Shown piece after piece: positions 1 through 64,000 of a DNA stretch of 64,000 nucleotides; positions within the stretch are counted from its first letter, which is position 1; each line of letters starts with the position of its first letter. This DNA comes from an uncultured virus (IMG/VR IMGVR_UViG_3300032323_001173) (taxonomy: Duplodnaviria; Heunggongvirae; Uroviricota; Caudoviricetes): the IMG/VR virus record IMGVR_UViG_3300032323_001173; one strand, given 5' to 3'. The position numbers and the translations under genes were made by a program. The notes beneath the pieces were generated by a model. It was not told where the DNA came from and did no database searches. It was given only the letters and a program-made list of their open reading frames with translations.

Positions 1-27
1 AAGTTACACCCAAATCAATTTAGTCGC

Positions 28-585
28 ATGGTCCACAACGTTACACACGCAGTAAAAACCGCTAGTCCAGAGGACGTTAGGTCTGGTATGGATTGGTACA
101 AACGTGCTCATGACTTTGCAACTGAGATTGGAAATGGAGATGTACGTCGTGGGGCGGGTGCCATTGCAATATTGAGTGCACAAGTTGGTTGGAATGACAA
201 CCAACGGATGGCACGTCAATTAAGAGATACAGGAACTGCTAGTGGTGGTTTTGTAACGGGAAGACAGGTACGCCAGGCTCGTGAGGTTCTTGAAGGTTCC
301 GTAGATCCAGAACAACATTTACCAATGGATAGAAAAACTGGTAATTTCTTTAGAAACATTGTTAACCCAGATGACGCTAAAAGCGTTACGATTGATCGCC
401 ACGCCCATGACATCACAGTAGGTCGTGTGCTTGGTAGTGAAGATCGTGGTCTACAAACACCCACTAGATACAACACATTTGTTCAAGCACACCTTAATGC
501 CGCTGGTCACCTTGGCATACTTCCACATCAAGCACAAGCCATCGGCTGGGTAAACTGGCGCCGACAGAGGGGAATCGTTGATTAA
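28..585 (+). CDS. Phage protein, probable HhH DNA-glycosylase-like fold (DUF7178-like); may be 5'-truncated
   Basis: G-x-x-WY, AILS...W..N, K...F..NI, VTIDRHA and QAIGW motifs; frame is open back to position 1. Confidence 0.55.
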   Translation: MVHNVTHAVKTASPEDVRSGMDWYKRAHDFATEIGNGDVRRGAGAIAILSAQVGWNDNQRMARQLRDTGTASGGFVTGRQVRQAREVLEGSVDPEQHLPMDRKTGNFFRNIVNPDDAKSVTIDRHAHDITVGRVLGSEDRGLQTPTRYNTFVQAHLNAAGHLGILPHQAQAIGWVNWRRQRGIVD

Positions 586-587
586 GT

Positions 588-824
588 ATGACCGACGCAT
601 GGGCGCTTATTATCGCCACTCTTATCACCACCCTTGCTGGAGCCATTGGCGCAGGAATTAAGCAATTAAAAGAACTCCGTAAAGAGAACCGCAATGACCA
701 CGGGATGGTCATGCTTCATTTAAAAACTGTAAGGCGTACTGTTGAGAACGTGGGCGACAAAGTCCAGGCTGTGTCCGACCGTCTTGAAAACCACATTGAT
801 TGGCATCTAGACAATAAGAAGTGA
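588..824 (+). CDS. Small membrane protein (N-terminal TM plus coiled coil; holin-like)
   Basis: Hydrophobic N-terminal helix followed by an amphipathic coil. Confidence 0.5.
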   Translation: MTDAWALIIATLITTLAGAIGAGIKQLKELRKENRNDHGMVMLHLKTVRRTVENVGDKVQAVSDRLENHIDWHLDNKK

Positions 825-898
825 TACATGACACACCCATGAATTGGGTGATAGGATATTCCTGACCGTAATTCTGAATTGAAAAAGGTTAGGTATTT

Positions 899-1198
899 GT
901 GAAACAACAAGAGCAGAAAACAACTCTGCTGGACGCCCTACTTTCTCCCCGAACTAACCTTTCGGCAGAAGCATGCAAGTTCAGCAGAACAACAGACAAG
1001 ATGTCTTCTGAAGAACAAGAAGCAATCAGTCGTGCCATTGATCTCATTCGTGAAGACAATGGTTTAGGTAAAAGCAAAACGTACAGCGCATCATGGCTTA
1101 CAAAAGTTATGCGCCAACATGGTTACAACGTGAGTATAAGTACAATCCAGCGTCACGTCAATAAAGAGTGTTGCTGTTACCAAGGAGACGCACAATGA
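899..1198 (+). CDS. Small putative DNA-binding protein (HTH-like, terminal Cys/His)
   Basis: ISTIQRHVNKECCC C-terminus; GTG start downstream of TAGGAT -10 at 852-857; overlaps the next ATG. Confidence 0.45.
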   Translation: MKQQEQKTTLLDALLSPRTNLSAEACKFSRTTDKMSSEEQEAISRAIDLIREDNGLGKSKTYSASWLTKVMRQHGYNVSISTIQRHVNKECCCYQGDAQ

Positions 1199-2349
1199 GT
1201 GAATTAACCAAAGCATTAACAACAGCACCACAAGATAAGACTAAGTTGCTTGGCAAGTTAGTTGAAATGCTTGAAAGCAAGAACATTGATATCAACGAGA
1301 TTGGTGATATTAAGCGTGTCAAGTTGTATCAAGCAATGTCAAAAGACTCAGACGGTGAAGCGCATATTCATGACCTCGCCGCAATTCAGTTTTCTCCTAA
1401 GTGGGAAACTGGTCCAGAGTGGCCTGTGGTTACACAAGGTCCTGCAATTAAGATGCCAACTCCAAAAGCAAAAGTAAAGAAGCCAACAACATTCAAAACA
1501 TGTGTTGTTGTTCCTGACATTCAGATTGGTTACTACCGTGGTCGTGACGGCACATTAGAACCAACGCATGATGAGAAGGCACTTGATGTTGCACTCAAGA
1601 TCATTGAAGAGATGAATCCTGACACAGTTATATGTGTTGGTGACAACCTTGACTTCCCTGAGATGGGTAAGTACTTGACGTATCCTGCATACGCACAAAC
1701 CACACAAGCATCAATTGATCGTGCAACAGTGTTCTGCGCACAGATGCGTGCGGCGGCTCCTGATGCAGAAATCGTTTGGCTTGCTGGTAACCACGAAGAG
1801 CGTATGCCTAAATACATCTTGGTGAACGCATCAGCCGCTTATGGTTTGCGTAAAGGAAACACCCCAGAATCATGGCCTGTTTTGAGTGTTCCATACCTTT
1901 GTCGTATGGATGACTTCAATGTAATTTACAAACCAGGTTACCCAGCATCTGACTATTGGGTCAATGAGAAACTTCGCATCATCCACGGCGATCGTGTGAA
2001 GTCATCAGGATCAACAGCACATATTTATCTCAACAACGAAAAGACGAGCGTTATCTATGGACATATACATCGCATTGAAACGGCTTTCAAAACACGTGAA
2101 GACTTTGATGGTCCACGCACCATCATGGCCGCTTCTCCTGGTTGTCTTGCTCGCATTGATGGTGCTATTCCATCCACCAAGGGCGGTGTAGATCTTGACG
2201 GACGCCCGTTGACTCGCCATGAAAATTGGCAACAAGGATTGGGCATTGTTCGTTACGAAGACGACGGACAACATCGCTTCTCTTACGATGTCATCCCTAT
2301 CTACAACGGATGGGGAATGTACCAAGGTAAGGAATATCAGGCGGGATAA
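1195..2349 (+). CDS. Calcineurin-like metallophosphoesterase
   Basis: PDIQ, GDNLD, GNHE, HG and GHIHR motifs; SD AAGGAG before ATG 1195. Confidence 0.85.
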   Translation: MSELTKALTTAPQDKTKLLGKLVEMLESKNIDINEIGDIKRVKLYQAMSKDSDGEAHIHDLAAIQFSPKWETGPEWPVVTQGPAIKMPTPKAKVKKPTTFKTCVVVPDIQIGYYRGRDGTLEPTHDEKALDVALKIIEEMNPDTVICVGDNLDFPEMGKYLTYPAYAQTTQASIDRATVFCAQMRAAAPDAEIVWLAGNHEERMPKYILVNASAAYGLRKGNTPESWPVLSVPYLCRMDDFNVIYKPGYPASDYWVNEKLRIIHGDRVKSSGSTAHIYLNNEKTSVIYGHIHRIETAFKTREDFDGPRTIMAASPGCLARIDGAIPSTKGGVDLDGRPLTRHENWQQGLGIVRYEDDGQHRFSYDVIPIYNGWGMYQGKEYQAG

Positions 2350-2981
2350 TGACAACGATTGTTGGCATCCAAGGTGACGGCTTTGCCGTGGTGTGTGTTG
2401 ACTCACGTATCTCCACCGTGTTTTCCGACGGTCTTGCTCAAACTGGAACGCTCCGTGAAGGCTCCAGCAAAGTTGCTGTTAACGGCAAATACTTGTTAGG
2501 TGCGGCTGGAGACGTGCGTGCAATCAATATCTTGCACCATGTCTTCCAGCCCCCAGCGGTTCCACCAAACTTGAAAGGTAAGAAACTAGATCAGTTCTTT
2601 ACTGCCAAGTTCATTCCTGCATTGCGTGAATGTTTTGATGCTCAAGGTTATTCAATCCCTGATCTCAATGAGAACAAAGAACACATTGCCGAGCAAGGTT
2701 CTAGCATCCTTGTTGTGGTCAATGGTGTTATCTACATGGTGGACGGCGACTACGCATGGTCGTCTGAAGCCAGCGGTATCTACGCCATCGGTTCTGGTGC
2801 CCACTATGCCCTAGGCGCTTTACAGGTCATGATGAACAAAAAGAAGTGGACAGCCCAGCAGGCTAAGACCAGTGCCCTCAAGGCTCTCAATATTGCGGCT
2901 CGGTTTGACCCTTACACGGGTCCTCCGTACCAGACCTACGTACAAGGTCAAGAAAGCGCCCGAACCCGTAAAACGGTATAA
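2349..2981 (+). CDS. Proteasome beta-subunit/HslV-like Ntn threonine peptidase
   Basis: N-terminal M-TTIVG, DSR, conserved Lys, GAAGD, AIGSG and D-P-Y-TG motifs; TAATG coupling to the upstream gene. Confidence 0.85.
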   Translation: MTTIVGIQGDGFAVVCVDSRISTVFSDGLAQTGTLREGSSKVAVNGKYLLGAAGDVRAINILHHVFQPPAVPPNLKGKKLDQFFTAKFIPALRECFDAQGYSIPDLNENKEHIAEQGSSILVVVNGVIYMVDGDYAWSSEASGIYAIGSGAHYALGALQVMMNKKKWTAQQAKTSALKALNIAARFDPYTGPPYQTYVQGQESARTRKTV

Positions 2982-3008
2982 TCTCTTTGAACCTACTCAA
3001 GGAGACTT

Positions 3009-3290
3009 ATGAATCAAATGAAGACCGCCCACGCAGATGCCGCTATCAAAGGTGCCGCCCTCGGTATCTTGGCATTTGCCGCCGCTAAATACAACCTCTC
3101 ACCTGAACTTGTTGCTTTGGCATTGCCATTCGTTGCTACCGCAATCTCGCTGGTATCAACCAAGATCGGTCCTGCAAACACCACCTTGCTTTTGAAGGTT
3201 GCTGAACAAGCAATTGCTTCTGCTCCTGTTAAGGCAGAACCAGCACCTGTGAAGAAGGCTGTGGCTAAGAAGGCCGCCGCTAAAAAGTAA
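3009..3290 (+). CDS. Membrane protein, two TM helices and a Lys/Ala-rich tail (holin-like)
   Basis: Two hydrophobic segments; AKKAAAKK tail; SD AAGGAG. Confidence 0.55.
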   Translation: MNQMKTAHADAAIKGAALGILAFAAAKYNLSPELVALALPFVATAISLVSTKIGPANTTLLLKVAEQAIASAPVKAEPAPVKKAVAKKAAAKK

Positions 3291-3913
3291 TGGCTCGTCA
3301 AATACCTCACGAAAATGCTGAGGATTGGACATATCCAATAAACCCAGAAACCGTGTTACATAACACGTTAACGGGCACTGGGTACACCGTCAACTTGCAG
3401 ACAGGTAAAACTCCTACTACAGGAACAATGGTGTCCATTCCTGGACATGAAAAGACTGTCCCAACTTCCAGTATTACACCTGATGACATTTCCGAGTTTG
3501 CTACATCTAAAGAACACAAGGATGTACTAAATAAAAGAAATAGCAACTTAGGTACTTGGAATACTGGTGAAGAGGTATTTCTTGACGTATCCCGCAGGTA
3601 CCCCAATACTACAGGGGGCGCAAAAGCGGCACGGTCAGCCGCAATGCGTGGCGATCAATTTGCTATATACAACATTGACCGAGGTTTAACTGAGCGAAAT
3701 GTGGCGGCTCCTAAAGTTCAACAACAGTATTTGCAAGAGAAAAACATTGAACTATCTGAAGACGCAGGTCGGGAATACTTGGAAAGCACATCCCCTGTGG
3801 GGTTGCACGTAACTACGGGATTCCGAACAGCGCCAGATAAGGGAACTCGTGGCAAGCGTAAGGCGGGCACAGGTCAAGGAACTATCGTCTGGACTGGTGA
3901 ACCTAACCAGTAG
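3290..3913 (+). CDS. Hypothetical phage protein
   Basis: 207-aa ORF coupled by TAATG; LGTW...VFLDVS...QFAIYNI pattern seen in phage proteins. Confidence 0.6.
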   Translation: MARQIPHENAEDWTYPINPETVLHNTLTGTGYTVNLQTGKTPTTGTMVSIPGHEKTVPTSSITPDDISEFATSKEHKDVLNKRNSNLGTWNTGEEVFLDVSRRYPNTTGGAKAARSAAMRGDQFAIYNIDRGLTERNVAAPKVQQQYLQEKNIELSEDAGREYLESTSPVGLHVTTGFRTAPDKGTRGKRKAGTGQGTIVWTGEPNQ

Positions 3914-3999
3914 AGTAACGCCTTGTGTTAACAACTCTCCTTTAGATATCAGGCTACAATTTATACACCTACAAATTTTGAATAGGGGCACATGTCCTA

Positions 4000-5688
4000 A
4001 TGGCAGTTGATTTTTGGTCGCCATCATATAGAGCATCTTCAAGCGACCTAACGGTTGCTATCTCCCCGCTCGGATTAGTTGAACTTGCAGACGAAGAGTT
4101 TGAAGTTCACGGACCTCGTTTAAACAGATACTCTGCCGCTTGGGCTTGGTACCTTGGTCACCACTGGTCATACCGCCGTGAACTAGGTGAGTCACAGTTC
4201 TACATGAACTATGTCCGTACTATGTCGGATTACATCACCAACTTCTGTTTTGGTAAAGGTGTTCAATTTAAAACACCTGAACAGAACGGCGCCATCATCC
4301 CACACTTGCTTCACCGTGTTTGGGATCAAGATAACAGTAAGCATTATGTTCTTTGGGAAATTGGTCAACTTGCCTCTGTAACTGGTGACGCTTTTGTCAA
4401 AGTTGCATACGAAGAACCGTTTGTAGACCCTGCGGGAGTCCCACACGAAGGTCGTGTACGTGTCATCCCTTTGAACCCAGCGCATTGCTTCCCTGAGTAT
4501 CACCCGCATGACCGTGACCGTTTGATTCGTTTCAAACTTAAATACCGTTTCTGGGGAACATCACCAGAAGGAACACGTCAGGTTTATACCTTTACTGAAA
4601 TTCTTACGGATGAAACCGTTCAACAGTTCATCAACGATGAATTGATTGACCAGTATGACAATGTGTTGGGAACTATTCCTATTGTGCATATTCCTAACTC
4701 CACAATTTCATCATCACCTTGGGGTCAGTCAGACATTTGGGACATCATTCCTCTCAACCGTGAACTTAACGAAAAGATGGTTGAAGTTTCTGACATCATC
4801 AACTACCACGCCGCTCCTGTAACAATCATCACTGGTGCTAAGGCTTCACAACTAGAACGTGGACCTAAAAAGGTTTGGGCAGGTCTTCCTAAAGACGCAA
4901 ACGTATTTAACCTTGAATCACGTGGTGAAATGGCTGGCGCTTTGGAATACATCACATTTATTAAGCGCACCATGCATGAGATTACGGGTGTTCCTGAAAC
5001 TGCGTTAGGTCAATTCCAGCCAGTATCTAACACTTCAGGTGTTGCTTTGGCTATTCAATACCAGCCAATGATGAACCGATTCATGATGAAAAAGATACAC
5101 TTTACAAAGGGTCTTGAGCGCATAAACGAATTAATCATTCGCACCGTGGCTATCTTCCAACCTGAGTGGTTGACCTATAACCCAATGATTGCCGCTGAAC
5201 CTGAGCCAGATCAACTTCCTCAGTTAGACCCTGCTGACCCATTGACATACAAAACAACAGTGCACTGGCCTGAGCCACTTCCTGTTGACGTGCTTATCAA
5301 ACTCAATGAAGTACAAGCCAAGATGGGTCTTGGTCTTGAATCTAAGCGTGGCGCTTTGCGCACCTTGGGTGAAGAATTCCCGAACGAAAAGATGCTTGAA
5401 ATCTTTGAAGAACTTCAAGACGACGCCTTGGATCAGGGCGCTCTTGACATGATGCGTGCCCAAATCCAGCAAGCCATTATGTTGGCTACTGGAATGGTTG
5501 CGGGTCCAGACGGTGGGGCGGCTCCCGCACCTGCTCCTTCTGGAGATGGTAATGTAAATTCGTCAAATGGTGGTAATGCTCCTTTACCAGGAGTTCCACC
5601 AATTGAAGAAGAATTAGTAAACAAGATAGTTTCACGGGCATACGGAGCAAGGTTCGCCCAGCGCCGTAACCCAGACGAAGACAACTAA
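4000..5688 (+). CDS. Portal protein (SPP1 gp6-like)
   Basis: 562 aa; TGDAF, IPIVHIPN...WGQSDI and NTSGVAL motifs; upstream of scaffold and capsid genes. Confidence 0.9.
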   Translation: MAVDFWSPSYRASSSDLTVAISPLGLVELADEEFEVHGPRLNRYSAAWAWYLGHHWSYRRELGESQFYMNYVRTMSDYITNFCFGKGVQFKTPEQNGAIIPHLLHRVWDQDNSKHYVLWEIGQLASVTGDAFVKVAYEEPFVDPAGVPHEGRVRVIPLNPAHCFPEYHPHDRDRLIRFKLKYRFWGTSPEGTRQVYTFTEILTDETVQQFINDELIDQYDNVLGTIPIVHIPNSTISSSPWGQSDIWDIIPLNRELNEKMVEVSDIINYHAAPVTIITGAKASQLERGPKKVWAGLPKDANVFNLESRGEMAGALEYITFIKRTMHEITGVPETALGQFQPVSNTSGVALAIQYQPMMNRFMMKKIHFTKGLERINELIIRTVAIFQPEWLTYNPMIAAEPEPDQLPQLDPADPLTYKTTVHWPEPLPVDVLIKLNEVQAKMGLGLESKRGALRTLGEEFPNEKMLEIFEELQDDALDQGALDMMRAQIQQAIMLATGMVAGPDGGAAPAPAPSGDGNVNSSNGGNAPLPGVPPIEEELVNKIVSRAYGARFAQRRNPDEDN

Positions 5689-5737
5689 GTTATTTAATAA
5701 CAGTTATTAATCGCCAAACAACACATAAGGAATAGAC

Positions 5738-6538
5738 ATGGCAAGAAATACCAGTCCTGAAGGGGACATTATCAGCGTACCTGCGGACGCACCAATGGTG
5801 GAACAGTTCGTAGAGTCGGCAATGAAAACAACTTCTAAGGTGTTTACCGAAGATGAAGTTGAAGGAATCCGCAAACAGGAAAAAGACAAGATGTACAAGC
5901 GTCTTGAAGAAGCGGATACCCGTGTAAGAAGCATGGAAGAGCAGATGAATCAAATTACTGCTGAACGTGAAGCCGCTAAAAAAGAGGCTGAAACACGTGC
6001 CGCTAAAGAAGCCGAGATCTTGCGTCAGCGTGAGATTGATGAACTGAGCGCCAAGGAATTGCTCCTGAAGCGTGAAGAAGAATTTAACCAAAAACTCCAG
6101 GAGATTGACGGTGACTACCGACGTCGTTTTGAGGAGATTGAAGCACAGCGCCTAGCCCAAGAGGCAATTATTGAAAAAGAGCGCCGTCTTCAGGAACTTA
6201 GTTCTTACCGTAACCGCCGACTTCAAGAGTCACAGGAAGAAATCATCCCTGAACTCATTGATCTCGTATCGGGTAATTCGGAAGATGAGATTGAAACATC
6301 AATTAGTGTACTTCGTGACCGAAGTTCTGCTATTCTTGAATCAATCCAACAAGCGACTGCGCAACAGCAAGGTCGTTTGAGGGGGGCACCAGTAACGGCG
6401 CCTCCTGTAGGGCCAATGGAAACTCAAACGGAATACCAAACATTAAATGCGGATGACATCCGTAATATGACAATGGATCAGTATGCGAAAATGCGTGATC
6501 GGCTACTTAATGCCCGCCCCAATAGGGGTAGGTTCTAA
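5738..6538 (+). CDS. Capsid scaffolding protein
   Basis: Glu/Arg-rich coiled coil between portal and capsid; C-terminal IRNMTMDQYAKMR motif. Confidence 0.8.
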   Translation: MARNTSPEGDIISVPADAPMVEQFVESAMKTTSKVFTEDEVEGIRKQEKDKMYKRLEEADTRVRSMEEQMNQITAEREAAKKEAETRAAKEAEILRQREIDELSAKELLLKREEEFNQKLQEIDGDYRRRFEEIEAQRLAQEAIIEKERRLQELSSYRNRRLQESQEEIIPELIDLVSGNSEDEIETSISVLRDRSSAILESIQQATAQQQGRLRGAPVTAPPVGPMETQTEYQTLNADDIRNMTMDQYAKMRDRLLNARPNRGRF

Positions 6539-6576
6539 AACCTAAAATCAACAATTAATCCTAGGAGGATTAGAAC

Positions 6577-7656
6577 ATGGCTTTTCCAGCCCCATCAGGT
6601 GGAGCAGTAACCAGTACCGCTAGCATTAGCGCAACTGGCTATAGTTCTTCATCAGCACTATCACCTGCAATTCAGCAAATCTGGTCCAAGGAAATCTTGT
6701 TCCAAGCAATGCCAGTATTGCGATTTGAACAGTTCGCAGTAAAGAAGACGGAACTCGGCGTTATGCCAGGTCTCACCGTCAACTTCATGCGTTACAACAA
6801 CATCGCAGTTGGCGCCAACGGTTCAGAATTGACCGAAGGTACCCGCATGGACCCAGTCGCTTTGACTGCATCGCAGATCCAAATCACCGTTAAAGAACAA
6901 GGTAAGTCGGTTGCAGTAACCGAACTTCTCTTGAACGCATCGTTTGATGACGTTATGGCATCGTCCAGCCGCTTGCTCGGTCGTCACATGGCACAGTCCA
7001 TGGACGTTCAGGCACGCAACACGCTGTACGCCCCAGGCGTTCCTTTCGGTGGCGGTTCAGCAGTAGCACCATCGGTAGTCTTTGGTCGTAAGACCCTCGG
7101 CTCAACCCGTGGTTCACTCGCTCCTTACGAATACTCATCGGCAGGCTCGGCTTCGGCTCCTGGATACCTTTCACCAGCAACCATCAAGGACGCTGTTGAA
7201 ATCCTCGCTGGTCAGAACATCCCACGCCTTGGCGACACCTACGTGTGCTTCGTTCACCCATCACAGAGCCGTGCGCTCCGTGACTGGCCTGAATTCATTG
7301 AAGTCACGAAGTATGCCGCTCCTGGCAACTTCATGCTCGGTGAAATCGGTCGTATCTACGACGTAGTTTTCATTGAAACCACTCAAGTACTTCAGGGTGG
7401 CACGGGAATCGTTGACGTAACCCCAGGCGGTTCAATCAACGACCCATCGTCAACCTCGTACAGCGCAATGATGATCGGTGACAACGCATTTGGTCAGGCA
7501 ATCGCCTTGCCAGTTGAACTCCGTGACGGTGGCGTAATTGACTTCGGTCGTGAGCATGGTCTCGCTTGGTACGCAATCTGGGGCTTCGGCGTAATCACGC
7601 ACGAATCCCGAGTGTTGATCAACACCAAGGGTGGAGCAATTGACTCCAACTTCTAA
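6577..7656 (+). CDS. Major capsid protein (N4 gp56-like family)
   Basis: 359 aa; LTEG, YVCFVHP, GEIGRIYDVVFIET and DFGR..GLAWY motifs; strong SD AGGAGG; terminator downstream. Confidence 0.92.
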   Translation: MAFPAPSGGAVTSTASISATGYSSSSALSPAIQQIWSKEILFQAMPVLRFEQFAVKKTELGVMPGLTVNFMRYNNIAVGANGSELTEGTRMDPVALTASQIQITVKEQGKSVAVTELLLNASFDDVMASSSRLLGRHMAQSMDVQARNTLYAPGVPFGGGSAVAPSVVFGRKTLGSTRGSLAPYEYSSAGSASAPGYLSPATIKDAVEILAGQNIPRLGDTYVCFVHPSQSRALRDWPEFIEVTKYAAPGNFMLGEIGRIYDVVFIETTQVLQGGTGIVDVTPGGSINDPSSTSYSAMMIGDNAFGQAIALPVELRDGGVIDFGREHGLAWYAIWGFGVITHESRVLINTKGGAIDSNF

Positions 7657-7684
7657 TCTTTAGAAGAAAAATGAAGTAGAGTGT

Positions 7685-7711
7685 AAGGGCGGGGGAAACC
7701 CCGCCCTTTAT
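7685..7711 (+). terminator. Intrinsic terminator after the capsid gene
   Basis: AAGGGCGGGG-GAAA-CCCCGCCCTT perfect stem with GNRA loop, followed by TAT. Confidence 0.75.
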
Positions 7712-7744
7712 CTCGTAAGCAACTTAAACAATTAGGAGAATGTT

Positions 7745-7987
7745 ATGGCAACCAAAAAAGCCAGTCAGTTTGCTGAAGTTGTGGAAACAACTGAAGAAGA
7801 AACCCCTGCTGTAGAAGTACAGCCACTTGAAGTTAACAGCAACACAATTCAAGCCCGTGTGAAGGGAACTTGGACGATGTTCTGGGGACAGCAAGTGTTT
7901 AATTTTGAAGATGGTACCCGCTACACGATTCCTCGTGACCTCTACAATTATTTGAAGAACAGCGGAAACATCTACGACACTTTGTGA
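7745..7987 (+). CDS. Small virion-associated hypothetical protein
   Basis: 80-aa ORF with SD AGGAG in the head-tail region. Confidence 0.65.
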   Translation: MATKKASQFAEVVETTEEETPAVEVQPLEVNSNTIQARVKGTWTMFWGQQVFNFEDGTRYTIPRDLYNYLKNSGNIYDTL

Positions 7988-7995
7988 GGTAACTA

Positions 7996-9162
7996 ATGGC
8001 AGGCTTTACGGTCCCTAATGCAACCGACTACGCCTCCAACGTCATTGCGGCACTAGATCAAGCCGAGCCAGACTCACTTGACTTTGCTGTCCTAGCAGAC
8101 CACCGCAGTGGTGTGATCTCTGGCGGGGCATACACATCTATTACTAGTGCCGCTGGTAACCCTACGCCTGCGTACTTAAACATTACACTTGCCGCTAGCG
8201 AAGTAACTATTGACGCTGTGTATGGGTCTATTGCAGGATCCACATTAATTATTGGTAGTGCCCCTACGTCTGCCAACACACGCTTTGACTTGATCGTTGC
8301 GTATAACAATGGTGGCACTTTTCAGTATGCAGTAGTTCCAGGAACCGAAAGCGCTACCAACCCTGTGTTCCCAACGTTGTTGGAAAGCCAAATTCCTTTG
8401 TATGCGGTGTACGTTAAGAACACATACAACACCACGTATACAACGGCTCTTGTTGTAGACAAACGTGCTTTTGCGGCTTCGTCTCACACCCGCACTGCCT
8501 CGGGCTCCCCATCAACCAGTTCTGGGTTGGTCGGAGATATTTACCTAAATACAACCACTAACTCAAACAGTGGTCAATCACAGGTTTATGTAAAGACTGG
8601 TTCATCAACTTGGACCAACCTTGCCACCTATGTAGCAATGGCTTCCGCCAACACTGCAAACAACATCGTCCAGCGTGACAGCAGTGGTAACTTCTCGGCA
8701 GGGACAATTACGGCTACAGCGTTCTCTGGATCTGGTGCGTCACTTACAAACATCCCAGGTTCGGCTATTGACAACCTTTCAGTAACCACTGGAAAGATTG
8801 CTGACAACGCAATCACAGCCGCCAAACTAGCATCAGGTACTCCTCGTGCTGGCTACAACTCCACACGCAACGTCGTCACAAGTTCATACACACTTGTGGC
8901 AAGTGACTTGGGCAAGTTGGTTGAGGGCAACAGTTCGTCTGCAATTACCATCACCATCCCAACTGACTCAGTATCCTTCAGTGAAGGTGATCGTATAGAC
9001 ATTCTTCAGACTGGATCAGGACAGATTACTCTTAATCCAGATACAGGTGTAACCCTTAACTCAGACAGTGGCAAGCGCAAACTCCTCAATCAGTGGGCCG
9101 CATGCACGTTGATTAAGCGTGGTTCTAATACTTGGGTGGCTATCGGAAACCTCACGGATTAA
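7996..9162 (+). CDS. Fibre/decoration structural protein
   Basis: Ser/Thr/Gly-rich; NTANNIVQRDSSGNFSAGTIT and YTLVASDLGK...W...GNL fibre-type motifs. Confidence 0.7.
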   Translation: MAGFTVPNATDYASNVIAALDQAEPDSLDFAVLADHRSGVISGGAYTSITSAAGNPTPAYLNITLAASEVTIDAVYGSIAGSTLIIGSAPTSANTRFDLIVAYNNGGTFQYAVVPGTESATNPVFPTLLESQIPLYAVYVKNTYNTTYTTALVVDKRAFAASSHTRTASGSPSTSSGLVGDIYLNTTTNSNSGQSQVYVKTGSSTWTNLATYVAMASANTANNIVQRDSSGNFSAGTITATAFSGSGASLTNIPGSAIDNLSVTTGKIADNAITAAKLASGTPRAGYNSTRNVVTSSYTLVASDLGKLVEGNSSSAITITIPTDSVSFSEGDRIDILQTGSGQITLNPDTGVTLNSDSGKRKLLNQWAACTLIKRGSNTWVAIGNLTD

Positions 9163-9165
9163 TCT

Positions 9166-10071
9166 ATGATTCCAGGAATTGTAGATTCCGCAGTTTCAGC
9201 CGCTCGTACATTTACCGACGAGTTCTCAGGAACAGGATCGTTTGACTCTCGCTGGTCAGCGACTAGTGGTACATGGAGCAGAACAGATGGTAAGGCAACT
9301 AGTAGTACTGCGGCTTCTTCATACCCTTTACTCACTTTTAATGCAAACACTAAAGAAGTATCTGTTCGTTCTGAGTATGGTGTTTTAGCAACAGTTGGTT
9401 GGGGTGTTTCTTTTTGGGTGCAGGATGCTAGTAACTGGTGGGCGGCGGTAACTGATCGCACGTTTGGTTACTCTTGCCCCAGCGGTGGTTCACTGAGTGG
9501 AACCACTTGTACTATCCCACCAACATACGTTCCACAAACTTGTCAGTATCCAACCACGTACTCATGTCCATCAGGCGGAACACTGAGTGGTACGACTTGT
9601 TACTACTGTGCGCAAGGCGAGCCACAAGGTGGTGGGTGTGCCCAGTGTGGTTTCTTCTCTGGAACACGTTACGAGTGCCGACCATACTCATCATATGCGG
9701 CTACAGCAACCCCAGGTGCTTTTTATGACTGTAGTTATTACACAGGTGGTGGATCATACGCCGCAACCTTAAACTACACATATCAATTAAAACTTATAAA
9801 ATCAGTATCAGGAACAGTATCAACTGTAGGCACTGTTGACATCGCTACAACAACATCAGGTACCGCAGGTATTGGGTATGTCCAAGTGGTAACCACCAAA
9901 GCAGGACAGATTACAGCAAGTGCTCAAATGAGTACAGGTGGAGCAACCTCACAGATTATTAACACCCCATCATCCCCAACAAAAGCCCGACGTCACGGTC
10001 TCATTTTTGCACCAATCACTAACGGCACCCAAGCAACCAGTATTGAAAGGTTTGTGTACGCACCAGCATGA
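9166..10071 (+). CDS. Beta-rich structural protein with a Cys-rich insert (putative adhesin/receptor-binding)
   Basis: MIPGIV start typical of fibre partners; two YSCPSGG(S/T)LSGTTC repeats. Confidence 0.6.
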   Translation: MIPGIVDSAVSAARTFTDEFSGTGSFDSRWSATSGTWSRTDGKATSSTAASSYPLLTFNANTKEVSVRSEYGVLATVGWGVSFWVQDASNWWAAVTDRTFGYSCPSGGSLSGTTCTIPPTYVPQTCQYPTTYSCPSGGTLSGTTCYYCAQGEPQGGGCAQCGFFSGTRYECRPYSSYAATATPGAFYDCSYYTGGGSYAATLNYTYQLKLIKSVSGTVSTVGTVDIATTTSGTAGIGYVQVVTTKAGQITASAQMSTGGATSQIINTPSSPTKARRHGLIFAPITNGTQATSIERFVYAPA

Positions 10072-10223
10072 CCACAGAACGCCTTATCCCTAAACCAACA
10101 GGAACTGTTGCAGACATAACCCGTGTATTGGGAACCATGGCGCACCGCCATAGGGAAACACAACCAGAAGTCAACCAGCCAACACGTGACACTGTTCCTG
10201 GGTCTGGCTCAGGAGATCAGTAA
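10068..10223 (+). CDS. Small hypothetical protein (51 aa, absent from the ORF track)
   Basis: ATG overlaps the upstream TGA; open to TAA 10221-10223; fills the gap. Confidence 0.5.
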   Translation: MTTERLIPKPTGTVADITRVLGTMAHRHRETQPEVNQPTRDTVPGSGSGDQ

Positions 10224-10230
10224 TTTGAAG

Positions 10231-10236
10231 TAAACT
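10231..10236 (+). promoter_or_regulatory. -10 element for a probable leaderless transcript
   Basis: TAAACT 6 nt before ATG 10243, no SD. Confidence 0.5.
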
Positions 10237-10242
10237 GTAAGC

Positions 10243-11055
10243 ATGACTATCTTCTCACAGCAGATTCTGGATGAGGTTACAGAAGTTGCACGGACGTATC
10301 TGCGGGACTTTCCTAAGTTCTTTCAGGTTTCTTTTGATGCAGTAGGTAGGACTTACGAGTTAGGTCACCCTAACATTGACCCTGATACGCTGTGGATTGC
10401 TAGTAATGTGGGAGCCTCAGTAAGCGAACTAACCACTGCTCAGTACTCACTAGACAGCCGTAACGGTATTCTCCGATTGGCTACCACCCCTGCTTCTAAT
10501 GCCAAGATCATGATTGAGGGATACCACTATGAGTGGGTGTCCCCACAAGATCTTGAGTTCTACGCCAAGCAGGCTATTAACCAACATACATTTAGTCTTG
10601 AGATCCCTCTTGAGAACATGGCTAAATTAATTATTGAGACTATTGGTATTGGGACTATTGTGGAAGCCCTCGGTGCTTTGATGTCTGAGTTTAGCCGTGA
10701 CATTGACGTCATGACCTCAGAGTCAATACATATTCCAGCCAGCCAACGTTTCCGAATGGTACAAAGCCTTCTTGCCTATTGGACTGGTCAATACGAGACA
10801 CAGGCTCGTGCCCTTAACATCGGTGTTGACAGAATTGAAATATTTAATCTACGACGTGTATCCCGTACGACCAATCGTTATGTCCCAATCTTTAAGGCTA
10901 GAGAACTTGGCGACTACGGTCCACACGAACGGGTATTCCCAAATGCCGATAAAGAAGTTATTCAATTAGAAGAAGCCCCAATTGATAACTTACGTGAGGA
11001 CGTATATGTGGACATGGAGCCTCAACAAGGCTACGTCAACAATACGTATTTTTAA
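10243..11055 (+). CDS. Head-tail adaptor/neck protein
   Basis: Position between head and sheath genes; 270 aa. Confidence 0.6.
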   Translation: MTIFSQQILDEVTEVARTYLRDFPKFFQVSFDAVGRTYELGHPNIDPDTLWIASNVGASVSELTTAQYSLDSRNGILRLATTPASNAKIMIEGYHYEWVSPQDLEFYAKQAINQHTFSLEIPLENMAKLIIETIGIGTIVEALGALMSEFSRDIDVMTSESIHIPASQRFRMVQSLLAYWTGQYETQARALNIGVDRIEIFNLRRVSRTTNRYVPIFKARELGDYGPHERVFPNADKEVIQLEEAPIDNLREDVYVDMEPQQGYVNNTYF

Positions 11056-11591
11056 TGGATCTTCGGCGTGAAGTAAGCCAGATCCGTCGCCACTATCGTG
11101 AGTACACGAGGAACTATGGCGAAACGGTGGTCTGGTTTGAATACCTTCCTCAAACTACCCCAGCCAGTGCAGGGTCACTTTATGACGATGTCTACGACGA
11201 AGGCTTAATTGGGTCTAACGGACGCAAATACAAGGCTGGTGTGACAATTCCAACCTTGCAGATTAGCGAACAAGAAGACCAAAAACGAGCCATCCCTGAA
11301 GGTCGTCAGCCCGTAGAACTTACTAACTTTGTGGCGTCCATTGAAGATTTTAGAAATGCTGGGGTGTCAGATCCTTTTGAATACCAAAAGCATTTAAATG
11401 ACATGTTTTTCTATGATGGTCGTTATTTTGCTATTGCTACCTACCGTGTGCGAGGACGTCTTCGTGATGACGTCATGGTCGTTGTTGAAGGTATTGAGGT
11501 TTACATCAACCAAGAAATGCCGTTTGATCCAGGTCCAGCGGCAATGGGTGTGCAAAACCTTCCATGGCCTACAACGTTGCCTACTATTTGA
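11055..11591 (+). CDS. Head closure/neck protein
   Basis: Synteny; beta-rich pattern with D.FFYDGRYF. Confidence 0.55.
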   Translation: MDLRREVSQIRRHYREYTRNYGETVVWFEYLPQTTPASAGSLYDDVYDEGLIGSNGRKYKAGVTIPTLQISEQEDQKRAIPEGRQPVELTNFVASIEDFRNAGVSDPFEYQKHLNDMFFYDGRYFAIATYRVRGRLRDDVMVVVEGIEVYINQEMPFDPGPAAMGVQNLPWPTTLPTI

Positions 11592-11652
11592 TAAACTTAA
11601 ATCAATCTTGGTGAGCGCCAAGAGGTCACAACGCCTAGAACTAAGGACTGCC

Positions 11653-12048
11653 ATGAAGTCTTCTTCAAGCCATGCTTTCAAACGTTCTAGCCGCACCACG
11701 CATACTAATGGATTTGCCATCGGCACTAAAGCCGAAAGCATTGAAAAGAACTTTAATAAGTTAATTAGAAAAGCCGTTCAGCAAGCCGTTCAAAGCGAAC
11801 AGGCAATTATCCGCAAGCATCTGATAGAGATGGGTGAACGTGATTTAGCGTCATCAGTATTTGTTCGCTATGACGCTTCAAAAGAATCTTTTGTGTACGA
11901 TATAAAAGGAAACGCAAAAGCCGTACAGTCTGAATTTGGTGACCTGTCTGTTGCGCCTAAGGCTATTGTGCGCTCCTTTATCAATTCTAGAGAATCAGTT
12001 TTAAAAAACAAAATTAGTGACTACATTGCAAAGCAGTTTGATATATGA
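11653..12048 (+). CDS. Hypothetical neck-region protein
   Basis: SD AAGGA before ATG 11653; ATGA overlap with the next gene. Confidence 0.5.
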   Translation: MKSSSSHAFKRSSRTTHTNGFAIGTKAESIEKNFNKLIRKAVQQAVQSEQAIIRKHLIEMGERDLASSVFVRYDASKESFVYDIKGNAKAVQSEFGDLSVAPKAIVRSFINSRESVLKNKISDYIAKQFDI

Positions 12049-12683
12049 AGACTGGCTTTCTCTTTGCTGAAGATGAGGCGATCAAGGTTCGTTTCTCCAA
12101 CCTGACAGTATCTGACGACCGTAACCAACAACGACCTGTACAGGTATTCTTCCGTTACCCAGAAGGGGAGACTGAGCGCCAGTACCCTTTTGTCACGATT
12201 GAACTCATTGACATTGTCCATGCCAAAAACCGTCAACATTCAGAACTAGACCTAGACACTAACCGTGCAGGACGTCCTAATAATCTTGATTACTGGCCTA
12301 GCACCTCGTCGGCTAGTTCCCCCTCTATTAATGCGGACTTTGACTTTTACAAGACAACTGAGTTCACACCAGTAGACCTTTTATACCAAGTTTCTACATT
12401 TACCAGAAGTGCTATTCACGATAGACAAATAACAAGTCAACTTCTTACAAACGTAGTCCCTTTCAAATACAGTTCAATCATGATTCCCGCCGATGGGACT
12501 TCACGACGTTTGGACCTTTTGGATTGGGTAACTGCGGACCTCCTTGACCCTGAGGCTGGTTACCGTAAGCGTATTTTCCGAAAGATCTACACACTACAAA
12601 TGACGTCGGAACTCCCAACGTCTGCACTAACTGGCCTCAAGAAAGTTCTGTCTGTATCAACTACACTTGAACAGACAAATTAA
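12045..12683 (+). CDS. Tail terminator/sheath stabiliser
   Basis: Directly upstream of the sheath; YPFVTIELID and P.DLLYQVST motifs. Confidence 0.6.
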   Translation: MKTGFLFAEDEAIKVRFSNLTVSDDRNQQRPVQVFFRYPEGETERQYPFVTIELIDIVHAKNRQHSELDLDTNRAGRPNNLDYWPSTSSASSPSINADFDFYKTTEFTPVDLLYQVSTFTRSAIHDRQITSQLLTNVVPFKYSSIMIPADGTSRRLDLLDWVTADLLDPEAGYRKRIFRKIYTLQMTSELPTSALTGLKKVLSVSTTLEQTN

Positions 12684-12720
12684 TTATTGAAACCCTGTCA
12701 CCCCTGATTTAGGAGTAAAA

Positions 12721-14298
12721 ATGGCATACGAACGCCCTGGAGTCTACGTACGTGAGACACCGTTTACGAGCAATGTACGAACACGCACCGCTAACACTGC
12801 CGCCGCTTTTGTGGGCACCGCAGAACGTGGTCCATCAGTTCCAACGATGGTCTCTTCGTGGAATGATTACAAGGCAAAGTTTGGAGAGTTGAAGCAAGGT
12901 TATGACCTTGGCTACGCTGTCTATCATTACTTTGCTAACGGCGGACGTGATGCTTTTGTATCACGAGTGCTTGACACTACCGCAGTAGCATCGGCATACA
13001 CGTTCCAAGGAACCTTGACTGGTGCATCAGCCGCTTCAACAATGTTTGTTCTTGAAGCCGCTTCAAAGGGTGCTTGGGGAGATAACCTTTCAATTTCTAT
13101 TTCATTTGATCCAAACACCTTGTCAAACCCAAACACGACTCCTACGGTTCAATCATCAACCTTGTTCTCACTGATTGTTAGTCAGACTCGTGGAAGCAGT
13201 GTTGTTGAAGTGGAACGTTGGCAAGAATTGTCGTTTGATGCTTCTGCTAGTCGTTACTTCAAGCAAGTTCTTGAACTTTATTCCTCGTATGTAAAAGTAC
13301 AGGGAACACCTGCAACCATTGCAAGTGGCGCAACGATTGCTATTTCTGGTGTAACCGCAGGTGATTATGTAACCTCGTTTAGCCTTACAGGTGGTTCTGA
13401 TGCGGTTAACGCAAGCGCAGTGAGCGCAGACACCGAATGGGCAACCGCTGTAACTAACTTGGACACGGTAACTGGTCCTTTGTTGATCAACCTTGTTGGT
13501 CAGACTTCAGACACCCGAGTTAACCAAGCATTGGGTTATGCGGCTGGTCGTGGTGATGCTTTTGTCATCATTGACTCGGCTCTTACAAGCACCACTAAGG
13601 GTGACGTGCAGACCGCAGTTTCGTCTTACAGCAGTACCAATGCTGGATTCGGCGCTGTGTACTTCCCAGCCTTGAAGATGTACGACCCAGCAAAGAGTGG
13701 TCCAACCGCTATCCGTGACACCTACGCAGGTGGCGCTGTTGCTGGAGCGTACGTTCGCTCGGAGAGCCTGCGTGGTGTTGCTAAAGCACCTGCGGGTTAC
13801 GCTCTCACTCTTCAAAATGTATTTGGATTGGTTACCACACTTAGTGATGCCGACCAAGGCGATTTGTACAGCACAAACAACGTCAACTGTTTGAAGACCA
13901 TTGCAGGTGGTGGAACCGTTATCAATGGTGCCCGTACCTTGGCAAAGACCCGCCCAGAGCGTTACATCACAGTACGCCGTACGTTGGGTTACCTCCGTAC
14001 GTTGCTTGATGCACAAACGCAGTTTGCGGTGTTTGAACCAAACGACACCCGCTTGTGGAACCAAATCAACGTGGCATTGTCCAGCGTACTTACCAGTTTC
14101 TGGGGTACTGGAAACCTTAAGGGTGCTAGTGCAACTGACGCCTTCTACGTAATTTGTAACGAAACAAACAATACACCTGCATCTATTGAAGATGGATACG
14201 TAAATATTGAGGTTGGTGTAGCACTGCTTTACCCAGCCGAATTCGTTGTTATCAACCTTACCCAATGGGCTGGCGGCAGTTCCATTGAAACTCTCTAA
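12721..14298 (+). CDS. Tail sheath protein
   Basis: Y.RPGVYVRE, AAFVG.AERGP, YFANGG, GVAKAPAG, FEPND..LW and PAEFVVI motifs. Confidence 0.95.
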   Translation: MAYERPGVYVRETPFTSNVRTRTANTAAAFVGTAERGPSVPTMVSSWNDYKAKFGELKQGYDLGYAVYHYFANGGRDAFVSRVLDTTAVASAYTFQGTLTGASAASTMFVLEAASKGAWGDNLSISISFDPNTLSNPNTTPTVQSSTLFSLIVSQTRGSSVVEVERWQELSFDASASRYFKQVLELYSSYVKVQGTPATIASGATIAISGVTAGDYVTSFSLTGGSDAVNASAVSADTEWATAVTNLDTVTGPLLINLVGQTSDTRVNQALGYAAGRGDAFVIIDSALTSTTKGDVQTAVSSYSSTNAGFGAVYFPALKMYDPAKSGPTAIRDTYAGGAVAGAYVRSESLRGVAKAPAGYALTLQNVFGLVTTLSDADQGDLYSTNNVNCLKTIAGGGTVINGARTLAKTRPERYITVRRTLGYLRTLLDAQTQFAVFEPNDTRLWNQINVALSSVLTSFWGTGNLKGASATDAFYVICNETNNTPASIEDGYVNIEVGVALLYPAEFVVINLTQWAGGSSIETL

Positions 14299-14317
14299 TC
14301 AAGGAGCAATATAAATC

Positions 14318-14959
14318 ATGGCAATTACACTACGTACCGACCCACTCAGAAACTTTAAATTCCGAGTTAGCATCCTTGCAAAAGATGGTGAGGGTAACCT
14401 CAAGACTGCTCTTACTGGCATTGACCAAATTGGTTTTGCCCAAGTAAGTGGTATCTCCGTAACTAACGAAGTTATCTCATACCGTGAAGGTGGGATGAAC
14501 ACCCACCCACACAAGATGGTTGCTCAGTCAGACTTCGCCCCTGTGTCTTTTGCACGTGGTGCTTTTGCTGGTCAAGACCAGTTGTGGTCATGGCAGAAGT
14601 TCATCCACGCTTTCTTGGGCGGTGGAACGGCTGGAGAGTCAGGACTTGCAACAGGTGACGGTAACTACCGTTGTGACATTTTGGTTCATGTTTATGATCA
14701 CCCACACACGGCTTCTGAAGTTCCTGGAACACCAGGATTGAAGTACCAATGGGACGGTGGCGTACAGAATCAAGACGTAGCAGTTCCTGGAAATGTTAAG
14801 TTTGCATTCCGTCTGTACAACGCATGGCCTGGCTCATACGCTTTGACTGACCTCAACGCTGGAGACAATGGTATCCTTATCCAGTCAATGACCGTACACC
14901 ATGAAGGTTTTAAACTAGCATGGAACGACGAAGACATTAGAGAACTCGCTACTTACTAA
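14318..14959 (+). CDS. Tail tube protein (T4 gp19-like)
   Basis: DPLRNFKFRV, GFAQVSG, YREGG and LYNAWP motifs. Confidence 0.9.
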   Translation: MAITLRTDPLRNFKFRVSILAKDGEGNLKTALTGIDQIGFAQVSGISVTNEVISYREGGMNTHPHKMVAQSDFAPVSFARGAFAGQDQLWSWQKFIHAFLGGGTAGESGLATGDGNYRCDILVHVYDHPHTASEVPGTPGLKYQWDGGVQNQDVAVPGNVKFAFRLYNAWPGSYALTDLNAGDNGILIQSMTVHHEGFKLAWNDEDIRELATY

Positions 14960-14983
14960 ACAACTACAAATTAGGAGCACAAT

Positions 14984-15766
14984 ATGGACGCCGCACAGCA
15001 GGCTGATCTACTTAACGCCGCCCTTGAAGGCAAAACACCTGAGATTAGAAAAGCACCTAACACGGTGGTTGAACTCATGTGTGGAATTTTCAATAAGGAC
15101 ACTAACTCGTGGGAAACCACGGCTACCGTTCGTGAACTTAATGGCTTTGATGAAGAGGCTCTAGCATCACTAGACAGTAAAAACATTGTTTACGCTGAAT
15201 ACATGTCGGCTTTGCTAAAGCGTGCCGTTATTTCTATTGGCTCCTTGACAGTTGTTGACCGCCCTACCATCATTGATGAACTCATCATTGGTGACCGTGA
15301 TCTTTTGTTTCTAGGAATTATTGAAGCAACTTATGGAAAAACCCGTGAGTACGAAGTTAAATGTCAATCATGTGAGGCATCAAACGACGTAATTGTGTCT
15401 TTAGATGAGTTTGAACGAAAGCAACCTAAGCAAGACCCACAGGTTCCTATGAAGTTCACACTGGCTAACGGTGAGGTTGTTGAACTTCGCCTACCTAGCG
15501 GTATGGATAGCCAAGTAACTTCTAAGAAGGCTAAGAACGTAGCGGAACAAAACACGTTGATCTTGGCACGTTGCTTGGTTAGTCCAAACGTTAAGAATAC
15601 CGTGGACTGGGCTAAAGGACTGGGTATTAAAGACCGCTCAATGATTATTAAGGCTTTGTTGGACAACCAACCTGGCCCGCAAATCGGGGAGGTGAATGCC
15701 CAGTGCGCCACGTGTGGAGAAGACTTAAACATCGTGCTTGATTGGGCATCCCTTTTATTTAGTTAA
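14984..15766 (+). CDS. Tail assembly chaperone / T4 gp26-like hub assembly protein
   Basis: RELNGFDEE, LIIGDRD and two CxxC pairs; between tube and tape measure. Confidence 0.75.
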   Translation: MDAAQQADLLNAALEGKTPEIRKAPNTVVELMCGIFNKDTNSWETTATVRELNGFDEEALASLDSKNIVYAEYMSALLKRAVISIGSLTVVDRPTIIDELIIGDRDLLFLGIIEATYGKTREYEVKCQSCEASNDVIVSLDEFERKQPKQDPQVPMKFTLANGEVVELRLPSGMDSQVTSKKAKNVAEQNTLILARCLVSPNVKNTVDWAKGLGIKDRSMIIKALLDNQPGPQIGEVNAQCATCGEDLNIVLDWASLLFS

Positions 15767-15908
15767 TCTCGTTCATATATACTGGGAATACGATCTGATA
15801 GCCACCGTTTACAAGGGCTTTACGCTCAGCGACATACAAAATATGACCATCCGTCAAAGGGATTTTTGGTCGTCTATGGGTAAATGGCGCAGTAAGTCTG
15901 GAGGTTAA
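15729..15908 (+). CDS. Probable frameshift extension of the tail chaperone (gpGT/gp51-like)
   Basis: Open +1 frame encoding YWEYDLIATVYKGFTLSDIQNMTIRQRDFW, with no well-placed start. Confidence 0.6.
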   Translation, partial: TSCLIGHPFYLVNLVHIYWEYDLIATVYKGFTLSDIQNMTIRQRDFWSSMGKWRSKSGG

Positions 15909-15913
15909 TCAGT

Positions 15914-18523
15914 ATGCCAGTAGATCCGTTTGGTGATTTTCAATCTAACGAAGAGTCCCTTGGTGGCTCTGGCATGGATTCAGTGTCGGCTGGAAGCCGA
16001 GCCTCTAGAGTTGATGGTTCGTCCATGGAGCGTCTTGGACGAAACCTTCGGAGAGTACGAGACACTCTAAGAGAAATTAGAGACATAACACGAGACACCA
16101 CAGGTGCGATAGATGACATGTCTAACGCAGGTAATGGTGGTGGTGGTTCTGGTAGGTGGGGTTCTAACTTCCGTGGCAACTTCACCAGTATGCGCTCTGA
16201 CATGGGCGCTGGTATGCGGGCAGGGGTGGCTTCAGGTAAATCGCCAATGGCTGGCGCCGAACTGGCTATGTCCGCTGTCAGTGGAGTGGTTAGTGGTATT
16301 GACAACCGCACTAACGCCGTTTACGGTAAGTCTTTACAGACAGACCGTCTGGGTGTTCTGTACCAGCAGATGCACGGCATCTCCCAACAACAATACTTTA
16401 AAGGGTACCGTCAACCTCTACAGCAATACCGTTTAGGTGAAGGTGGTATTTCTACACTTCTTGGGTTTCAAGCACAAACAGGAATTAATGCTTTAAACCA
16501 AGCATCAGGTGTTGCAGGTATCCGAGCCGCTTCAGGATACTCATACAGCACCCAAGACGTAACGCAGATGATGCGTTCACTTGGTTCTGCTCAAGTAAAC
16601 AACCGTATGACCATGACTTTGGGAACAGGGTTGTATGGACGTGGTGGAAAACAAAACAACATCATGGGTGTGATGCAACAAATTGTTAAAGGCTCTGGAT
16701 TAACTAATCAAAAAATGGTTGAGTCTGGAATGCAGATGGGATCTATGACCCGTGCTCGTTTGACGGCTCTCGGTGTCCCTGAAGATATGCAAGACATGAT
16801 TTTGCAGTACGCCCAAGAGAACATCCAGTTCCAAAAAAAGACTGGTGGAAAGATGGGTATGTATGACCCATCTGAAAAAGGACAAAGAAAGATAATGGGT
16901 ATTGAAAAGAACTTCGCTACCCAACAAGAGGAAACTACTCGTGTATCTGAAAAACGTGATGAATCGTTTTACGGAAAGCAAGCAGACAACTTTGCGCAAC
17001 TTGAAAAGAACACACAAGGTGTGATTAAAGCATTTGAAAAACTTGAGAATGCTATGTCAGGTGCTATTGGTGCCCGCATAAGTACCCGTGGAAGTATGGC
17101 TATGCGTGCAGGAAAAGGATTACTGGGCGCTGGTATGTTAGCGGCTGGTATTGCTGGTGCGGGTACCCCGTTTGGTGTTCCTCTCATGATGCTGGGTGGA
17201 AGCATGGTTGGCAGTGCATTTACTGGACCAGGTGACCCAATGCCTACGGGTGACCCAATGCCTGGAAGTAAAGCATCCGTTGGGGTTAAGAATAATGTTG
17301 GTAAAGGTTCTGTAAACGGACTTAACGCTAACTTTAGAAAACGTGTTGAACAGATGATGGCGGATAACCCCAACGTTGGTATCAACGAAGGATTCCGATC
17401 AAGTAGTGAACAACGCAGATTGTTTACATCTAGGTACCGTCGCACAGATAAGGACACGGGAATCTTTTGGGGTGGTTCATTCTGGGAAAAGCAATCAGGT
17501 ATGGCTGATGCCGCACCTCCAGGATTATCAATGCACGAAATTGGTTTGGCGGCTGACCTTGCAGGAGATGTTAACTGGGTTGTAGAAAACGCTCATAAAT
17601 ATGGATTAAAGACTTTTAAGAACGTTGGTGAGCCTTGGCACATCCAGCCAGCGGAAGCCCCTGACACCCGAGCAGAGTATGAAGCGCAAGGAGCACCACT
17701 AGGACGTGTTCCAGGAGCGGCTCCATTTGACCGCACCGCACGCTTTAGTGGACGCACAGAGCACGGCATGGCTGACCGTATGAACAAAGCCTCAGCCACA
17801 TCACAAGCACGTGCAGGAGTAAAAGGTGGAGGTGGTGCAGGTGGAAAGCATGCCAAAAAAGCGGCAGGTAACTTTACACCAGCCGCAGTATCATCTAACC
17901 CAGTAGCCACTACAGGAACGTTCTCTGCCTTTATGGAAAAGGCATTAAGCCGAAAAGGATCTGCATATAAGTTTGCTGATGGTCGCACATCTAACCCTAA
18001 GCAATCTTATTTTGACTGTAGCGGTTTGGTTTATTGGGCTTCTAGCCAATCAGGTTATAAACCACCAAATGGTTGGGGTGACTTAACAGCCGTAGGTATG
18101 TATGACCTCATCTCAAGCAGTGGTACCACCATGACAATTGATGAAGCAATGGCTACTAAGGGCGCCCTTTTGTTTAGTGACAACCCTGAAACAAACCGAC
18201 GTGTAGACCACGTCGCAATCAGTCTTGGTGATGGAACCACAATGGAAGCCAAAGGTACTAATGCTGGTGTAGGTATCTTTCCAAAACGCAGTGGTTGGGA
18301 CTATGCAGGAACGCTCCCTGGAATGAAAACTGGTGACCCAATATCCCCTTCACGTGGTGGTGGAGATGGGGGCACATACGTTGGCGGTAGTACGATAACT
18401 ATCGCCCCACAGATTTATATTCAAAGCACGGGAAGCAACTCTACAGATGCCCATCGTGCGGCTAACGAAGTTGCCCGAATTATTACTAATGAATTAAAGA
18501 TTTCAGCATTGCGAGGAATGTAG
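15914..18523 (+). CDS. Tape measure protein with M15 peptidase and NlpC/P60 domains
   Basis: Helical G/M/A-rich N-half; SMHEIGLAADL...EPWHIQ (M15); FDCSGLV...HVAISLG (NlpC/P60). Confidence 0.85.
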   Translation: MPVDPFGDFQSNEESLGGSGMDSVSAGSRASRVDGSSMERLGRNLRRVRDTLREIRDITRDTTGAIDDMSNAGNGGGGSGRWGSNFRGNFTSMRSDMGAGMRAGVASGKSPMAGAELAMSAVSGVVSGIDNRTNAVYGKSLQTDRLGVLYQQMHGISQQQYFKGYRQPLQQYRLGEGGISTLLGFQAQTGINALNQASGVAGIRAASGYSYSTQDVTQMMRSLGSAQVNNRMTMTLGTGLYGRGGKQNNIMGVMQQIVKGSGLTNQKMVESGMQMGSMTRARLTALGVPEDMQDMILQYAQENIQFQKKTGGKMGMYDPSEKGQRKIMGIEKNFATQQEETTRVSEKRDESFYGKQADNFAQLEKNTQGVIKAFEKLENAMSGAIGARISTRGSMAMRAGKGLLGAGMLAAGIAGAGTPFGVPLMMLGGSMVGSAFTGPGDPMPTGDPMPGSKASVGVKNNVGKGSVNGLNANFRKRVEQMMADNPNVGINEGFRSSSEQRRLFTSRYRRTDKDTGIFWGGSFWEKQSGMADAAPPGLSMHEIGLAADLAGDVNWVVENAHKYGLKTFKNVGEPWHIQPAEAPDTRAEYEAQGAPLGRVPGAAPFDRTARFSGRTEHGMADRMNKASATSQARAGVKGGGGAGGKHAKKAAGNFTPAAVSSNPVATTGTFSAFMEKALSRKGSAYKFADGRTSNPKQSYFDCSGLVYWASSQSGYKPPNGWGDLTAVGMYDLISSSGTTMTIDEAMATKGALLFSDNPETNRRVDHVAISLGDGTTMEAKGTNAGVGIFPKRSGWDYAGTLPGMKTGDPISPSRGGGDGGTYVGGSTITIAPQIYIQSTGSNSTDAHRAANEVARIITNELKISALRGM

Positions 18524-18525
18524 TC

Positions 18526-20241
18526 ATGACGTATTCTCAAAATCAATTCTATAAAATTGGTGTATATGAAAAAGATGTAGGGATTAAAAATCCCGACTTC
18601 CGCAATGACCAAGATAACCCTAACTTTATTTGGCCTTCAAAAACTAATTTAAACGCTGTTACAGGGGTTGATAAAGAAATTAGTCGTGGTTACATGAGAC
18701 TAATCAGTACGGCTTTTGGTAAAGACTATACCGAGTTAGGTAAACGCCGTCTACACTTTCAATTTAATCCAGAGACCCTCTCACGTAACGTAACAGCACG
18801 TAATGACGTTCAGTTATGGATGAACCAAGACCCTATTCAATTTACTCAACCTATCCCAGGTGACGCTAACTTCAACTTTGAATTAATCTTTAATAGAGAG
18901 CACGAAGTTTCATCAGGAACATACAGGACTGCTAACGGTTCTGTTGTGGAGGGTAATACCAATTACTCTGCTATTAACAATGACACAGCGGGGACAGTCA
19001 ACTCAATATATGATCCTGCTTCGGTAACTCAAATTGGAGTATTGGCAGACATTGCTGTATTTGATCAAATTATTGGTCAGGGTATTAACAAAGACTTAAT
19101 TGATGCTTTAGCAAGTAAGGCAAAGAAAGATATTGATGCCTACAACGCTCAAAAGAAAAAAGAAGCAAAGTCACAGGGAGTAGACGTAGAAGACATTGAG
19201 GCTGTTATTCCTGGACAAGTAGAAGCAAGCGATACAAACATTGACAAAACACTAAAACTAGGCATAGGTAACTCTGCCTTTATTGTGTCTCAACCAATCC
19301 GTATTGTTTTTTCATCTCTATATATGGTTGAAGGTTTTATCACCAGCACTAACGTAACTTTTGATAAGTTTAATCCTTCTATGGTTCCCGTACAGTGTCG
19401 TATCGCTGTAAGTATGCAAGCCATGTACATTGGGTTTGCGGCTAAGAAAACATTCTTGTCTAACATTTATGAGGATGTGGCACAGACGGATTATGAGAAT
19501 GGTACGACAACTCCAGAAGGAAAAGCAGAGTTACCTGAACTACAAAAAGTTGGTCTGAACTTATGGGAAAAGATAATCAATGCTGGAACAGACCCCAGCG
19601 GATTAACCGAATACACAGCAAACCCTTATACAAAGGTGATGCAAAAAGATAAATTAACAGATGGTAAATCTATTGAATACAAAATAGCACTAAAACCTAC
19701 GGCCGCATTTAAAGATTGGGCAACAAAGTTTAGTGGTACTGGATCAGTTACAGCAACGTGTGAGTGGATTATTAAGTATTACGGAAGAAGTGCTTCGGGT
19801 ATCAGCAACACAATTGTTAATCCCAAACCAACAGGTACAGGTTTTGACGGCACTAAAAAACCAATAGTGTTTGCAAGACGAGCAGAATACACCGTAAGTC
19901 TTAAAGATGTTAGAGACAACAGGGACAGTTTAGAATTTAAATTTGATCGCCCTCAATACGCTATTACGTCATCTTCTAACCCTCCAAAACCAAACTACGG
20001 TGATTGGGATACAGATGAATTGGCTGTGTGGGAATCAATTATCAACATTACTTTTTCAATAGATGGTTCAAGTGCTACAAATGTTGAGTGTGACCAAATG
20101 ATTCAAGGAAAACAAACATCTCCTTGGAACTCAGCGGCTGGTGAAACTAATTATGAATTTCACCCACATGTAATGTGCAAAATAATACCTACTGGTGGTA
20201 AAGACTTTAAATTTGATTCTGCAAGTGAGGAGGCTGGCTGA
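18526..20241 (+). CDS. Tube initiator/baseplate-associated protein
   Basis: FQFNPETL and ITSTNVTFDKFN..MVP motifs of tube-initiator type; synteny. Confidence 0.6.
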   Translation: MTYSQNQFYKIGVYEKDVGIKNPDFRNDQDNPNFIWPSKTNLNAVTGVDKEISRGYMRLISTAFGKDYTELGKRRLHFQFNPETLSRNVTARNDVQLWMNQDPIQFTQPIPGDANFNFELIFNREHEVSSGTYRTANGSVVEGNTNYSAINNDTAGTVNSIYDPASVTQIGVLADIAVFDQIIGQGINKDLIDALASKAKKDIDAYNAQKKKEAKSQGVDVEDIEAVIPGQVEASDTNIDKTLKLGIGNSAFIVSQPIRIVFSSLYMVEGFITSTNVTFDKFNPSMVPVQCRIAVSMQAMYIGFAAKKTFLSNIYEDVAQTDYENGTTTPEGKAELPELQKVGLNLWEKIINAGTDPSGLTEYTANPYTKVMQKDKLTDGKSIEYKIALKPTAAFKDWATKFSGTGSVTATCEWIIKYYGRSASGISNTIVNPKPTGTGFDGTKKPIVFARRAEYTVSLKDVRDNRDSLEFKFDRPQYAITSSSNPPKPNYGDWDTDELAVWESIINITFSIDGSSATNVECDQMIQGKQTSPWNSAAGETNYEFHPHVMCKIIPTGGKDFKFDSASEEAG

Positions 20242-20243
20242 GC

Positions 20244-20498
20244 ATGGCTTTATATACATCGTCACGATACACAACTAGTTCTGACATTAACGGCAACGTT
20301 ATTGCATTGAAGAAGCCTCTATCAAGAGAGGTTACTTCATATACCCCATACGTAACTAAAGATGGCGACTCATTTACAGGGTTGGCATTACGTATTTTTA
20401 ATGACCCAACTCAATATTGGGTTATTGCTGATCTCAATCCTAAATTTGCATATGCAGATGCTATCCCAACAGGTTCGTTAATCCGACTACCGTCATGA
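20244..20498 (+). CDS. LysM/tail-X baseplate protein
   Basis: YVTKDGDSF..LA...DP..YWVIADLNP...G..IRLP. Confidence 0.85.
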   Translation: MALYTSSRYTTSSDINGNVIALKKPLSREVTSYTPYVTKDGDSFTGLALRIFNDPTQYWVIADLNPKFAYADAIPTGSLIRLPS

Positions 20499-21664
20499 TT
20501 TTTAAGAATAAGTTCCCTAACGCACCTGATGTATCTGTTGTACTAAGTGGCGTTGCCGTTGACTACAACAGTATTGAATCAATATCTTTTGAGTTAACTG
20601 AGGATGCTCATGACATTGCGTCAATTACATTTGCGGGACTTATTCCTAACGCCATCACTGACTATGTTGGTGCGCCAGTGTTTATATCTATTGGAATCAG
20701 CCAGACACGGTTTACGTCTTTTTATGGGTATGTCTCGTATGTTTCTCCAGAAAGCATAACTAGGCGTGGGTTAATTAATAACAGCCCGTTTCAACGTGCC
20801 ACAGTAGTGTGCTTTGGAGCAAGTTATGACATGTCTGAAAAGAAGCATACTGTTTGGGAAAGTACGTCTATTCCATTAATTGTTGAAAAGATTGCAAATA
20901 GGTATAAGTACTCATACTCAGTTCCTAATGATTACTTTACTTGGAACAGACTATTACAAGATGGTATTTCTGATTGGGACTTTTTAAAACAAGTGTGTTC
21001 TAGTGTTGGGTATTGCGTACATGTCAGTGGTACCCATATAAACATTTATGACCCATACACACTGTTGGCAAGAAAACTGCCTTATGTTGAATTACTTAGT
21101 CTTCGTGGAACTAATGCAGACGTGACCTATGGACCTGGTCGTATTATGGAATTTAGTGGTACGTTTGGTGATGTCACCCCTGATGGAACATCGGCAGACT
21201 ATGAGTACACAGGCATTGACTCATCAGGAAAAGCCGTTGTAGTGTACGTTGGTACTGAATACTCAACAAAGTTAGGAGAGGTAGTACCTGCTGGGTACAC
21301 CCACTATGAAACAGTCAACACAGGATCTGTTGAAATGTTGACAAAGTATGCTGTAGGAAAGATGAAGAAGCGTTACCCATATAACGCAAAAGTAATAATT
21401 ACAGGAGTACCTGACCCGATCCCAGGATCTATTGCAAAGGTAAACAACTACGATTCTAAATTTGATGGTTTGTGGATTGTTAAAAGTGTCAAGCACACCG
21501 TGACAAGGTCTAATTACCTAACAGAGGTGACCATTGCTACAGACTCAACTAATGATGCTACCCCTTCAATAACCCCTACAACACCTTTTGTGACTCCCCC
21601 AGTTCCCACTTTGTTAGACAATGTATGGATTGCCAGCCAAATGGATGCAATGGTTTATGCTTAG
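20495..21664 (+). CDS. Baseplate hub (gpD/VgrG-like)
   Basis: Q...SDWDFL and DGLWIVKSVKH motifs; follows LysM gene. Confidence 0.75.
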   Translation: MIFKNKFPNAPDVSVVLSGVAVDYNSIESISFELTEDAHDIASITFAGLIPNAITDYVGAPVFISIGISQTRFTSFYGYVSYVSPESITRRGLINNSPFQRATVVCFGASYDMSEKKHTVWESTSIPLIVEKIANRYKYSYSVPNDYFTWNRLLQDGISDWDFLKQVCSSVGYCVHVSGTHINIYDPYTLLARKLPYVELLSLRGTNADVTYGPGRIMEFSGTFGDVTPDGTSADYEYTGIDSSGKAVVVYVGTEYSTKLGEVVPAGYTHYETVNTGSVEMLTKYAVGKMKKRYPYNAKVIITGVPDPIPGSIAKVNNYDSKFDGLWIVKSVKHTVTRSNYLTEVTIATDSTNDATPSITPTTPFVTPPVPTLLDNVWIASQMDAMVYA

Positions 21665-21902
21665 TGCTCCTGTATACCGTGCACGTGTTGTCTATTCGGA
21701 TGCCACCACAGGCGCCATTAAAGTACAAGCCCCTGCCCTGTGCGGCGCCAATAGCGTTTTGCCTATTTCGTATGTAGGGCGCTATGCGGTTGATGGCGTA
21801 TGGGCAGTGCCTCCCGTTGGGATGCAGGTAGTGATTACCTCAGACGATGCTAATTTAACCAATGTCTTTATTTTAAACGTGACTCCGCCTACTGGGGCAT
21901 GA
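21657..21902 (+). CDS. Baseplate spike (gpV OB-fold), short
   Basis: YRARVV...GAIKVQAP...VPPVG.QV pattern. Confidence 0.7.
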   Translation: MLSAPVYRARVVYSDATTGAIKVQAPALCGANSVLPISYVGRYAVDGVWAVPPVGMQVVITSDDANLTNVFILNVTPPTGA

Positions 21903-21925
21903 AGTAAACTGGAATTTAGGTACCT

Positions 21926-22342
21926 ATGTCAACTTTTAAAACTCCATTTTATATTACTGAGGCTGGACGAGTCGCTGTAGAAAAGAACCCTAACAAGGGA
22001 ATTGAACAGCAGATTATTGACGTCTTGACCACTGCACCTTTTGAACGCCCCATGAACCCAGGGTATGGCGCCAATGCGATGAGTTTGCTGTACGAGCCTG
22101 TAGATGAACTGCTGTACTCTGAATTTAAAACAGATGCATTACTTGCTTTGTCACAACGGGTATCGTCTGCTTCAATTGTTAATTTAGTAATTAGACCATC
22201 AACCACAGTAAACTATGCACAAAATGGTGAGACTGTTGGCTTAGAAATAAAGGTGCAATACCGTACAAACTTGTCAAGCACCCAGACCCTTTCATTTAAA
22301 TTAGCAGTCCCAAGTGAACTTACCGAGGAGTTTGCAATATGA
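21926..22342 (+). CDS. Baseplate wedge gp25/gpW-like protein
   Basis: L.T...ERPMNPGYG motif. Confidence 0.85.
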   Translation: MSTFKTPFYITEAGRVAVEKNPNKGIEQQIIDVLTTAPFERPMNPGYGANAMSLLYEPVDELLYSEFKTDALLALSQRVSSASIVNLVIRPSTTVNYAQNGETVGLEIKVQYRTNLSSTQTLSFKLAVPSELTEEFAI

Positions 22343-23910
22343 GCACTTTTGATTACACCAGCCGAGACTATGCGTCTATTCAAACGGATCTTCTTGCCCG
22401 TGCATCAAGTTATATCCCTGAATGGACTGCACGAGACCAATCTGACTTTGGCATGATGATGGTTGACCTATGGGCGTACATGGGAGACATCCTTCATTAT
22501 TATGTTGACCGTGCGGCTCAAGAATCATTTATTAATACAGCAACAAAACGTGAAAGCGTTATGGCGATTGCAAATTTGTTGGACTATGTTCCAAAAGGTA
22601 GAAAGCCAGCACGAACTTCTATTACGTTAAATGCTCAAAACACAACGGCTACCGATTCGGCTCCTATTTATATTCCACAGTACACACGTTTTCTAGCCAC
22701 TCCTTTATTGGATACAGCGTCTCCCGTTATCTTTACTTTAAATACTCCTGTTGCATTTGTTGCTACATCTTCTGGAGCAAGTGCGAACTTAGTAGTAGAT
22801 GGTGTTACGTATAGCACTTACCCAAAAACTACCCCAGTGTCAGCAATTCTTACAGAAGGCGAGCGTTTCACAGAAACATATACCGCTACAGGATTGGCTG
22901 GTCAACAAATCAAACTTCGTCAAACAGGTGTAGTAACAGAAAGTATCACAGTTGACGTAAGTGAAGGTGCTTCAGGAGCAGATGTACGTTATACGTATAT
23001 TGACCGAATGAGTAATGCAACTAATAACAACAAGGTGTACACCGTTAACTTACTGGCAGATAACTACAGCGTTGTAACGTTTGGTGGAGGTATTAACGGA
23101 AAGATACCTAACGTTAACTCAACTATCACAATCACATACCGACGTAGCCGAGGATCGGCAGGAAACGTAAACGTTGGAGCCGTGTATGGAATTGAAAGTT
23201 ATACAGTTCCTAACAAACCATCACTGGATGGTTTGGTAATAGTTCCAAACACAACCAAAGCCGTAGGTGGTAGTGACCCTGAATCCATGGACTCTATTCG
23301 CCTTAATGCTCCAGCAATGTTTAGAACTCAAGACCGAGCCGTGTCTTTGCAAGACTACAAAGACCTTGTAAAACGTGTTCCAGGAATTGTTCGTTCTACG
23401 GCTTACTTAAGTGGTACCACTGTCCTTATTCGTGCCACTACAACCCCTTCAGACTATGGTTCTACCAACACGTTGGTACTGACTACTGATGAAGTACAGT
23501 CAATTGTGGACTACCTAGAACCACGTGAAATCACTTTTGTTACTTCAACTGTAGGTGCATCTGTAACTTTGACACCCGTTAACTTGGTGGGCACAGTTCA
23601 AATTAAGAGTGGTTACATTCAAGAAGTGGTATACGACAATGTGGTTACAGCAGTCAAAAACTTGTTAAGTTTTGACAACGTTGACTTTGGTGGAAGCCTT
23701 TCATTGGGAGATGTTTACCGAGCAATACTGGCAGTTGACGGTGTGGACTATACACACCTCACCAGATTCACTACTACAGGATCAAACGTAATTGATACTT
23801 CTGGAACGTTTATAGGTGTGTCTGCGGGAGATGAGTCAATGCTTGTGTTTAGTACTACATCCACATTTACCATCACACCTAGCGGTGGAATTGTTGCTTC
23901 AGGAGCATAA
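22339..23910 (+). CDS. Baseplate J / T4 gp6-like wedge protein
   Basis: DYTSRDY, SDFG, GGSDPES..SIR..AP...RTQDRAVS..DY motifs. Confidence 0.9.
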   Translation: MSTFDYTSRDYASIQTDLLARASSYIPEWTARDQSDFGMMMVDLWAYMGDILHYYVDRAAQESFINTATKRESVMAIANLLDYVPKGRKPARTSITLNAQNTTATDSAPIYIPQYTRFLATPLLDTASPVIFTLNTPVAFVATSSGASANLVVDGVTYSTYPKTTPVSAILTEGERFTETYTATGLAGQQIKLRQTGVVTESITVDVSEGASGADVRYTYIDRMSNATNNNKVYTVNLLADNYSVVTFGGGINGKIPNVNSTITITYRRSRGSAGNVNVGAVYGIESYTVPNKPSLDGLVIVPNTTKAVGGSDPESMDSIRLNAPAMFRTQDRAVSLQDYKDLVKRVPGIVRSTAYLSGTTVLIRATTTPSDYGSTNTLVLTTDEVQSIVDYLEPREITFVTSTVGASVTLTPVNLVGTVQIKSGYIQEVVYDNVVTAVKNLLSFDNVDFGGSLSLGDVYRAILAVDGVDYTHLTRFTTTGSNVIDTSGTFIGVSAGDESMLVFSTTSTFTITPSGGIVASGA

Positions 23911-25535
23911 TGGCACGCCAATCATTTAGAATTCGCCGCTCTAGTGGTGCTGGAGATTCCGTAGGCGTTGGTTCGTTTTTACGAGGTACTGACGCTTTAC
24001 AAGAAACCGCAGGTGCTATTGACTTTGACCAAGACTCAGCAATTCGCTCCACAGGTATTATCACTACAATCCCTACAGTAAGCGTAGGTACGTTTAATGC
24101 ATCAGCCATTGAACACAATGGTGTGCTCCTTTCTTGGGAACTTAGCGACCCTTTTGTGAACGTTGCAGATATTGGAACTGGTGAAAGTGGGCTTCTAAGT
24201 GTCTTGGTTGTCTATTCAAAAACTGGATACCCACGAACCGTCCTTGATGGAAAAGTAATATTTGAAGGAGCAACTTCAAATTACCTGCATCAAGAAAGTT
24301 ATGACATCACAACCGATCTTGGGGTAGTTGAAATTAACGAACCCGAATCGGGTCAGTGGGCTTATTACTCATTGTTTGGGTACTTCAACAATGATGGAGT
24401 AAACGGAGATTACTTTTATCAAAACTTAAGTTCTCTTCAAGAACTAGTTCCTTACGATTGGGGTTCTAAACAGGAACTGTGGAAGAAGATACCGTTTTAT
24501 TACCGAGAAGCAGATACTCAAAATAATAATCAACTTGAGCGTTTTTTAGATACGTTTGGTTTTGAAGTAGATAGAACACGAACTCTCATTAATAATTTAA
24601 TGGTTCAATATGACCCTGCATTCTCTAGTGCAGATGTTGTAGACCAGTTGGCAAAGACGATTGGTCTTGAACTGTCTGTTAATGACATTGGTGTGTCTAA
24701 AGTACGTGCGTTACTTAATGACATTGGCATTTTGCGCCGAACCAAGGGAACTTTGGGCACGACTGAGGATTATTTAACAGCCGTAAGCGGTGCCAATATC
24801 ACCACCTTTACGGGAGCCTCTGCCCCGTATTACACCTTTGCAGTCCACGCCGAGCGTATTAACTTGGTAGCAAACCCACGTTTTGTTGGGTCGGTGTCAT
24901 GGAACGTAGCATCTGAATACTCAGTTACTACAACAAGTGCCTCAAGTGGAATCACGATTACTGCTGGTGGGGCTGACACCAAAGTAGCCATTCGCTCAAC
25001 CGTAGGGGTGCCTGTACAAGCCGACACGGTTTACTATATGTCGTCAGATATCACAGGGGCATCTGCACCCAACGTTGTGTATGGAGGTCTTTGGCATACA
25101 GGAGCCTCTTGGAATAACTGGGGAGGGCTAACTACCGCCGCTGATGAAGTACCTATGGGTATTGATAACCGTTTCTATTATGAAATGGATACGGTGGCTA
25201 CTACGGGGACGTACTATCCAGTATTTGTAATGAAACTTAAAGCGGGGCAAGCAATCACATTTAAAAACTGGATGGTAGAACCCAATAGAACGGGTGGATT
25301 CTTTGACGGAGACAGTGTGTTTGGTGGGTACCTTTACCAAGGATTCTCATCGGATTACCGTTGGTTTGGTACAGCATATGCGTCTTACTCTCTCTACACA
25401 ACGGATCGTCAACGAACGCAGGATGCCATCACCAGATTGTTGCCACAAATCCTTCCAGTCACTATGCTAGGTACCGAAAGCGGACAGCCTAGATATCAAG
25501 TGCAGTTTGATTGGATTCCTGGAAGGACATTATGA
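23910..25535 (+). CDS. Baseplate wedge/tail protein (P2 gpI-like)
   Basis: IP.YYR..D...LERFL..FG and R.KGT motifs; follows baseplate J. Confidence 0.7.
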   Translation: MARQSFRIRRSSGAGDSVGVGSFLRGTDALQETAGAIDFDQDSAIRSTGIITTIPTVSVGTFNASAIEHNGVLLSWELSDPFVNVADIGTGESGLLSVLVVYSKTGYPRTVLDGKVIFEGATSNYLHQESYDITTDLGVVEINEPESGQWAYYSLFGYFNNDGVNGDYFYQNLSSLQELVPYDWGSKQELWKKIPFYYREADTQNNNQLERFLDTFGFEVDRTRTLINNLMVQYDPAFSSADVVDQLAKTIGLELSVNDIGVSKVRALLNDIGILRRTKGTLGTTEDYLTAVSGANITTFTGASAPYYTFAVHAERINLVANPRFVGSVSWNVASEYSVTTTSASSGITITAGGADTKVAIRSTVGVPVQADTVYYMSSDITGASAPNVVYGGLWHTGASWNNWGGLTTAADEVPMGIDNRFYYEMDTVATTGTYYPVFVMKLKAGQAITFKNWMVEPNRTGGFFDGDSVFGGYLYQGFSSDYRWFGTAYASYSLYTTDRQRTQDAITRLLPQILPVTMLGTESGQPRYQVQFDWIPGRTL

Positions 25536-25786
25536 CCTACGTAATTGCTGGGTTAGCGGTATATAAGTTAATTCAAGTTCTTGATCTACTTGCCCCACGT
25601 GATGCAATGCCTTGGGTAAAGGTACTACTTGCGGTGATTTTTAGTTATGGAATAAGTTTTGTAGTTCAGATTGATGAGTTGTGGACTTCGGGGTTGGTAG
25701 TCGCTACACTTGCTGGCGCCACACATACCCTGCTACGGTTACTAACCCTTACAGGAGATATGGCACAACGTAGATCAATGAAATAG
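25532..25786 (+). CDS. Multi-TM small membrane protein (holin candidate)
   Basis: Three hydrophobic segments at the end of the tail module. Confidence 0.5.
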   Translation: MTYVIAGLAVYKLIQVLDLLAPRDAMPWVKVLLAVIFSYGISFVVQIDELWTSGLVVATLAGATHTLLRLLTLTGDMAQRRSMK

Positions 25787-25795
25787 GAGGACAAG

Positions 25796-26623
25796 GTGTT
25801 AAAGAAGTACGGTGTTTTAGGAACAGGCAGAACTAGCAAGAACATTATTGAGGATGCCCTCAACGAACTGGGTGTAGACAACGATTTCGTTGTTACCTGT
25901 GGTGGCAAACCATCTGAATCAGAGTCACGAGTAATCAACTGGCTGATTGACATGGAAGTCAACTTCATGCTTACCCACAATGGGAAAGCCCCTGCGGAGT
26001 TTATTGAAAAGGCTTCAGTTGAACGACTAGACGCAAATCCAGCAAGAGACATTATTAAATACTTGTCCAAGACCAATGGAACTCTTTTACTTCTTTGGGA
26101 TGACTCATTGGTACCTGAGATGGAAGAAATCTGTTTTGATGCCGCTGATGCTGGAGTACCTATCCTTGATTTGACCAACGGTTTGGTTCCTATTGTCGTT
26201 GATATCACTCCTGAAGATAAACCAGAACCAGTACCAACTGAAGAAGTTGAGATTGAACCATTTAGTCGTGATGAGATGCTTTCAATGTCCATTGGTGTGC
26301 TACGGAAGACAGCCAAGTCTCAAGGGATTCAAGCAGGTACAAACATGACTAAAGAACAAATTGTGGATGCAATCCTTGGTGACAACCAATTAACAGAACC
26401 ATCACTTCAAGAACTACGTCAGCAGGACGAGGAAGAAGAGATTCTTCCTCCAATTGATTTAGGTACATTCCACGTTGTAAGTAGCGCTACAAACGACCGA
26501 GCGATTACTAGTTCTTACAACACATGCATGCTTACGGCAACATTCCCTAGCGGAGTAATCATGAGCCGTCCTGCAAACGTGGAAGAAGTCAAACAGTTGT
26601 TTGGCTTCGGTGCAACTATTTAG
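25796..26623 (+). CDS. Hypothetical protein (Rossmann-like N-terminus, HeH/Rho-N-like motif)
   Basis: YGVLGTG start; LRKTAKSQGI...TKEQIVDAIL; SD AGGAGG. Confidence 0.55.
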   Translation: MLKKYGVLGTGRTSKNIIEDALNELGVDNDFVVTCGGKPSESESRVINWLIDMEVNFMLTHNGKAPAEFIEKASVERLDANPARDIIKYLSKTNGTLLLLWDDSLVPEMEEICFDAADAGVPILDLTNGLVPIVVDITPEDKPEPVPTEEVEIEPFSRDEMLSMSIGVLRKTAKSQGIQAGTNMTKEQIVDAILGDNQLTEPSLQELRQQDEEEEILPPIDLGTFHVVSSATNDRAITSSYNTCMLTATFPSGVIMSRPANVEEVKQLFGFGATI

Positions 26624-27053
26624 TTGATGACCTCAACTGCCAACGCCACTTTTCATGCATGTCAATGCGTTCTGCGAGTAGGTTAGCAATACCCTGTTCG
26701 TCAGCGTCATTGGCGGCATGAAAGGTTTTGACAAGAGTTTCTAGGACTCCATCGTTTACTTTCAAGAGTGCTTTAGCCATTGCCTGTGGTTCTGGCTTAA
26801 CTTCTTTGGCTTCTACTGTGCGTAGTTCAGTGAACTTACTCAACGTAAACGGAGCGTATTCATCCATCTTGCGGATGCTCTCTGCCAATGGGTCAATACT
26901 GCTGTAGACATCTTCGTAGATCTCAGCAAATAATGCGTGGTACTGGCTGAAGTCTTGACCTTCTACGTTCCAGTGGTAACCATGTGCAACAAAATACATA
27001 GTGACTGTATCTGCCAACGCAACTTTCAATGAGTCAATTAAAGCCTTCACCAC
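26616..27053 (-). CDS. dps: Dps DNA-protecting ferritin-like protein
   Basis: HGYHWNVEG..F...H..F.EIYE...D.LAE.IR and HEK..WQL ferroxidase motifs. Confidence 0.93.
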   Translation of the reverse strand: MVKALIDSLKVALADTVTMYFVAHGYHWNVEGQDFSQYHALFAEIYEDVYSSIDPLAESIRKMDEYAPFTLSKFTELRTVEAKEVKPEPQAMAKALLKVNDGVLETLVKTFHAANDADEQGIANLLAERIDMHEKWRWQLRSSTK

Positions 27054-27316
27054 TTCACCTTGTCAGCCCAATAAGCGGCAGACATCTTTCCTTTAGAGAT
27101 GTTCTTTGCATGCCGTGCTTTAAATGAATCATTACGTGCAGACCCATCGGGTGAACCTTGTACCCCTTGTTGTCCAAAGCGAATAGTTTTAACTTGGTCT
27201 CCGACTTTTGCCACAACGATGTGTGACTTAGTTGGATGGTCAGGTGTTGCCTTTGGTTTGTTAAATCCAGATACACCAGCACGAGCCAGACGTGGATCTT
27301 TCTTACTTTCAGCCAT
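27047..27316 (-). CDS. Small basic phage protein
   Basis: NKPK.TP.HPTKSH.V.AK...IRFGQQG...FKARH...SAAYWADKVKW, a recurrent aquatic-phage family. Confidence 0.75.
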   Translation of the reverse strand: MAESKKDPRLARAGVSGFNKPKATPDHPTKSHIVVAKVGDQVKTIRFGQQGVQGSPDGSARNDSFKARHAKNISKGKMSAAYWADKVKW

Positions 27317-27480
27317 TACTTTTTACCTTTCTTACTGACAGCCATGTTGTCAACAAGGTTTGGATACGGACGCCCTGCGGCTTTTGCACGAGCCTTTGCT
27401 TCTGACTTTTGTTCAGGAGTCAGTTTGTCTGATTTCTTTTTAGGGTTGGGTTTGTCCCATACTTCTTTTTTAGATGCCAT
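27316..27480 (-). CDS. Small basic protein (54 aa, absent from the ORF track)
   Basis: MASKKEVWDKPNPKKK...AGRPYPNLVDNM; TAATG coupling; TAAACT 6 nt upstream. Confidence 0.7.
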   Translation of the reverse strand: MASKKEVWDKPNPKKKSDKLTPEQKSEAKARAKAAGRPYPNLVDNMAVSKKGKK

Positions 27481-27495
27481 CAAATAAGTTTAGCG

Positions 27496-27639
27496 GTTGG
27501 GAGGAGAGCCGTTAACACGGGTGGGGGAGAAAGGAGGGAAAGCCCCCACTCTGTCGTCCTGAGGAGGTCGCCCTCCTCCCAACACTCTAAACACTTTAGC
27601 ACCCGATCAGGAAAGTGCTAAAAGCGCTGGCGAGAGTGT
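27496..27639 (+). ncRNA. Candidate structured RNA/leader upstream of the replication initiator
   Basis: Nested stems 27496-27506/27573-27583, 27521-27527/27543-27549, 27582-27588/27633-27639 and 27595-27602/27615-27622. Confidence 0.5.
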
Positions 27640-27675
27640 AGCATGGCGACCCTATATAACAACCTGAGGAGAAGT

Positions 27676-28161
27676 ATGGCAAGAAACAATAAGTTGAGCG
27701 GACCCTTTTTACCCGTCCCAAGATGGGTGCTTCCATACATCGCTACGGATTACATTTCGCATGCGGTACTAAACCATATGCTCCAGTACCTGCACCCAGA
27801 TACCCAAGAACTGACGACCTCGTACCAGCACATTGCTGACCAGTTGGGCTGTGACCGCCGAACCGTAATTCGGTCAATGAAGCGACTGGAGGAGATTGGT
27901 TTAATCGTTAAACAACACCGTGTGACTCGCAACAACAAGAACTTAACGAACCGTTACTACGTCAACTTTAACAACCCACTAGTGACACACGAGTCACCCC
28001 TAGTAGTGTCTGTGGAGACACTAGGTAGTGTCACGGGAGACACCACTAGTAGTGTCACGGGTGACACCCAATCAAGAGTAACTAACAAGAGTAATAAAAT
28101 CAAGAAGGGGAAAAATTCAACAAAAGTAGATCAGAGGTTGATGGATGAAAAATCAATCTGA
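27676..28161 (+). CDS. HTH replication initiator (lambda O-like organisation)
   Basis: SYQHIADQLGCDRRTVIRSMKRLEEIGLI wHTH, N.Y motif, internal iterons; SD GAGGAG before ATG 27676. Confidence 0.8.
   Translation: MARNNKLSGPFLPVPRWVLPYIATDYISHAVLNHMLQYLHPDTQELTTSYQHIADQLGCDRRTVIRSMKRLEEIGLIVKQHRVTRNNKNLTNRYYVNFNNPLVTHESPLVVSVETLGSVTGDTTSSVTGDTQSRVTNKSNKIKKGKNSTKVDQRLMDEKSI
27979..28069. repeat. Four iteron-like repeats (probable replication origin)
   Basis: GTGTC-N6-GACAC three times plus GTGAC-N6-GTCAC, at 22-25 nt spacing, followed by an A-rich tract. Confidence 0.75.
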
Positions 28162-28549
28162 CGACTGGGGCGTAGGTTTAGGCGAAGACACGGACAAAAA
28201 AGAACCCGCTTCAAAACAGAAGCGCCAAGATTCCCGAGGGTCGCTGGTCTACTTCTTCCGTGACAGCCTCCCCGCCGAGACGCTGGACAGGATCACCGCC
28301 CCAGTAAACGGACCCGCATTAATGAAGGGTTTTAAAAAACTTACTGACAAAGGCTTTACAACAGAACAAATTCGTGAAATGATCTTGACCTTCTCTAAGG
28401 AGATCACACGGAGACCGTTGCCAATAGAGGTGGCACCGTGGAGAGCCTTCTTAGCGAATCTAGATAAATATGCAAAGGATGGAAAGCATGAAAACAGATC
28501 ACCCGAGTCAACCGCACTTTCAATTGACCCACGACTCCAAGAAGAGTAA
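28145..28549 (+). CDS. Hypothetical replication-region protein
   Basis: 134-aa ORF between the initiator and the loader. Confidence 0.6.
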   Translation: MKNQSDDWGVGLGEDTDKKEPASKQKRQDSRGSLVYFFRDSLPAETLDRITAPVNGPALMKGFKKLTDKGFTTEQIREMILTFSKEITRRPLPIEVAPWRAFLANLDKYAKDGKHENRSPESTALSIDPRLQEE

Positions 28550-28667
28550 TAAATCGTTCATACGTTGTATTTCATGCAACGTAGTCTTTTTAGATAGCGA
28601 TGTGTATTTAACGCACCCGTGTGCTGTATCATCGTTAGCCCCTCACAAAATGGATGATCATGACTGA
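28488..28667 (+). CDS. Small Zn-finger-like protein
   Basis: CISC...H.C motif; fills the gap before the DnaC-like gene. Confidence 0.35.
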   Translation: MKTDHPSQPHFQLTHDSKKSNKSFIRCISCNVVFLDSDVYLTHPCAVSSLAPHKMDDHD

Positions 28668-29292
28668 TTGGAAGAGTAATAAGTACTGGCGTAACCGCCC
28701 AGTAGAAGAGCGCTTAAAGAACTTGCGCATACCACCAAGATATAAGAACTCCACGTTTGCCAACTATGACGTGGCACAAGGTTCTGAAGACTTTAAGAAA
28801 GCCATTGAAAAATGGTCAACCAACATTGACAAGCGGATGGAAGACGGAATGGGTCTGTACATCCATGGCAAAACAGGGTTAGGTAAAACACACATGGCTG
28901 TGTCGGCTTTACGTGAAGTCGTTTCAAAGCATGAACTCAGTGGATTGTTTTTGTCTTACGACATCTTTACCGAAATGGTTCACGACTCTCGTAACAATGA
29001 CGGAGAGTTGCCTGAGATGTATGGCGATCCAAACTTGCTTAAGTATATGCGCCGTGTGTATGACATTGTGGTGATTGACAACTTGAACGCTGATCGTTTG
29101 ACGGAGTACATGGCAAAGACCGTGTCAAACATGATTGAGTCTCGTTATGAAATGCAGTTGCCAACAATCTTTACAACCGAAATTGTTCCCGACAAGTTGT
29201 CCGCACTGTACAGTCCACGGGTGTACTCAATCATTAAGCAATCATGTTTTATGTTGGGTATCGCTGGCGAAGACTACAGGACAAAAGACTGA
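28660..29292 (+). CDS. DnaC/IstB-like helicase loader ATPase
   Basis: IPPRY...F, GKTGLGKT Walker A, VVIDN, R....LPTIFTT and G.DYR motifs. Confidence 0.88.
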   Translation: MTDWKSNKYWRNRPVEERLKNLRIPPRYKNSTFANYDVAQGSEDFKKAIEKWSTNIDKRMEDGMGLYIHGKTGLGKTHMAVSALREVVSKHELSGLFLSYDIFTEMVHDSRNNDGELPEMYGDPNLLKYMRRVYDIVVIDNLNADRLTEYMAKTVSNMIESRYEMQLPTIFTTEIVPDKLSALYSPRVYSIIKQSCFMLGIAGEDYRTKD

Positions 29293-29732
29293 TGCTCGGT
29301 AACGATATACAGTCATACGATGACGTTGGATACGGGGTTGTATTTGAAGACCTACTTGCAACACCGCCTGATGGATTAAAAGGTATTGGAAGTGCTTTAT
29401 ATCAAGCACGTAACAACTGGGAACGTGTATTGAAACTGTGGAAACCCAATGATCTTCCATTGAAGTCTTTGTATGACACAACCCATCGTTTGGGTATTGG
29501 TGCCGAGGTGTACACGTTTCTGTCGGAAGACGCTGTTGACGCAGTAGATAACTGGCTACAGCGTAAAGACATGTCATTGCCAGTTCTTTATTACAAGACC
29601 ATAAATGATCTTGAATATGATTTGCGTTTCAAACGATCAGTCCGTACAATCTTCGTCCCGCACCAAGAGCAAGCCTCCATACTTGGTATTCGTGCGACAG
29701 TTTCATCCTCCACTAGCGCTTGGGTTCTTTAA
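29292..29732 (+). CDS. Hypothetical protein (degenerate HAD-like)
   Basis: TGATG coupling; VVFEDLLA. Confidence 0.55.
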   Translation: MLGNDIQSYDDVGYGVVFEDLLATPPDGLKGIGSALYQARNNWERVLKLWKPNDLPLKSLYDTTHRLGIGAEVYTFLSEDAVDAVDNWLQRKDMSLPVLYYKTINDLEYDLRFKRSVRTIFVPHQEQASILGIRATVSSSTSAWVL

Positions 29733-30988
29733 TGGCATCAACTGAACATCTCCTAATCAGCAAGGTTATTCAGACCGCTGATCTCAGCGAGGTTATTGAT
29801 GCAGGACTCCGCCCAGACCACTTCAGTGGTGAGTGGTCTGACATTTGGTTATGGCTCCTTGACTACTGGCGTGAATACAGTGTGGTTCCAACTGCACGTG
29901 TTTTCAAACAACAGTACGCAGACATCCGTTTACTCAATGCTGAGAACGAACCATTCCAGGCTCTTGTTGATGAAATCTACGTTGCGTACAAACACCAGCA
30001 CTTGGTTAACGCAATTACCTCGGCACTTCCATCACTTAATAGCAACGAAACAGAAGAAGCATTCAACAAACTTTCGGAAGGCTTACAAAAAGCATCAGTA
30101 GAGGTTGCACGCCTCCGAGATATTGACCTCATGGAATCATGGGAAGGACGGTTAGCAAAGTATGAAGAAATGCGTAACACCCCGAACGGTCTTCGTGGCA
30201 TTCCGACAGGCTTCTTGGGTCTTGATCGGATCACTGCTGGTCTTCGGCCTCAGCAGTTGGTTACGTTCGTTGGTGAAGCAAAAAAAGGTAAATCATTAAT
30301 GACCTTGATTATGGCTGATGCGGCTCACAACCACGGCATCACGCCAATGTATGTTTCATTTGAAATGAGTATTGAAGAGCAAGCGGCTCGTTATGACGCC
30401 ATCATTTCAGGAGTGCCACATACACGAATCATCCGAGGTGATTTGACGGCTCAAGACATGGAGCGCATCGGAAAAGCATTAAGCATTCGCAAGAACATGC
30501 ACCCGTTTATCATGACGGAAGATACACACTCATTGACAACTGTGAGTGCACTTGCTGGAAAGGTTCAACAACACCGACCACGTCTGTTGATTGTTGACGG
30601 TGTGTACTTGATGGATGATGAGCAGGGAGAACCAAAAGGTTCACCGCAAGCATTGACAAATATCACACGATCGCTTAAGAGGTTGGCACAGCGCTTTGAC
30701 ATCCCTATCATCGGGACAACACAGGTGTTGTCGTGGAAACTTGGAAACAAGAAGTCACGACAAATTACGGCGGAAGCAATTGGTTACACATCATCATTCG
30801 CACAGGACTCAGACCTTGTGCTCGGTGTGGAATCAGATCCTGATATTGATAACCAAGCAATCATTCGGGTTATCTTGTCACGATCATCACCTAAGGGTGA
30901 GGTCAGGATCAAATGGGATTGGGAAAACATGAACTTTACGGAGGTAGATGAAAATGAAGATGGCGACACAGACAACTGGTACTACTGA
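29732..30988 (+). CDS. dnaB: Replicative DNA helicase
   Basis: GIPTGF..LD..T.GL, GEAKKGKS, FEMS, LLIVDG.YLM and QDSDLVL motifs. Confidence 0.92.
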   Translation: MASTEHLLISKVIQTADLSEVIDAGLRPDHFSGEWSDIWLWLLDYWREYSVVPTARVFKQQYADIRLLNAENEPFQALVDEIYVAYKHQHLVNAITSALPSLNSNETEEAFNKLSEGLQKASVEVARLRDIDLMESWEGRLAKYEEMRNTPNGLRGIPTGFLGLDRITAGLRPQQLVTFVGEAKKGKSLMTLIMADAAHNHGITPMYVSFEMSIEEQAARYDAIISGVPHTRIIRGDLTAQDMERIGKALSIRKNMHPFIMTEDTHSLTTVSALAGKVQQHRPRLLIVDGVYLMDDEQGEPKGSPQALTNITRSLKRLAQRFDIPIIGTTQVLSWKLGNKKSRQITAEAIGYTSSFAQDSDLVLGVESDPDIDNQAIIRVILSRSSPKGEVRIKWDWENMNFTEVDENEDGDTDNWYY

Positions 30989-31877
30989 TCTCTCAAGCGT
31001 TCTTCTAGAACTTGGCGTAGATGTACGCCGAACCAATGGTCGTGAGATTTCAGGTTGCTGTCCTGTTCATGAAAAGCGCACAGGACGTGCAGACGGTTCG
31101 CCATCATGGTCAATGAATGCAGAGAGTGGACTATGGATTTGCCACTCATGTGGTGCCCGTGGAACTCTTGCTGGATTGGTATCTGAACTAACAGGTAACC
31201 CTGACAGCGTGTCAGCCGTTAACCAGTTACTCATTGAGACTGGTATCAATCGTTTGACTGCACCAGAGCGTGTTGAGTTTCAACCTGAAGTTGACTGGGT
31301 GTCGTATAGTCGCTTCTCTTTGGTACCTCATCAAGAATTAGTACGCCGTCATCTTGACGCAGATGTTGCTCTTGCTCACGGTATTAAGTGGAACGTGCTT
31401 AAGAAAGCATGGGTTATTCCAATTGTTTCTCCACTTGGAGAACTCATGGGATGGCAAGAAAAAGGTTTCAACTATTTCAACAACAACCCAGCAGGTGTAA
31501 AGAAGAGTCACACATTGTTTGGTGTTGAGCGATTCCAATCAAGAACAGCCGTTCTTGTTGAGTCGCCACTGGACGTGGTGAGGTTTGCATCATCATTCGG
31601 GGGAATACAGGCCCTCGCCACGTTCGGTGCGCATGTCAGTAAAGAACAGATGCAGTTGGTTACCACATTGGCAGAGCGGGTAATTATTGCCATGGACAAT
31701 GACAAAGCAGGAGTAGAGTCAGCCAAGTTCTTGTTGAAGAACCTCCCTCGTTTCCGTGACGGTATCTTCTTTTTGAACTACGACAAGACTGATGCAAAAG
31801 ACATCGGTGACATGACGGACGAAGAAGTCAATCACGCAGTCACTACCGCTTCAGTAGTGCCATGGTGGATGCAATGA
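30948..31877 (+). CDS. dnaG: DNA primase (CHC2 Zn finger plus TOPRIM)
   Basis: CPVHE...SWS...WICHSCG; VESPLD; MDNDKAG; KDIGD. Confidence 0.9.
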   Translation: MKMKMATQTTGTTDLSSVLLELGVDVRRTNGREISGCCPVHEKRTGRADGSPSWSMNAESGLWICHSCGARGTLAGLVSELTGNPDSVSAVNQLLIETGINRLTAPERVEFQPEVDWVSYSRFSLVPHQELVRRHLDADVALAHGIKWNVLKKAWVIPIVSPLGELMGWQEKGFNYFNNNPAGVKKSHTLFGVERFQSRTAVLVESPLDVVRFASSFGGIQALATFGAHVSKEQMQLVTTLAERVIIAMDNDKAGVESAKFLLKNLPRFRDGIFFLNYDKTDAKDIGDMTDEEVNHAVTTASVVPWWMQ

Positions 31878-33421
31878 CTTTTAACGGCACCCTTTATCCG
31901 TTCCAACAAGAAGCCATGGAGCGCATGGTGGATCGTGGGCAGATGATGCTTGCCATGGTGATGGGTGCTGGAAAGACCCCCACCACTCTTGCCGCTATTG
32001 AGCGTTTGTTTGAAGATGGAGAGATTGACCGTGTAGCCGTAGTTGTCCCATCATCACTCAAATTTCAGTGGCTTCGTGAGATTAAGAAGTTCACTAATTC
32101 AAAAGCAATTGTTATTGACGGATCTAAAACTGCACGAACACCTCTGTGGCGTAGTGCTTTACGTTGTCGGTATGTCATCGTTAACCCTGAGATGCTGGTC
32201 AAAGATGAGAAGGAGTTCTTGTCGTTGAATTGTGATGCCATGGTCATTGACGAAGCCACCATCATTAAGTCACCTAAAGCAAAGCGTTCCAAGTTACTTA
32301 AGCGCCTTGGCTCTAAATGTCACTACCGATTCGCATTGACTGGTCAACCAATTGAAAACAAACCTGAAGAACTATTTTCAATTATGGAGTTTGTTGATAA
32401 GACCGTACTAGGTCGCTTTGACATCTTTGACCGTACTTTCATTGTGCGTGATCACTACGGTAAGCCAATGCGTTACCGCAACCTCAAGCAGTTGCAGGAC
32501 AGTCTTACTGAGTCCATGGTTCGTAAAACACGAGCAGACATTGCAGACCAACTACCAAAAGTTATCCATCAAGTGATACCTGTGTCTTTTGATAGCGCTG
32601 GCTCTATTGCGTATCAAACCATCGCTAAAGATTTGATTAAAGAAATTAACAATGCAATTGCTACTCACGGGCGTGGGTTTGACCTTTGGTCGCATTACAA
32701 CGGTGGTGACGGAGGCGGAGAAGCACAGGGGCAGATCATGTCTCGCTTAACTATCTTGCGCATGCTGTGCGACAATCCTGCCCTTGTCCGTGACTCTGCT
32801 CGGAAGTTCCGTGAGTCACGTGGTACCGATGGAAGTCAATACGCAGACAAGATCATTAAGGCTGGCTGGTTGCCTGACAACGCAAAGTCTCCGAAACTTA
32901 CATCGGTCCTTGAGTATGTCTCAGACATCTTGTCAGGGGATCCCGACAGTAAAGTTGTTCTTTTCTCATTTTTTAAACAGAACTTACGATTGATTCAAGA
33001 GGCTATGCGCCCACTAACTAACAGTGTGTTGTTTATGGGCGGGATGTCCGCTGAAGAACGAGATTCCGCTAAACAACAATTCGCTACGGATCCGCATACC
33101 CGCATATTCCTGTCCTCAGACGCTGGTGGTTATGGGGTGGACTTACCTAACGCCAACTATCTCATCTCCTACGACTTGCCATGGAGCGCTGGAAAACTGG
33201 ACCAACGAGAGGCTCGTATCATCCGTCTATCTTCGTTACACCCCCATGTTACCGTGGCTTCATTCGTTATGAAGGGTTCCATTGAAGAGCGCCAGTATGA
33301 AATGCTTCAACAGAAGCGGGGCATCAATGAGGCTTTTATTGACGGAAATTATGATAGCCAAGGTAAATTTGAATTGACTATCGGTACACTTTCAGACTTC
33401 ATATCCAACTCGGAGGTATAA
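31874..33421 (+). CDS. SNF2-family helicase/ATPase
   Basis: MGAGKT, DEAT, LTGQPIEN, GGYGVDL and QREARIIR motifs. Confidence 0.9.
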   Translation: MTFNGTLYPFQQEAMERMVDRGQMMLAMVMGAGKTPTTLAAIERLFEDGEIDRVAVVVPSSLKFQWLREIKKFTNSKAIVIDGSKTARTPLWRSALRCRYVIVNPEMLVKDEKEFLSLNCDAMVIDEATIIKSPKAKRSKLLKRLGSKCHYRFALTGQPIENKPEELFSIMEFVDKTVLGRFDIFDRTFIVRDHYGKPMRYRNLKQLQDSLTESMVRKTRADIADQLPKVIHQVIPVSFDSAGSIAYQTIAKDLIKEINNAIATHGRGFDLWSHYNGGDGGGEAQGQIMSRLTILRMLCDNPALVRDSARKFRESRGTDGSQYADKIIKAGWLPDNAKSPKLTSVLEYVSDILSGDPDSKVVLFSFFKQNLRLIQEAMRPLTNSVLFMGGMSAEERDSAKQQFATDPHTRIFLSSDAGGYGVDLPNANYLISYDLPWSAGKLDQREARIIRLSSLHPHVTVASFVMKGSIEERQYEMLQQKRGINEAFIDGNYDSQGKFELTIGTLSDFISNSEV

Positions 33422-33423
33422 AC

Positions 33424-33858
33424 ATGGCAACAGTAAAGAGGGAAAAACCAGCGGAGGAATCAATCATCAAAGATTTTGATGAGGTTCACATGGAGCGCCT
33501 TGCAGAAGAATTCAAGAAGTCCAAAGAGACTGTTGACATTCTTGAAAAGCGATTAGGCGAAATGAAAAAGCAATTGACTGAGGCTGTCACTGTCTTTGGT
33601 TACACCGATGACAAGGGACACCAGTGGTTGAAGGTTGGTGCTTATGAGTTAAAGCGTGAGCGCCGTGTATCCCGTTCGCTGGACGTTACGGCTGTAGAAC
33701 AATGGGCACGCTCCAACGGTCATTGGGATTCTCTTAAGAAAGTCATTGAAGTTGTAGACGAAGACAACCTTGTTAAGTTTGCATGGGAACACAAAGAGTA
33801 CGAAGAAACTGTCAGTGCGTTTTATGTTGAAAAAGAAACATGGGCATTCAAAGCGTGA
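33424..33858 (+). CDS. Hypothetical protein (coiled-coil N-terminus)
   Basis: SD GGAGG; 144 aa. Confidence 0.65.
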   Translation: MATVKREKPAEESIIKDFDEVHMERLAEEFKKSKETVDILEKRLGEMKKQLTEAVTVFGYTDDKGHQWLKVGAYELKRERRVSRSLDVTAVEQWARSNGHWDSLKKVIEVVDEDNLVKFAWEHKEYEETVSAFYVEKETWAFKA

Positions 33859-34295
33859 AAGACAAAGCACTTGAGATGTTTGGCGATCTGCCTGACTACC
33901 CAGGTGCTCGTGTGCCCAAGAACAGACCTAACGCTAAAAAGAGAAACCAGCACCTACCTATAGCCGATCGGCTTAATGGTGCTAGATCAAAGGTCTATCG
34001 TGTCAATGATGAAGACATTCAGATGTTTACGATTGGTCAGTTAGCAATCGCATTAAACAAGAAACCTGTGACTATTCGTATGTGGGAGTCACGGGGTTGG
34101 ATTCCTAAAGCCACGTATCGCACGCCTCCACCAAAAGGTATGCAACTTCCTGATAAATCTTCAAAAGGACGTAGGCTTTACAGTTTGTCTCAGGTAGAGT
34201 TTCTACTTGAAGCAATACAAACCTTTAACCTAAACACTGCGAAAGCAGATTGGGCGGGGTTTGCAAATCACACATCAAACAACTATCCAAAATAA
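33855..34295 (+). CDS. MerR-like HTH DNA-binding protein
   Basis: FTIGQLA..LNK...TIRMWESRGWIP...RRLYS. Confidence 0.8.
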   Translation: MKDKALEMFGDLPDYPGARVPKNRPNAKKRNQHLPIADRLNGARSKVYRVNDEDIQMFTIGQLAIALNKKPVTIRMWESRGWIPKATYRTPPPKGMQLPDKSSKGRRLYSLSQVEFLLEAIQTFNLNTAKADWAGFANHTSNNYPK

Positions 34296-34313
34296 ATCAC
34301 AGAAAGAAAAACG

Positions 34314-35033
34314 ATGCCATTTACAGACTTTGAAGATGACGAGCAGGAATTTCAACCCGTTGTTCGTAAAAAGAAAGTTACATCCTCCGAAGACGAGGTT
34401 ACCTTTAAGCCACGCCCAGCAGTTGCTGTAGACGAAGACGATGCTCCAAAGGCTCGCCGTGTTGTCCGCAGTGGTTGGAGTGGTGTTGACTCCGTAAAGA
34501 CTGGTGACAGTAACTACGCTGTTCGCCTCAAGTTGAGCGAAGACACACAGATCATCCGCTTCATTGGTGACGCTCCATACGCCTCGTATGGTCAGCACTG
34601 GCTTGAGCGTTCGGGTCAGAAGTCATTCGTTTGCATCGGTGAAGATTGCCCACTTTGCAAGGCAGGCAACCGCCCATCCAAGCGTCACAACTTCAACGTT
34701 GCACTTCTCACCGAAGGTGAAGAGCCAGCACTTCGTTCATTAGAAATTGGTCCACGAGTTATTGACCAGTTGAAGAACTTCCACAACAGCGACCGCACTG
34801 GTCCTCTTGATAAGCACTACTGGGCTATCTCACGCACAGGTAAGGGCGCAACATCGTCCACCTTGCTTCAGATGGTCAAAGCGGCTGATCTTGAAGAATG
34901 GGGTTTGACTCCATTGACCAGCGCTCAACTCGCTGAGTTTGCCGAAACGGCTTACACCGAAGACATCATTCAGGTGCCTTCCAAGCGTGACTTGGTGCAG
35001 ATTGCATCAGAAGAACTCGGCTTCAATAACTAA
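34314..35033 (+). CDS. Single-stranded DNA-binding protein (T4 gp32-like)
   Basis: IRF, H-W, C...CPLC Zn site and ISRTG.G..S motifs; next to the polymerase. Confidence 0.7.
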   Translation: MPFTDFEDDEQEFQPVVRKKKVTSSEDEVTFKPRPAVAVDEDDAPKARRVVRSGWSGVDSVKTGDSNYAVRLKLSEDTQIIRFIGDAPYASYGQHWLERSGQKSFVCIGEDCPLCKAGNRPSKRHNFNVALLTEGEEPALRSLEIGPRVIDQLKNFHNSDRTGPLDKHYWAISRTGKGATSSTLLQMVKAADLEEWGLTPLTSAQLAEFAETAYTEDIIQVPSKRDLVQIASEELGFNN

Positions 35034-35036
35034 GCC

Positions 35037-37118
35037 GTGACAACTAGTAAAGGCAATGACATGGGGCGCCTAGCGCCCCATGTTGTGTCTACCACCGAAG
35101 AATTACATGAAATCATTTCCATTATCCAAAGTGTTGGGGCTTTTGCGTTTGACATTGAGTCCCGTGGAATTCTTTCTCGCCATCCCGACCTTCTTGAACA
35201 CATTGAAAAGGAATGGAAAGCGCACGTCTCCAAACTAAAGAACCCTTCGCCTGACATCAGTCGTAAAGCACGGGAGAAGATAGAGGGAGATTACCGAAAG
35301 ATGCTTGCGCTTGATCCTTTGCGCAATGAGGTCTTTTGGATTGGTATCGCTACTAAAGGTCACTCATGGGCTATCCCTATGGGACACAGTCGTGGTGTCA
35401 TCATCAAACCTGAAGAAGTAGGTGACGGTACCACCGTTCCACCTGAGGGTTACCGCAAAGTACTCAAGAACGGACAAGAGTCAACGGCTAAGGCTCGTTA
35501 CTACATACCTGCTGAGTATGCTCCAGCACCAGAGCAGTTGTCTCGCTCGGTTGTGTTTGAAACTCTGAAGCCTTTGTTCTTCAGTGACTTGATTAAAGTA
35601 GGTCACAACGTAAAGTTTGACGCTCGCTCAATCAGCAAGTACTACGAAGAGATGCCGACAGCACCTTTTAGAGACACGATGTTGTTACAGCATGCCCTAG
35701 ACGAGAACATGATGTCTTACTCGTTAGAGAGCCTCATCCAACACAACTATGGCAAGCATGACGCTTACTTCCGAGAAGGTAAGTTGGGAAAGATCATTGA
35801 TGACGTGCCTTTTGATGTGGCAGGGCGCTACGTGCACCTTGATGCTCGTTGGACATGGATGCTGTACGAGCGTTTGTGGAACGGTATTAAAAACCAAGAC
35901 GATTTAAAGCGTGTGGTTGTCCAAGACTCCGAGGTACTGCGTGTATTGATGCAGATGGAGAACGAAGGTATCCCAGTTGACTCGCAACAACTTAAGCGAC
36001 TTGGTAAAGAACTGGACAACAAAATGCGTGAAATACTGTTGGAGTTGTCCAAGTACGCACCTGTTGGGTTTAACCCTGACTCCACAAAACACAAGCAAGC
36101 GTTCTTGTTCAACAAGAAGCGTGAAGGTGGCTTGGGATTAAAACCATTTAAAGAAACAAAAGGTGGAGCGCCATCCGTAGACGAAGAGTCATTGAAGCGC
36201 TTGGAGTCAAAGCACCCAGCATTGACATTGCTCCTCCAGTGGTCGGAAACACAGAAGTTAAAGTCAACCTATGTTGATGGCTTGTTGCCTAAGTTGTCCA
36301 AAGGTAGGTTGCACCCGTCATACAACCTGCACCGAACCGCTACAGGTCGTCTGTCTGCGTCCAACCCGAACTTGCAGAACATTCCACGTGAGTCCAGTAT
36401 TCGTAGTTTGTTTATTGCTCCTGAGGGCTACACCTTGATGGTGGCTGACTACGACCAAATTGAACTACGAGTGATGGCGATGTTTTCCAAGGATCCTGAG
36501 TTGATCCACATCTTTAACAACGACATTGACATTCACGCAGGTGCGGCGGCTCTGTTGTTTGGTAAGGATGTATCAGAGGTGACCAGCGAAGAGCGCCAAA
36601 TTGGTAAAGGCGTTAACTTCTTGACTGCCTACGGCGGTGGTTATATGAAACTGGCTCGCACCACAGGTATCCCTGAGGACCGTGCCAAGTACATGATCAA
36701 CCGCTACTACGAGCAGTTTGCAGGACTGACCCAGTGGAAGCGCCACGTCATCTCCCAAGCCCGTGCCAAAGGCTACGTAAAGACCCTGACAGGTCGTAGA
36801 CGCCGTCTGCCTGACATTAAGTCCACAGACGATGAGAAGCGCTCTAGAGCCGAGAGACAGGCGATTAACGCCGTAGTCCAAGGCAGTGCGGCTGATATCT
36901 GCAAGATAGCCATGATTGACATTGAAAAAGCCCTCCACGGAACTGATACTAGGATGCTGGTACAGGTTCATGACGAAATCGTGACCGCAGTACCAGAGAA
37001 CTCTTGGGAGGACATCATGCCACGTTTTATTGAAGCCATGGGAGACGGTGTTGTCTTGCACGGGGTACCCCTGAAGGTGTCTTGCAATGTTGCGCACAAC
37101 TGGGCGGATGCCAAGTGA
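35037..37118 (+). CDS. polA: Family A DNA polymerase (3'-5' exonuclease plus polymerase)
   Basis: FDIE, GHNVKFD, TGRLSASNPNLQNIP, ADYDQIELR, RQIGKGVNF...YG and QVHDE motifs. Confidence 0.95.
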   Translation: MTTSKGNDMGRLAPHVVSTTEELHEIISIIQSVGAFAFDIESRGILSRHPDLLEHIEKEWKAHVSKLKNPSPDISRKAREKIEGDYRKMLALDPLRNEVFWIGIATKGHSWAIPMGHSRGVIIKPEEVGDGTTVPPEGYRKVLKNGQESTAKARYYIPAEYAPAPEQLSRSVVFETLKPLFFSDLIKVGHNVKFDARSISKYYEEMPTAPFRDTMLLQHALDENMMSYSLESLIQHNYGKHDAYFREGKLGKIIDDVPFDVAGRYVHLDARWTWMLYERLWNGIKNQDDLKRVVVQDSEVLRVLMQMENEGIPVDSQQLKRLGKELDNKMREILLELSKYAPVGFNPDSTKHKQAFLFNKKREGGLGLKPFKETKGGAPSVDEESLKRLESKHPALTLLLQWSETQKLKSTYVDGLLPKLSKGRLHPSYNLHRTATGRLSASNPNLQNIPRESSIRSLFIAPEGYTLMVADYDQIELRVMAMFSKDPELIHIFNNDIDIHAGAAALLFGKDVSEVTSEERQIGKGVNFLTAYGGGYMKLARTTGIPEDRAKYMINRYYEQFAGLTQWKRHVISQARAKGYVKTLTGRRRRLPDIKSTDDEKRSRAERQAINAVVQGSAADICKIAMIDIEKALHGTDTRMLVQVHDEIVTAVPENSWEDIMPRFIEAMGDGVVLHGVPLKVSCNVAHNWADAK

Positions 37119-37471
37119 TGACGGACATAGATCGGCGTAATTTTTATTTAATGATGTCCGTTCCTGAGGGACAGAAGTACGCCGAGACTATGGGTTTCTC
37201 ACCACCATCAGAAGATGTGAGAGAAGTAGAACATGCTGACATCTTGTCTAGATGGGGAGTGTTTTTAGCAACCGATACTTACAACGAAATAGTAGAGGGT
37301 GCGCAGTGGTTTGCGGATTACTTAGAAAAAACAGATAAACTAGTTTCCCCTAAAGACGAGATAATCGCTGTATTAACTGTCTATGGGATGGCTCTGACAA
37401 ACAAACTTGCAGAGTCAGAAAAGATTCTAATAATGTTGGACAGCCTATTGGAGGACGAAGACTATGAGTGA
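37118..37471 (+). CDS. Hypothetical protein
   Basis: TGATG coupling to polA. Confidence 0.6.
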   Translation: MTDIDRRNFYLMMSVPEGQKYAETMGFSPPSEDVREVEHADILSRWGVFLATDTYNEIVEGAQWFADYLEKTDKLVSPKDEIIAVLTVYGMALTNKLAESEKILIMLDSLLEDEDYE

Positions 37472-37850
37472 CTGGTGGAGTAAAAAGATCGCAGGAGACA
37501 AACCAACTCCTACCCGTACTTACACAACACCCCCGACATCACCTGCATTGCAATTCCCTGCAACGCAACCAGTGCAACAGCATTCTCATAACCAAGAAGT
37601 ATTAGATCCAAGCCGTGCCCCCACAGAGCAGATCTCTATGGGTGATGCATTGCGTTTATGGAAAGGTGGAGAAGCGGCTCGTAAAGAAGGTAATAACACT
37701 TGTCCTGAGTGTGGAAGTATCTATGTATTTAGTCGTGTAGGTCGTGGGTCAAACAGTATGATCAACGGAGCACAGCCAGCCCCACGTTGTTATTCGTGTG
37801 GTTGGAACGGTAGGTTTTCACAAGGCGATCAATCCAGTTGGGGAGCATAA
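37464..37850 (+). CDS. Zn-ribbon protein
   Basis: CPECG...CYSCG; SD GGAGG. Confidence 0.7.
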   Translation: MSDWWSKKIAGDKPTPTRTYTTPPTSPALQFPATQPVQQHSHNQEVLDPSRAPTEQISMGDALRLWKGGEAARKEGNNTCPECGSIYVFSRVGRGSNSMINGAQPAPRCYSCGWNGRFSQGDQSSWGA

Positions 37851-38867
37851 ATGTCAGACTACGAGTCACTTAATTCAATCATCAATGCGATGAACAAGAA
37901 GTACGGCGATGGTGCCATTGTTAAAGGTAGCGAAGTGCGTGAACTCATGCCACGCATCACCACAGGCATCCTTGCGTACGACCTTATGCTTGGTGGTGGG
38001 TGGCCTGCTAATCAATGGAGTGAAATCATTGGTGAAGAATCATCAGGTAAGACCGCACTTGCGTATAAGACAATTGCGGCTAACCAAGCGCTTGACCCAG
38101 ACTTCACAGCGCTATGGATTGCGGCTGAGGAATATGTACCTGACTATGCCAAGAGCATTGGCGTAGACCTTGATCGTTTGTGGGTCGTTGAGTCCAACAT
38201 CATGGAGCAGGTGTATGACCTTGTTATCAAAACGTTGGACAACCGTGCTGTTGACATGATCGTGATTGACTCACTTCCTGCGCTTGTACCAAGCGATGAA
38301 TCAGAAAAGATGATGGAAGAGTTCACCGTAGGTCTCGGTGCTCGTCTCACAGGTAAGTTCTTTCGCAAGTCTTCCAAGTCACAAAAGCGCTCACTCATTC
38401 ATGACGAGCGCCAGTGCACAGGCATCATGATTAACCAGTGGCGTGAGAAGATTGGCGTGATGTGGGGAGACAACCGCACAACCCCAGGTGGCAAGGCTAA
38501 GAACTTCCACTACTTCTGCCGTGTTGAAGTAAAGCGTGACGAGTGGATCAAAGCCAAGGACGAGACCGTAGGTCAAACCATCAAGGCTCGCACTATGAAG
38601 AACAAGACGTACCGACCACAGCAAGTTGCTGTAGTTGACTACTACTTTGCAGAGACCACAGGCTTTAACCGTGGTGATTTTGATACCACCAAGGATGTTG
38701 TCAACATTGCAATTGCTTACGAGTTGATTACTCGTGCAGGTGCTTACTACTCATACGGTGATCAGAAGTGGCAAGGCAAAGACGGTGTGCTTCAAGCAGT
38801 CCGTGAAGATGCTGACCTGCGTGACAAGATCACTAAAGAAGTATTTACAAAGTTTGGTCTTGAATGA
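37851..38867 (+). CDS. recA: RecA/UvsX recombinase
   Basis: GEESSGKT, IVIDSLPAL, INQWREKIGVM and TTPGGKA..F motifs. Confidence 0.93.
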   Translation: MSDYESLNSIINAMNKKYGDGAIVKGSEVRELMPRITTGILAYDLMLGGGWPANQWSEIIGEESSGKTALAYKTIAANQALDPDFTALWIAAEEYVPDYAKSIGVDLDRLWVVESNIMEQVYDLVIKTLDNRAVDMIVIDSLPALVPSDESEKMMEEFTVGLGARLTGKFFRKSSKSQKRSLIHDERQCTGIMINQWREKIGVMWGDNRTTPGGKAKNFHYFCRVEVKRDEWIKAKDETVGQTIKARTMKNKTYRPQQVAVVDYYFAETTGFNRGDFDTTKDVVNIAIAYELITRAGAYYSYGDQKWQGKDGVLQAVREDADLRDKITKEVFTKFGLE

Positions 38868-39199
38868 TCCTTGGCGGAGACGACCGCAAAGCCATCAACA
38901 AGACTTCCAAGAAGCAGGAACAGCGAAGTGCTAAGACCTACAAGGGAAGTCGCAACGCAGGTTCAGGCTCAGGTTGGTTACGTAAGAATGACGTACGCAC
39001 CAGCGAGATCTTGATTGAAAACAAGTTCACTACCAACGCAAAGCAGATCACACTTAAGCACAAAGACTTGTCAGAACTAGTGGAGCGTGCCATACTAGAA
39101 GACCGCCTTCCCGTCTTACAATTTGATTTAAACAACAGACGATACGTGGTACTAACCGAAGATGATTTCATAGAGATGACAGGACTAAACGATGGCTGA
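38864..39199 (+). CDS. PD-(D/E)XK Holliday junction resolvase-like nuclease
   Basis: QE...GSGSGW..KNDV...LIENKFT. Confidence 0.75.
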   Translation: MILGGDDRKAINKTSKKQEQRSAKTYKGSRNAGSGSGWLRKNDVRTSEILIENKFTTNAKQITLKHKDLSELVERAILEDRLPVLQFDLNNRRYVVLTEDDFIEMTGLNDG

Positions 39200-40220
39200 A
39201 ACACCGTGGCATTTACAGGAGTATAAGAAGGCACTCACCAGTAAAGGCAAGGTGCTTCCTATTGTGCAGGCTCAGTTGATCAAGGAACGCTTGTCATCTA
39301 CACGAGATACCGCTCACTTGCACCCAAGTGAGATTGCTAAGAAAGATTGGTGCCCTCGTTCGTCTTGGTACACCATCAAGGGTTACGAAAAAGAAGATGA
39401 GAAGTTTGCATTCCAGCGACTTAACGTCTTTGCAGAAGGTCATGCGATCCACGCTAAATGGCAAGGATGGCTCCGTGACGCAGGCGTTCTTCAAGGTACA
39501 TGGCAGTGCAAGAACGATAATTGTGGTCACAAATGGGTGGATTTGAGTCCACAAAAATGCCCATCATGTGGAACCCATAACCCTGTCTACCGTGAGGTGC
39601 CAGTAACCAACGAGCAGTTCCATATCCTTGGTCATGCTGACGGTATTGTAAACAACGGTAAGGACAAGCCGTTCCTCATTGAGATTAAGAGCGTTGGTGC
39701 GGGTACCATTCGGTTTGAGAGTTACGACATATTTAAAGATTCTGAAGGTAACCCTGATGAGATGTGGAAGCGCATCCGTCAACCATTCCAGTCCCATGTT
39801 CGTCAAGCCATGCTGTACATGTACTGCACAGGTATTGACACTATGGTGTTTATCTACGAGTGGAAAGCCACCCAAGAAGTAAAAGAGTTTGTAGTCCAGT
39901 TCCAACAGGAACTAGTTGACCCGATTCTTAGCGCTTGCGAAACCGTAGTGCGGGCGCTAGATTCATCAGTCCCACCCATGCGTCCAGCGTGGGTAACGGA
40001 CTCAGAACACAAAACATGCAAACAATGCCCATACAAAAACACATGCTGGAAGGAAAACGATGCGAACAATACTGCGCCCCGAACCGATGACAATAACGAA
40101 GCCACAACAGGACGACTCCTCAGTGAGGGAGAAGTTCAATCAAAAGTTCACGATGCCCGCAAGACCAGCGGGGGAGATACCACAGGTACCAGCGTATCTG
40201 GACGAGTTATCAGACGCTGA
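39192..40220 (+). CDS. Cas4-like PD-(D/E)XK exonuclease
   Basis: HPSE...CPR, G.AIH, GHADG...IEIKS, Q...Y and C..CPY...C Fe-S motifs. Confidence 0.85.
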   Translation: MAETPWHLQEYKKALTSKGKVLPIVQAQLIKERLSSTRDTAHLHPSEIAKKDWCPRSSWYTIKGYEKEDEKFAFQRLNVFAEGHAIHAKWQGWLRDAGVLQGTWQCKNDNCGHKWVDLSPQKCPSCGTHNPVYREVPVTNEQFHILGHADGIVNNGKDKPFLIEIKSVGAGTIRFESYDIFKDSEGNPDEMWKRIRQPFQSHVRQAMLYMYCTGIDTMVFIYEWKATQEVKEFVVQFQQELVDPILSACETVVRALDSSVPPMRPAWVTDSEHKTCKQCPYKNTCWKENDANNTAPRTDDNNEATTGRLLSEGEVQSKVHDARKTSGGDTTGTSVSGRVIRR

Positions 40221-40584
40221 ACTAATGGCTCTCTACGGAGAGTTCATGGCGTGGGTGTCATACGCCAAAGCAGAATTGGTTGAAGCAGAAATCAACGAAG
40301 AGCGCCAAGCAAACAACTGTCGTGTTGTTGAGGCTAAATGCTTGATCGGTCAGTGGAGTGACACTGCTAAAGGTGACACCGTGACACTGGCTAAAGCACG
40401 CCGAGATGTTGACCCAGCCGTCATTGAACAGCAAGAAGAACACCTGAACTCTCGTGCGTATCGCAAGATGGTGGACGCCGTGTTTGAGCGTTGTGAACGT
40501 GGCGCACAAGTGTTGTCACGAGAACTCAGTCGCCGTATTAGCATTGCTCCGCAAGAGCGCAGACAAGCAAGGTATAACCCGTAA
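40060..40584 (+). CDS. Helical hypothetical protein (possible UvsY-like mediator)
   Basis: SD AAGGA; coiled-coil; C-terminal LSRELSRR. Confidence 0.55.
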   Translation: MRTILRPEPMTITKPQQDDSSVREKFNQKFTMPARPAGEIPQVPAYLDELSDAELMALYGEFMAWVSYAKAELVEAEINEERQANNCRVVEAKCLIGQWSDTAKGDTVTLAKARRDVDPAVIEQQEEHLNSRAYRKMVDAVFERCERGAQVLSRELSRRISIAPQERRQARYNP

Positions 40585-40817
40585 TGTGGTCATACGTTCT
40601 TGGTGCATTAGGCGTTACCGCTTTATTTACCATTGGTAAAAAGAAGTGGTACGGATGGGCTATGGCATTCACCAATGAATGTCTATGGCTCATCTATGGC
40701 TGGACGACTAAGCAATATGGGTTTTGCTTCGCCGCCCTTGCCTATGGTTCAGTAAACGCATATCACGGATACAAATGGAGAAAAGCACATCATGGGCAAC
40801 TACGCACGCTTGCTTAA
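40584..40817 (+). CDS. Small membrane protein (PnuC-like half transporter)
   Basis: Three TM segments; KKWYGW...W..YG...QYGF...YGYKW pattern. Confidence 0.6.
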   Translation: MWSYVLGALGVTALFTIGKKKWYGWAMAFTNECLWLIYGWTTKQYGFCFAALAYGSVNAYHGYKWRKAHHGQLRTLA

Positions 40818-40974
40818 TAATGAAACAGTTAATGCCATTGACAGAGGAGCCTGCCTTCTTGTCATTCACGACCTCGTAGAAGTAATTAAAGATTTTATGT
40901 GTGACCAGCCAGTGGACAAGCGTCATGCATTTAGATTGCTTGCTGAGGCAGACGGACTAATCAATGGGAAATAA
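40792..40974 (+). CDS. Hypothetical protein
   Basis: 60-aa ORF overlapping both neighbours. Confidence 0.5.
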   Translation: MGNYARLLNNETVNAIDRGACLLVIHDLVEVIKDFMCDQPVDKRHAFRLLAEADGLINGK

Positions 40975-41329
40975 GCACAAAGCAAAAGGGACAGCCTTTG
41001 AGACCTTGGTCAAGGAATACTTGATCAGTGCAGGTTTTAAGAACGCCCGCCGAACTGCTCTTGCTGGAGCGCAAGACACAGGTGACATCAATGGCATTGT
41101 GCGCCGTGTAACTGAACGTGAGGTTGCGATTCAGTGCAAAAACGACAAGTCATTCAACATCAGTGGCTGGCTCAATGACACGGTAGAGCAAGCGGATCGT
41201 TTAGGTGATGGGGTTCCTGCACTAGTTGTGAAGAGGAAAGGTAAAGGGGAAAAAGCATTGGGTGAATCATACGTTGTTATGCGTCTTGATGACCTGATTG
41301 AACTCTTAAAAGAGGCAGAGTACTTCTAA
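40964..41329 (+). CDS. Hjc-like Holliday junction resolvase
   Basis: KAKGTAFE...GDI...IQCKN...LVVKR. Confidence 0.8.
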   Translation: MGNKHKAKGTAFETLVKEYLISAGFKNARRTALAGAQDTGDINGIVRRVTEREVAIQCKNDKSFNISGWLNDTVEQADRLGDGVPALVVKRKGKGEKALGESYVVMRLDDLIELLKEAEYF

Positions 41330-41374
41330 ACTCTTGAAACAATTTAATCTTATTGTTTTACTAGGAGTACTACC

Positions 41375-41665
41375 ATGTCGCAAGACCTTAACGCCCCAAT
41401 TGAAGATGTCCTTAAAGTCTCGGGTTCCAGTAACCCACAGAGCGTTGGATCCATTCTCGCCCGTGCAGTCAACGCAGGGCAAGCACCAAAGATGCGAGCC
41501 ATCGGTGCAAGTGCTGTAAATCAAGCCGCTAAAGCCGCCGCTATCGCTAGGGGCTTTGTTGCCCCACGTGGTTTGGATCTCACTTACATTATTGGCTTTG
41601 ATGATATTATTGGAGATAACGGAGAAGCCATCTCGGCTATCTCATTTAAACCCGTAGTGAGGTAA
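41375..41665 (+). CDS. spoVS: Stage V sporulation protein S family (Alba-like fold)
   Basis: VLKVS..SNP.SV...AIGASAVNQA.KA.AIARGFVAP.G.DL...F. Confidence 0.92.
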   Translation: MSQDLNAPIEDVLKVSGSSNPQSVGSILARAVNAGQAPKMRAIGASAVNQAAKAAAIARGFVAPRGLDLTYIIGFDDIIGDNGEAISAISFKPVVR

Positions 41666-41667
41666 TT

Positions 41668-42264
41668 ATGGCTATCTTTAAGCGCAGTGGTTACAATGCA
41701 GGTCGTGGTGACGATCCACACGGTGTAACCTCTACTACTCAAACCCCTTTTGGACCAGTCACAACTCGCTCAACGGGTAAGAACACCCGTTACAACTTGA
41801 CAGAAGATCGTAATGAAGTTGGTCTTCGCCGTGAAGGTCCATCAAGTTACAAGTCATCGGTAACCAATAAGGTTTATATCAATTCTAGGGACTCCGTAGG
41901 CGATGGCAAAGTATGGATTGGTGAGGACACCCCATCAGGAAAAGCCCAAATGAAGTCAGACAAGCGTGACGAAAAGGCTTTGAAGAAGATCAACAAGCCT
42001 AGGGCAATGGAAAAGTCACGCAAAGCGGGTCAAGCATATGACGCCGCTAAATCTGCTGAGGATCGTGTAAACGATAGTTGGCTAAAGCCTGGTGGTATGA
42101 AATATATGGGCAGTGACCAAGAAGCCGCTGACAAAGAAACAGTCAAAACATTTAAGACTGGTGGTGTTAAAGCCACACAGAAGCGCATGAAGAAAGAACC
42201 GTCAATGGAAGATGACGCACGGGATGTACGCAATCAGCGAATCATGAAAGAAAATCGCAAATGA
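41668..42264 (+). CDS. Basic hypothetical protein
   Basis: SD GAGG; 198 aa, K/R/D-rich. Confidence 0.65.
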   Translation: MAIFKRSGYNAGRGDDPHGVTSTTQTPFGPVTTRSTGKNTRYNLTEDRNEVGLRREGPSSYKSSVTNKVYINSRDSVGDGKVWIGEDTPSGKAQMKSDKRDEKALKKINKPRAMEKSRKAGQAYDAAKSAEDRVNDSWLKPGGMKYMGSDQEAADKETVKTFKTGGVKATQKRMKKEPSMEDDARDVRNQRIMKENRK

Positions 42265-42869
42265 GCATCTTAGGACGTATCTCAGGCAGTTTGCCATTCC
42301 GTGGACAGCGTGGTGGTGCACCTACCCCTGCCCCTGCATCTGATAAAAAGGGTCCACCTCCAGGACCTCCACCAATCCAACGCCCTGCGGGTAAACCAGC
42401 GTCACCAAGTGGGGATAAGCCTAAGCCACCACCTCCACCGATTCAGCGACCTGCGGGTAAACCTGCTCCTGCACCTGCGTCTGACAAAAAAGGACCACCT
42501 CCAGGACCTCCACCGATTCAGCGACCAGCAGATAAAAAGACAGCACCAAGTGGAGACAAGCCTAAACCACCTCCTGCACCTCCTGTTCGTACAAAACCAA
42601 CGGGTGGACCTCCTCCTATCTCAACCAAGAGCCAAGCGGATAAAGATAAAGAGGCGATTCAAGCAAAGATTACAAGCGCTCGCATGACAGGCGACCAATT
42701 GCGAATGGCTGGCGGGCACAGAAGTGCTGATTCTCACTATCGTAAAGCCGATGAGATGGAAAGTCGTTTGAAGCAAGGTGCTCCGCAACTTGATGACGAA
42801 GCAATGAGCAAGATACGCCCATCAGATCACTTGCGTGACAACCCAGGAAGTGGTTGGGGAAGATACTAA
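42261..42869 (+). CDS. Proline-rich repeat protein
   Basis: Duplicated PAPASDKKGPPPGPPPIQRPA and SGDKPKPPP units. Confidence 0.7.
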   Translation: MSILGRISGSLPFRGQRGGAPTPAPASDKKGPPPGPPPIQRPAGKPASPSGDKPKPPPPPIQRPAGKPAPAPASDKKGPPPGPPPIQRPADKKTAPSGDKPKPPPAPPVRTKPTGGPPPISTKSQADKDKEAIQAKITSARMTGDQLRMAGGHRSADSHYRKADEMESRLKQGAPQLDDEAMSKIRPSDHLRDNPGSGWGRY

Positions 42870-42872
42870 CCC

Positions 42873-43040
42873 ATGGCTTCAAAAAAGAAGCCTCGCAAAC
42901 CTACTGTAGGTAGAACACCTGCATCTATGACAGGTGAACGTGGTGGTGCTCGCTATGCGATACGCCCTATCTCACCGCTAGGTGGAGGTACAATGGGTGG
43001 TCTGCTTAGTCCGAGCGGACAAGGTCAAACGGGCATATGA
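42873..43040 (+). CDS. Small basic/Gly-rich protein (55 aa, absent from the ORF track)
   Basis: MASKKKPRKP...; ATGA overlap with the next gene. Confidence 0.55.
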   Translation: MASKKKPRKPTVGRTPASMTGERGGARYAIRPISPLGGGTMGGLLSPSGQGQTGI

Positions 43041-43528
43041 GCAAAAACACTTTCACATCGTGGATGACACCAGCGGCGCAGAACGGTGTAGGCACACAGT
43101 CCGAATTCGGTCCACAACCTACATTCCGCAACGCTAAAGATCTAGCGCTGTCGGGATACCAACGTGGCGCTGACACACAGTATCCAGACGGATACCTAGG
43201 AACCATGTCGGCTAACCGCCGTCAAGACAAGATCCTTGGCTCACTCAGCCGAATGAATGCTCGCCAGTACTCACGTGGTGTGCACAAAGGTGAACGTATT
43301 AATGCGGGCGATTACCTATGGCCCGATGAGTTTAACCTTTATACTGCTCTTCAGTATCAAGCACAAGGTTTGAAGTTTGCTCCCACAGGTGCAGAGCCAG
43401 TGCGTCTTACTAATGACGGTAAAGTCGGTCCTCGTGGTATCTCACGAGACCAAAAGCGTGAAGAGGCTACAGAAATGAGCCTTCAACGCCGTTCACAACT
43501 TAAATCCTTAGCACCAAATTGGAAATAA
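43037..43528 (+). CDS. Hypothetical protein
   Basis: 163 aa; YPDGYLGT...RRQDK and Y.RGVHKGERI. Confidence 0.7.
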   Translation: MSKNTFTSWMTPAAQNGVGTQSEFGPQPTFRNAKDLALSGYQRGADTQYPDGYLGTMSANRRQDKILGSLSRMNARQYSRGVHKGERINAGDYLWPDEFNLYTALQYQAQGLKFAPTGAEPVRLTNDGKVGPRGISRDQKREEATEMSLQRRSQLKSLAPNWK

Positions 43529-43530
43529 CT

Positions 43531-43695
43531 ATGGCATCAAACAAGAAAGTTGAAAAAGTAGCCAAAGTACTTAAAGAATATAAAAAAGGCGAACTTCACT
43601 CAGGATCTAAGAATGGACCAGTGGTCACTTCTAAGAAACAGGCATTAGCAATTGCTTTGTCTGAAGCAAATCAACCTAAGAAAAAAGGTAAATAG
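43531..43695 (+). CDS. DUF6496-like small basic protein (absent from the ORF track)
   Basis: KV.KEYKKGELHSGS..GPVVTS.KQALAIALSEA. Confidence 0.75.
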   Translation: MASNKKVEKVAKVLKEYKKGELHSGSKNGPVVTSKKQALAIALSEANQPKKKGK

Positions 43696-43696
43696 T

Positions 43697-43786
43697 ATGT
43701 GTAAAGCATGTGGTTGCGGTATCAGCGACAAAAAAGACCCACGCTACGGCAAGGGCAAGCCAGCCGCTAAAAAGAAGAAGAAGTAG
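43697..43786 (+). CDS. CxxCGC micro-protein (29 aa)
   Basis: MCKACGCGISDKKDPRYGKGKPAAKKKKK; 1-2 nt gaps to neighbours. Confidence 0.5.
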   Translation: MCKACGCGISDKKDPRYGKGKPAAKKKKK

Positions 43787-43788
43787 CC

Positions 43789-43842
43789 ATGGCGTGCAAA
43801 GCATGCGGTTGTAACTGCAAAGATAAAAAGAAAAAGAAGTAA
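43789..43842 (+). CDS. CxxCGC micro-protein (17 aa)
   Basis: MACKACGCNCKDKKKKK; 2-nt gaps to neighbours. Confidence 0.45.
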   Translation: MACKACGCNCKDKKKKK

Positions 43843-43844
43843 CT

Positions 43845-44045
43845 ATGGCACGTGGAGAAGAGGCAGGACGGCACCCAAACCGTCAAGTAGGTCGTAATCG
43901 TGCGCAGGTACAAAGAATAGTTACGACACTTGGAACTAACCGTGATGAAACTCAGGCGTCATTTGATGCCACGAGTAATCCAGACGGTTTGGAACACCAA
44001 CTGTATAGAGGCTTCTTTAAGCGTGAACAAACTAGGTATCAGTAA
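43845..44045 (+). CDS. Hypothetical protein (MARGE..PNR leader)
   Basis: N-terminus shared with the next gene; TAATG coupling. Confidence 0.6.
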   Translation: MARGEEAGRHPNRQVGRNRAQVQRIVTTLGTNRDETQASFDATSNPDGLEHQLYRGFFKREQTRYQ

Positions 44046-44461
44046 TGGCACGTGGAGAGCGCTCAGAAAGTAATCCCAACCGCAAGGTTGACATGATGTC
44101 ATACATTAATCGTGTAAAAGACAACATGATTAACAAGGGTTACAACACGGACTTGGATGACCCCAACACGCCTGAGTACACGGGTCAAGAAGCACGTATT
44201 TCCGACTTGTCTCCACGCAACATTTACAGAGCCATGACAGGAGAAGGTGGTAAGCAACCACCAAAGAAACCTAAAACTAAACTTGGTGGCGCTGGTGATG
44301 ACAAGCCTAAAAAGAACGGCAATGACCATGCCCCACCATACGGTATCCCACGTCCTAAAGAAGGAAAAGGTGGGTTTATATCTCAAGAAACAGAACGTAA
44401 AAGAATTTACGGAGATAAAGAATCCCGTGAGGATAAGTACAGGAATGGTTGGTACAACTAA
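44045..44461 (+). CDS. Hypothetical protein (MARGE..PNR leader)
   Basis: 138 aa, hydrophilic; coupled on both sides. Confidence 0.65.
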   Translation: MARGERSESNPNRKVDMMSYINRVKDNMINKGYNTDLDDPNTPEYTGQEARISDLSPRNIYRAMTGEGGKQPPKKPKTKLGGAGDDKPKKNGNDHAPPYGIPRPKEGKGGFISQETERKRIYGDKESREDKYRNGWYN

Positions 44462-44835
44462 TGAGTAGTGAGTATGACGACCCTTTTGGTGATTCCCCTG
44501 CCCCAGCATCAAGCAGGCGTGGACACTTGTTTAATGGTATGAAAGGACATGTTTCTGACACGTTCTCACAACACCTGCAACCTATGGCAGAGACTGCACT
44601 AGGCAAAGCAACAGATTACGCAAGTAATAATCCCGACAAAGTAGAAAACATTGCAGGAAAAGCAGGAGGCATGTTGGGCGCTTCTATGGGTGGCGCTCTT
44701 ACTGCTAAGTTGGGTCAAAAAGCAGGAAAGAAACTTGGTCGTGCGTTGTCTAAAAAAGCACAGCAGTCACAGCAACAACAATCACAACCTTCCAGTGCAC
44801 CCTCCCAAGCATCCAGCGAATACGATCCGTTTTAA
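44461..44835 (+). CDS. Glycine-zipper protein with SSEYD(D)PF termini
   Basis: AGGMLGASMGGAL motif; TAATG coupling. Confidence 0.6.
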   Translation: MSSEYDDPFGDSPAPASSRRGHLFNGMKGHVSDTFSQHLQPMAETALGKATDYASNNPDKVENIAGKAGGMLGASMGGALTAKLGQKAGKKLGRALSKKAQQSQQQQSQPSSAPSQASSEYDPF

Positions 44836-44837
44836 CT

Positions 44838-45152
44838 GTGGCTCAACAACTCCCTAACGCACGCCCGTGGCAGTCTCATTCTGAGATGCTCGTTGACATG
44901 GCGTTGCAGACGGCTATCTCCGATCCAGAAACCATTCGCCAGATCCGCCCTGTGCATCCACAACAATTGTTTACTGTTCGTGAAGGCTACGCCAAGCAAA
45001 CTATGGGCATTATGGATGTATTAAACATTGATCGTTATGTAGCGTCTAACCGTTCGTGGGTGTCGGGCGCCCCTGTGATGTTCCGTGACGGAACGTTCAT
45101 GGAAGACAATTTCTCAGGATCTAGTCGCTACTCAATGCAGAGTTTGGGATAA
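44838..45152 (+). CDS. Hypothetical protein
   Basis: GTG start; tight packing. Confidence 0.6.
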   Translation: MAQQLPNARPWQSHSEMLVDMALQTAISDPETIRQIRPVHPQQLFTVREGYAKQTMGIMDVLNIDRYVASNRSWVSGAPVMFRDGTFMEDNFSGSSRYSMQSLG

Positions 45153-45154
45153 CT

Positions 45155-46123
45155 ATGGCTGACAACGACTATCTAGGACAAATACAAAATCAACGTCTTA
45201 ACCAGCAATGGTCAAACAGTATGGCGTGGACTACCCCATCGTGGATGCAAGGCGGGTTTAAGCAAGGTACCCCACAAGGTGGCGGTAGTACATTTAGAGC
45301 GCCTAACGCAGGTGTTCGCCAATCGTGGGACGGCGCAGAAATGCGTGATACTCGCACACGCCCGACCAATTGGAAAGGTGCGATAGAACTTTATAAGGAA
45401 TCATTAAAAGAAGACGAGGATGACGGATCATCATCAGGCAGTGGTTCCACCACCCCATCCACCCCTCCTGCAAGAGCACCAAGGCGTAGACCTGCGGGAA
45501 CTAGAACTCCTGCGGGAACGGCTACTCCTTCTACTACAACACCTACGGGAGGCGGAACACCCTCCACCACCCCTACAGGAACCACTCCTACAGGAACCGC
45601 AACGCCTACAGCAACTCCTGCGGGACGCTCCCGTCCTAGATGGATGCCACGGTTTTCTCCTTCTGTACCAGAAGAACCTGCCCCACCTGCCCCAATTGTG
45701 CCATCCACTTTTGAAGATTTAAACCCAAATCAACAACGAGTTGTCACGGCTATGGAACAACAGAGAGCACAACGCACGCCATCTACGTCTAGTTCTCAAC
45801 CAGTATCTGGTTCTCAACCAGCGCAGACCCCTGCGTTTGGTCCAATACAACGCACTCCTTCAGTGACGGCTACTAACCGCCCAGCCCGTACCCCAGCGTC
45901 CCCTTCTGCCCCTGCTCGTCCACCATTGACCGATTTACAACAAAAGGCTATTGCTGGTGTTCAACAGATGCGTGAACAACGTCAAAACCCTTCTGCCTCA
46001 AGTACTTCTGCAACTAGTAGTAAACCTGCTACAGGTAGTCGTGCTCAAAAGCGTGCCACTCCTTCACGGATTGGCAACTTTGGACAAAACCGTATTGACA
46101 CGAACCTCGCCCCCTTTAAATGA
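45155..46123 (+). CDS. Pro/Thr/Ser-rich disordered protein
   Basis: 322 aa; TP repeats, low complexity. Confidence 0.65.
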   Translation: MADNDYLGQIQNQRLNQQWSNSMAWTTPSWMQGGFKQGTPQGGGSTFRAPNAGVRQSWDGAEMRDTRTRPTNWKGAIELYKESLKEDEDDGSSSGSGSTTPSTPPARAPRRRPAGTRTPAGTATPSTTTPTGGGTPSTTPTGTTPTGTATPTATPAGRSRPRWMPRFSPSVPEEPAPPAPIVPSTFEDLNPNQQRVVTAMEQQRAQRTPSTSSSQPVSGSQPAQTPAFGPIQRTPSVTATNRPARTPASPSAPARPPLTDLQQKAIAGVQQMREQRQNPSASSTSATSSKPATGSRAQKRATPSRIGNFGQNRIDTNLAPFK

Positions 46124-46136
46124 TAGGATTAATACT

Positions 46137-46340
46137 ATGGCTGTAAACGAAAACCGCTCAATGAACAATGACCTTCGCCTCGGTGCCAAGGACGGCAAGT
46201 TTAAGACGCTTACCCCTGATCGTGGTGGCAATGTTGACCCAACCGATCCATCGGTACGTGCAATGGAGTTGCAATCACAGTACGGTCTCGTAGAGCGCAC
46301 CCCGTTGGCAAACGCTCCCGAAGCGCACATCCACCAGTAA
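46137..46340 (+). CDS. Hypothetical protein
   Basis: ATG 7 nt after TAGGAT; MAVNENRSMN. Confidence 0.6.
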   Translation: MAVNENRSMNNDLRLGAKDGKFKTLTPDRGGNVDPTDPSVRAMELQSQYGLVERTPLANAPEAHIHQ

Positions 46341-46341
46341 C

Positions 46342-46524
46342 ATGCGTCCCGACTTTCGGGGTAATCCTCAGGCAAACGGCAAGGATTACAGGCGTACATG
46401 CGTGCATTGTGATACTGAACAGGAATCTCACGAAGATCTCACAAACCACCTGTGCCAATCATGTCATACTGGAATGCTAACAACCCGATACAAGGGTATG
46501 CAGGATAAACTTTTCCCTCTTTAA
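46342..46524 (+). CDS. Small Zn-finger protein
   Basis: CVHC...CQSC. Confidence 0.55.
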   Translation: MRPDFRGNPQANGKDYRRTCVHCDTEQESHEDLTNHLCQSCHTGMLTTRYKGMQDKLFPL

Positions 46525-46538
46525 AGTAAGGATTAACC

Positions 46539-46784
46539 ATGGCACACGACCATCGTATGAACCCAGTAGGCGAACCATTTCGCAATCGTCCACGACTCAA
46601 TTACCAGTCAAAAGATGCCACACCATCGTGGGCTACTGCTATTAATCAAGGTATGAAAGATACCTTTACTCACGCAAAGAGCAAGGAAGAGTGGGCGGAG
46701 CACGATGAAGACCCATCAATGTATTTGGTCAACAAAATTGACAAAGCAATGATGTCAGATCCAACCATTAAAAGGATTAAATAA
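46539..46784 (+). CDS. Hypothetical protein (MAHxHRM leader)
   Basis: SD AAGGA; N-terminus shared with the next gene. Confidence 0.65.
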   Translation: MAHDHRMNPVGEPFRNRPRLNYQSKDATPSWATAINQGMKDTFTHAKSKEEWAEHDEDPSMYLVNKIDKAMMSDPTIKRIK

Positions 46785-46786
46785 TC

Positions 46787-47137
46787 ATGGCACACAATCA
46801 TCGCATGGAACCAATGAATGAACCGTTCCTTAACGCTAAAGCACGTTTGGCGGAAGATGCAAGAGCAGGAATGATAAACCGCATGAATGATGCTGGTCGT
46901 TATGGTGCATCAGGTTCTGTTGGTCCACGAGGCAGGGACAAGTATATGCAAGACCTCAAACGAGAAACAGCCGACCTAGGGTATGATCCTGAAAACATGG
47001 AGCATTTAGGTGCAGTACACCGTGTGTATGCGGCACATTTGCCTATCCACGATAGGCATTACCTCACAGGAAACATGGGTTTACCTGAAACCACTACAGC
47101 AGATGCTTTTGACTTTTTAAAGCCAAATAAAGGTTAA
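46787..47137 (+). CDS. Hypothetical protein (MAHxHRM leader)
   Basis: SD AAGGA; N-terminus shared with the previous gene. Confidence 0.65.
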   Translation: MAHNHRMEPMNEPFLNAKARLAEDARAGMINRMNDAGRYGASGSVGPRGRDKYMQDLKRETADLGYDPENMEHLGAVHRVYAAHLPIHDRHYLTGNMGLPETTTADAFDFLKPNKG

Positions 47138-47181
47138 TAATTTGTAGTAGGCTTCGGCTAGACCGAAGTTAGGAGCACAAC

Positions 47182-47646
47182 ATGGCTAACGATCAAGCAC
47201 ACCGTCTTTTGGTATGCAAAACACACGGCGTTATGTACAAGATGAAGCCGTATGACGGACCAGCGGAGTACGACCAAGAGTTGCGTGAACTCTGCGATCG
47301 CCACAACGCACAGGTACCAAACCCACAAGACTGCAACGCCATTATCTTCCGCACAGATGAAGAGACTGCCAAGAAACTAGACGCTGAAACAGCCGTCAAG
47401 GGCAAGTTAGAAGAAAATGACGTCTACATCCGTGACACTCGTGACGAATTAAAGGTAGACGCACTTAAGTGTTTTAATCGCCACAACCGTCCTAAGCAAG
47501 GTTGCATTGACTGGTGCGCAGACGACAAGACTATCGGTCGCAAGGTCGGCGTTCCTGTAGGTAAGCGTCAATACCTCTGCATGTATTGCCCCGCCGCCGA
47601 ATACTACACACACCGTCAACGCATTGAATTGGGATTCTACGACTAA
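47182..47646 (+). CDS. Cys/His-rich hypothetical protein
   Basis: SD AGGAG; C..H, CF..H.RP..GC.D and LC.YCP. Confidence 0.7.
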   Translation: MANDQAHRLLVCKTHGVMYKMKPYDGPAEYDQELRELCDRHNAQVPNPQDCNAIIFRTDEETAKKLDAETAVKGKLEENDVYIRDTRDELKVDALKCFNRHNRPKQGCIDWCADDKTIGRKVGVPVGKRQYLCMYCPAAEYYTHRQRIELGFYD

Positions 47647-48128
47647 TGATCATTATTTCGCTAGACGTCCTGTCGGTGCCTAGCCCAGTAAGTGATGATG
47701 TCGGAGCAAGGCAACCAACACCTGAAGGCAGGAAACTATGGAACACGCTGTTCCCTGCGTACAGTGGTCGTATGATGGTGTTTGCTCACGGTGTAGAAAA
47801 CCAAGACGGCTTGCTTAATTGGTTAAAGCGTGAAGGCTTTAAAGCCTCAACAGTTGATTTTATTACTGAAAACACTGTGGAATCAAAAGTTGAAAGAATT
47901 AGTAATCTTCATGCTGTTTATGGACGAATCAACTGGTACATTGACGTTGACCCTAAGGTTGTTGCACGTGTAGCCCACAACGGAATCCCTACACTGTTGG
48001 TAACAGTGCCACACACTGTTAGACCTGAATGGTCTGAGTCTCGTTTCAAAAAGGAATGGGGCGAGATTGTAGAAGAAACGGATAAGCAGGCTCTTGCGAG
48101 AGCGGAAAGGAACTGGGGCGATGTCTGA
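47646..48128 (+). CDS. Degenerate HAD-like protein
   Basis: IIISLDVL start; WYIDVDP...GIPTLL. Confidence 0.55.
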   Translation: MIIISLDVLSVPSPVSDDVGARQPTPEGRKLWNTLFPAYSGRMMVFAHGVENQDGLLNWLKREGFKASTVDFITENTVESKVERISNLHAVYGRINWYIDVDPKVVARVAHNGIPTLLVTVPHTVRPEWSESRFKKEWGEIVEETDKQALARAERNWGDV

Positions 48129-48360
48129 AATGGATTTTGACTCATGGCTTAAAATGGGGTTAGAGAACAAGTGGGTTGGTCCACCAGTGTGCTCAACGCA
48201 CGATGGACTTCCATCAACCGAGGACGAAGACATGGCATGGGACGAGGGCGATGACCCATGTATTCACATCTTGCGTCTTTATGTAGATGATCTTGAAGCA
48301 ATGCTCGTAGAGCAAAACCACAGCCCATCGGTGTGGCGTAAGGCTGGCTACGAAGAGTGA
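48121..48360 (+). CDS. Hypothetical protein
   Basis: CSTHDGLP...DPCIHILRL. Confidence 0.65.
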   Translation: MSEMDFDSWLKMGLENKWVGPPVCSTHDGLPSTEDEDMAWDEGDDPCIHILRLYVDDLEAMLVEQNHSPSVWRKAGYEE

Positions 48361-49793
48361 AGATCTTCTTTGGTGGAGCGGAGAAGGGGACGTATCGCAA
48401 GATGCTCATGGACGCTGGCGTTAAACGCTACGCCATCAACCTGACCCACTTCCCGATCCCCAAGAAGAAAGAACTAGACCTCAGCGTGCTTTACGGGGGC
48501 GGAGAACTCATTGTGTACACATCAGAAAACGATGAGGACACAAATCGCTTTGATCAATTCGTACGAGATCACGCAGATAATATAGATATTGTAATTGGTC
48601 GCCCTGATTACGATGGCGCATGGCTGGGTGAAAAGTACTACCCACTATGGAACGATGAGCAGGATCTAGAGCGCCTAGCGTGGCTGTGTCAGAAGTATGG
48701 TCGGGCGGCGATTAGCGACAAAGCGGTCACAGGACGCAACGTGGGGCGCATTGTATCCATCTCACAACGATGGAGCGCCAAGTTAGTCGGCATTACCTCT
48801 AAACCTGATCTGATTGAGCGTGTCCAATGGGACACTGTTATTGCAGGTTCATGGACAAGCGCTATCCGCTATGGCGAAACACAAGTATGGGATGGTCACG
48901 GGCTACGCCGATACCCAGCACAACAGAAAGAGTCGTCACGCAAAAAGCATCGTGCCGATATCACCCGACTTGGTATTGATTTTGATGCTGTAATGGACGA
49001 CAACGTATCCGCAATCGGTAACCTTGCAATTGTCTCTTGGCAACAATGGGAGACCCACACTTTTGGGGGCTATGACCCTATGAATGACGATGACGAACTA
49101 GAATTCACCGACACCGATAATGGGCAATTAATTGCTATTGACCCCAAAACACATACCCCCACTTTACCCACTTCAGGGGGGTCGCCTATTACTATCAACG
49201 TGCCAAACAAGAGGCACGAAAATGACCGTGTATTACTACCTGTTATGGGTATGGAAACGATCACCTCGTTTGGCTCACAAACCGTTGATAATGAAGGAGA
49301 ATCAATAGAAATTGATCCCGAAAAGGTCAGCGTAATTCGTTACAATGCGAACCCTTTACGACAGTGCAACAATTGCTATTTGAGTAGTCGTTGTCCTTCA
49401 TTTCAAGAAAACACGGAATGCGCATTTAAACTTCCAATTGAGATACGCACAAAGGATCAGTTACAGGCGGCGATGCGTGCCTTGTTAGAGATGCAAGTAG
49501 GGCGTGTGATGTTCGCCCGCTTCGCTGAAGAACTGGAAGGTCAAGGTCTTGACCCAGCCTTGTCTAATGAGATGGATCGTTTGTTTAATCTTATTGACCG
49601 CTTTAAGAACATCTCTGATACTCGTGACACCATTCGTTTGGAGATGGAAGCCCGAGGATCCAGCGGTGTGTTGTCTCGCTTGTTCGGTGCCAAGGCTGGA
49701 GAAACCAATCGCATGCTTGAAGGTGGAGGAATGGGTGCGCAAGCAACCAACGCTATGTACGCAGATGTATTGGATCTATCCGAAGACAATTGA
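48357..49793 (+). CDS. Two-domain protein: degenerate TGT/DpdA-like N-terminus plus Cys4 and helical C-terminus
   Basis: KIFFGG, PLW, SW.S.IRYG.T.VWDG; CNNC...C...C. Confidence 0.5.
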   Translation: MKIFFGGAEKGTYRKMLMDAGVKRYAINLTHFPIPKKKELDLSVLYGGGELIVYTSENDEDTNRFDQFVRDHADNIDIVIGRPDYDGAWLGEKYYPLWNDEQDLERLAWLCQKYGRAAISDKAVTGRNVGRIVSISQRWSAKLVGITSKPDLIERVQWDTVIAGSWTSAIRYGETQVWDGHGLRRYPAQQKESSRKKHRADITRLGIDFDAVMDDNVSAIGNLAIVSWQQWETHTFGGYDPMNDDDELEFTDTDNGQLIAIDPKTHTPTLPTSGGSPITINVPNKRHENDRVLLPVMGMETITSFGSQTVDNEGESIEIDPEKVSVIRYNANPLRQCNNCYLSSRCPSFQENTECAFKLPIEIRTKDQLQAAMRALLEMQVGRVMFARFAEELEGQGLDPALSNEMDRLFNLIDRFKNISDTRDTIRLEMEARGSSGVLSRLFGAKAGETNRMLEGGGMGAQATNAMYADVLDLSEDN

Positions 49794-49845
49794 CACGGCG
49801 TAATTGCACCTCTATAATTCCCGCAACATAATAGCGAGGTGCACC

Positions 49846-50172
49846 ATGACTAGTAATCCCACCAATCGTACAAACATCTTGGCGGAAGCCGATCACCTGA
49901 TTAATGGTGTACGAGACGCCGACTACGGCGACCCAATTGATGACTTTGCCACCACAGGTGACTTGTGGACAACGTACATTCGGCGCATTATTGACCGCCG
50001 TCAAGAGGTACATATCCGACCGCACGATGTTGCCGTCATGATGATGCTTCTCAAGATCGCCCGACTCTCGTGGACACCTGAAAAGCGTGACCACTGGACT
50101 GACGCCATCGGCTACGGAGCCTGCGGATGGGATTGCGAAGTTCAGGAAGAGGGTCTCCATGATGCGCAATAA
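49846..50172 (+). CDS. DUF6378-like all-alpha (nucleotide pyrophosphatase-like) protein
   Basis: IL.EA..LING.R..DYGDP...F...DVA.MM.LLKIAR...D.W.D.IGY. Confidence 0.8.
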   Translation: MTSNPTNRTNILAEADHLINGVRDADYGDPIDDFATTGDLWTTYIRRIIDRRQEVHIRPHDVAVMMMLLKIARLSWTPEKRDHWTDAIGYGACGWDCEVQEEGLHDAQ

Positions 50173-50593
50173 CCACGACTACTACAATGAGTGGATGTCT
50201 AAAAAAGATCCCCGTTACATTTTTAATCCAAGTGAGCCAAACCATTGGACAATGCAACAGGAGTTAGAGCGTGAACGCAAGCGCATGTCATATGCCCTCA
50301 GCATGATCCCACAGGTCGTTAAGCAGATGGAGACACCTTCGTTGGAGGAGTTCTCTGCTCAAACTGAATTGTCCATGGCAGAGATCTTGTTAGACAATTG
50401 GGACAACATTCTTCAACTGGCTGTAGAGAACAAACGTTTGTCAGGTGAAGTTGTGACTCTTCTTGGACAGATTGAAAAGATGAACGAGCAAATAGAGCGA
50501 ATGAGTACAGCAATCTATACCGCCATTGAAAACACCATTCGCCCGCTTCGTGATAAGCGTGTGCACGATGAAAAACCATCGGAAGAGTTCTAA
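50159..50593 (+). CDS. Coiled-coil hypothetical protein
   Basis: Open frame with a heptad pattern. Confidence 0.55.
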   Translation: MMRNNHDYYNEWMSKKDPRYIFNPSEPNHWTMQQELERERKRMSYALSMIPQVVKQMETPSLEEFSAQTELSMAEILLDNWDNILQLAVENKRLSGEVVTLLGQIEKMNEQIERMSTAIYTAIENTIRPLRDKRVHDEKPSEEF

Positions 50594-51010
50594 TTGCCTA
50601 ATCATCAAGATGACTGGCGCATTGATGCTCTCTGCAAAGACCGCCACATTGATCTTTGGTACCCACCACTAGATACTGATGTACCAGAGAATTACTATGT
50701 AATTTCTAGAGCAGTATGTCGTCAATGTCCTGTATGGAAAGAGTGTTTAGACGATGGGCTAGAAGAGAAGTGGGGATTGTGGGGCGGACTCACACCGCAA
50801 GAACGCACAGCGCTTACTGTTGAGCATCCGAAGGCAAGTGTACTTCGTGCACATGGCACGTGGACTCGTTACCGACAAGGTTGCAGGTGTACAGAATGTG
50901 TAGACGCTGAGTCAAAAGAGATTAATCAAATAAACATTCAAGAGATTCCTAAGATGGGTACGCAACTGATTGATTTAGAGATGCTTAAGTTCAGGTTGAT
51001 TCAGCCTTAA
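50594..51010 (+). CDS. whiB: WhiB-family transcriptional regulator with a C-terminal HGT..GCRC..C extension
   Basis: W...ALC...C..CPV...CL...GLWGGLT..ER. Confidence 0.9.
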   Translation: MPNHQDDWRIDALCKDRHIDLWYPPLDTDVPENYYVISRAVCRQCPVWKECLDDGLEEKWGLWGGLTPQERTALTVEHPKASVLRAHGTWTRYRQGCRCTECVDAESKEINQINIQEIPKMGTQLIDLEMLKFRLIQP

Positions 51011-51030
51011 CACCTGTAAACTAGAAGGGT

Positions 51031-51075
51031 AACGCCCATAGAGTTCTTCACAGACTTCTGTGGGCGTTTTGCTTT
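51031..51075 (+). terminator. Terminator-like hairpin
   Basis: AACGCCCATAG/CTGTGGGCGTT stem followed by TTGCTTT. Confidence 0.5.
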
Positions 51076-51099
51076 ATCCGCCTATCAAGGAGAAGAATA

Positions 51100-51597
51100 T
51101 TGTTAGATCGCTCGTTAGTTATCGTTGGACTCGTGTTCACATCAATCACATCGTTGTTGGTGGGACTGGTTCCAAGTAATCAACAGTCCGAAGTAACAAC
51201 AGTTCAGTTAACCCCATTTGTTACAGCAGTAGCACTTGAGGTAGTAAATGCAAAGGAAGTACTGCCTGAACAACAGGCAGTTCCAAAAGGAATACCGAAA
51301 GATAAGACAAAGCGATGCCCACAATGGGAAGCCAAGTTCCGTGAATACGGCTTGCCAGTCGTTGCGTTTTCGTATATCAGTTGGCGTGAGTCACGGTGCT
51401 CGGTTTCAGCACACAACACGACTCTAAACCGCAATAAAACGCATGACCTCGGTCTCGTCCAAGTGAATTCTTCATGGCGGACGGTCACGAGGAACATATG
51501 CGGAACCGACATCACAGGATTATTCAATGTGGACTGCAACTTGTCCGTAGCAAAGTATCTCTACGATAACGGCGGACTGCGACACTGGAGCCTGTAG
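51100..51597 (+). CDS. Lytic transglycosylase (SLT/lysozyme-like) with an N-terminal TM/signal
   Basis: RESRC catalytic Glu, DLGLVQVN, N...AKYLY...G..HW. Confidence 0.8.
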   Translation: MLDRSLVIVGLVFTSITSLLVGLVPSNQQSEVTTVQLTPFVTAVALEVVNAKEVLPEQQAVPKGIPKDKTKRCPQWEAKFREYGLPVVAFSYISWRESRCSVSAHNTTLNRNKTHDLGLVQVNSSWRTVTRNICGTDITGLFNVDCNLSVAKYLYDNGGLRHWSL

Positions 51598-51629
51598 CAA
51601 CAACGTACACAACACAGTAGGATGTAAAC

Positions 51630-51839
51630 ATGACAAACGAACTACAACCCGAACACTTAGCAGGCACTAGCGAGATCGCTGTAATCCTTGGAGTAACCAA
51701 ACAGCGCATCCATGCACTGCGTAAGCAGAAGAAGTTTCCACAACCAATCGCACACTTGGCATCCACACCTATTTGGGATAAGCGTGATATCCAAGCATTC
51801 CTGGCTGAATGGCGTCCATGGAAGGTGGCACAACAATGA
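51630..51839 (+). CDS. AlpA/excisionase-like HTH protein
   Basis: EIA.ILGVTKQRI...FPQP...W; TAGGAT 6 nt upstream (leaderless). Confidence 0.8.
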   Translation: MTNELQPEHLAGTSEIAVILGVTKQRIHALRKQKKFPQPIAHLASTPIWDKRDIQAFLAEWRPWKVAQQ

Positions 51840-51973
51840 GCGAGAAACGTCACTACGAATGCCCGCAGTGCGGGAAAGTGCTTACCGTTTATGTAAAGCC
51901 CTCGGTGCCACCAACGTGCACTAACCCCGATAGACACACCAGCCTCACCGTTGAAATGGTGGAGAAGAAATGA
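51836..51973 (+). CDS. Small Zn-ribbon protein (45 aa, absent from the ORF track)
   Basis: YECPQCG...PTC....H; ATGA overlaps at both ends. Confidence 0.55.
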   Translation: MSEKRHYECPQCGKVLTVYVKPSVPPTCTNPDRHTSLTVEMVEKK

Positions 51974-53043
51974 GGATTGGGATCGTCAGTGGTGATTACC
52001 TTCCTGCACAGAGAGCCTCTGATGGTGTGCACCATTGGGGTGGCTCGGGCTGGGCACGACTTGGTCAATACACAGAATGGTTGGAGCATTTGGGTAAAGA
52101 AGTAGTTGTAGGAACATTGACATGGAAGGAAGATCGTTTCCTTGTTCGTGACCAACACGAAGAACTACAAGAAGTTCACATGGTCATCATGCAACGCCTT
52201 ATGCACGAAACACTTGCCGAACACATCAACAAGGCTCGTTCCATTGGTCAGGTTGTTGTGAATGACCTAGACGATTGGTACTGGGGTCTTGACCCAGCCA
52301 ATGATGCGTTTTTGTCTTCGCACCCAAAGACCAACCCGAAAGAGAACCGAGATCATTACAAGAAGGTGCTCGCATCAAGCAATGTGGTCACTGTATCCAC
52401 GCAGTACCTTGCTGATCGGATCAAGTCGTTCGTGCATTGCCCTATTATCGTGCTGGAGAACACTGTAGACATCGCACGGTTTACTCCGCATACACACACT
52501 GATAGTTCTATTCCTGTAGTTGGTTGGGTGGGAGCCACGAGCCATCGCTCTAGTGACTTAGAGATCATGAAGGGAATCGTCAACCCTTTACTTGCTAATA
52601 ATGAGATTAAGTTTCAGCACAGTGGGCATTACCCAACGTCAGCGTCAGTAGCCAGCAAACTTGGCTTGCATGATGATCAGGTCACCGTGTTAAATGCGGT
52701 GGACGCCAAAGACTACCCATCACTGTTGACCATGGACGTGGGCATCGCACCATTGCGTGACACGCCATTCAATCATGCCAAGAGCGACATCAAGTTGCTG
52801 GAGTACTCAGCCTCAGGCATTCCATGGGTCGGTTCTGCGCTGTCTTCGTATGAGGGGTTGCGTAAGAATTGGGGGATTGGTCGCACTGCGAGTAAACCAT
52901 CGCAGTGGCTCAAGCATCTGAGGGATCTTCGGGATCCAGTCAGGCGAGCAGACGAGGGAGAGGCTTTGAGAGAAGCAGTGCGCTCACGAGACATCAGCCT
53001 CGGAGCACACCGCCTCAACTCACTTATTGAAGATCTTACGTAA
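51970..53043 (+). CDS. GT-B glycosyltransferase
   Basis: DLDD, VTVST..LA, VGWVG..SH, D.GIAPL...FN.AKS.IK.LEYSA.GIP. Confidence 0.85.
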   Translation: MRIGIVSGDYLPAQRASDGVHHWGGSGWARLGQYTEWLEHLGKEVVVGTLTWKEDRFLVRDQHEELQEVHMVIMQRLMHETLAEHINKARSIGQVVVNDLDDWYWGLDPANDAFLSSHPKTNPKENRDHYKKVLASSNVVTVSTQYLADRIKSFVHCPIIVLENTVDIARFTPHTHTDSSIPVVGWVGATSHRSSDLEIMKGIVNPLLANNEIKFQHSGHYPTSASVASKLGLHDDQVTVLNAVDAKDYPSLLTMDVGIAPLRDTPFNHAKSDIKLLEYSASGIPWVGSALSSYEGLRKNWGIGRTASKPSQWLKHLRDLRDPVRRADEGEALREAVRSRDISLGAHRLNSLIEDLT

Positions 53044-53385
53044 ACTAATACGTTCAACCTTGTCCAGCGACTGCATATCCTTGCCACCCCACACGCCCCA
53101 GCGAATGTCGTTCTTGACGGCAAAGCGTAGGCATTGGAATGACACGGGACAGCCTTTGCATATTGCAACGGCTTCCAGTCGCTTCTTTCTTATTTCTTTT
53201 GTGTAACCCGCTTCACCAGTAGCAAAGAAGGTAGTCACGTCTTCGTGACGACATGCTGAATGCGCACGCCATGTACCAACTTCAGGGAATGGCAACGGAT
53301 CCATGATGTCTTTGTTGACAAGTAAACTCCGATGTAGCGGGGGATTTGACTCCCCCGCATCATCGTAGTAATCCCAACGGTTCAT
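53020..53385 (-). CDS. whiB: Second WhiB-family regulator
   Basis: W...SAC...FF...A..ICKGCPV..QCL...GVWGG. Confidence 0.88.
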   Translation of the reverse strand: MNRWDYYDDAGESNPPLHRSLLVNKDIMDPLPFPEVGTWRAHSACRHEDVTTFFATGEAGYTKEIRKKRLEAVAICKGCPVSFQCLRFAVKNDIRWGVWGGKDMQSLDKVERISLRKIFNK

Positions 53386-54407
53386 GCAAAGACAACGTCA
53401 TTCATGATGCGCAAGACCTGACGGTCAAACTCATCGGTCTTGCCGTTGATTGCATTGAATGCATTGCGCTCCACACGTGAGTCGTCTTTGCCACTGAAGT
53501 GCTGGCTCCACGTGTTGAATGCTTGCAACACGCCGAGACCCGTTCCTGCCCATGGCTCAACTCGTGGGTCGTGCTTGTAGAGGTGACGGATCAACTCTTG
53601 CTTGTTCTGAGCACGGCTGATCGCTTGTGGGCGAGCGTCCAACTCAAGACTCACTGGAACCAAGCGCTCCACAATGGCGTCCCATTCGGACTGAGCAACC
53701 GTGATTGATGCCAAGCGCTCAATCTCTGCGCTTGCTTCATCTGCCATGGCATGGATGATGCCAAGAGCGTCACGAATGTCTTGAATGCGTCCATTGCTGA
53801 ATTTGCTGTGACGGATCTTGAACTCTGATCCCTGTTCACCGAGCGCTCCAGCAAGCGTGTTGTCACAGACCACCGCAGTGACCACTCGTTTGAAGGTGGT
53901 TGCAATGGTGCCGTTGTGGCTCGTGGTGCCGAGCAAGTGTGGACGGATGTCAAAGCCTGCTTTGGTCTGAACTGTTTCAGGCATTTCAATGCTGACCCAA
54001 GCCACACCACCGTTGCGGAGCAAGCCCGCAGAACCGATCTGCAAGTTGCTGTCATCAATGATGTTGCTGATGGTGCCGATCAACCACTGGTCGTACTGGT
54101 GAATCTGATATGAGTCCTTGAACATTCCGAGGGTGTCGTAGGTGTCGTTGCGCACGATCGCCTTGCGGTCGGTCTGTTCAATGTAACGATTGACTCCAGC
54201 GTTGTCAGGCACTTGCACGAACACTGGCGCTTCAACGGCTTGCCAGTTGAACAAGCGACGACGAACATCTTCAACAGGGATCGCCTGCTCGTAATGGTTC
54301 GGTTCGGTTCCCTGATCGGTTGATTTGTAGTGCCATGCGTTCCCACGCTTGGTTGTAAAGCCCACCAGAACGTTCTGGTTGAGCCACTGACTGGTTTCTC
54401 TTGACAT
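53382..54407 (-). CDS. DUF932 / phage-plasmid LGT protein
   Basis: AWH, AG.L..G...W, TSHNG, VVCDNTL and IRH motifs. Confidence 0.85.
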   Translation of the reverse strand: MSRETSQWLNQNVLVGFTTKRGNAWHYKSTDQGTEPNHYEQAIPVEDVRRRLFNWQAVEAPVFVQVPDNAGVNRYIEQTDRKAIVRNDTYDTLGMFKDSYQIHQYDQWLIGTISNIIDDSNLQIGSAGLLRNGGVAWVSIEMPETVQTKAGFDIRPHLLGTTSHNGTIATTFKRVVTAVVCDNTLAGALGEQGSEFKIRHSKFSNGRIQDIRDALGIIHAMADEASAEIERLASITVAQSEWDAIVERLVPVSLELDARPQAISRAQNKQELIRHLYKHDPRVEPWAGTGLGVLQAFNTWSQHFSGKDDSRVERNAFNAINGKTDEFDRQVLRIMNDVVFA

Positions 54408-54461
54408 GATTTTCTCCTTGTTAGTTGATTTGATTATTTGGTGTGTTGTACCACGGCAATA

Positions 54462-54490
54462 AAATTATCACCGTGGTACGGGAATTGCAA
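54462..54490 (-). promoter_or_regulatory. Housekeeping-sigma promoter overlapped by an inverted repeat
   Basis: Minus strand TTGCAA-17 nt-TAATTT with extended TG; GTACCACGG/CCGTGGTAC at 54448-54479. Confidence 0.55.
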
Positions 54491-54499
54491 CTTCTGTTC

Positions 54500-54784
54500 T
54501 TACTTTGTGGGAAGGTCAATGACCTGCCCGTTTTGAATGGTTGACCCGTAGGTCTCTACTAGGTCATTGACGGCGGACTCTATGTTGCCTGAGCAGTTGC
54601 TCTGAGCAATCTCCCACAGGGTCTCCCCGTATGACACGGTGTGCTGTCTCGTGTTGCAGACATACGAGTCCATGCGTTGTGCAAAGTCTCGGAACAGGAA
54701 CAACACGAACGCTGTTACGAGCACCGCAAGGTACCCGTAGAACGCCCATGTAATCCTGCGGTTGATTTTTGTGTAGTCCTTCAT
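54500..54784 (-). CDS. TM-LysM protein (YneA/ChiZ-like architecture)
   Basis: N-terminal TM; HTVSYGETLWEIA...IQNGQVIDLP. Confidence 0.75.
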   Translation of the reverse strand: MKDYTKINRRITWAFYGYLAVLVTAFVLFLFRDFAQRMDSYVCNTRQHTVSYGETLWEIAQSNCSGNIESAVNDLVETYGSTIQNGQVIDLPTK

Positions 54785-54936
54785 TGCTCTACCTCCGTAA
54801 TCTCTACGATTTCTATGAATGACCCCAGCGTCAACAGCGCCTCAACGAGACGAATTGCATCGGGAGCATTGGTTGGTTCATCCAAGTCAGAGCGCTTGCG
54901 CACTGTGACCTGAAGTGTGAATTCGGGCGTACTCAT
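54781..54936 (-). CDS. Hypothetical protein
   Basis: ATGA overlaps at both ends. Confidence 0.55.
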   Translation of the reverse strand: MSTPEFTLQVTVRKRSDLDEPTNAPDAIRLVEALLTLGSFIEIVEITEVEQ

Positions 54937-55490
54937 GACAGAGCATTCTTGAGTAAGAAGTAATCTCCACCTTGCTCCATCCATTCCACGAGCCTGTTTG
55001 GCTCAGGAGTGAGCACCGAGATACCCATGCTGAATACATTGCTCGTAGGGTCAGCCACGATTGCAATTGGCATGTCGTATTCAATTTCACCTGTCAGCAA
55101 GCGCTCCGCCCATTGATTGAAGATCGCTTTACGATCAGCGATTGGGTCACCCCAACCACCAGTTGTCCAGCCATTCATGATGTCTGTCCAGCCTTCAATG
55201 GTCGTCTCGTAGTGCCCACTCCATCCACCAGTGTGGATGTACTCACGATTGATTGTGACGTTGGTGTTGTACATGTCATCACCAAACTCGTCCATGCGGA
55301 TGTGATCTCCGATGTAGTACTTGCGCACTACACCATCGGTCACCAACTGCACGGTTGAAGCGTGGTTCTGATCAGACTCGTAGCAACCCCAGCAGAGGTA
55401 ATCCTCTTTGGTGGTGCTCCATCCGAAGTCGCCCTCGGTGTCCACAATCTCTTCACACTCACAGCATTTGTTTACTGTTTCTTCGCTCAT
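54933..55490 (-). CDS. Hypothetical protein with an N-terminal Zn finger
   Basis: CCEC...CWGC. Confidence 0.65.
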   Translation of the reverse strand: MSEETVNKCCECEEIVDTEGDFGWSTTKEDYLCWGCYESDQNHASTVQLVTDGVVRKYYIGDHIRMDEFGDDMYNTNVTINREYIHTGGWSGHYETTIEGWTDIMNGWTTGGWGDPIADRKAIFNQWAERLLTGEIEYDMPIAIVADPTSNVFSMGISVLTPEPNRLVEWMEQGGDYFLLKNALS

Positions 55491-55786
55491 TAGAAGCCCC
55501 ATTCCTCTTCGCTCACGTCAATGAATGACTCAAGGTGGTGTGCGTCTACCACTGCCCACGCTGGAGCAACTGGCTGACCTCGCCACAGGATCCCATCGGG
55601 GAGCGAGACATTGGTGTCGTGCTCACCTTCGGTGACCAATTGAATTGCGACCACACATGGATCAACCATGTTGAGTGGTATCGCTGGGTAGTGATTGCTT
55701 TGCAGGTGCCATGCGAGCGCCTGACGCAGTTCAATCATTCCGTCTTCCACGGCTTCCGCCATGCCTAGTGCATTGATGCTTCCCAT
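55490..55786 (-). CDS. Hypothetical protein
   Basis: SD AAGGAG; WHLQSNHYP...HHLESF. Confidence 0.65.
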   Translation of the reverse strand: MGSINALGMAEAVEDGMIELRQALAWHLQSNHYPAIPLNMVDPCVVAIQLVTEGEHDTNVSLPDGILWRGQPVAPAWAVVDAHHLESFIDVSEEEWGF

Positions 55787-55920
55787 TACTTTGCTCTCCT
55801 TTTGTTTTTGAATGTGTCTACTGCTACTGCGATTAGAAGACCGTAAGCGATCCCCAATCCGAAATACATGAAGCACTCATAAGCGTGCTGACTGATGTGA
55901 ATGGTGTAACCGTTATTCAT
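55786..55920 (-). CDS. Small membrane protein (44 aa, absent from the ORF track)
   Basis: SD AAGGAGG; MNNGY...one TM; TAATG coupling. Confidence 0.5.
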   Translation of the reverse strand: MNNGYTIHISQHAYECFMYFGLGIAYGLLIAVAVDTFKNKRRAK

Positions 55921-55929
55921 GTGCCCTCC

Positions 55930-56136
55930 TTAAAGGCTCTTTGTTTGAATGTTGTTTGCTCTTCTGTACTCATCGTTGACCATCGTGTAGAACCCTTTGA
56001 GTTCTGCCACGGTGGCTTCACTGCTATCTATCTCGTTGTACAGCCCTTCTTCAAGGGCGTACTTGTCCATCTGTTCGGCTTCCATCTCTGTGACTCCGAG
56101 AAGCATGACGATCTGTGTGACCCAGCCCTTACTCAT
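55930..56136 (-). CDS. Hypothetical protein
   Basis: ATGA overlap; acidic. Confidence 0.55.
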   Translation of the reverse strand: MSKGWVTQIVMLLGVTEMEAEQMDKYALEEGLYNEIDSSEATVAELKGFYTMVNDEYRRANNIQTKSL

Positions 56137-56378
56137 ACTGCGTCTCCCATCCATACACGATCTTCATCGTCACGGCATACGGTGACGCCGTCCAGTGTCT
56201 GCACTTCCTCCACAACCCAGTCAAGTGTTGCTTGACCTGATTGCAATTGATCAATCAATGCCGTGACCACAGCGTTGTAACTGAGGTCGCCCTCGTACAG
56301 TGCCAATGGGTCGTGCGCATTGACTTCTTCTAAGTACACGCCCGTCTGTAGCGAGAGCGTGACATTCCACTTCTTCAT
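56133..56378 (-). CDS. Hypothetical protein
   Basis: SD GAGGAGG. Confidence 0.65.
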   Translation of the reverse strand: MKKWNVTLSLQTGVYLEEVNAHDPLALYEGDLSYNAVVTALIDQLQSGQATLDWVVEEVQTLDGVTVCRDDEDRVWMGDAV

Positions 56379-56414
56379 GATGACCTCCTCAGATCATTGT
56401 TACTTATGGGTGTT

Positions 56415-56501
56415 GCGGGGTTGCTTCACCCCGTGAACACTCCCCAAGGCGGATCAAGGGGAGTGCTCACGGGATGACACCGACATGATCGGTGCCACCG
56501 C
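56415..56501 (-). ncRNA. Intergenic multi-helix RNA element, family B (divergent copy)
   Basis: TGGCACCGA/TCGGTGTCA hairpin followed directly by a long CCCGTGAGCACTCCCC/GGGGAGTGTTCACGGG hairpin. Confidence 0.5.
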
Positions 56502-56514
56502 TCGTGTGAGCCTC

Positions 56515-56766
56515 TCAGGACTCAATTAACGAATCTTCAATCCAATCTAGATCAATGTTGTACAGGTACACAACATGACCCTCGGGAGCGTAGAACTTGA
56601 TGTAGGCGCCCGAGTCGTCATCTTCAAACTGCTCATTGACACTGCCGATGTACTTCATCTTGGACAGTTGCTCCTGCCCGTAGTACTCGTTGGTGTTGAC
56701 GGAGGGGATCAAGAGATCCGCCTCCACCAAGTCCCTGCGGACTACTGGGTAACCACCGAGGATCAC
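56515..56766 (-). CDS. Hypothetical protein
   Basis: GTGA overlap; acidic. Confidence 0.55.
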   Translation of the reverse strand: MILGGYPVVRRDLVEADLLIPSVNTNEYYGQEQLSKMKYIGSVNEQFEDDDSGAYIKFYAPEGHVVYLYNIDLDWIEDSLIES

Positions 56767-56975
56767 GAGAACACGTCCACTTCAAGGATCTTGTTGAGCG
56801 GGATGTCAATCTCACGCTCGTTCTCGTAGGTGTCGTGTGGGCTGTCTGTAGTCCACAATGTCAACTCGGTGTCGCTGATTCGTGAAACGAGTCCTGTGTA
56901 CTCAAATGTCTCCCTCGGAGATATTTGCACGAGCAGTTCTACTTCATCGTCTACTTGCACATTGATGGTTTTCAT
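56763..56975 (-). CDS. Small beta-barrel (SH3/Sm-like) hypothetical protein
   Basis: SD GGAGG; YTGLVSRI...L.L...IDIPL..I.EV. Confidence 0.6.
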   Translation of the reverse strand: MKTINVQVDDEVELLVQISPRETFEYTGLVSRISDTELTLWTTDSPHDTYENEREIDIPLNKILEVDVFS

Positions 56976-57331
56976 TTGTTGCCTCCTTCAAGGTCTAACA
57001 CTGTTTGGTAATAATCTTCATTGCTCATTACTTGCACTTCGTACTTGGTGTTGAAGTCCCCAGTCCATGGGTACTCAGTCACGAAGTAACCGATGCGATT
57101 CACTAGATGACGTCCAGCGAGGATGTATGTGCCTTCCTGCCCGTCCACGTATGTCCACGTGGTGTAGAGCGGTTGCTTGTACACATACTCAACCTCAGCA
57201 CCGTACGTTTCAAACATGATGCCGTTGCCGTCTTCATCTGCCCACGATGCGTCTGCATCTAGGTGATTGACGATGGGCTTGTACTTCTCCTCCCATTCCT
57301 CAACTGACATCTTGATTACTGGCTGTAACAT
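56972..57331 (-). CDS. Conserved phage hypothetical protein
   Basis: SD GAGGAGG; FETYG.E...WT.VDG...G.H.VNRIGYFVTE.PW. Confidence 0.7.
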   Translation of the reverse strand: MLQPVIKMSVEEWEEKYKPIVNHLDADASWADEDGNGIMFETYGAEVEYVYKQPLYTTWTYVDGQEGTYILAGRHLVNRIGYFVTEYPWTGDFNTKYEVQVMSNEDYYQTVLDLEGGNK

Positions 57332-57366
57332 GCGACCTCCTCAGGTCTATAGGGATTAACTAAGTT

Positions 57367-57451
57367 ATCGGGTACTGCGTACCCTCACAACACACAAACA
57401 GAATTTATGTGCTGTGAGAGCACCACGAGCCGTAGCCCGTGATGCCCCGAT
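57367..57451 (-). ncRNA. Intergenic four-way RNA element, family B
   Basis: ATCGG/CCGAT closing stem; GCATCACGGGC-TACG-GCTCGTGGTGC; long hairpin; GTAC-GCA-GTAC. Confidence 0.65.
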
Positions 57452-57714
57452 CAGGCGACATCCTCCCACCATGTCTGTGGCATGTAGAAGTATGCGCCCT
57501 CATGCCAGCCGAATGAGTGGTTGTCAGTAGCGACATTCTCATTCAGCCAATCGGTGGCTACCTGCTCTTGGTACCACGAGTCCTCAATGTCGGTGGGCTG
57601 GCGCCCATCCCAACCAAGTTCTCGTGCGATCCTGCACGCTTCCATGGCGCTGTAGACGCCGTGGTGGTCGTCAACTACCAACCTTGCTCCGTAACCCATT
57701 GTCGCCTTGCTCAT
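57451..57714 (-). CDS. Hypothetical protein
   Basis: SD GGAGG; ATGA overlap. Confidence 0.65.
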   Translation of the reverse strand: MSKATMGYGARLVVDDHHGVYSAMEACRIARELGWDGRQPTDIEDSWYQEQVATDWLNENVATDNHSFGWHEGAYFYMPQTWWEDVA

Positions 57715-57995
57715 TGCTCTACCTCCATGTCAGCGAGCACGAATGGAATCTTGTAGTCAATGTCGTACGACAAGACCACGAAGTCTTCGTTGCCATTGCC
57801 TACGAGCGACTTGAGTTCTTCCTCGCCGTCTTCGCAGTAGAAGAAGACCTCATCGTCACGATTGCCCAGCGAGTCGTACTCGCCGTTCCACTCGTTCTCA
57901 TTCCACGTGCCGAACGAGATGTACACCTCGTCCTCCGCTTGCGTGTCCTTCCATTGGATAATTGCCCACGCACCTATTGGTGTTCCGATTGTCAT
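57711..57995 (-). CDS. Acidic hypothetical protein
   Basis: SD AAGGAG; TAATG coupling. Confidence 0.65.
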   Translation of the reverse strand: MTIGTPIGAWAIIQWKDTQAEDEVYISFGTWNENEWNGEYDSLGNRDDEVFFYCEDGEEELKSLVGNGNEDFVVLSYDIDYKIPFVLADMEVEQ

Positions 57996-58231
57996 TAGAA
58001 CTCTCCTTCTTGAGTGATGTCATAGTTAAGGTAATCCCATGTCAACTGGTTGACACTGCTGTAGCCACCGTTGGCGTCAAACACTGCAACTGCGTTGACC
58101 CACAGTTCCGAGTCTGCCGACAACTCGTTGTTGTCCTTGTCAGTGAACATGTTTGATTCCCACCAAGAGATAGCGATCTCTTCGTCAGGATCAATCCCAC
58201 TTAATAACTTGATTGCTTGACTTACTTTCAT
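57995..58231 (-). CDS. Hypothetical protein
   Basis: SD AAGGAGG; MKVSQAIKLL. Confidence 0.65.
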   Translation of the reverse strand: MKVSQAIKLLSGIDPDEEIAISWWESNMFTDKDNNELSADSELWVNAVAVFDANGGYSSVNQLTWDYLNYDITQEGEF

Positions 58232-58255
58232 GGTTCCCTCCTTACAGGGCTATTT

Positions 58256-58337
58256 GAACATCGGATGATGTCCTGACGGTACACCAGCGGTGTGCCGATG
58301 TACCGTCAGAACACCACGGGCTTGCGCCCGTGATGCA
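58256..58337 (-). ncRNA. Intergenic RNA element, family B
   Basis: GCATCACGGGC-GCAA-GCCCGTGGTGT; CTGACGGTACATCGGC/GCTGGTGTACCGTCAG; small 3' hairpin. Confidence 0.65.
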
Positions 58338-58415
58338 CTGTGAAGCGTCCAGTGAGGACTAGACGCTTCGGATGTCGCTACAGGCGCCGACCATGAAGGC
58401 GCCGAGCGCCAGTGG

Positions 58416-59945
58416 TCAGATGCCGTTGCCGACAATTGCTTCAATGAGCGCCTGAGTGATACTGCCACCCTCGGCTCCCATGTCTTCGCCTTGCCCAGTG
58501 AGAACACTGGAGACGACCTCGTGTTTGCTGTTGAGCAGTGCCCACATGCGATCGTCCAGCAGTGGAAGATCAGGATTGTTGCCCACACCAATCATCCACC
58601 AAGCGAGCACGCTTGATGTCTGACCGATGCGATGCGCACGATCCTCTGCCTGTGTGGCTTCTGCGGGAGTGAATGGGATCTCAGCGAACACCACGTGCGA
58701 TGACGCAGTGAGCGTGAGACCGACACCAGCAGATTGGAATTGCCCGATGAACACTTTGACCTCGGGGTCATTCTGAAATGCATCTACCGATGCCTGCTTG
58801 GCTTCATCATTCATTCCGCCGATGACACGCACCACGCCGTGTGGCTTGAGTGACTCGGTCAACTGTGCGATGACATCCTTGTGATGTGCGAACACGATGA
58901 CCTTCTCACCTTCAGCGACTAGTTGCTCAACGTGATCCACCACGTATGGCACCTTCGCAACACCGAGCAACTTGCGCAGTGCATTGAGCCGTGTGATGGT
59001 CTCAGCCTTGGATGCCTTCTGCCATGCCTCAGCACCGCCGTTGGCAATGATGAAGTCACGGAAGTCATTCTCGGCGTGCATGTATGCGTTGAGATCGCTG
59101 TCGCTGATCTCGGTCGCTACCTGTGCACGGCGCTTGGCAGGCAACTCGGTGAGCACGTCTGATTTGTTACGGCGCACGTAGCACGTGCCTCGCAACTTCT
59201 CATTCAACTCGGTGGTGTTGCTCGCACCGTTGTACACGTAACCCCAGCCATTGTGAATGGGATCGCAGTAACGGAAGCGGAACGCCGACTTGCCACCGAA
59301 CACTCGGTCAAGCCTGCCGAGAATATTCAGCGGGCTGATCAATTCGTTCGGACGATTGACGATGATGGTGCCACTCAAGAGCGTGACGTATCCCTCCTCA
59401 GGGATTGACTTCGCAATGAATGCGATGCCCTTGGTGCGTCCAGCGTTCTCAGTCTTGGCACGGTGTGCCTCGTCAACGATGAGCGCTCCAAACTTGCCAG
59501 CCAACTTGGTTGACCAAGCGTCAATGTTTGAGTCACCGATGATGACGACTGATTCCTTCGGTAGTGCACCGACTTTGTTGCCCGTCACCACAGCCACGTT
59601 GAGCCATGGAGCGAACATCTTGAATGATCGGAGCCAGTTGATGCGAAGCGATGGTGGCACTACTACGAGCACCTTGTGCTTCTCACTGACTGCCTGCACT
59701 GCAACAGCGATACCGCTCGGTGTCTTACCGAGACCCATCTCGTCACCGATGATGACACGCTTCTGCTTCAACGCATAAGCGACACCAGCACGTTGGAATG
59801 GGAACAGCGGAACAGCAAGTTCCACTGGGCATTCGCCGTCATGTGCACTGCTCAGTTCAAGCAACGCAGGGTCAGCAACGATTGCTGGTGGAATGCGATT
59901 CAGTGAACCGAGCAATGTATTTAATTGCTCTAATTGATTACTCAT
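58416..59945 (-). CDS. SNF2/HARP-like helicase
   Basis: DEMGLGKT, VDEAH, LSGT...NRP.EL, GVGLTLT and QAEDRAHRIGQ motifs. Confidence 0.92.
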   Translation of the reverse strand: MSNQLEQLNTLLGSLNRIPPAIVADPALLELSSAHDGECPVELAVPLFPFQRAGVAYALKQKRVIIGDEMGLGKTPSGIAVAVQAVSEKHKVLVVVPPSLRINWLRSFKMFAPWLNVAVVTGNKVGALPKESVVIIGDSNIDAWSTKLAGKFGALIVDEAHRAKTENAGRTKGIAFIAKSIPEEGYVTLLSGTIIVNRPNELISPLNILGRLDRVFGGKSAFRFRYCDPIHNGWGYVYNGASNTTELNEKLRGTCYVRRNKSDVLTELPAKRRAQVATEISDSDLNAYMHAENDFRDFIIANGGAEAWQKASKAETITRLNALRKLLGVAKVPYVVDHVEQLVAEGEKVIVFAHHKDVIAQLTESLKPHGVVRVIGGMNDEAKQASVDAFQNDPEVKVFIGQFQSAGVGLTLTASSHVVFAEIPFTPAEATQAEDRAHRIGQTSSVLAWWMIGVGNNPDLPLLDDRMWALLNSKHEVVSSVLTGQGEDMGAEGGSITQALIEAIVGNGI

Positions 59946-59980
59946 GGTCTGACCTCCTCAGGTCTATTGGAATTATTAAC

Positions 59981-60056
59981 TGCACTTGCGTGCTCACACT
60001 CCACGAGATCGCTCCCATGGAATGTGAGCACGCCACGAGCGTGTGCCCGTGACGTG
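59981..60056 (-). ncRNA. Intergenic RNA element, family B
   Basis: ACGTCACGGGC-ACAC-GCTCGTGGCGT; long hairpin with GCGA loop; GCAC-GCAA-GTGC. Confidence 0.65.
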
Positions 60057-60061
60057 ACCAC

Positions 60062-60778
60062 CTAGAACCTGCTTGCGCAGTCGTTACCGATGCCAGCCTT
60101 GCGTGTTGCTTCATCAGTGAGATGACGACCGCACACACAGCAACGCCCGATCTCTTGACCGTAGAGCGTCATTGCCTGCTTGCGTTCATCCTCACTGAGT
60201 GACGTGATGCGCTTGATTGAATTGACCAAGCGCTCGCCACGCAACTTCTCGTCAGCGTGACCGCCGACCACGATGTACATGCCACGTTGACCCTTGAGGC
60301 TCGCATTGTGGTAGCCCTTATTGGTCTTGATCGCATAGAACACGAGATCATTGGTGCCCGTTGACTGCAACGCATAGAAGCCGTCCTTGACGTCAGCGAA
60401 GAGCGACTGCTCATCAACTGGCTTGGCGATGACTTCGGCTGAGCACTCACCAGCCTTGTGGAATGTCTGCCAGCCACCAGCAGTTTGAACGCTCCAGCCA
60501 TGACCGATCTGCACGGTGTGTCCGCACAGTTGGCATGGCTTGGCGATCTTATTGACGATGGTGCGATCACCCTTAGGCAAGTGCTCGGTGCCCACCCGCT
60601 TGATCTCAATCTTTTTGATTGCATCAATGACGAGCGAAGCATCCTTGGTTGACAATGCATTCACGTTCTGATCTACGAGGTACTGGTCAACCCCAGCCTC
60701 ATCAAGACCGAGTGTGACCGCACGCTCTAAGAGCATCGTGCGAATGAATGCCTGTTGCTTTGGTGTTATTGCTCCCAT
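60062..60778 (-). CDS. DUF6011-domain protein
   Basis: T.KQ..FI..L N-terminus; G.CCVCGR.LTD......GIG.DCA. Confidence 0.8.
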   Translation of the reverse strand: MGAITPKQQAFIRTMLLERAVTLGLDEAGVDQYLVDQNVNALSTKDASLVIDAIKKIEIKRVGTEHLPKGDRTIVNKIAKPCQLCGHTVQIGHGWSVQTAGGWQTFHKAGECSAEVIAKPVDEQSLFADVKDGFYALQSTGTNDLVFYAIKTNKGYHNASLKGQRGMYIVVGGHADEKLRGERLVNSIKRITSLSEDERKQAMTLYGQEIGRCCVCGRHLTDEATRKAGIGNDCASRF

Positions 60779-60807
60779 AAAACCTCCTCAAGTTTCAGTT
60801 AGGGAAT

Positions 60808-60892
60808 GTGAATGGACTTGCGTCCTCGGAATGCACCGATGGGGGAACCGATGCACTCCGAGCACGCCATGGCTTGCGCCATGACTGCCCAC
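60808..60892 (-). ncRNA. Intergenic RNA element, family B
   Basis: GTCATGGC-GCAA-GCCATGGC; CTCGGAGTGCATCGGT/ATCGGTGCATTCCGAG; GGAC-GCAA-GTCC. Confidence 0.62.
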
Positions 60893-60902
60893 TGCTAATT
60901 GC

Positions 60903-61151
60903 TCAAACGTATTTTGATGTGATGTCTGCGATTGCATTTGACAACACCTGCTTAACGTTGCTGTCATCGTGAACGAACAGCGTGAGCGTGTGTTCCAACT
61001 TTGCGTAACCAAACGCCTCTTCACCGACTGGGTAGAAGGTATTGGTGTGAGCCAATTCCTGATACTCAATGACGATGTCTATCGTTTGGAATGTTGGGTC
61101 ATCAGACTTCGCAATGCGAATTCCAGTGACACGGTGGATACTTGCATCCAT
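60903..61151 (-). CDS. Hypothetical protein
   Basis: SD GAGGAGG. Confidence 0.65.
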   Translation of the reverse strand: MDASIHRVTGIRIAKSDDPTFQTIDIVIEYQELAHTNTFYPVGEEAFGYAKLEHTLTLFVHDDSNVKQVLSNAIADITSKYV

Positions 61152-61181
61152 AGTTGACCTCCTCGTGGTCTATTTGGGTTG

Positions 61182-61268
61182 GATCGGGCATTGTAATGCC
61201 CTCAGTACGCACCGACAACGCCGATGCGCACTGAGGGCACCACGGGCGAACCCGTGATGCTCCCGATC
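61182..61268 (-). ncRNA. Intergenic four-way RNA element, family B
   Basis: GATCGGG/CCCGATC; GCATCACGGG-TTCG-CCCGTGGTGC; long hairpin; GCAT-TACA-ATGC. Confidence 0.65.
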
Positions 61269-61270
61269 AC

Positions 61271-61807
61271 TCACACTCGTGATGCGATCTTCTCAATAAT
61301 TAATTGCAGAGTCTCAAGGTTGAGACCCATCAAGTCATCGTTGAGTTTGTTCCATTGCTTGTCAGTAACCGTGGGGCTACTGATGTGTCGGACAAGCGCA
61401 TTCACCTGCTGTTGCTTGGAGTATGTGTTGTCCTTTTTGGCTTGCCAATCAGCCTTTACTTCGGCGTCACGCTGTACCACGTATTCTTCAATGGTCTGAC
61501 CGAAGTCTGCGTGGTGCCACTCAATCTCACGTGGTGGAACCCACGAGCGTGTGTTCAGTGTTACTGAAGGCAAGCGCTCGGGGAACCCCTCGTGACCTTC
61601 ATAACCACTGTTGAATGTCTCGTAACGCACTGTGAATCGCACATCAACACGGGTGCCCGACTTGCGACCCCATTCGTTGTGAGTGTCCACGACCTTCTCC
61701 TCAATCTTGGTGATTGAGGCGTAGTGCGAGTACCGACCACGTCCGCCGTAACGGAACACCGCATTCGGATTCTTGGCAAGTATTTGCTTTATCTCTGATG
61801 TTTTCAT
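61271..61807 (-). CDS. Hypothetical protein
   Basis: SD GAGGAGG; 178 aa. Confidence 0.7.
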   Translation of the reverse strand: MKTSEIKQILAKNPNAVFRYGGRGRYSHYASITKIEEKVVDTHNEWGRKSGTRVDVRFTVRYETFNSGYEGHEGFPERLPSVTLNTRSWVPPREIEWHHADFGQTIEEYVVQRDAEVKADWQAKKDNTYSKQQQVNALVRHISSPTVTDKQWNKLNDDLMGLNLETLQLIIEKIASRV

Positions 61808-61844
61808 GGTGTGGAGCCTCCTCTGCTCCGAGGGCTATTTGCCC

Positions 61845-61887
61845 AGTCCCCAGTACCGATTGAACGGTCACGCCTAAAGCGCTGGGG
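61845..61887 (-). ncRNA. tRNA-elbow-like three-way junction, family A copy 1
   Basis: CCCCAG-CGCT-TTA-GGCG-TG-ACCG-TTCAAT-CGGT-A-CTGGGG-ACT. Confidence 0.72.
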
Positions 61888-61894
61888 GAATTGG

Positions 61895-62185
61895 TTAGTA
61901 GGAACCCCAATTGTCATCATCGGTGACGATGTTTCGCACGACATCGTCAGCGATACCGCACTTGATCAAGAATGCCCTGTTCTCTTCTGCCGTTCGGCAT
62001 TCATTGATCGCACCGCAGGACATGCCGAGTTGATCCGCAATTGACTGCCACAGCATCCACAGAGCGATGTGTGCACGCTCATGATGCCGATGCCACATTG
62101 CCTTGTCACTCTGCGTTGACATTGAATCAAAGCGGGCGTGCTGACAAATTGCCTTTGCAATTGTTTCTTCTATTCCGAATTTCAT
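61895..62185 (-). CDS. Hypothetical protein
   Basis: SD GAGGAGG before ATG 62185. Confidence 0.65.
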   Translation of the reverse strand: MKFGIEETIAKAICQHARFDSMSTQSDKAMWHRHHERAHIALWMLWQSIADQLGMSCGAINECRTAEENRAFLIKCGIADDVVRNIVTDDDNWGSY

Positions 62186-62229
62186 GGTGACCTCCTCGGG
62201 TCTTGTATTCACGACACTCGTGTGTCGCT

Positions 62230-62272
62230 AGTCCCCAGTGCGAATTGAATCGCCACGACCTAGTCGCTGGGG
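62230..62272 (-). ncRNA. tRNA-elbow-like three-way junction, family A copy 2
   Basis: CCCCAG-CGAC-TAG-GTCG-TG-GCGA-TTCAAT-TCGC-A-CTGGGG-ACT. Confidence 0.72.
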
Positions 62273-62277
62273 GAAAC

Positions 62278-62532
62278 TCACTGCGCCTTCTCCTTCGCTT
62301 GCTGTGCAAGTTGGAAGTCAAGGTGACTCACAGCGTCACGGCGGAGTTCATACGCTTCACCGTTAAATGCTCGGTCACCTGTTTCAATGTTGATGATCAG
62401 CCAGTCAACACGGCGAACCTCAGGGCAACCCTTGGTGTGAAACTTCCAACACAATTCGTGGTCACAACAGGATGGGTCAGCCCAGTATTCGTCCTTGATG
62501 ATGGCGTATTTGCTTCCCTTGTATGCCTTCAT
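62278..62532 (-). CDS. Hypothetical protein
   Basis: SD GAGGAGG; CCDH..C..H..GC. Confidence 0.65.
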   Translation of the reverse strand: MKAYKGSKYAIIKDEYWADPSCCDHELCWKFHTKGCPEVRRVDWLIINIETGDRAFNGEAYELRRDAVSHLDFQLAQQAKEKAQ

Positions 62533-62570
62533 GGTGCCTCCTCAGGCAGTTGTAACTGGCGGGTGCCAGT

Positions 62571-62613
62571 AGTCCCCAGTCCCGATTGAACGGGCACGCC
62601 CTAGGCGCTGGGG
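62571..62613 (-). ncRNA. tRNA-elbow-like three-way junction, family A copy 3
   Basis: CCCCAG-CGCC-TAG-GGCG-TG-CCCG-TTCAAT-CGGG-A-CTGGGG-ACT. Confidence 0.72.
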
Positions 62614-62619
62614 TGACGC

Positions 62620-63597
62620 TCAATCTTGAATGACCCGTCCACCACCGTGGGCATCCACGATGGCTTGAGCCTGCTCACGAGTGAGTAAGTCAATTTTCTT
62701 GGTTGACGGCGCCCATGTGGTGCCGTTCCAGTATTTGGTGTCGTATCCGACCTCTTTGGTGGCGTAGAAGCGAGGACGGCGATGCGCACGGGACTTGCCG
62801 TCCGCACGCTGTGCGTATCCGCACACTGGGCAGTTGTGCCAGCGATCACCTCGGATCGTTGGTTGACCACTGCCCTCGCAACGCTCCTGAGCACGCTTCA
62901 CAGCGTTCGCACGAGCCTTCTCACGGGCTTGCTGGAATGCCTCCACGCCCTGCTCGGCAAGTGTCAACGCCACGCTGGCGCTGATCTTGACCTGCTCACG
63001 TGACTCCACAGGAGCGTCAGGGAAGCAGACCGAGCACAGCGCCGATCCGAGATCGGCAACAGCATCCTCGGAACTGGATCCGCTGAGGTAAGGCACGAGC
63101 GCAAAGCCTGTTGGCTCGTGACCCTTATTGCAGGTGGAGCACTGCGTGCTGGAGTGAATGTGCCCGTCCGATGACGTCACGAGGTAGTAGCGACTCCATG
63201 GACGACTGCTGTATTCGGTGTTGCAGTCGCTGACGTCACGTTGTGCGTCCTCCAGTGCGATGCGAGCCTCAGTGAAGCGCTCGGCGTAACTGGTGGGCAG
63301 TGATCCGTACTTGCTGATCACGCCGTCATTGAACATGGCTTCGGCTTTGGCACCCGTCAACTGGATGCCCCGTGCCTCTGCAAACTCGGTTGGCATTGGA
63401 TCCAGTCGGTAGTCAACGACAGCCACGCTGTCACGCTGATAGCGACCGTTGTCCCAACGCAACTCTTTGCCGTAGGCACTGACCAAGGAGTCCGAGGCGT
63501 AGGAGTAGTGAACCATTGCCCGAGACTGGATGAATAAGCGCTCTAGATAGAGCAGGTCGTGCTCTACAGGAGTCAAGGTGGATAGTGAGACGCTCAT
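62620..63597 (-). CDS. Zn-binding hypothetical protein of actinophage type
   Basis: SD AAGGAGG; WSRY.LV...GHIH...CSTC, LCSVCFPDAP and CEGSG...CPVCG. Confidence 0.7.
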   Translation of the reverse strand: MSVSLSTLTPVEHDLLYLERLFIQSRAMVHYSYASDSLVSAYGKELRWDNGRYQRDSVAVVDYRLDPMPTEFAEARGIQLTGAKAEAMFNDGVISKYGSLPTSYAERFTEARIALEDAQRDVSDCNTEYSSRPWSRYYLVTSSDGHIHSSTQCSTCNKGHEPTGFALVPYLSGSSSEDAVADLGSALCSVCFPDAPVESREQVKISASVALTLAEQGVEAFQQAREKARANAVKRAQERCEGSGQPTIRGDRWHNCPVCGYAQRADGKSRAHRRPRFYATKEVGYDTKYWNGTTWAPSTKKIDLLTREQAQAIVDAHGGGRVIQD

Positions 63598-63635
63598 GGT
63601 GAGCCTCCTTTGGATGAACTGGCTGTGTGCCAGTG

Positions 63636-63729
63636 GAGCGTGTTTGACGCTCATTCAGGACTGGAGCAGGGGGAATTCTCCAGCCCTCAATGAGCGCCAC
63701 GAGCCATCCGAAGATTGACCCGTGACGCT
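63636..63729 (-). ncRNA. Intergenic RNA element, family B
   Basis: AGCGTCACGGGTC...GGCTCGTGGCGCT; long hairpin; AGCGT/ACGCT. Confidence 0.6.
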
Positions 63730-63924
63730 GAGGAATAGGTGCCCTGAAGTCAGCGAACGGTGTGTGCCGTTGAGTAATGCGCCGTGGGGGACTGTTGTTC
63801 AATTCCCCCGTGGCGGGCGTGCATGGATCCGTTGAAGCCATCTCTGCGAGGCACGAGGTCAGCCGATGTGAAGTCGGGTACGTGCCACATGCATGCGTGC
63901 ATTTTTGCCGAAGCATTCGGGCGC

Positions 63925-63943
63925 TCTTCAGTTGTCAAGGAAC
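63925..63943 (-). promoter_or_regulatory. boxA-like antitermination element
   Basis: Minus strand GTTCCTTGACAACTGAAGA resembles the rrn-leader boxA; upstream of the whole minus-strand arm. Confidence 0.5.
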
Positions 63944-64000
63944 CTCAGGAACCTGCGCCCCAAACCGCAACGCAACTCCTGCATGGAGGGTAGCGGATGG

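Follow-up and report, generated by a model that had tools for sequence, protein, structure and literature searches.

The window, a 64,000-nt stretch of DNA from an uncultured lake phage of actinobacteria, carries an early operon on its minus strand (63940-56376). When this strand was read and every gap folded, a structured element was found in all ten long gaps, namely the 5' leader (63940-63598) and nine gaps between genes, 87-184 nt in length (Table 1). The remaining four junctions of the operon stretch are stop/start codon overlaps (57995, 57711-57714, 56972-56975 and 56763-56766). The ten structured elements described in an earlier, sequence-only reading of this DNA are present, and comprise three copies of one fold (family A), five of a second (family B), and the elements of the g13/g14 gap and the leader, which carry related hairpin sets, but different ones.

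Table 1. Features of the early operon, in the order of transcription
Feature	Position	Strand	Evidence or remark
TTGACA, -35-like hexamer, operon head	63933..63938	-	read from sequence
Structured 5' leader	63598..63909	-	z = -4.3 (dinucleotide shuffles)
Leader family B-like module: UUCG-capped hairpin 63724-63698, long hairpin 63697-63647	63647..63724	-	fold
H3-type hairpin ahead of g1 start (ATG at 63597)	63618..63634	-	fold
g1/g2 gap	62619-62533	-	
Family A copy 1 (three-way junction)	62571..62616	-	R1 70.2 bits; stop UGA at 62622-62620
H3 hairpin of family A copy 1	62555..62570	-	fold
SD hairpin UGCCUGAGGAGGCA	62535..62548	-	ATG at 62532
g2/g3 gap	62277-62186	-	
Family A copy 2	62230..62275	-	R1 73.4 bits
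H3 hairpin of family A copy 2	62211..62228	-	fold
SD hairpin GACCCGAGGAGGUC	62189..62202	-	ATG at 62185
g3/g4 gap	61894-61808	-	
Family A copy 3	61845..61890	-	R1 71.3 bits
H3 hairpin of family A copy 3	61832..61844	-	fold
SD hairpin GGAGCAGAGGAGGCUCC	61813..61829	-	ATG at 61807
g4/g5 gap	61270-61152	-	
Family B copy 1: outer stem GAUCGGG/CCCGAUC, P2 61256-61241 (UUCG loop), P3 61240-61196 (21 bp)	61177..61270	-	R2 90.6 bits
SD hairpin	61156..61170	-	ATG at 61151
g5/g6 gap	60902-60779	-	
Family B copy 2: P2 60883-60868 (GCAA loop), P3 60862-60825	60805..60898	-	R2 53.2 bits
SD hairpin extending to first base of start codon (ATG 60778-60776)	60778..60797	-	fold
g6/g7 gap	60061-59946	-	
Family B copy 3: P2 60051-60034, P3 60033-59988 (21 bp)	59972..60065	-	R2 49.6 bits
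SD hairpin GACCUGAGGAGGUC	59951..59964	-	ATG at 59945 (SNF2-type helicase)
g7/g8 gap, composite, behind helicase	58415-58232	-	z = -9.4
Two extra hairpins of composite gap	58403-58383 and 58369-58342	-	fold
Family B copy 4, in composite gap	58346-58253	-	R2 52.8 bits
SD hairpin of composite gap	58249-58236	-	ATG at 58231
g10/g11 gap	57450-57332	-	
Family B copy 5: stop UGA (57453-57451) in outer stem; P2 57441-57424, P3 57423-57379 (21 bp)	57360..57455	-	R2 87 bits
SD hairpin GACCUGAGGAGGUC	57334..57347	-	ATG at 57331
g13/g14 gap	56514-56379	-	
g13/g14 structured element, neither family A nor B	56379..56524	-	fold, z = -6.6
Stop-codon-in-loop hairpin AGUCCUGAGAGGCU	56522-56509	-	resembles PyrR binding loop
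Further g13/g14 hairpins	56499-56473 and 56471-56432	-	fold
g13/g14 SD hairpin	56397-56380	-	ATG at 56378

The hexamer at the operon head is retained as CCTTGACAA or CCTTGAAAA in the relatives L070, L073, L083 and L086, and the genes upstream of it diverge in L070. Since no matching -10 was found, it is a putative promoter element. Promoter-like sites (7 vs 7.4) and terminator-like sites (7 vs 8.7, none on a module) occur in the operon at chance level, and these counts are compatible with, rather than evidence for, the single long transcript proposed earlier. The antitermination of that transcript is unsupported, as no match to an rrn-type boxA consensus (up to three mismatches) was found in 63597-64000; over the window, such matches are at chance (31 found vs 23 expected). 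A single string resembles boxA, CGCUCAUUGA (about 63696-63687), and it forms one side of a long hairpin that covaries.

Family A is a 40-nt three-way junction, with stems of 6 and 4 bp and a 6-nt loop, followed by a small hairpin (H3). Its pattern matched three times in the window compared with no match in 100 shuffles, and model R1 likewise gave three matches (70-73 bits); these are minus-strand ones, and the rest of the 64 kb has none. All 76 of 76 family A matches lie on the coding strand, and a stop codon stands 5-10 nt ahead of P1 in 71 of 85 contexts. Family B is a three-way junction of about 90 nt with a GNRA- or UNCG-capped hairpin (P2; loops of these types in 64 of 72 copies) and a 14-22-bp arm (P3), and as a rule the stop codon falls within its outer stem. 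The five full-length matches of model R2 in the window (49.6-90.6 bits) are minus-strand ones, and its best 131 matches are all on the coding strand.

Covariation in homologues is strong for both families, in alignments that, being model-made, are biased towards the modelled structure. For family A, 99.6% of cells are paired in 49 distinct sequences (99.3% in a wider set of 72), nine of the 14 pairs show compensatory changes, and the covariation score of 0.588, against 0.154 in shuffles, was reached by none of 500. The 80 distinct family B sequences are 97.4% paired with compensatory changes at 21 of 26 pairs, and 0 of 500 shuffles equalled them on any of the five measures. Neither family matched Rfam (family A at E up to 10). 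Neither ARAGORN nor Rfam (E up to 10) lent any support to reading family A as a tRNA-like fold cut by RNase P or Z.

Folding energy separates the elements. The six family B-type gaps gave z = -5.9 to -9.4 (100 dinucleotide shuffles), compared with +1.4 to -3.4 for ten coding controls in the same test, and their coding strand is 13-21 kcal/mol more stable than the opposite one, with 4-7 G-U pairs per gap. For the three gaps of family A, z was only -1.6 to -2.3 and the energy showed no strand asymmetry, and in the leader the opposite strand folds slightly better (-128.1 vs -120.6); here the support is covariation and strand-specific occurrence, not energy. Strand specificity, G-U pairs, GNRA/UNCG tetraloops, covariation and hammerhead-like ribozymes in the same slot of a relative support the earlier view that the elements are RNA rather than DNA structures.

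Ahead of the start codons, a hairpin of 5 bp displays the Shine-Dalgarno (SD) sequence in a GAGG loop. It had been called clear in nine of the ten gaps, and this was borne out, the leader being the exception with a weak 3-bp version. The SD hairpin is found only at genes behind long gaps, and among the distinct combinations of its flanks, 46 of 46 retain the first of its two flanking pairs and 39 of 46 the second, compared with expected fractions of 0.71 and 0.42. The near-invariance of the motif over nine genes could point to a global translational switch, in which a trans factor, either a protein or a phage RNA at 27493-27588, would bind all SD hairpins and shut early translation together, an idea compatible with RNA processing. 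The minus strand of this conserved RNA candidate reads the exact complement of GUCCUGAGGAGGUC; the core motif has just one further exact copy in the window (27558-27567), which lies inside this candidate, and the structured element is conserved in six related loci with compensatory changes. In three sequence-level cases the minus strand keeps its outer stem paired, as G-U, where the plus strand has A-C, whereas one constant G-U speaks for the plus strand as the one transcribed. However, finding the complement of an SD is trivial, the wider clade has family A without this hairpin, and the GGA-binding factor proposed earlier has no evident gene, as the 94 proteins compared with Pfam include neither RegB, CsrA or RNase III nor any other RNA-binding family. 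We consider such a switch improbable.

The leader contains a family B-like module that is 80-86% conserved across 25 loci, and whose counterparts in relatives match model R2 weakly (23-29 bits). Its H3-type hairpin belongs to the same sequence class as the H3 behind family A copy 1. In one metatranscriptome the leader piece 63743-63909 was more abundant than any other, a weak hint from contigs only: a 167-nt contig of the RNA run, 100% identical to the leader, had a depth of 53 vs 2-9 for ORF pieces (assembled contigs, one run). This drop, along with stable hairpins behind stop codons, is what terminators or attenuators without a U-tract might produce by grading transcription along the operon. 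Contig depth is a poor measure, however; a U-tract follows none of the ten elements, no module carries any of the chance-level terminator-like sites, and termination needs neither three-way junctions nor conserved loops, which makes this the least probable of the explanations considered.

A pointer to function comes from the relative L091, whose helicase is 64% identical and which carries seven type II hammerhead-like elements in the slot of families A and B. All seven have the hammerhead core bases (CUGANGA, GAAA, GUC), with 105 of 105 cells paired and compensatory changes at eight of 15 pairs, and each has a stop codon on one side and the same CCUGAGGAGG hairpin on the other; as predicted hammerheads they score under the Rfam thresholds (28.5 vs 37; 30.9 vs 48.5). 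The same layout occurs in more than 138 IMG/VR stretches, and 134 of 147 copies have a stop triplet at most 12 nt ahead of them. In front of one orthologous gene (68% identity over 100 aa, E 3e-50), L091 has a hammerhead, L001 has family A with H3, and L018 has family B. Because relatives carry hammerheads at the same spots, the folded elements most likely mark the sites at which a long message is divided into protected units of one gene each, although this slot equivalence could come from modular exchange of any "spacer" element without common function. The earlier proposal that the transcript is processed into stabilised units thus gains support in kind, its antitermination part apart.

The window elements lack the hammerhead core (CUGANGA, GAAA, NUH) and gave no hammerhead match in Rfam at E up to 10, so self-cleavage is not expected from known chemistry. 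Family A, or less likely family B, might still be a small self-cleaving ribozyme of a new kind, which in this lineage took the hammerhead's place. It shares the slot and topology of the type II hammerhead (a closing stem beside the stop codon and two hairpins), it matches nothing in Rfam, and its GUG linker, UUCAAU loop, junction A, and flanking C and AC are unpaired bases conserved in 49 of 49 distinct copies at helicase-anchored loci, an invariance partly built in by the model and by search patterns that fixed loop and junction bases for part of the set. Only about three junction nucleotides would be left to form a catalytic pocket, however, twister, pistol and hatchet cores are absent as well, and the family B subtypes have no core in common. 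We regard a new ribozyme as doubtful, second among the alternatives.

The modules also coincide with breakpoints in a mosaic gene content. Homology with L070 ends at the g1 start codon (63594) and restarts exactly where a family A copy begins (61888), and gene identities change from 55% to 99% across one gap. Contigs from DNA runs join across modules (59966 to 63924; 61260 to 62528), at joints with short sides of 20-24 nt; the joints may stem from other strains. Together with the single orientation of the elements behind each promoterless ORF, such observations would suit recombination sites acting at the DNA level, either single-strand-folded like integron attC or simply homologous joints, with a secondary RNA role. 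This we judge very unlikely: the 94 proteins compared with Pfam include no integrase or other site-specific recombinase, only RecA; the tetraloops, like the SD hairpin, are features of RNA; and the slot is shared with hammerheads, which are RNA devices.

Our preferred explanation, with a probability of roughly 55%, is that the elements are RNA-cleavage and end-protection modules that double as cassette joints. The modules, each directly behind a stop codon, would punctuate one polycistronic early message at the RNA level. Each would direct an endonucleolytic cut, leaving the upstream piece to terminate in a stable capped hairpin and the downstream piece to begin with folded RNA and a very strong, half-sequestered ribosome-binding site, which together may shield its 5' end and standardise translation. 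No recognisable RNase gene was found among the 94 phage proteins compared with Pfam. The 14-22-bp helix of family B is most likely a substrate for a host RNase III-type enzyme, with the capped P2 as putative 3' protector. Bacterial RNase III prefers roughly two helical turns, and the uninterrupted P3 helix is just 14-16 bp in 39 of 80 family B copies, which counts against cutting by RNase III. Family A with H3 may be a functional stand-in for the relatives' type II hammerhead, cut by a host RNase beside the element or in the A-rich spacer; as it has no RNase III-length helix, no tRNA-like score and a modest z, no enzyme can be named. Because modules of about 90 nt are common to otherwise unrelated genes, they would also act as homologous joints for cassette swaps. 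In the mycobacterial furA-katG message, a cut in a single-stranded stretch and stabilisation of the downstream mRNA by a polypurine SD-like sequence have been described (PMC2358910).

Alternatively, the modules may be uncut insulators that standardise the context of the ribosome-binding site, prevent Rho from loading, stop exonucleases, and use the SD hairpin to set translation. The covariation of that hairpin and its restriction to genes behind long gaps are in keeping with insulation, as is the start of the structures just beyond the expected footprint of a terminating ribosome (5-10 nt). However, insulation explains neither the self-cleaving ribozyme in the same place of relatives nor the long, nearly perfect helix of family B, and we hold it to be unlikely, if the foremost of the alternatives.

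We found no published account of the cleavage and end-protection system proposed here, but the statement that the combination is not recognised from any described phage was too strong, given two near precedents, clustered hammerheads (PMC3088659) and the SAS/ESAS repeats (PMC3203893). As reported by Perreault et al. (2011), hammerheads flank prophage and phage genes, several per operon, and three arrays cut polycistronic RNAs of about 2 kb in vitro, dividing the message into pieces of gene length; these too are small three-way-junction RNAs between cistrons of a long phage transcript, beside unrelated genes (PMC3088659). The window elements differ in lacking the core. In the early genes of T7/T3 and SP82, RNase III processing hairpins lie between cistrons. 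These also belong to host-transcribed early operons, where the cut leaves a hairpin at the upstream 3' end and a strong polypurine ribosome site stabilises the downstream piece, and family B resembles them in its 14-22-bp helix and separate capped hairpin; family B differs in being a three-way junction closed by a stop-codon-bearing stem, with a putative cut site, and family A in having no long helix. The SD-like 5' stabiliser of SP82 RNA was described by Hue et al. (1995, as cited in PMC7509114). Plant mitochondrial t-elements are likewise folds at cistron borders, where they are described as directing the endonucleolytic cuts that make mRNA 5' and 3' ends (Forner et al. 2007, PMC1920247); they are tRNA-like and cut by RNase P/Z, unlike family A, whose loop has 6 nt rather than 7. 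In Cluster K mycobacteriophages, 11-19 SAS copies per genome place an SD just ahead of the starts of a subset of non-structural genes, and about half are preceded, at a variable spacing, by imperfect inverted repeats, the ESAS (Pope et al. 2011, PMC3203893). In both systems, from actinobacterial phages, a short conserved motif that includes the SD keeps a single orientation; an equivalence with hammerheads is not known for SAS/ESAS. The motif described there is the 13-bp GGGATAGGAGCCC, compared with NNCCUGAGGAGGN'N' here, and the upstream element is a 17-bp repeat consensus there and a covarying three-way junction here.

Judging by its gene content, the window covers most of a tailed phage genome, including genes for portal, capsid, tail sheath and tube, and baseplate proteins, DnaB, primase, a family A DNA polymerase and RecA. 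Also encoded are two WhiB-type factors and one DUF6011 protein, both kinds being typical of actinobacteria and of actinophages. Another gene product matches a PHROG family annotated as queuine tRNA-ribosyltransferase (DpdA-like), a sequence match that hints at 7-deazaguanine DNA modification. Parts of the window were found in 20 of 21 listed freshwater or lake metagenome runs (13 studies), and a comparison with 50,697 records of deposited phages gave no DNA-level match. Helicases of cultured phages share no more than 36% identity with that of the window, and thus there is no cultured model.

Rightward genes extend up to 53043 and meet the leftward early operon, the genes of which are named g1 to g14 here. 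Genes preceding the leader (the 5' non-coding stretch) are oppositely oriented in the closest relative, which shows that the operon begins at the leader. We found ten long non-coding stretches in this operon, and the other four junctions consist of overlapping stop and start codons. The sequence-only reading had proposed a common order of stop codon, structured element, short spacer, hairpin holding the Shine-Dalgarno (SD) sequence and ATG, with the SD hairpin clear in nine of ten gaps; both points were borne out, and the spacer is A/U-rich. Family A, the first of two structured RNA elements, is found in three of the ten and family B in five, while the g13/g14 gap and the leader carry other combinations of similar hairpins, neither plain family A nor plain family B.

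Coordinates of features in and around the punctuated operon and of minor elements discussed in the text
Feature	Coordinates	Strand	Remark
Leftward early operon	about 63940 to 53020	-	
Ten long non-coding stretches	63940-56376	-	
Leader contig of RNA library X19	63743-63909	-	167 nt
PyrR-site-like hairpin	about 56524-56500	-	AGUCCUGAGAGGCU at 56509-56522
Extra SD hairpin GCCUUUAAGGAGGGC	55905-55923	-	before ATG at 55920
WhiB-family gene 1	53020-53385	-	last gene of punctuated operon
WhiB-family gene 2	50594-51010	+	
DpdA-like protein gene	48357-49793	+	
Structured element in divergent gap	27493-27588	either	

Family A is a 40-nt three-way junction with junctions of 0, 2 and 1 nt. Its closing stem P1 has 6 bp, the three outer pairs being invariably C-G, and is abutted without a linker by P2, a 4-bp stem with a 3-nt loop ending in a purine. 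P3, of 3-4 bp, is reached through a UG linker and carries the loop UUCAAU (loop and linker bases are fixed by construction in the pattern-fetched sets), and one or two A residues lead back to P1. Downstream of P1 come AC(U/A) and a small hairpin, H3, which has at least 4 bp in 56 of 85 family A contexts and in the others is mostly a 3-bp stem capped by GAAA; its mean energy is -7.0 kcal/mol, against -1.7 in shuffles. A stop codon lies 5-10 nt ahead of P1 in 71 of the 85 contexts, a distance that would keep the fold intact beside a terminating ribosome. Two further ideas on this element were dropped. A conserved pseudoknot between the UUCAAU loop and an upstream AUUGA fails because AUUGA is present in some copies only, within tandem stop codons, and stop-codon readthrough was given up in view of further in-frame stops that come soon in family A copy 2.

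Energetically, the three family A gaps are unexceptional (folding z = -1.6 to -2.3), and the case for the element comes from comparison. The pattern has three matches in the window and none in 100 shuffles, and in 27 related loci fetched through the helicase (249 kb, both strands searched; many further relatives were fetched through patterns) all 76 matches to the family A model lie on the coding strand. In a covariation alignment of 49 distinct sequences, fitted to the model itself as was that of family B, 99.6% of cells pair and compensatory changes occur at 9 of 14 pairs; a wider set of 72 distinct sequences gives 99.3% and the same 9 of 14. Shifting the partners by one column lowers pairing to 38-47%. 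Within IMG/VR the element occurs in 119 stretches, 80 of these listed, and it has been seen at more than 100 places in contigs of uncultured freshwater phages. When 185,579 prokaryote species genomes were scanned with the pattern, a single chance-like match came up, in an Acidobacteriota MAG, and it was rejected as unlike the element.

Family B is also a three-way junction, with an outer stem of 4-7 bp in which the stop codon is often included. Its P2, of 6-9 bp and with a GNRA or UNCG cap in 64 of 72 cases, directly adjoins P3, a long hairpin. Among 80 distinct copies, 25 have an uninterrupted P3 helix of 20-22 bp and 39 have one of 14-16 bp; it is 21 bp in three copies of the window. Compared with shuffles, the six family B-type gaps form far more stable folds (z = -5.9 to -9.4), and their minus-strand RNA is 13-21 kcal/mol more stable than the opposite strand. 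The best 131 matches to the family B model are full-length and all on the coding strand, whereas opposite-strand matches reach at most 32.6 bits and most span the long hairpin alone. Across 80 distinct sequences, pairing holds in 97.4% of cells and compensatory changes occur at 21 of 26 pairs; none of 500 shuffles reaches any of the five measures, although shuffle counts are not probabilities here because the compared sequences are related. We also observed an invariant CAU/GUG step (C-G, A-U, U-G) about 5-7 bp below the P3 loop in all 80 distinct copies (alignment A7, columns 59-61 with 101-103). P2 opens with the same step, which may be what a double-strand-specific protein recognises.

Despite their strong covariation support, neither family has an Rfam match. 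The sequence-only reading had named an Rfam search as a check, and at the gathering score Rfam 15 gave no match in the 64-kb window or in 12 related loci (141 kb), so that no described family corresponds to family A or B there; at E values up to 10 there was nothing over family A and chance-level matches alone over family B. A tRNA-like nature did not hold up: ARAGORN found no genes, there was no tRNA or tmRNA match at E up to 10, and in the window elements tRNA models recognised no cloverleaf-derived fold of the t-element kind. As regards an integron attC site, no integrase family was recognised among 94 proteins scanned against Pfam. Likewise, the window elements have no match to hammerheads (Rfam CL00010) at the gathering score, nor at E up to 10 on 56000-64000, and lack the hammerhead core of CUGANGA, GAAA and NUH around three stems. 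In the literature we found no paper describing these elements, their motif strings, or intergenic structured repeats in freshwater actinobacterial phages. The earlier statement that the combination is unrecognised from any described phage is too strong, since RNA punctuation of phage operons and start-associated SD motifs of actinophages were already known. New here are families A and B, their standing in for hammerheads, and their combination with a covarying SD hairpin.

The substitution emerges from related loci. In L091, a locus whose helicase is 64% identical to that of the window, seven hammerhead-like gaps lie upstream of the helicase gene. Each reads stop codon, NGAC-GAAAC-[hairpin]-GUC-[hairpin]-CUGANGA-GUCN', a 4-8-nt spacer, the CCUGAGGAGG hairpin and ATG. 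The seven elements are laid out as type II hammerheads, and all core bases are present and invariant; in stems I-III 105 of 105 cells pair and 8 of 15 pairs are compensatory, and their scores lie below Rfam thresholds (28.5 vs 37; 30.9 vs 48.5). Hammerheads occupy the variable upstream part of L091, where the window has family A, and further down L091 carries family B like the window. The element ahead of one orthologous gene is a hammerhead in L091, family A plus H3 in a second relative (L001) and family B in a third (L018), which amounts to a natural substitution series. The hammerhead layout without this SD hairpin is present in at least 138 IMG/VR stretches. Of 147 copies, 134 have a stop triplet at most 12 nt upstream, and 85 have an SD plus start at most 75 nt downstream. 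According to Perreault et al. (PMC3088659), hammerheads cluster around prophage genes, three arrays were cleaved in vitro, and long phage transcripts were proposed to be cut into gene-length mRNAs; metagenomic type II hammerheads of the L091 kind may already be included in the supplementary alignments of that paper. The series makes the role of clustered phage hammerheads, and what replaces them, directly testable at the bench. In the seven L091 elements (1296-3671, plus strand) we also noticed a second possible pairing, in which the CUGANGA strand makes a hairpin with the GUC-N-UCAG that comes next. Covariation links N7 to the final base of stem II (U with A, C with G); an active and an inactive fold are thus both apparently kept, and on this sequence pattern the alternative pairing may be a conformational switch.

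Hammerhead, family A and family B share a topology, namely a closing stem by the stop codon plus two hairpins. Given this shared topology and slot, and the in vitro cleavage of phage hammerhead arrays, we read families A and B as hammerhead replacements that would separate cistrons at the RNA level. Bacterial RNase III acts on a double-stranded helix of about two turns, and family B is suggested to undergo an RNase III-type cut in P3, with P2 staying behind as 3' protector of the upstream piece, because the length of its helix and the presence of a separate, capped P2 fit such a role; the cutting would be comparable to that in T7, T3 and SP82. Family A has no helix of about two turns. Its cut could fall in the A-rich, single-stranded spacer or at the 5' boundary of P1. 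A bolder proposal makes family A a self-cleaving ribozyme of a new, very small (40-nt) class, or else a fold derived from the hammerhead and cut by a dedicated host RNase; in either case it would have taken over the message-cutting of the hammerhead. We regard this as improbable, at roughly one chance in eight. If true, the slot formed by stop codon, three-way junction and SD would be a place in phage operons where new catalytic RNAs could generally be sought. Under the replacement reading, the downstream piece would start with a folded RNA and an exceptionally strong SD. Published reports describe stabilization of processed katG mRNA in mycobacteria by a polypurine sequence of this kind (PMC2358910) and a like stabilization of SP82 RNA in Bacillus subtilis (cited in PMC7509114).

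The SD hairpin has the layout N2 N1 CCU [GAGG] AGG N1' N2', holding the SD half in the loop and half in the stem. Its motif here is CCUGAGGAGG with covarying flanks, and the two variable pairs are retained in 46/46 and 39/46 distinct flank combinations. Across a wider clade, what comes after family A plus H3 is an ordinary weak SD that lacks the hairpin, which indicates that the SD hairpin is a clade-specific addition. One extra copy was observed outside the long structured gaps (see the table). Cluster K mycobacteriophages carry SAS and ESAS motifs, a 13-bp GGGATAGGAGCCC at start codons and a 17-bp inverted-repeat consensus upstream (PMC3203893). The window motif departs from both, and the likeness is confined to architecture. 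The unexplained start-site repeats of this type in actinobacterial phages gain a concrete RNA-level hypothesis. The GGA-binding factor that had been proposed as a switch of translation found no counterpart, as no recognisable RNA-binding or RNase family was detected among 94 proteins scanned against Pfam. The accompanying remark that T4 RegB cuts GGAG in early SDs agrees with PMC3014915, in which cutting is best with GGA unpaired. By analogy, the GAGG loop would suit a RegB-like enzyme; the same Pfam scan revealed no RegB homologue.

No match to an rrn-type consensus of boxA, which the sequence-only reading had claimed, was found with up to three mismatches in 63597-64000, and a look-alike in the leader was rejected as the arm of a hairpin rather than single-stranded RNA. 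Sigma-70 promoters in the operon occur at chance level only, and seven terminator-like sites compare with 8.7 expected, none of them borne by a module (a family A or B element). The leader shows no strand preference in folding energy. RNA evidence came from X19, a metatranscriptome, and X20, a doubtful RNA run, both as contigs; those of X19 lie over several ORFs and the leader, and contigs cannot show ends, strand or level. One X19 contig is 100% identical to the leader at a depth of 53, compared with 2-9 elsewhere, which hints that leader RNA accumulates. Its break at 63743 coincides with the border between lineage-specific and shared sequence, and a contig end at 57478 is adapter-joined and unreadable as an RNA end. 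With a 23-nt probe, the 5' half of the leader was found to be common to the two closest relatives only; other relatives have a different hairpin after the same TTGACAA.

Comparison with a further relative, L070, links the modules to gene exchange. Homology spans the leader up to the g1 start codon (63594), is absent from g1-g3 save one family A module, and returns exactly where family A copy 3 begins (61888). Among the 27 loci, g1 is present in one, g2 in none and g3 in four, and identity to L070 rises from 55% (g5) to 99% (g6) across a single family B gap. Since homology breaks and identity jumps fall at modules, shared modules mark cassette exchange, and on these sequence comparisons they probably mediate it; RecA was the only recombinase recognised among the 94 proteins scanned against Pfam. 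Synthetic biology uses ribozyme-plus-hairpin insulators, and the modules resemble natural versions of these. They would double as joints for cassette swapping, which bears on the origin of phage mosaicism.

Two minor elements were also observed. The hairpin with AGUCCUGAGAGGCU holds the g13 stop codon in its loop and matches the binding loop of the PyrR site. The g13/g14 gap scores 37.1 bits against RF00515 (E 0.023), below the gathering score of 54 and over the binding-loop part only. The motif is invariant in the window and eight distinct related sequences with varying flanks, and the hairpin may serve as a decoy or sensor for PyrR, or the likeness may be coincidental, with coding as the constraint. 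The second is a conserved structured element in a divergent gap, between a leftward gene starting at 27483 and a rightward HTH gene starting at 27643 or 27676. Its plus strand reads as an orphan SD hairpin, GUCCUGAGGAGGUC, with no start codon behind it, together with the hairpin loop GAGAAAGGAGGGAAA, and its minus strand as the exact complement of the early SD hairpin, with CCCUCCUUUCU, similar to the 16S 3' end, in a 15-nt loop. The element is kept in six related loci with four compensatory pairs. In three sequence-level cases its outer stem has G-U pairing on the minus strand and A-C on the plus, and one constant G-U speaks for the plus strand. This complementarity makes the element a possible candidate for an RNA partner of the SD hairpins.

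Follow-up and report, generated by a model that had tools for sequence, protein, structure and literature searches.

Why does a phage hold the ribosome binding sites (RBSs) of a run of small genes inside RNA hairpins? The window analysed here, a stretch of 64,000 nucleotides from an uncultured virus, represents a myovirus-like phage lineage of about 95 kb, the host of which is probably actinobacterial, as judged from WhiB and from the kinship of its capsid to those of Streptomyces phages. This lineage recurs in public metagenomes. An initial annotation had placed nine minus-strand RBSs in hairpins, and every one was located in the sequence where it had been placed: all nine fold as hairpins of 4-7 bp with the pattern NNCC(U)-GAGG-(A)GGNN. 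The stem usually gains a U-A pair, so that a GAGG tetraloop on 5 bp is the commonest form (GACCU-GAGG-AGGUC) rather than the 6-nt loop on 4 bp that had first been drawn. With the whole intergenic region folded each time, the Shine-Dalgarno (SD) hairpin was present in 9/9 minimum-free-energy folds, at -3.6 to -8.1 kcal/mol in context (far below the energies of shuffled controls) and at -3.4 to -6.6 kcal/mol in isolation. The nine hairpin-bearing leaders occupy 56379..62619 on the minus strand; with a further hairpin at the start of a 44-aa gene and another at the major capsid gene, the window holds 11 SD-hairpin sites, nine of them in the leftward small-gene module (energies in kcal/mol, isolated / in context, except for the capsid gene):

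Leader 62533-62619, minus strand: SD hairpin TGCCT-GAGG-AGGCA at 62535..62548, gene start 62532; -6.3 / -7.0
Leader 62186-62277, minus strand: SD hairpin GACC-CGAGGA-GGTC at 62189..62202, gene start 62185; -3.5 / -5.0
Leader 61808-61894, minus strand: SD hairpin GGAGC-AGAGGAG-GCTCC at 61813..61829, gene start 61807; -6.6 / -8.1
Leader 61152-61270, minus strand: SD hairpin GACC-ACGAGGA-GGTC at 61156..61170, gene start 61151; -3.4 / -4.9
Leader 60779-60902, minus strand: SD hairpin GAAACTT-GAGG-AGGTTTT (with G.U pairs) at 60779..60796, gene start 60778 (DUF6011 protein); -3.4 / -3.6
Leader 59946-60061, minus strand: SD hairpin GACCT-GAGG-AGGTC at 59951..59964, gene start 59945 (SNF2-type helicase); -5.9 / -7.4
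Leader 58232-58415, minus strand: SD hairpin CCCT-GTAAGG-AGGG at 58236..58249, gene start 58231; -4.8 / -6.1
Leader 57332-57450, minus strand: SD hairpin GACCT-GAGG-AGGTC at 57334..57347, gene start 57331; -5.9 / -7.3
Leader 56379-56514, minus strand: SD hairpin ATGATCT-GAGG-AGGTCAT (one U.G pair) at 56380..56397, gene start 56378; -6.0 / -6.7
Further site, minus strand: SD hairpin GCCTTT-AAG-GAGGGC or GCCTT-TAAGG-AGGGC at 55923..55937, start of the 44-aa gene 55920; -4.8 / -5.4
Major capsid gene, plus strand: SD hairpin TTAATCCT-AGG-AGGATTAG at 6555..6573, gene start 6577; -5.3 to -5.7

The 55920 hairpin, the 5′ arm of which falls within the end of the upstream gene, was equalled in stability by 2/200 shuffles, and the capsid hairpin, which is preceded by a G-free A/C-rich leader, by 0/200.

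Leaders run in a set order: upstream hairpins, an A/C-rich, G-poor tract of ~10 nt, the SD hairpin, and the start codon, which in the window leaders lies 4-10 nt past GGAGG. Across 134 unique sites the end of GGAGG and the start codon are 4-11 nt apart, and at positions -14 to -6 before GAGGAGG the frequency of G drops to 2-14% and that of A rises to 44-59%. Every hairpin-bearing leader also contains sense-strand hairpins of very high stability (-33 to -101 kcal/mol per leader) without U-tails; UUCG, UACG and GCAA tetraloops were read in the leader folds, and the sense fold is more stable than the antisense fold in eight of the nine leaders (sums of -516.7 vs -412.2 kcal/mol). Terminator-like sites (7 vs 8.7 expected) and promoter-like sites (7 vs 7.4 expected, in a sigma-70-type scan that covers actinobacterial promoters poorly) are at chance, so these elements look like RNA rather than E. 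coli-type terminators or promoters. We take the hairpins to be RNA structures of the sense mRNA.

Our window statistics are based on crude gene calls of our own, wrong starts among them; on these calls, a pattern test that allowed one G.U pair (and so missed the AAACTT stem) found an SD hairpin at 10 of 13 minus-strand starts in 56133-62532, against 2.43 expected from flank shuffles. The same test gave 12/57 SD-bearing starts on the plus strand (12.00 expected) and 2/9 among the remaining minus-strand starts (0.95 expected). By energy, the minus-strand module averages -5.43 kcal/mol vs -1.33 in shuffles, with 9/13 starts at or below -4 kcal/mol (one of these, 56658, being a wrongly called start); the plus strand averages -0.98 vs -0.97 kcal/mol, with 4/57 starts at or below -4. 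The minus-strand module thus stands far above both plus-strand genes and shuffles, and the window contains 6 copies of CCYGAGGAGG where 0.11 are expected. The hairpin had also been described as absent from structural-gene RBSs, which agrees with the match of plus-strand starts to shuffles but not with the hairpin of the major capsid gene. A leader alone is not sufficient, since there are leader-bearing genes with no SD hairpin: two on the minus strand, starting at 63597 and 54407, have none, and of the plus-strand genes preceded by a gap of 30 nt or more (crude calls) a hairpin is found at 2/35, one of the two being a doubtful gene call.

Covariation of the stems, already claimed in the initial annotation as a mark of selection, is visible within the window and much clearer across relatives. 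From the window and 27 related IMG/VR loci we drew 98 distinct GAGGAGG start contexts, 94 of which keep an SD hairpin of 4 bp or more; the loop is GAGG in 80 of these 94, the others being AGAGG, CGAGGA, AGAGGAG, ACGAGGA, TACGGAG and AGAGGA. Stem variants, orthologous genes included, comprise GACC/GGTC, TACC/GGTA, TGCC/GGCA and GTCC/GGAC, plus U.G forms, and at least two variants occur in each of 14 gene families (defined by N-terminus). Within a 5-bp helix, 88.4% of cells are paired vs 76.9% in shuffles, and the covariation score is 0.324 vs 0.147 shuffled (0/500 shuffles reach either value), with slid registers scoring at most 0.110. The first variable pair is GC in 48 cases, UA in 20, AU in 7, GU in 3 and CG in 1; the second is AU in 65, GC in 17 and UA in 4. 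One gene family shows the path GACCT/AGGTC to GACCT/AGGTT (G.U) to AACCT/AGGTT, and the SNF2 orthologues have GACC/GGTC in the window vs TTACC/GGTAA in relatives (TTACCT-GAGG-AGGTAA). Hairpin conservation spans hundreds of sites in relatives, and in two complete genomes, where a hairpin is present at 12/35 and 14/40 GGAGG-type candidate starts, the hairpins lie within one ~8-9 kb small-gene module, the major capsid gene being the exception. We therefore regard a selected RNA hairpin at these sites as very probable. The nearest cultured relative found, the Streptomyces phage BRock, has a similar gene layout and A/C-rich leaders, yet it is without SD hairpins (0/21 early starts at or below -4 kcal/mol).

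What, then, might the hairpin do? A shared operator for early-gene shut-off, the function first proposed, is not supported: the late major capsid gene has its own covarying SD hairpin in 60/79 related loci; such conservation argues against an operator that acts on early genes only. Capsid variants lacking the hairpin mostly have a weak AAAGGAA-type SD, so that hairpin and strong SD travel together.

Our preferred reading, tentatively held, is that of a cis-acting start module with a standby and insulation role that would need no protein; both this role and the dispensability of a protein are inferred. The module would be the standard unit that this phage lineage sets before genes having their own leader. 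Its putative pieces are an A/C-rich, almost G-free tract of about 10 nt, a hairpin of 4-7 bp, the loop of which displays GAGG or GGA while its stem takes up the 3′ half of an exceptionally long SD (GAGGAGGU), and a start codon 4-10 nt beyond. The single-stranded A/C tract would be the standby site where the 30S subunit loads; the subunit would then pair with the loop bases first, the weak stem opening afterwards. Predicted SD:anti-SD duplexes, which assume the canonical anti-SD tail, reach -10.2 to -15.9 kcal/mol vs -4.9 to -8.1 kcal/mol for the hairpin; pairing would be about 5-9 kcal/mol the stronger, so initiation would be slowed, not blocked. Translation from an RBS held in a hairpin increases strongly when CA-repeat 5′ tails are present, according to the available portion of Sterk et al. 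2018 (PMC5934652). The gain may be that the purine-rich SD is kept clear of very stable neighbouring RNA structures and of the joined gene, such that initiation would run at a standard rate on every gene, swapped-in ones included; shelter of the SD region from nucleases may be a further effect of the hairpin. On the other hand, BRock has similar leaders and does without hairpins, leader-bearing genes are often without one, and a hairpin that hides half of the SD could equally act in repression.

Such repression or activation of the whole set, capsid gene included, would follow if a trans-acting RNA-binding protein, of phage or host, read the GGA/GAGG loop as a translational operator, which we consider rather unlikely. 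Hairpins recognised by proteins usually combine an invariant loop with a stem that is free to vary, but here the loop is the SD itself, the constancy of which is already explained by the ribosome and hence speaks neither for nor against a protein reader. The confinement of hairpins to one module and one late gene in two complete genomes would suit an operator, as would the many small proteins of no assigned function that the module encodes; early genes and a capsid gene under one operator are a misfit with simple early shut-off. CsrA/RsmA sites present GGA in a hairpin loop overlapping the SD, and this geometry, to which the hairpins had been likened, does recur here as GGA in a short loop over the SD. 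A link to CsrA itself found no support on the phage side: its family (PF02599) has 0/5 matches in complete related phage genomes, and among 138 ORFs of the window or of relatives, Pfam scans returned neither that family nor any known RNA-binding family. Further differences are that each phage leader holds one site, not two or more, that the loop reads GAGG(A), simply the SD, and that the probable host is actinobacterial.

A likeness to T4 RegB targets, also suggested initially, extends to GGAG inside the SDs of early phage genes, but the RegB/S1 target, in the available portion of Durand et al. 2006 (PMC1702504), is an 11-nt single-stranded element of GGAG with an A-rich tail without C, and structure inhibits RegB. 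In the phage, GGAG sits in a hairpin and is followed by UC or CA (the bases after it are mostly TCA, CAC or TAT, and C is frequent) rather than in single-stranded RNA with an A-rich, C-free 7-nt tail. By this comparison the hairpin would, if anything, shield against a RegB-type enzyme; the need of such nucleases for unstructured targets (PMC1702504, same portion) also counts against a trans-acting operator. Neither of the phage proteins put forward as readers is supported. BRock carries a SpoVS homologue (43% over 86 aa) yet has no SD hairpins. ORF 56763-56975, at first called Sm-like, is predicted to form a small beta-barrel of five strands (pLDDT 90.5) with no N-terminal helix and no Pfam match; Sm/LSm/Hfq chains score Z 7-8, a modelled resemblance that might favour an operator, but many other barrels, among them bL19, BirA C-terminal, MscS and WYL, score alike (Z 7-8.3 overall), and the ORF has no tblastn match in a related lineage (G004) whose module has 13 hairpins.

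It is conceivable, if unlikely, that a dedicated factor (an RNA-binding protein of phage or host, or a phage-altered ribosome) reads the SD hairpin as a start code peculiar to this lineage and couples the capsid gene with some ten early genes, and that the SAS of mycobacteriophages, discussed below, is the same kind of element; if so, actinophages would share a hairpin-based layer of translational control.

A role in mRNA stability or processing strikes us as distinctly unlikely. Cleavage of a long transcript would fall in the structured intergenic regions; near the new 5′ end, the SD hairpin and a bound ribosome would protect the downstream mRNA from 5′-dependent decay, while the large upstream hairpins would protect the 3′ end of the preceding mRNA. 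The very stable hairpins lacking U-tails in every hairpin-bearing leader, and the chance numbers of E. coli-type signals, are in keeping with this, and there is precedent in B. subtilis hbs, where a strong SD blocks a 5′ exonuclease (available portion of PMC5737220); the capsid leader, however, has an SD hairpin within an upstream gap of just 38 nt and no large hairpin.

Still less probable is a feature of the DNA, in which the inverted repeat would be the place where mobile regulatory cassettes are joined by recombination, or else a cruciform or protein site, with the RNA hairpin as a side effect. In at least 8 cases the same 26-nt start context stands before N-termini that clearly differ, which, like orthologues with differing stems, cassette exchange at joints would give. 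Homology-driven exchange, though, explains the spread of cassettes, not the self-complementarity of every cassette around the SD, and covariation that keeps complementarity but not sequence is a misfit with a protein operator on DNA. Internal non-Watson-Crick cells in closed stems, of 210 cells, are 10 G.T, 0 A.C and 0 other, which also speaks for RNA, albeit that this asymmetry comes from two gene families only and that C-to-T is also a common mutation. Chance, or the hitch-hiking of a single RBS sequence that was duplicated, which the GACC..GGTC and AATAGACC-like context shared by 5/9 window sites might suggest, is rejected as next to impossible in view of the shuffle controls, the compensatory changes at orthologous sites and the extent of conservation.

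Known systems offer partial parallels to the proposed start module. The coat gene of MS2 reportedly has an RBS hairpin with a ribosome standby site, in de Smit and van Duin's model. There, too, the start site is in a modest hairpin with a single-stranded 5′ flank, and CA-rich tails raise translation (available portion of PMC5934652); the parallel here is by prediction, from the G-poor A/C-rich tract at -14 to -6 and the modest hairpins. MS2 differs in that a single gene of an RNA phage is concerned, whereas here each genome has 10 sites or more, and it is the SD rather than AUG that occupies loop and stem. The promoter-early stem-loop cassettes (PeSLs) of T4-like phages are said to undergo exchange at conserved joints; similarly, small early genes without assigned function are bounded here by a repeated regulatory stem-loop cassette, with signs of exchange around small variable genes (26-nt contexts, 14 families). 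No promoter consensus next to the stem-loops emerged from our sigma-70-type scan, which covers actinobacterial promoters poorly, and what the phage conserves is the SD hairpin.

By analogy, the closest counterpart is the unexplained SAS of cluster K mycobacteriophages, described in the available portions of three papers (PMC3203893, 2011; PMC11373665; PMC12699233) as a fixed 13-nt sequence, GGGATAGGAGCCC, that stands before 11-19 genes and is nearly confined to the non-structural half of the actinophage genome; its function is still called unknown in the 2024-2025 literature (PMC11373665; PMC12699233, same portions). As far as those texts go, both elements are repeated motifs with an SD core that, in a subset of genes, lie a few nucleotides ahead of the start codon, often with a larger inverted repeat upstream, and the outer parts of SAS are symmetric (GGG-N7-CCC). 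The SAS-type placement of the SD core (3-9 nt) is likewise seen at the 134 unique sites; as to confinement, the hairpins of two complete relatives lie in one module, apart from that of the major capsid gene. SAS itself, at up to 2 mismatches, is at no gene start in the window (a single 2-mismatch match, plus strand 63732-63744, vs 0.58 expected). ESAS are not considered RNA hairpins and contain SigA-like promoters, in the same portions of PMC3203893, PMC11373665 and PMC12699233, whereas the upstream hairpins here look like RNA, and the present lineage is myovirus-like, about 95 kb, with a capsid gene included in the set. The sequence of SAS is fixed, whereas in the phage the letters change and only their pairing is kept, in a stem of 4-7 bp that includes the 3′ half of the SD.

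All nine minus-strand hairpins that the initial annotation had placed over Shine-Dalgarno (SD) sequences are present, and folding of whole intergenic regions puts the SD hairpin into the minimum-energy structure in 9 of 9 cases. Its usual form is NNCCU-GAGG-AGGNN, in which a 5-bp stem closes a GAGG loop; the stems had been drawn one pair too short, an extra U-A pair extending them. The nine leaders concerned belong to a leftward block of mostly small genes (the module). The window itself covers the greater part of the genome of an uncultured phage with a contractile tail.

Gene content of the window (Pfam scans)
1-53043, plus strand: portal, capsid, sheath, tube, baseplate, DnaB, primase, SNF2 helicase, PolA and RecA
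41375-41665, plus strand: SpoVS (E 8.5e-20)
50594-51010, plus strand: WhiB
64000 down to 53382, minus strand: module, mostly small ORFs without known families
59945-58416, minus strand: SNF2-type helicase, a module exception with a known family
60778-60062, minus strand: DUF6011 protein, likewise an exception
54407-53382, minus strand: DUF932 protein, likewise an exception

The G+C content of the module is 52-57%, versus 41-51% in the rest of the window. A tRNA search found none. A 210-aa ORF (2349-2981, plus strand), adjoining a metallophosphatase-like ORF, has a partial match to the proteasome-subunit family (PF00227, E 2.6e-8, residues 143-195).

Two shuffle tests were applied, in both of which the SD core was held fixed and the flanks were permuted. 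With crude gene calls that include some wrong starts (one of these, 56658, gives a spurious 'hairpin'), the pattern test placed an SD hairpin at 10 of the 13 called starts in 56133-62532 (2.43 expected from shuffles) and at 12 of the 57 plus-strand starts with an SD (12.00 expected), and the energy test, on the same calls, gave means of -5.43 versus -1.33 kcal/mol shuffled for module starts and -0.98 versus -0.97 kcal/mol for plus-strand starts. The module lies far above its shuffles, and plus-strand genes are at shuffle level. No convincing hairpin was seen at module genes that overlap the preceding gene (57995, 57714, 56975, 56766, 56136), nor at two minus-strand genes that do have leaders (63597, 54407). 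The plus-strand exception is the major capsid gene (start 6577), whose hairpin, TTAATCCT-AGG-AGGATTAG, was equalled in stability by 0 of 200 shuffles. The earlier statement that structural-gene ribosome-binding sites are free of such hairpins is therefore right for plus-strand starts at large and wrong for this gene; the capsid hairpin also argues against an operator specific to the shut-off of early genes, as had been proposed. Two other hairpins were noted. One, ATCCCT-GAGG-AGGGAT (59393-59410, minus strand), lies within the SNF2 helicase gene, with a perfect SD, a TTG 14 nt downstream and an in-frame ORF of 320 aa; it is kept in the closest relatives only and is probably no start. The other (~27555-27585, plus strand) is a perfect pairing of GAGGAGG with CCTCCTC around a TCGC loop, in the interval that separates an HTH gene at 27643 from the structural block.

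The 8-kb region of the module has no blastn match among cultured phages. Relatives in IMG/VR number 27 loci by the helicase (64-99% amino-acid identity) and >600 matches by the capsid protein, several of them complete genomes of 95-97 kb; the lineage is thus common in public metagenomes. From the window and related loci L019-L045 we collected 246 GAGGAGG sites, each with a start codon after it that opens an ORF of 40 codons or more; these reduce to 98 distinct 25-mers, of which 94 fold into a hairpin (4 bp or longer) around the SD. In an ungapped alignment of the 98, 88.4% of the cells of the 5-bp helix are paired versus 76.9% shuffled, and the covariation score is 0.324 versus 0.147 shuffled (each reached by 0/500), figures that overstate independence because the sequences are related; two lines of evidence are free of that flaw, namely slid 3' partners, which give at most 0.110, and compensations at orthologous starts. 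At the helicase start, for example, the window's group has GACC..GGTC, a group at 76-80% identity has TTACC..GGTAA, and one locus has GTACC..GGTAT. At least two stem variants occur in 14 gene families (defined by the same first five residues), one of which runs through the series GACCT/AGGTC, GACCT/AGGTT (with a G.U pair) and AACCT/AGGTT. The two free stem pairs are distributed as GC 48, UA 20, AU 7, GU 3, CG 1, and as AU 65, GC 17, UA 4. The covariation reported in the initial annotation is thereby borne out, and this change of sequence with pairing kept, in hundreds of natural variants, shows on comparative grounds that the RNA hairpin is a selected feature. In stems closed on both sides, the non-Watson-Crick cells among 210 internal cells are 10 G.T, 0 A.C and 0 others, which would fit pairing in sense-strand RNA, with only two gene families contributing. 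A count over all fixed-register cells (21 G.T versus 15 A.C) is confounded by mis-registered sites, and only the restricted count is informative.

Whole genomes display the same distribution. In one complete relative (G001, 97,275 bp), a hairpin at or below -3 kcal/mol is found at 12 of 35 GGAGG-type candidate starts: ten on one strand at 61.0-68.0 kb (including an internal helicase-gene site), the capsid gene, and a doubtful site at 74987. In another (G004, 94,948 bp), 14 of 40 such starts have one: 13 in a single block spanning the contig ends, plus the capsid gene. Of 79 capsid loci, 60 retain the capsid hairpin (26 of 39 distinct contexts), and the stems covary (TAATCC/GGATTA, TTATCC/GGATAA, TATCC/GGATA, TTTCC/GGAAA, GTTCC/GGAAT). 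Ten of the remaining 19 loci show an SD of the AAAGGAA type, which is weak; the hairpin is therefore associated with a strong SD.

Among cultured phages, BRock-type Streptomyces myophages are closest by capsid protein (~59% identity). BRock is laid out like the window: its small genes form a block on one strand, and the opposite strand encodes WhiB, a SpoVS-like 'sporulation protein', polymerase and helicase. This kinship and layout, together with WhiB, make an actinobacterial host likely as judged from gene content. Host searches in genomes retrieved no relative with WhiB as query and, with RecA, one Gemmatimonadales MAG only (52%), of no help in naming a host. In BRock, 0 of 21 early-block starts with an SD reach -4 kcal/mol (mean -0.31 versus -0.80 shuffled), and 1 of its 68 other starts with an SD does so, which is not the capsid gene; the SD hairpin thus characterizes the uncultured lineage.

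The leaders have further features in common. Over 134 unique sites, the ~10-nt tract 5' of the hairpin's 5' arm is depleted in G (down to 2-14%) and enriched in A (up to 44-59%); the capsid leader is also A/C-rich and nearly devoid of G. All nine leaders carry, farther 5', very stable hairpins, read in the sequence, with UUCG, UACG or GCAA loops, and in 8 of 9 leaders the sense RNA folds more stably than the antisense (sums -516.7 versus -412.2 kcal/mol).

Leader elements of the module
62573-62613, minus strand: repeated element, 41 nt, one of three copies
62232-62272, minus strand: repeated element, second copy
61847-61887, minus strand: repeated element, third copy
56379-56514, minus strand: leader with 1-3 very stable hairpins (15-20 bp)
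57332-57450, minus strand: same type of leader
58232-58415, minus strand: same type of leader
59946-60061, minus strand: same type of leader
60779-60902, minus strand: same type of leader
61152-61270, minus strand: same type of leader

The 41-nt element reads CCCCAGCG, hairpin 1, TG, hairpin 2 (TTCAAT loop, invariant), ACTGGGGA; among 12 sequence variants from relatives, the two inner stems show compensatory changes (GCTC/GAGC, CCCG/CGGG, CGGA/TCCG, ACCG/CGGT, GCGA/TCGC) and the loop and outer stem are constant. It has no Rfam match. A recurrent leader hairpin is GCATCACGGG-(UUCG/UACG/GCAA)-CCCGUGGUGC, and the stem of a short GCAA-loop hairpin covaries between relatives (GCAC/GTGC versus GGAC/GTCC). 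A terminator scan found no U-tails on the stable hairpins. Rfam returned two sub-threshold matches only, HepC_CRE and a PyrR binding site (56433-56536, minus strand, in the leader of gene 56378; 37.1 bits versus a gathering score of 54, E 0.032); the latter is probably a chance match. Scans for sigma-70 promoter-like and U-tailed terminator-like sites gave chance levels, and no -10-like hexamer was seen by eye at constant spacing from the hairpins. Directly 5' of the ATG, ACC (often CACC or AACC) is very common at hairpin-bearing starts of the window and L019-L045.

The predicted SD:anti-SD duplex, calculated with an anti-SD tail that we take to be canonical, is worth -10.2 to -15.9 kcal/mol versus -4.9 to -8.1 for the hairpin; on these modelled energies the ribosome should open the hairpin. 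We hypothesize, tentatively but ahead of other readings, that the SD hairpin is the cis-acting part of a standard start module: an A/C-rich standby tract would be followed by a weak hairpin on a very strong SD and then by the start codon, and leader-bearing genes, swapped-in ones too, would thereby obtain a dependable initiation rate beside very stable RNA structures. The analysis establishes the existence, selection, distribution and energetics of the hairpins; this mechanism is inferred, in part from the MS2 standby work (PMC5934652). Two observations suggest that the arrangement serves reliable initiation and not simple repression: the hairpin accompanies a strong SD, and the late protein made in the greatest amount uses it. 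If true, this would be relevant to phage gene expression and to the design of portable ribosome-binding sites.

A trans-acting reader of the SD hairpin is possible but doubtful. The CsrA idea of the initial annotation has in its favor a GGA in the loop over the SD, but none of five complete relatives has a PF02599 match, and neither CsrA nor another RNA-binding family emerged when 40, 54 and 44 ORFs were scanned with Pfam. A likeness to RegB targets was also proposed; this fails, as RegB, according to PMC1702504, requires a single-stranded target of 11 nt with a tail rich in A and is inhibited by structure. Two phage proteins had been put forward as readers. SpoVS is genuine by its Pfam match, but a homologue is present in BRock, which lacks the hairpins. 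The 70-aa ORF 56763-56975 (minus strand), translationally coupled in the module, is predicted with high confidence to fold as a small SH3/Sm-like beta-barrel of five strands (pLDDT 90.5), but tblastn found no match in the hairpin-bearing G004 lineage (L041-L043, L131-L135). Sm/LSm/Hfq chains score Z 7-8 against its model, and other small barrels are equally similar; it has no Pfam family, and no Foldseek match in the PDB at E <= 0.001. In the ESM Atlas the top rows are unnamed, and one row (0.88) with DUF150_C in 18% of members is a lead only.

A role for the SD hairpin in mRNA processing and stability would suit leaders rich in stable structure but is unlikely. The RNA libraries (one freshwater metatranscriptome, two wastewater) contain only short contigs of relatives, with 5-13% of sampled words; these are uninformative on ends, strand and level and weigh neither way. 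In at least eight cases the same 26-nt start context precedes N-termini unrelated to one another, which suggests from sequence that genes may have been exchanged at start cassettes; that the hairpin is itself a cassette joint at the DNA level is nonetheless very improbable, the G.T-only mismatches fitting RNA.

The closest described system to the start module favored here is that of the start-associated sequences (SAS/ESAS) of cluster K mycobacteriophages: PMC3203893 describes a motif that contains the SD, has symmetric ends and sits 3-7 bp ahead of starts in the non-structural genome half. The SAS sequence is absent from the window, and in the open-access literature we found no relevant account of SD hairpins that covary in early genes of phages. 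Start motifs around actinophage SDs have been known since 2011, so far without explanation; SAS function is still called unknown in PMC11373665 and PMC12699233. In contrast to SAS, it is pairing and not sequence that is conserved here, and this lineage supplies what mycobacteriophage SAS does not, namely hundreds of natural variants with pairing kept, which raises for SAS the question of whether its GGG/CCC pairing matters there.

Follow-up and report, generated by a model that had tools for sequence, protein, structure and literature searches.

This locus raises the question of what seven large multi-hairpin elements do in the gaps between the early genes of a phage. The window, that is the whole stretch of 64,000 nucleotides that was analysed, belongs to a freshwater actinobacterial myophage of about 97 kb, and the host is assigned to the actinobacteria because two WhiB genes are present in the window. 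The elements lie on the minus strand, which is the sense strand here, in the gaps between genes of an early block that runs leftward. Seven copies had been claimed by an earlier note made from the letters alone, and each of the seven places indeed holds an element, as a covariance model built from six copies (E2-E7, with E1 left out of the building) gave a minus-strand match at every one of them. The copies are listed below with their first, second and third hairpins (H1, H2 and H3).

63631..63731, minus strand: E7, 49.1 bits, in the leader ahead of the block's first gene; H1 extended with a UUCG cap, H2 of about 20 bp with one mismatch, H3 GAGCGU-CAAAC-ACGCUC.

61180..61263, minus strand: E6, 73.5 bits; H1 CAUCACGGG-UUCG-CCCGUGGUG, H2 of 22 bp, H3 GGGCAU-UACA-AUGCCC; its closing stem AUCGGG/CCCGAU begins 4 nt past the TGA of the gene at 61271-61807.

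60804..60890, minus strand: E5, 57.8 bits; variant H1 GUCAUGGC-GCAA-GCCAUGGC, H2 of 20 bp, H3 GGAC-GCAA-GUCC.

59972..60058, minus strand: E4, 66.7 bits, in the gap between a DUF6011 gene (60062-60778) and an SNF2 helicase gene (58416-59945); H1 GUCACGGGC-ACAC-GCUCGUGGC, H2 of 21 bp, H3 GCAC-GCAA-GUGC.

58252..58339, minus strand: E3, 94 bits, downstream of the SNF2 helicase gene; H1 at 58312-58335 with a GCAA loop, H2 core at 58273-58309, H3 at 58257-58272; two extra hairpins (58340-58415) stand between the helicase stop codon and the element.

57363..57448, minus strand: E2, 79.2 bits; H1 with a UACG loop, H2 of 21 bp including 5 G·U pairs, H3 GGGUAC-GCA-GUACCC; its closing stem overlaps the TGA of the gene at 57451-57714.

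56410..56501, minus strand: E1, a divergent member, 21.6 bits (E 6.9e-5), also seen in folds; three abutting hairpins without the UCACGGG first arm, with CCCGUGA/UCACGGG closing the long middle helix.

57334..57347, minus strand: RBS hairpin box GACC-UGAGGA-GGUC downstream of an element, read from the sequence and folds.

59950-59963 and 61156-61170: further RBS hairpin boxes after elements.

The six building copies score 49.1-94 bits in the window and E1 21.6 bits, against 11.5 bits (E 0.075) for the best unrelated match. The arm RUCACGGG-loop-CYCGUGGY, which had been described for five copies, was recovered at 57.4, 58.3, 60.0, 61.2 and 63.7 kb, and in the 60.8-kb copy the first arm is the compensated variant GUCAUGGC/GCCAUGGC. 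Against 0.14 expected, the window has 4 occurrences of the pattern CACGRG-N4-12-CYCGTG, a count reached by 0 of 100 shuffles. The seven element gaps are the most structured of the window, with sense-strand z-scores from -5.4 to -9.9 and none beyond -4.7 in any other gap, and in all seven the sense fold is better than the antisense fold by 4-21 kcal/mol.

H1 has the form UCACGGG/CCCGUGG with a fixed U·G wobble, and its cap is mostly GNRA or UNCG; among 34 copies the loops are GCAA in 11, UUCG in 10, UACG in 8, GUGA in 3 and other in 2. H3 is short, and the folds contain this third hairpin, the closing stems and the UUCG, UACG and GCAA loops, all as described earlier. The length of the second hairpin had to be corrected, from 15-18 bp to 20-22 bp when folded alone (22 bp in 18, 21 bp in 13 and 20 bp in 3 of the 34 copies), and the extra basal pairs covary (38-89 is UA in 27 and CG in 7; 40-87 is CG in 20, UA in 11 and UG in 3). 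H2 falls into eight unlike sequence classes of 18-25 bp, with 20-22 bp in 47 of 62, and its helices are continuous, with one mismatch at most. Both strands of the long H2 carry GGUG-N11-CAUC (GGUG-N11-CAUN in most copies), and the 11 nt separating the boxes are free of any indel in 34/34 copies. The boxes are two-fold symmetric and one helical turn apart, in a helix of two turns.

The architecture was expected to be common to homologues, and it is: the elements form a structured family with strong covariation. In the 34 copies 97.4% of cells are paired and both sides have changed in 17 of 25 pairs, a covariation reached by 0/500 shuffles, with slid controls pairing at 33-45%. In 80 distinct copies from relatives the corresponding values are 97.8% and 21 of 25, and the 12 orthologues of E3 show 99% of cells paired and 6 pairs changed on both sides. 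Two pairs, C8-G34 and C49-G95, are invariant in 80/80 copies; 75/80 retain the U·G wobble, while the pairs next to it covary. Summed from the 80-copy table, G·U cells number 307 and non-pairs 43 of 1979 cells; G·U pairs thus outnumber all mismatches, and it is therefore the sense strand that folds. Antisense model matches score just 11-32 bits, and every one of the 130 covariance-model matches at E<=1e-9 is on the strand of the genes, in a stretch bounded by a stop codon and the following start. Folding on the sense strand only is supported by our data.

Each of five full records (5/5) has four to seven copies, in one 4-8 kb block and on one strand. True members were not found in 185,579 species genomes by a combined pattern and model search, Rfam 15 gave no match in the window at gathering score, and ARAGORN found nothing in the window. 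In E-value mode Rfam returned sub-threshold matches at chance level, the best being PyrR over E1 with 37.1 bits against a cut-off of 54. A REP/BIME or MITE-like repeat was rejected in view of the one block, the one strand and the eight unlike H2 classes. The elements share with REP/BIME the character of intergenic imperfect palindromes, and REP elements can stabilise upstream mRNA; REP elements, however, are scattered over the host chromosome in both orientations, whereas here there is one block and one orientation, and cellular genomes yielded no true member.

Every copy lies in a gap between co-directional genes, with a stop codon upstream and the next RBS downstream. Among 78 distinct contexts H1 starts at most 15 nt past the stop codon in 42, 16-40 nt past it in 14 and more than 40 nt past it in 19, with 3 lacking an upstream frame, and in 78/78 the start codon of the next gene is 13-35 nt beyond the model end. 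Ten structured gaps fall within 7.4 kb, with the essential-looking helicase and DUF932 genes downstream. A second type of element, a three-way junction of about 40 nt without a long duplex, occupies the same slots. In L002 the DNA immediately upstream resembles an origin and has three DnaA boxes.

Such hairpins between genes could be thought to end transcription. A rho-independent terminator with a U-tract was rejected, as no T-run follows H1, H2 or H3 and terminator-like sites show no excess (7 versus 8.7 in shuffles), with none at the 3' end of an element. Terminators or attenuators made of hairpin clusters without a U-tract would stop part of the host polymerases and so produce an expression gradient, or else would require a phage antiterminator. 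We regard this as unlikely. It is true that two to five strong hairpins are clustered, starting a few bases past stop codons, that the host is an actinobacterium, and that hairpin clusters within 80 nt of stop codons have been argued to end transcription in many bacteria with no need of a poly-U trail, according to a computational study (PMC8355165). Against it stand the number of structured gaps (ten within 7.4 kb) and the essential-looking genes that follow them, the lack of a promoter-like excess in the window for restarting transcription (7 sites versus 7.4 in shuffles, one weak site inside E6 and none recurring between copies) and the failure to find a sigma factor in any complete relative (0/4). 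Unlike hairpin-cluster terminators, the elements are intra-operon, their geometry is fixed, one arm is conserved and a start codon follows after 13-35 nt; a terminator would need neither a fixed helix of 20-22 bp nor symmetric boxes nor a first arm conserved in sequence.

The reading that we prefer, at somewhat less than even chance, is that the elements could be intercistronic processing and stability signals, by analogy with the RNase III signals of the T7 early region. From the observed structure, strand, conservation, geometry and position we infer cleavage, the enzyme and an effect on stability. The host RNA polymerase would make one long early transcript in which the elements act as cis-acting sense-strand RNA modules. 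A dimeric double-strand-specific endonuclease, host RNase III, would bind and cut H2, a two-turn, two-fold symmetric duplex with a GGUG/CAUC box and its U·G wobble at each end. The cut would leave the 3' end of the upstream cistron guarded by the very stable, tetraloop-capped H1, while H3 and the RBS hairpin would begin the downstream cistron and guard its 5' end. With both ends guarded, the stability and translation of each gene cassette would therefore be set separately from those of the cassettes beside it. The modules also act as homology patches for cassette exchange, observed as a correlation, because they have been kept whereas the intervening genes vary.

The long helices had been said to fit RNase III substrates. 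The geometric part of that claim is strengthened by the length of 20-22 bp and the symmetric GGUG-N11-CAUC boxes, while cutting itself is a prediction. The enzyme class is present on the host side, with an RNase III family match in the actinobacterial control genome, while the phage has none of its own (0/4 complete relatives). In T7 the upstream RNase III product is left with a 3' hairpin, and the internal loop of R1.1 limits cleavage to one strand. The idealised E. coli RNase III substrate is a two-fold symmetric duplex of 22 bp, two A-helical turns, and the T7 early precursor of about 7000 nt carries five RNase III signals (PMC3867540). Both T7/T3 and the present phage thus have several hairpin signals between cistrons, five in the polycistronic early RNA of about 7 kb that the host polymerase makes in T7 and seven in about 7.4 kb here. 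The sense-strand position between cistrons and a duplex of about two helical turns, as in T7-type signals, were found in our elements, and an upstream product with a 3' hairpin would be common to both. The helix, however, is near-perfect here, whereas T7 signals have an internal loop. The present elements differ further in the conserved first hairpin and the third hairpin that flank the helix, in the two-register junction, in the actinobacterial host and in that cleavage is predicted. Further points speak against processing: the sequence of H1 is kept more strictly than a passive 3' hairpin needs, and the boxes may be conserved in part because one ancestral module was copied. In addition, the second type of element has no long duplex, so that if it does the same job, the shared job would not be RNase III cleavage as such.

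Protein recognition had been suggested for the conserved arm. The elements could also be platforms for a sequence-specific RNA-binding protein of phage or host, which would read the CAUC/GGUG wobble boxes without cleavage. Binding would then control translation of the next gene, RNA decay, or the processivity of RNA polymerase, as put RNA does, which the elements may resemble. Invariant C8-G34 and C49-G95 and the retained wobble amid covarying neighbours, together with two-fold symmetric boxes one helical turn apart, argue for it; yet no RNA-binding domain was recognised among the proteins of the block, and the RBS is free of the element in both states tested. We consider such a platform quite improbable. 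Part of its appeal comes from the SAS/ESAS motifs of actinophages, which occupy the same place and for which a bound factor was suspected by the authors; SAS is a conserved 13-bp box that covers the RBS 3-8 bp ahead of the start and is preceded by an imperfect inverted repeat (PMC3203893). In Cluster K mycobacteriophages and Cluster EF Microbacterium phages these motifs, like our elements, are confined to non-structural genes and combine a Shine-Dalgarno box with palindromic ends (GGG-AUAGGAG-CCC there, GACC-UGAGGA-GGUC here) with an inverted repeat just upstream of it. However, departures in the ESAS repeats were found to give no support to RNA pairing, and DNA binding was favoured by the authors, whereas here 97.8% of cells are paired with compensating changes, and there is no sequence likeness.

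It had also been proposed that the junction can pair in two ways. This pairing is real and near-isoenergetic, with a mean difference of 0.79 (sd 1.88) kcal/mol over the 34 copies. A switch hiding the RBS is unsupported, as the element does not sequester the RBS in either state tested. Self-cleavage, which had been put forward for assay, lost ground too, since a conserved unpaired core is lacking and none of the ribozyme families in Rfam matched. It is conceivable, but very unlikely in our estimate, that the element is a bistable RNA four-way junction that branch-migrates under the control of upstream translation. GGUG would pair either with the 5'-side CAUC, giving a long H1 and H3, or with the 3'-side CAUC, giving the 22-bp H2 and the closing stem. 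A ribosome that terminates at the stop codon a few bases upstream would set the register by covering both the closing stem and the 5' CAUC, and only then would the symmetric helix reach its full two turns. Whether the messenger is cut, or a dimeric protein binds, would thus depend on the upstream cassette being translated, and the same modules would double as recombination joints of an integrase-free phage cassette array.

A role primarily at the DNA level would make the modules conserved linkers, or single-strand hairpins of the lagging-strand template, that promote cassette exchange or prime replication. Homology with six relatives, which are mutually non-independent, breaks at gene boundaries; the ten structured gaps account for 19% of the region, yet 23 of the 38 ends of long matches fall no more than 10 nt from them; and metagenome contigs join 59968 to 62571, 58234 to 62183, 61260 to 62528 and 61810 to 62188. 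The three DnaA boxes upstream in L002 also fit, as do the PeSLs (promoter-early stem-loops) of T4-type phages, which mediate such shuffling (PMC2839356 and PMC4122927). PeSLs are likewise intergenic modules that recur among small early genes whose function is unknown, and both they and our elements sit at borders where close relatives differ in gene content through insertions, deletions and replacements. They consist, however, of a sigma-70 promoter and a terminator stem-loop, whereas here a three-hairpin unit is under covariation and has neither a sigma-70 promoter nor a U-tract terminator. Plain homology would need no compensating changes, G·U bias, RNA-type tetraloops or fixed start-codon distance, and neither a tyrosine recombinase nor a Y1 transposase turned up in the complete relatives (0/4). 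An integron attC site, which would belong to a cassette array next to an IntI tyrosine recombinase, was rejected, with a PF00589 match in 0/4 complete relatives and in 14/14 control genomes. We judge a primary DNA-level role highly improbable.

The elements constitute an RNA family with good support and no entry in Rfam, and it comes from abundant uncultured freshwater actinophages. Its regular geometry, with a two-turn helix, symmetric wobble boxes, tetraloop caps and a mobile junction, lends itself to clear and cheap tests. If the elements are processing signals, they would supply polycistronic designs in actinobacteria with compact parts that act as insulators, and messenger punctuation in the style of T7 would extend to actinobacterial phages. 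The link of the modules to the borders of swapped genes, in turn, bears on how the mosaic genomes of phages are built.

All seven gaps, read on the minus (sense) strand, have one common layout. The first hairpin, H1, has the consensus (R)CAUCACGGG-loop-CCCGUGGUG and is abutted directly by H2, a long helix of unrelated sequence, which in turn is abutted directly by the short hairpin H3. About 10–25 nt past H3 a small hairpin displays the Shine-Dalgarno sequence (GACC-UGAGGA-GGUC) and is followed by the start codon; in several copies the flanks are joined by a closing stem, e.g. AUCGGG/CCCGAU. The coordinates proposed in the earlier note for the seven copies agree with the low ends of the hits of a covariance model of the family. 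The H1 motif it described holds in five copies, while the copy at 60.8 kb is a compensated variant and that at 56.4 kb is divergent. Among 34 copies the H1 loop is GCAA in 11, UUCG in 10, UACG in eight, GUGA in three and another sequence in two. H2 had been put at 15–18 bp, which is too short: folded alone it has 22 bp in 18 of these copies, 21 bp in 13 and 20 bp in three, and the five basal pairs that extend it covary, with pairing in 169 of 170 cells. Across eight unlike sequence classes H2 has 18–25 bp, with 20–22 bp in 47 of 62. Each strand of the long H2 reads GGUG (or GGCG)-N11-CAUN, and N11 is free of indels in 34/34 copies. This gives H2 two-fold symmetry and places a wobble box at either end, one turn apart. 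The CAUC of H2 is also present in the 5' strand of H1, so that GGUG can pair to the left (long H1 plus H3) or to the right (long H2 plus closing stem). Between the two registers the mean energy difference is 0.79 kcal/mol (sd 1.88, range -3.4 to 5.1), against a total of about -50 kcal/mol, and the switchable junction suggested earlier is therefore real as a predicted thermodynamic possibility. Two extra strong hairpins lie at 58340-58415 (minus strand), between the stop codon of the SNF2 helicase gene and the copy that follows it, and their spacing (80–82 nt) is kept in 13 orthologous contexts.

The elements are well beyond chance. The H1 pattern was observed four times in the window against 0.14 expected, and the sense-strand folds of the seven gaps are the strongest in the window (z -5.4 to -9.9; -0.46 to -0.55 kcal/mol per nt). 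To build the covariance model, 34 distinct copies were used (six from the window and 28 from relatives). Run with filters off, it scores the six training copies at 49–94 bits and the seventh, untrained copy at 21.6 bits; elsewhere in the 64-kb window it has no match better than E 0.07. Covariation was assessed in three alignments.

Pairing in alignments of the elements
MAFFT, orthologues of the copy after the helicase gene (58252-58339, minus strand): 12 sequences; 99.0% of cells paired; both-side changes in 6 of 32 pairs; reached by 0 of 500 shuffles
MAFFT, all copy types: 34 sequences; 97.4% of cells paired; both-side changes in 17 of 25 pairs; reached by 0 of 500 shuffles
Model-fitted alignment, which leans towards the structure: 80 distinct sequences; 97.8% of cells paired; both-side changes in 21 of 25 pairs; reached by 0 of 500 shuffles

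In slid controls of the 34-copy alignment 33–45% of cells pair. A role at the level of DNA is one rival reading, and the preference for one strand bears on it. In each of the seven gaps the fold of the sense strand is the more stable, and the antisense images of the elements reach only 11–32 bits with the model. Of the 1979 cells in the 80-copy alignment, 307 are G·U as against 43 non-standard: a single strand folds, and this is the coding strand. Another rival is a platform for a sequence-specific binder. The pairs C8-G34 and C49-G95 are invariant (80/80 copies) and a U·G wobble in H1 is kept in 75 of 80.

With the helicase gene (58416-59945) as query, 27 related viral loci were found at 64–99% protein identity. 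The shared architecture, on whose presence in homologues the earlier note had made its case depend, is indeed common to them: in 31 sources the model has 130 hits at E<=1e-9, every one of them on the gene strand, comprising 80 distinct sequences with covarying pairs. Five full-length records carry 6, 7, 7, 4 and 5 sense-strand copies, and in each of the five all copies lie within one 4–8 kb block on the helicase strand. In cellular genomes a pattern of H1 plus the base of H2 matched seven places in diverse taxa, all at <=34 bits with the model; the one inspected has no long hairpin, and these matches were rejected as members and attributed to chance. A REP-like dispersed repeat was ruled out, since the copies keep to one block and one strand per record and the cellular matches are chance. 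The H1 pattern alone matched 161 loci in viral contigs; among the 48 examined with the model out of 80 loci listed, full members (>=62 bits) came only from additional contigs of this kind of phage, and the rest scored <=34 bits. A literature search, supplements not covered, found no published description of the element.

The position of the elements relative to genes is regular. From the upstream stop codon to the start of H1 there are <=15 nt in 42 of 78 distinct contexts, 16–40 nt in 14 and >40 nt in 19, the last being mainly the post-helicase copy (with two intervening hairpins) and the leader copy; in three no upstream frame was found, and the frame rule is a simple heuristic that may count spurious frames. 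From the end of the model to the next start codon there are 13–35 nt (median 23) in 78/78 contexts. The GACC-UGAGGA-GGUC box, often preceded by AAUAG, is conserved at 57334-57347, 59950-59963, 61156-61170 and other gene starts between 56.3 and 63.6 kb, and is reminiscent of the SAS box of Cluster K mycobacteriophages. The SAS/ESAS motifs of actinophages occupy the same place as the elements; in the available text of PMC3203893 their function is unknown and the authors found no support for pairing. A switch hiding the Shine-Dalgarno was rejected because the GAGGA/AGGAG core has an unpaired probability of 0.60–1.00 without ribosome, the computation being confined to the loop of the ribosome-binding-site hairpin. 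With the stop codon and 13 nt held open this stays the same to within 0.01 in the six gaps of the present family that were tested, and drops only in two gaps of family A, a second and smaller element type. At 54408-54499 (minus strand), upstream of the DUF932 gene and between 54500-54784 and 53382-54407, there is a perfect 14-bp hairpin, GUACCACGGUGAUA-AUUU-UAUUGCCGUGGUAC (sense z -4.6), without a U-tract and not of the present family.

Several known classes were searched for. Rfam gave no family at gathering scores or in E-value mode, and ARAGORN gave no tRNA or tmRNA. A consensus scan found no excess of U-tract terminators or sigma-70 promoters over shuffles, and identity as U-tract terminators was rejected on this ground. 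A further rival is that of hairpin-cluster terminators, which in the accessible part of PMC8355165 are argued to act without a U-tract. An array beside a recombinase or transposase was ruled out, as neither a tyrosine recombinase nor a Y1 transposase was found in any of four complete relatives.

Family A lies at 62533-62619, 62186-62277 and 61808-61894 (minus strand), like the larger elements between the stop codon and the ribosome-binding-site hairpin. Its fold, about 40 nt long, is a three-way junction made up of a CCCCAG/CUGGGG closing stem, a 4-bp hairpin and then a hairpin with an invariant, T-loop-like UUCAAU loop. Its copies are numerous in relatives and have compensated stems (CCCUAG/CUAGGG, CCCGUG/CACGGG, CCCGCA/UGCGGG), and in some the closing stem shares the words CACGGG/CCCGUG with H1. 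A kissing contact of the family-A loop with a leader hairpin loop AUUGAA was dropped because three related loci (L005, L013, L017) do not conserve the leader context. In the contigs of metatranscriptome run X19 the coding parts are at depth 2–9; none of the eight listed pieces spans an element, but such contigs cannot show ends and breaks between them are no evidence of cutting. A 167-nt contig identical to 63743-63909, which in the sense direction lies immediately 5' of the leader copy, has depth 53 against 2–9 over coding parts, contig depth being a poor measure. This stretch, whose structure is unremarkable (z 0.06), may be a stable leader or small RNA.

Up to about 53 kb the plus strand encodes portal, sheath, tube, baseplate, family-A DNA polymerase, DnaB, primase and RecA; between 53.0 and 63.6 kb the minus strand has a block of genes, most of them small and without a known function. 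Two WhiB-family genes (50594-51010, plus; 53020-53385, minus) and a sheath protein closest to Streptomyces phages (32–33% identity) point to an actinobacterial host, with which the WhiB genes and a SpoVS-like gene at 41375-41665 are also consistent. The DNA occurs in freshwater metagenomes, four relatives of 95–97 kb are rated 99–100% complete, and megablast gave no match of the 8-kb region to cultured phages. In Pfam, PHROGs, NCBIfam and PDB sequence searches the neighbouring proteins matched only SNF2 helicase, DUF6011, DUF932 and, weakly, a YneA-like family, and nothing RNA-related. Sigma-70 region 2 was found in 0/4 complete relatives; so was T7-type RNA polymerase, for which the control likewise gave no match. 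In a relative (L002 1925-2100), upstream of the block and past the end of the window, three perfect DnaA boxes (TTATCCACA or complement) and TGACGTTCGTCACG repeats occur in a 1.2-kb non-coding stretch separating divergent gene blocks, likely a replication origin and early promoter region.

Long matches with six relatives stop at gene boundaries. Of 38 match ends, which are not independent events because the relatives share ancestry, 23 fall within 10 nt of ten structured gaps making up 19% of the region. The probable start of the block's first gene is ATG 63597, with AAAGGAGG before it, and not 63654; a 24th end, at 63594, would then be 3 nt inside the gene. For this gene (62620-63597) the six relatives have no counterpart, yet they have one for the elements on either side, and the gene is, judged by that comparison, a swapped cassette. 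Metagenome contigs also connect one structured gap with another. The PeSLs of T4-type phages, cassettes with promoter and terminator in the available portions of PMC2839356 and PMC4122927, resemble this exchange at modules, whereas the present elements have neither promoter nor terminator and fold under RNA-type selection.

By analogy with the T7 early region, the elements could be intercistronic processing signals of the RNase III type, a reading that we favour only tentatively. As far as the accessible text of PMC3867540 describes them, the idealised E. coli RNase III substrate is a two-fold symmetric helix of 22 bp and two turns that has recognition boxes, and the T7 early precursor of ~7000 nt has five such signals; the layout here, seven in about 7.4 kb, matches. 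Cutting of H2 would leave the upstream cistron with the tetraloop-capped H1 at its 3' end and the downstream cistron with H3 and the ribosome-binding-site hairpin at its 5' end. The enzyme would be that of the host, the family having been detected in an actinobacterial control genome and RNase III being encoded by 0/4 complete relatives. Against this mechanism, these helices lack the internal loop of the T7 signals, and family A, small and without a long duplex, occupies the same slot in three gaps. The elements are a real, new structured RNA family among phage intercistronic signals, with an unusually regular and testable geometry and a putative function.
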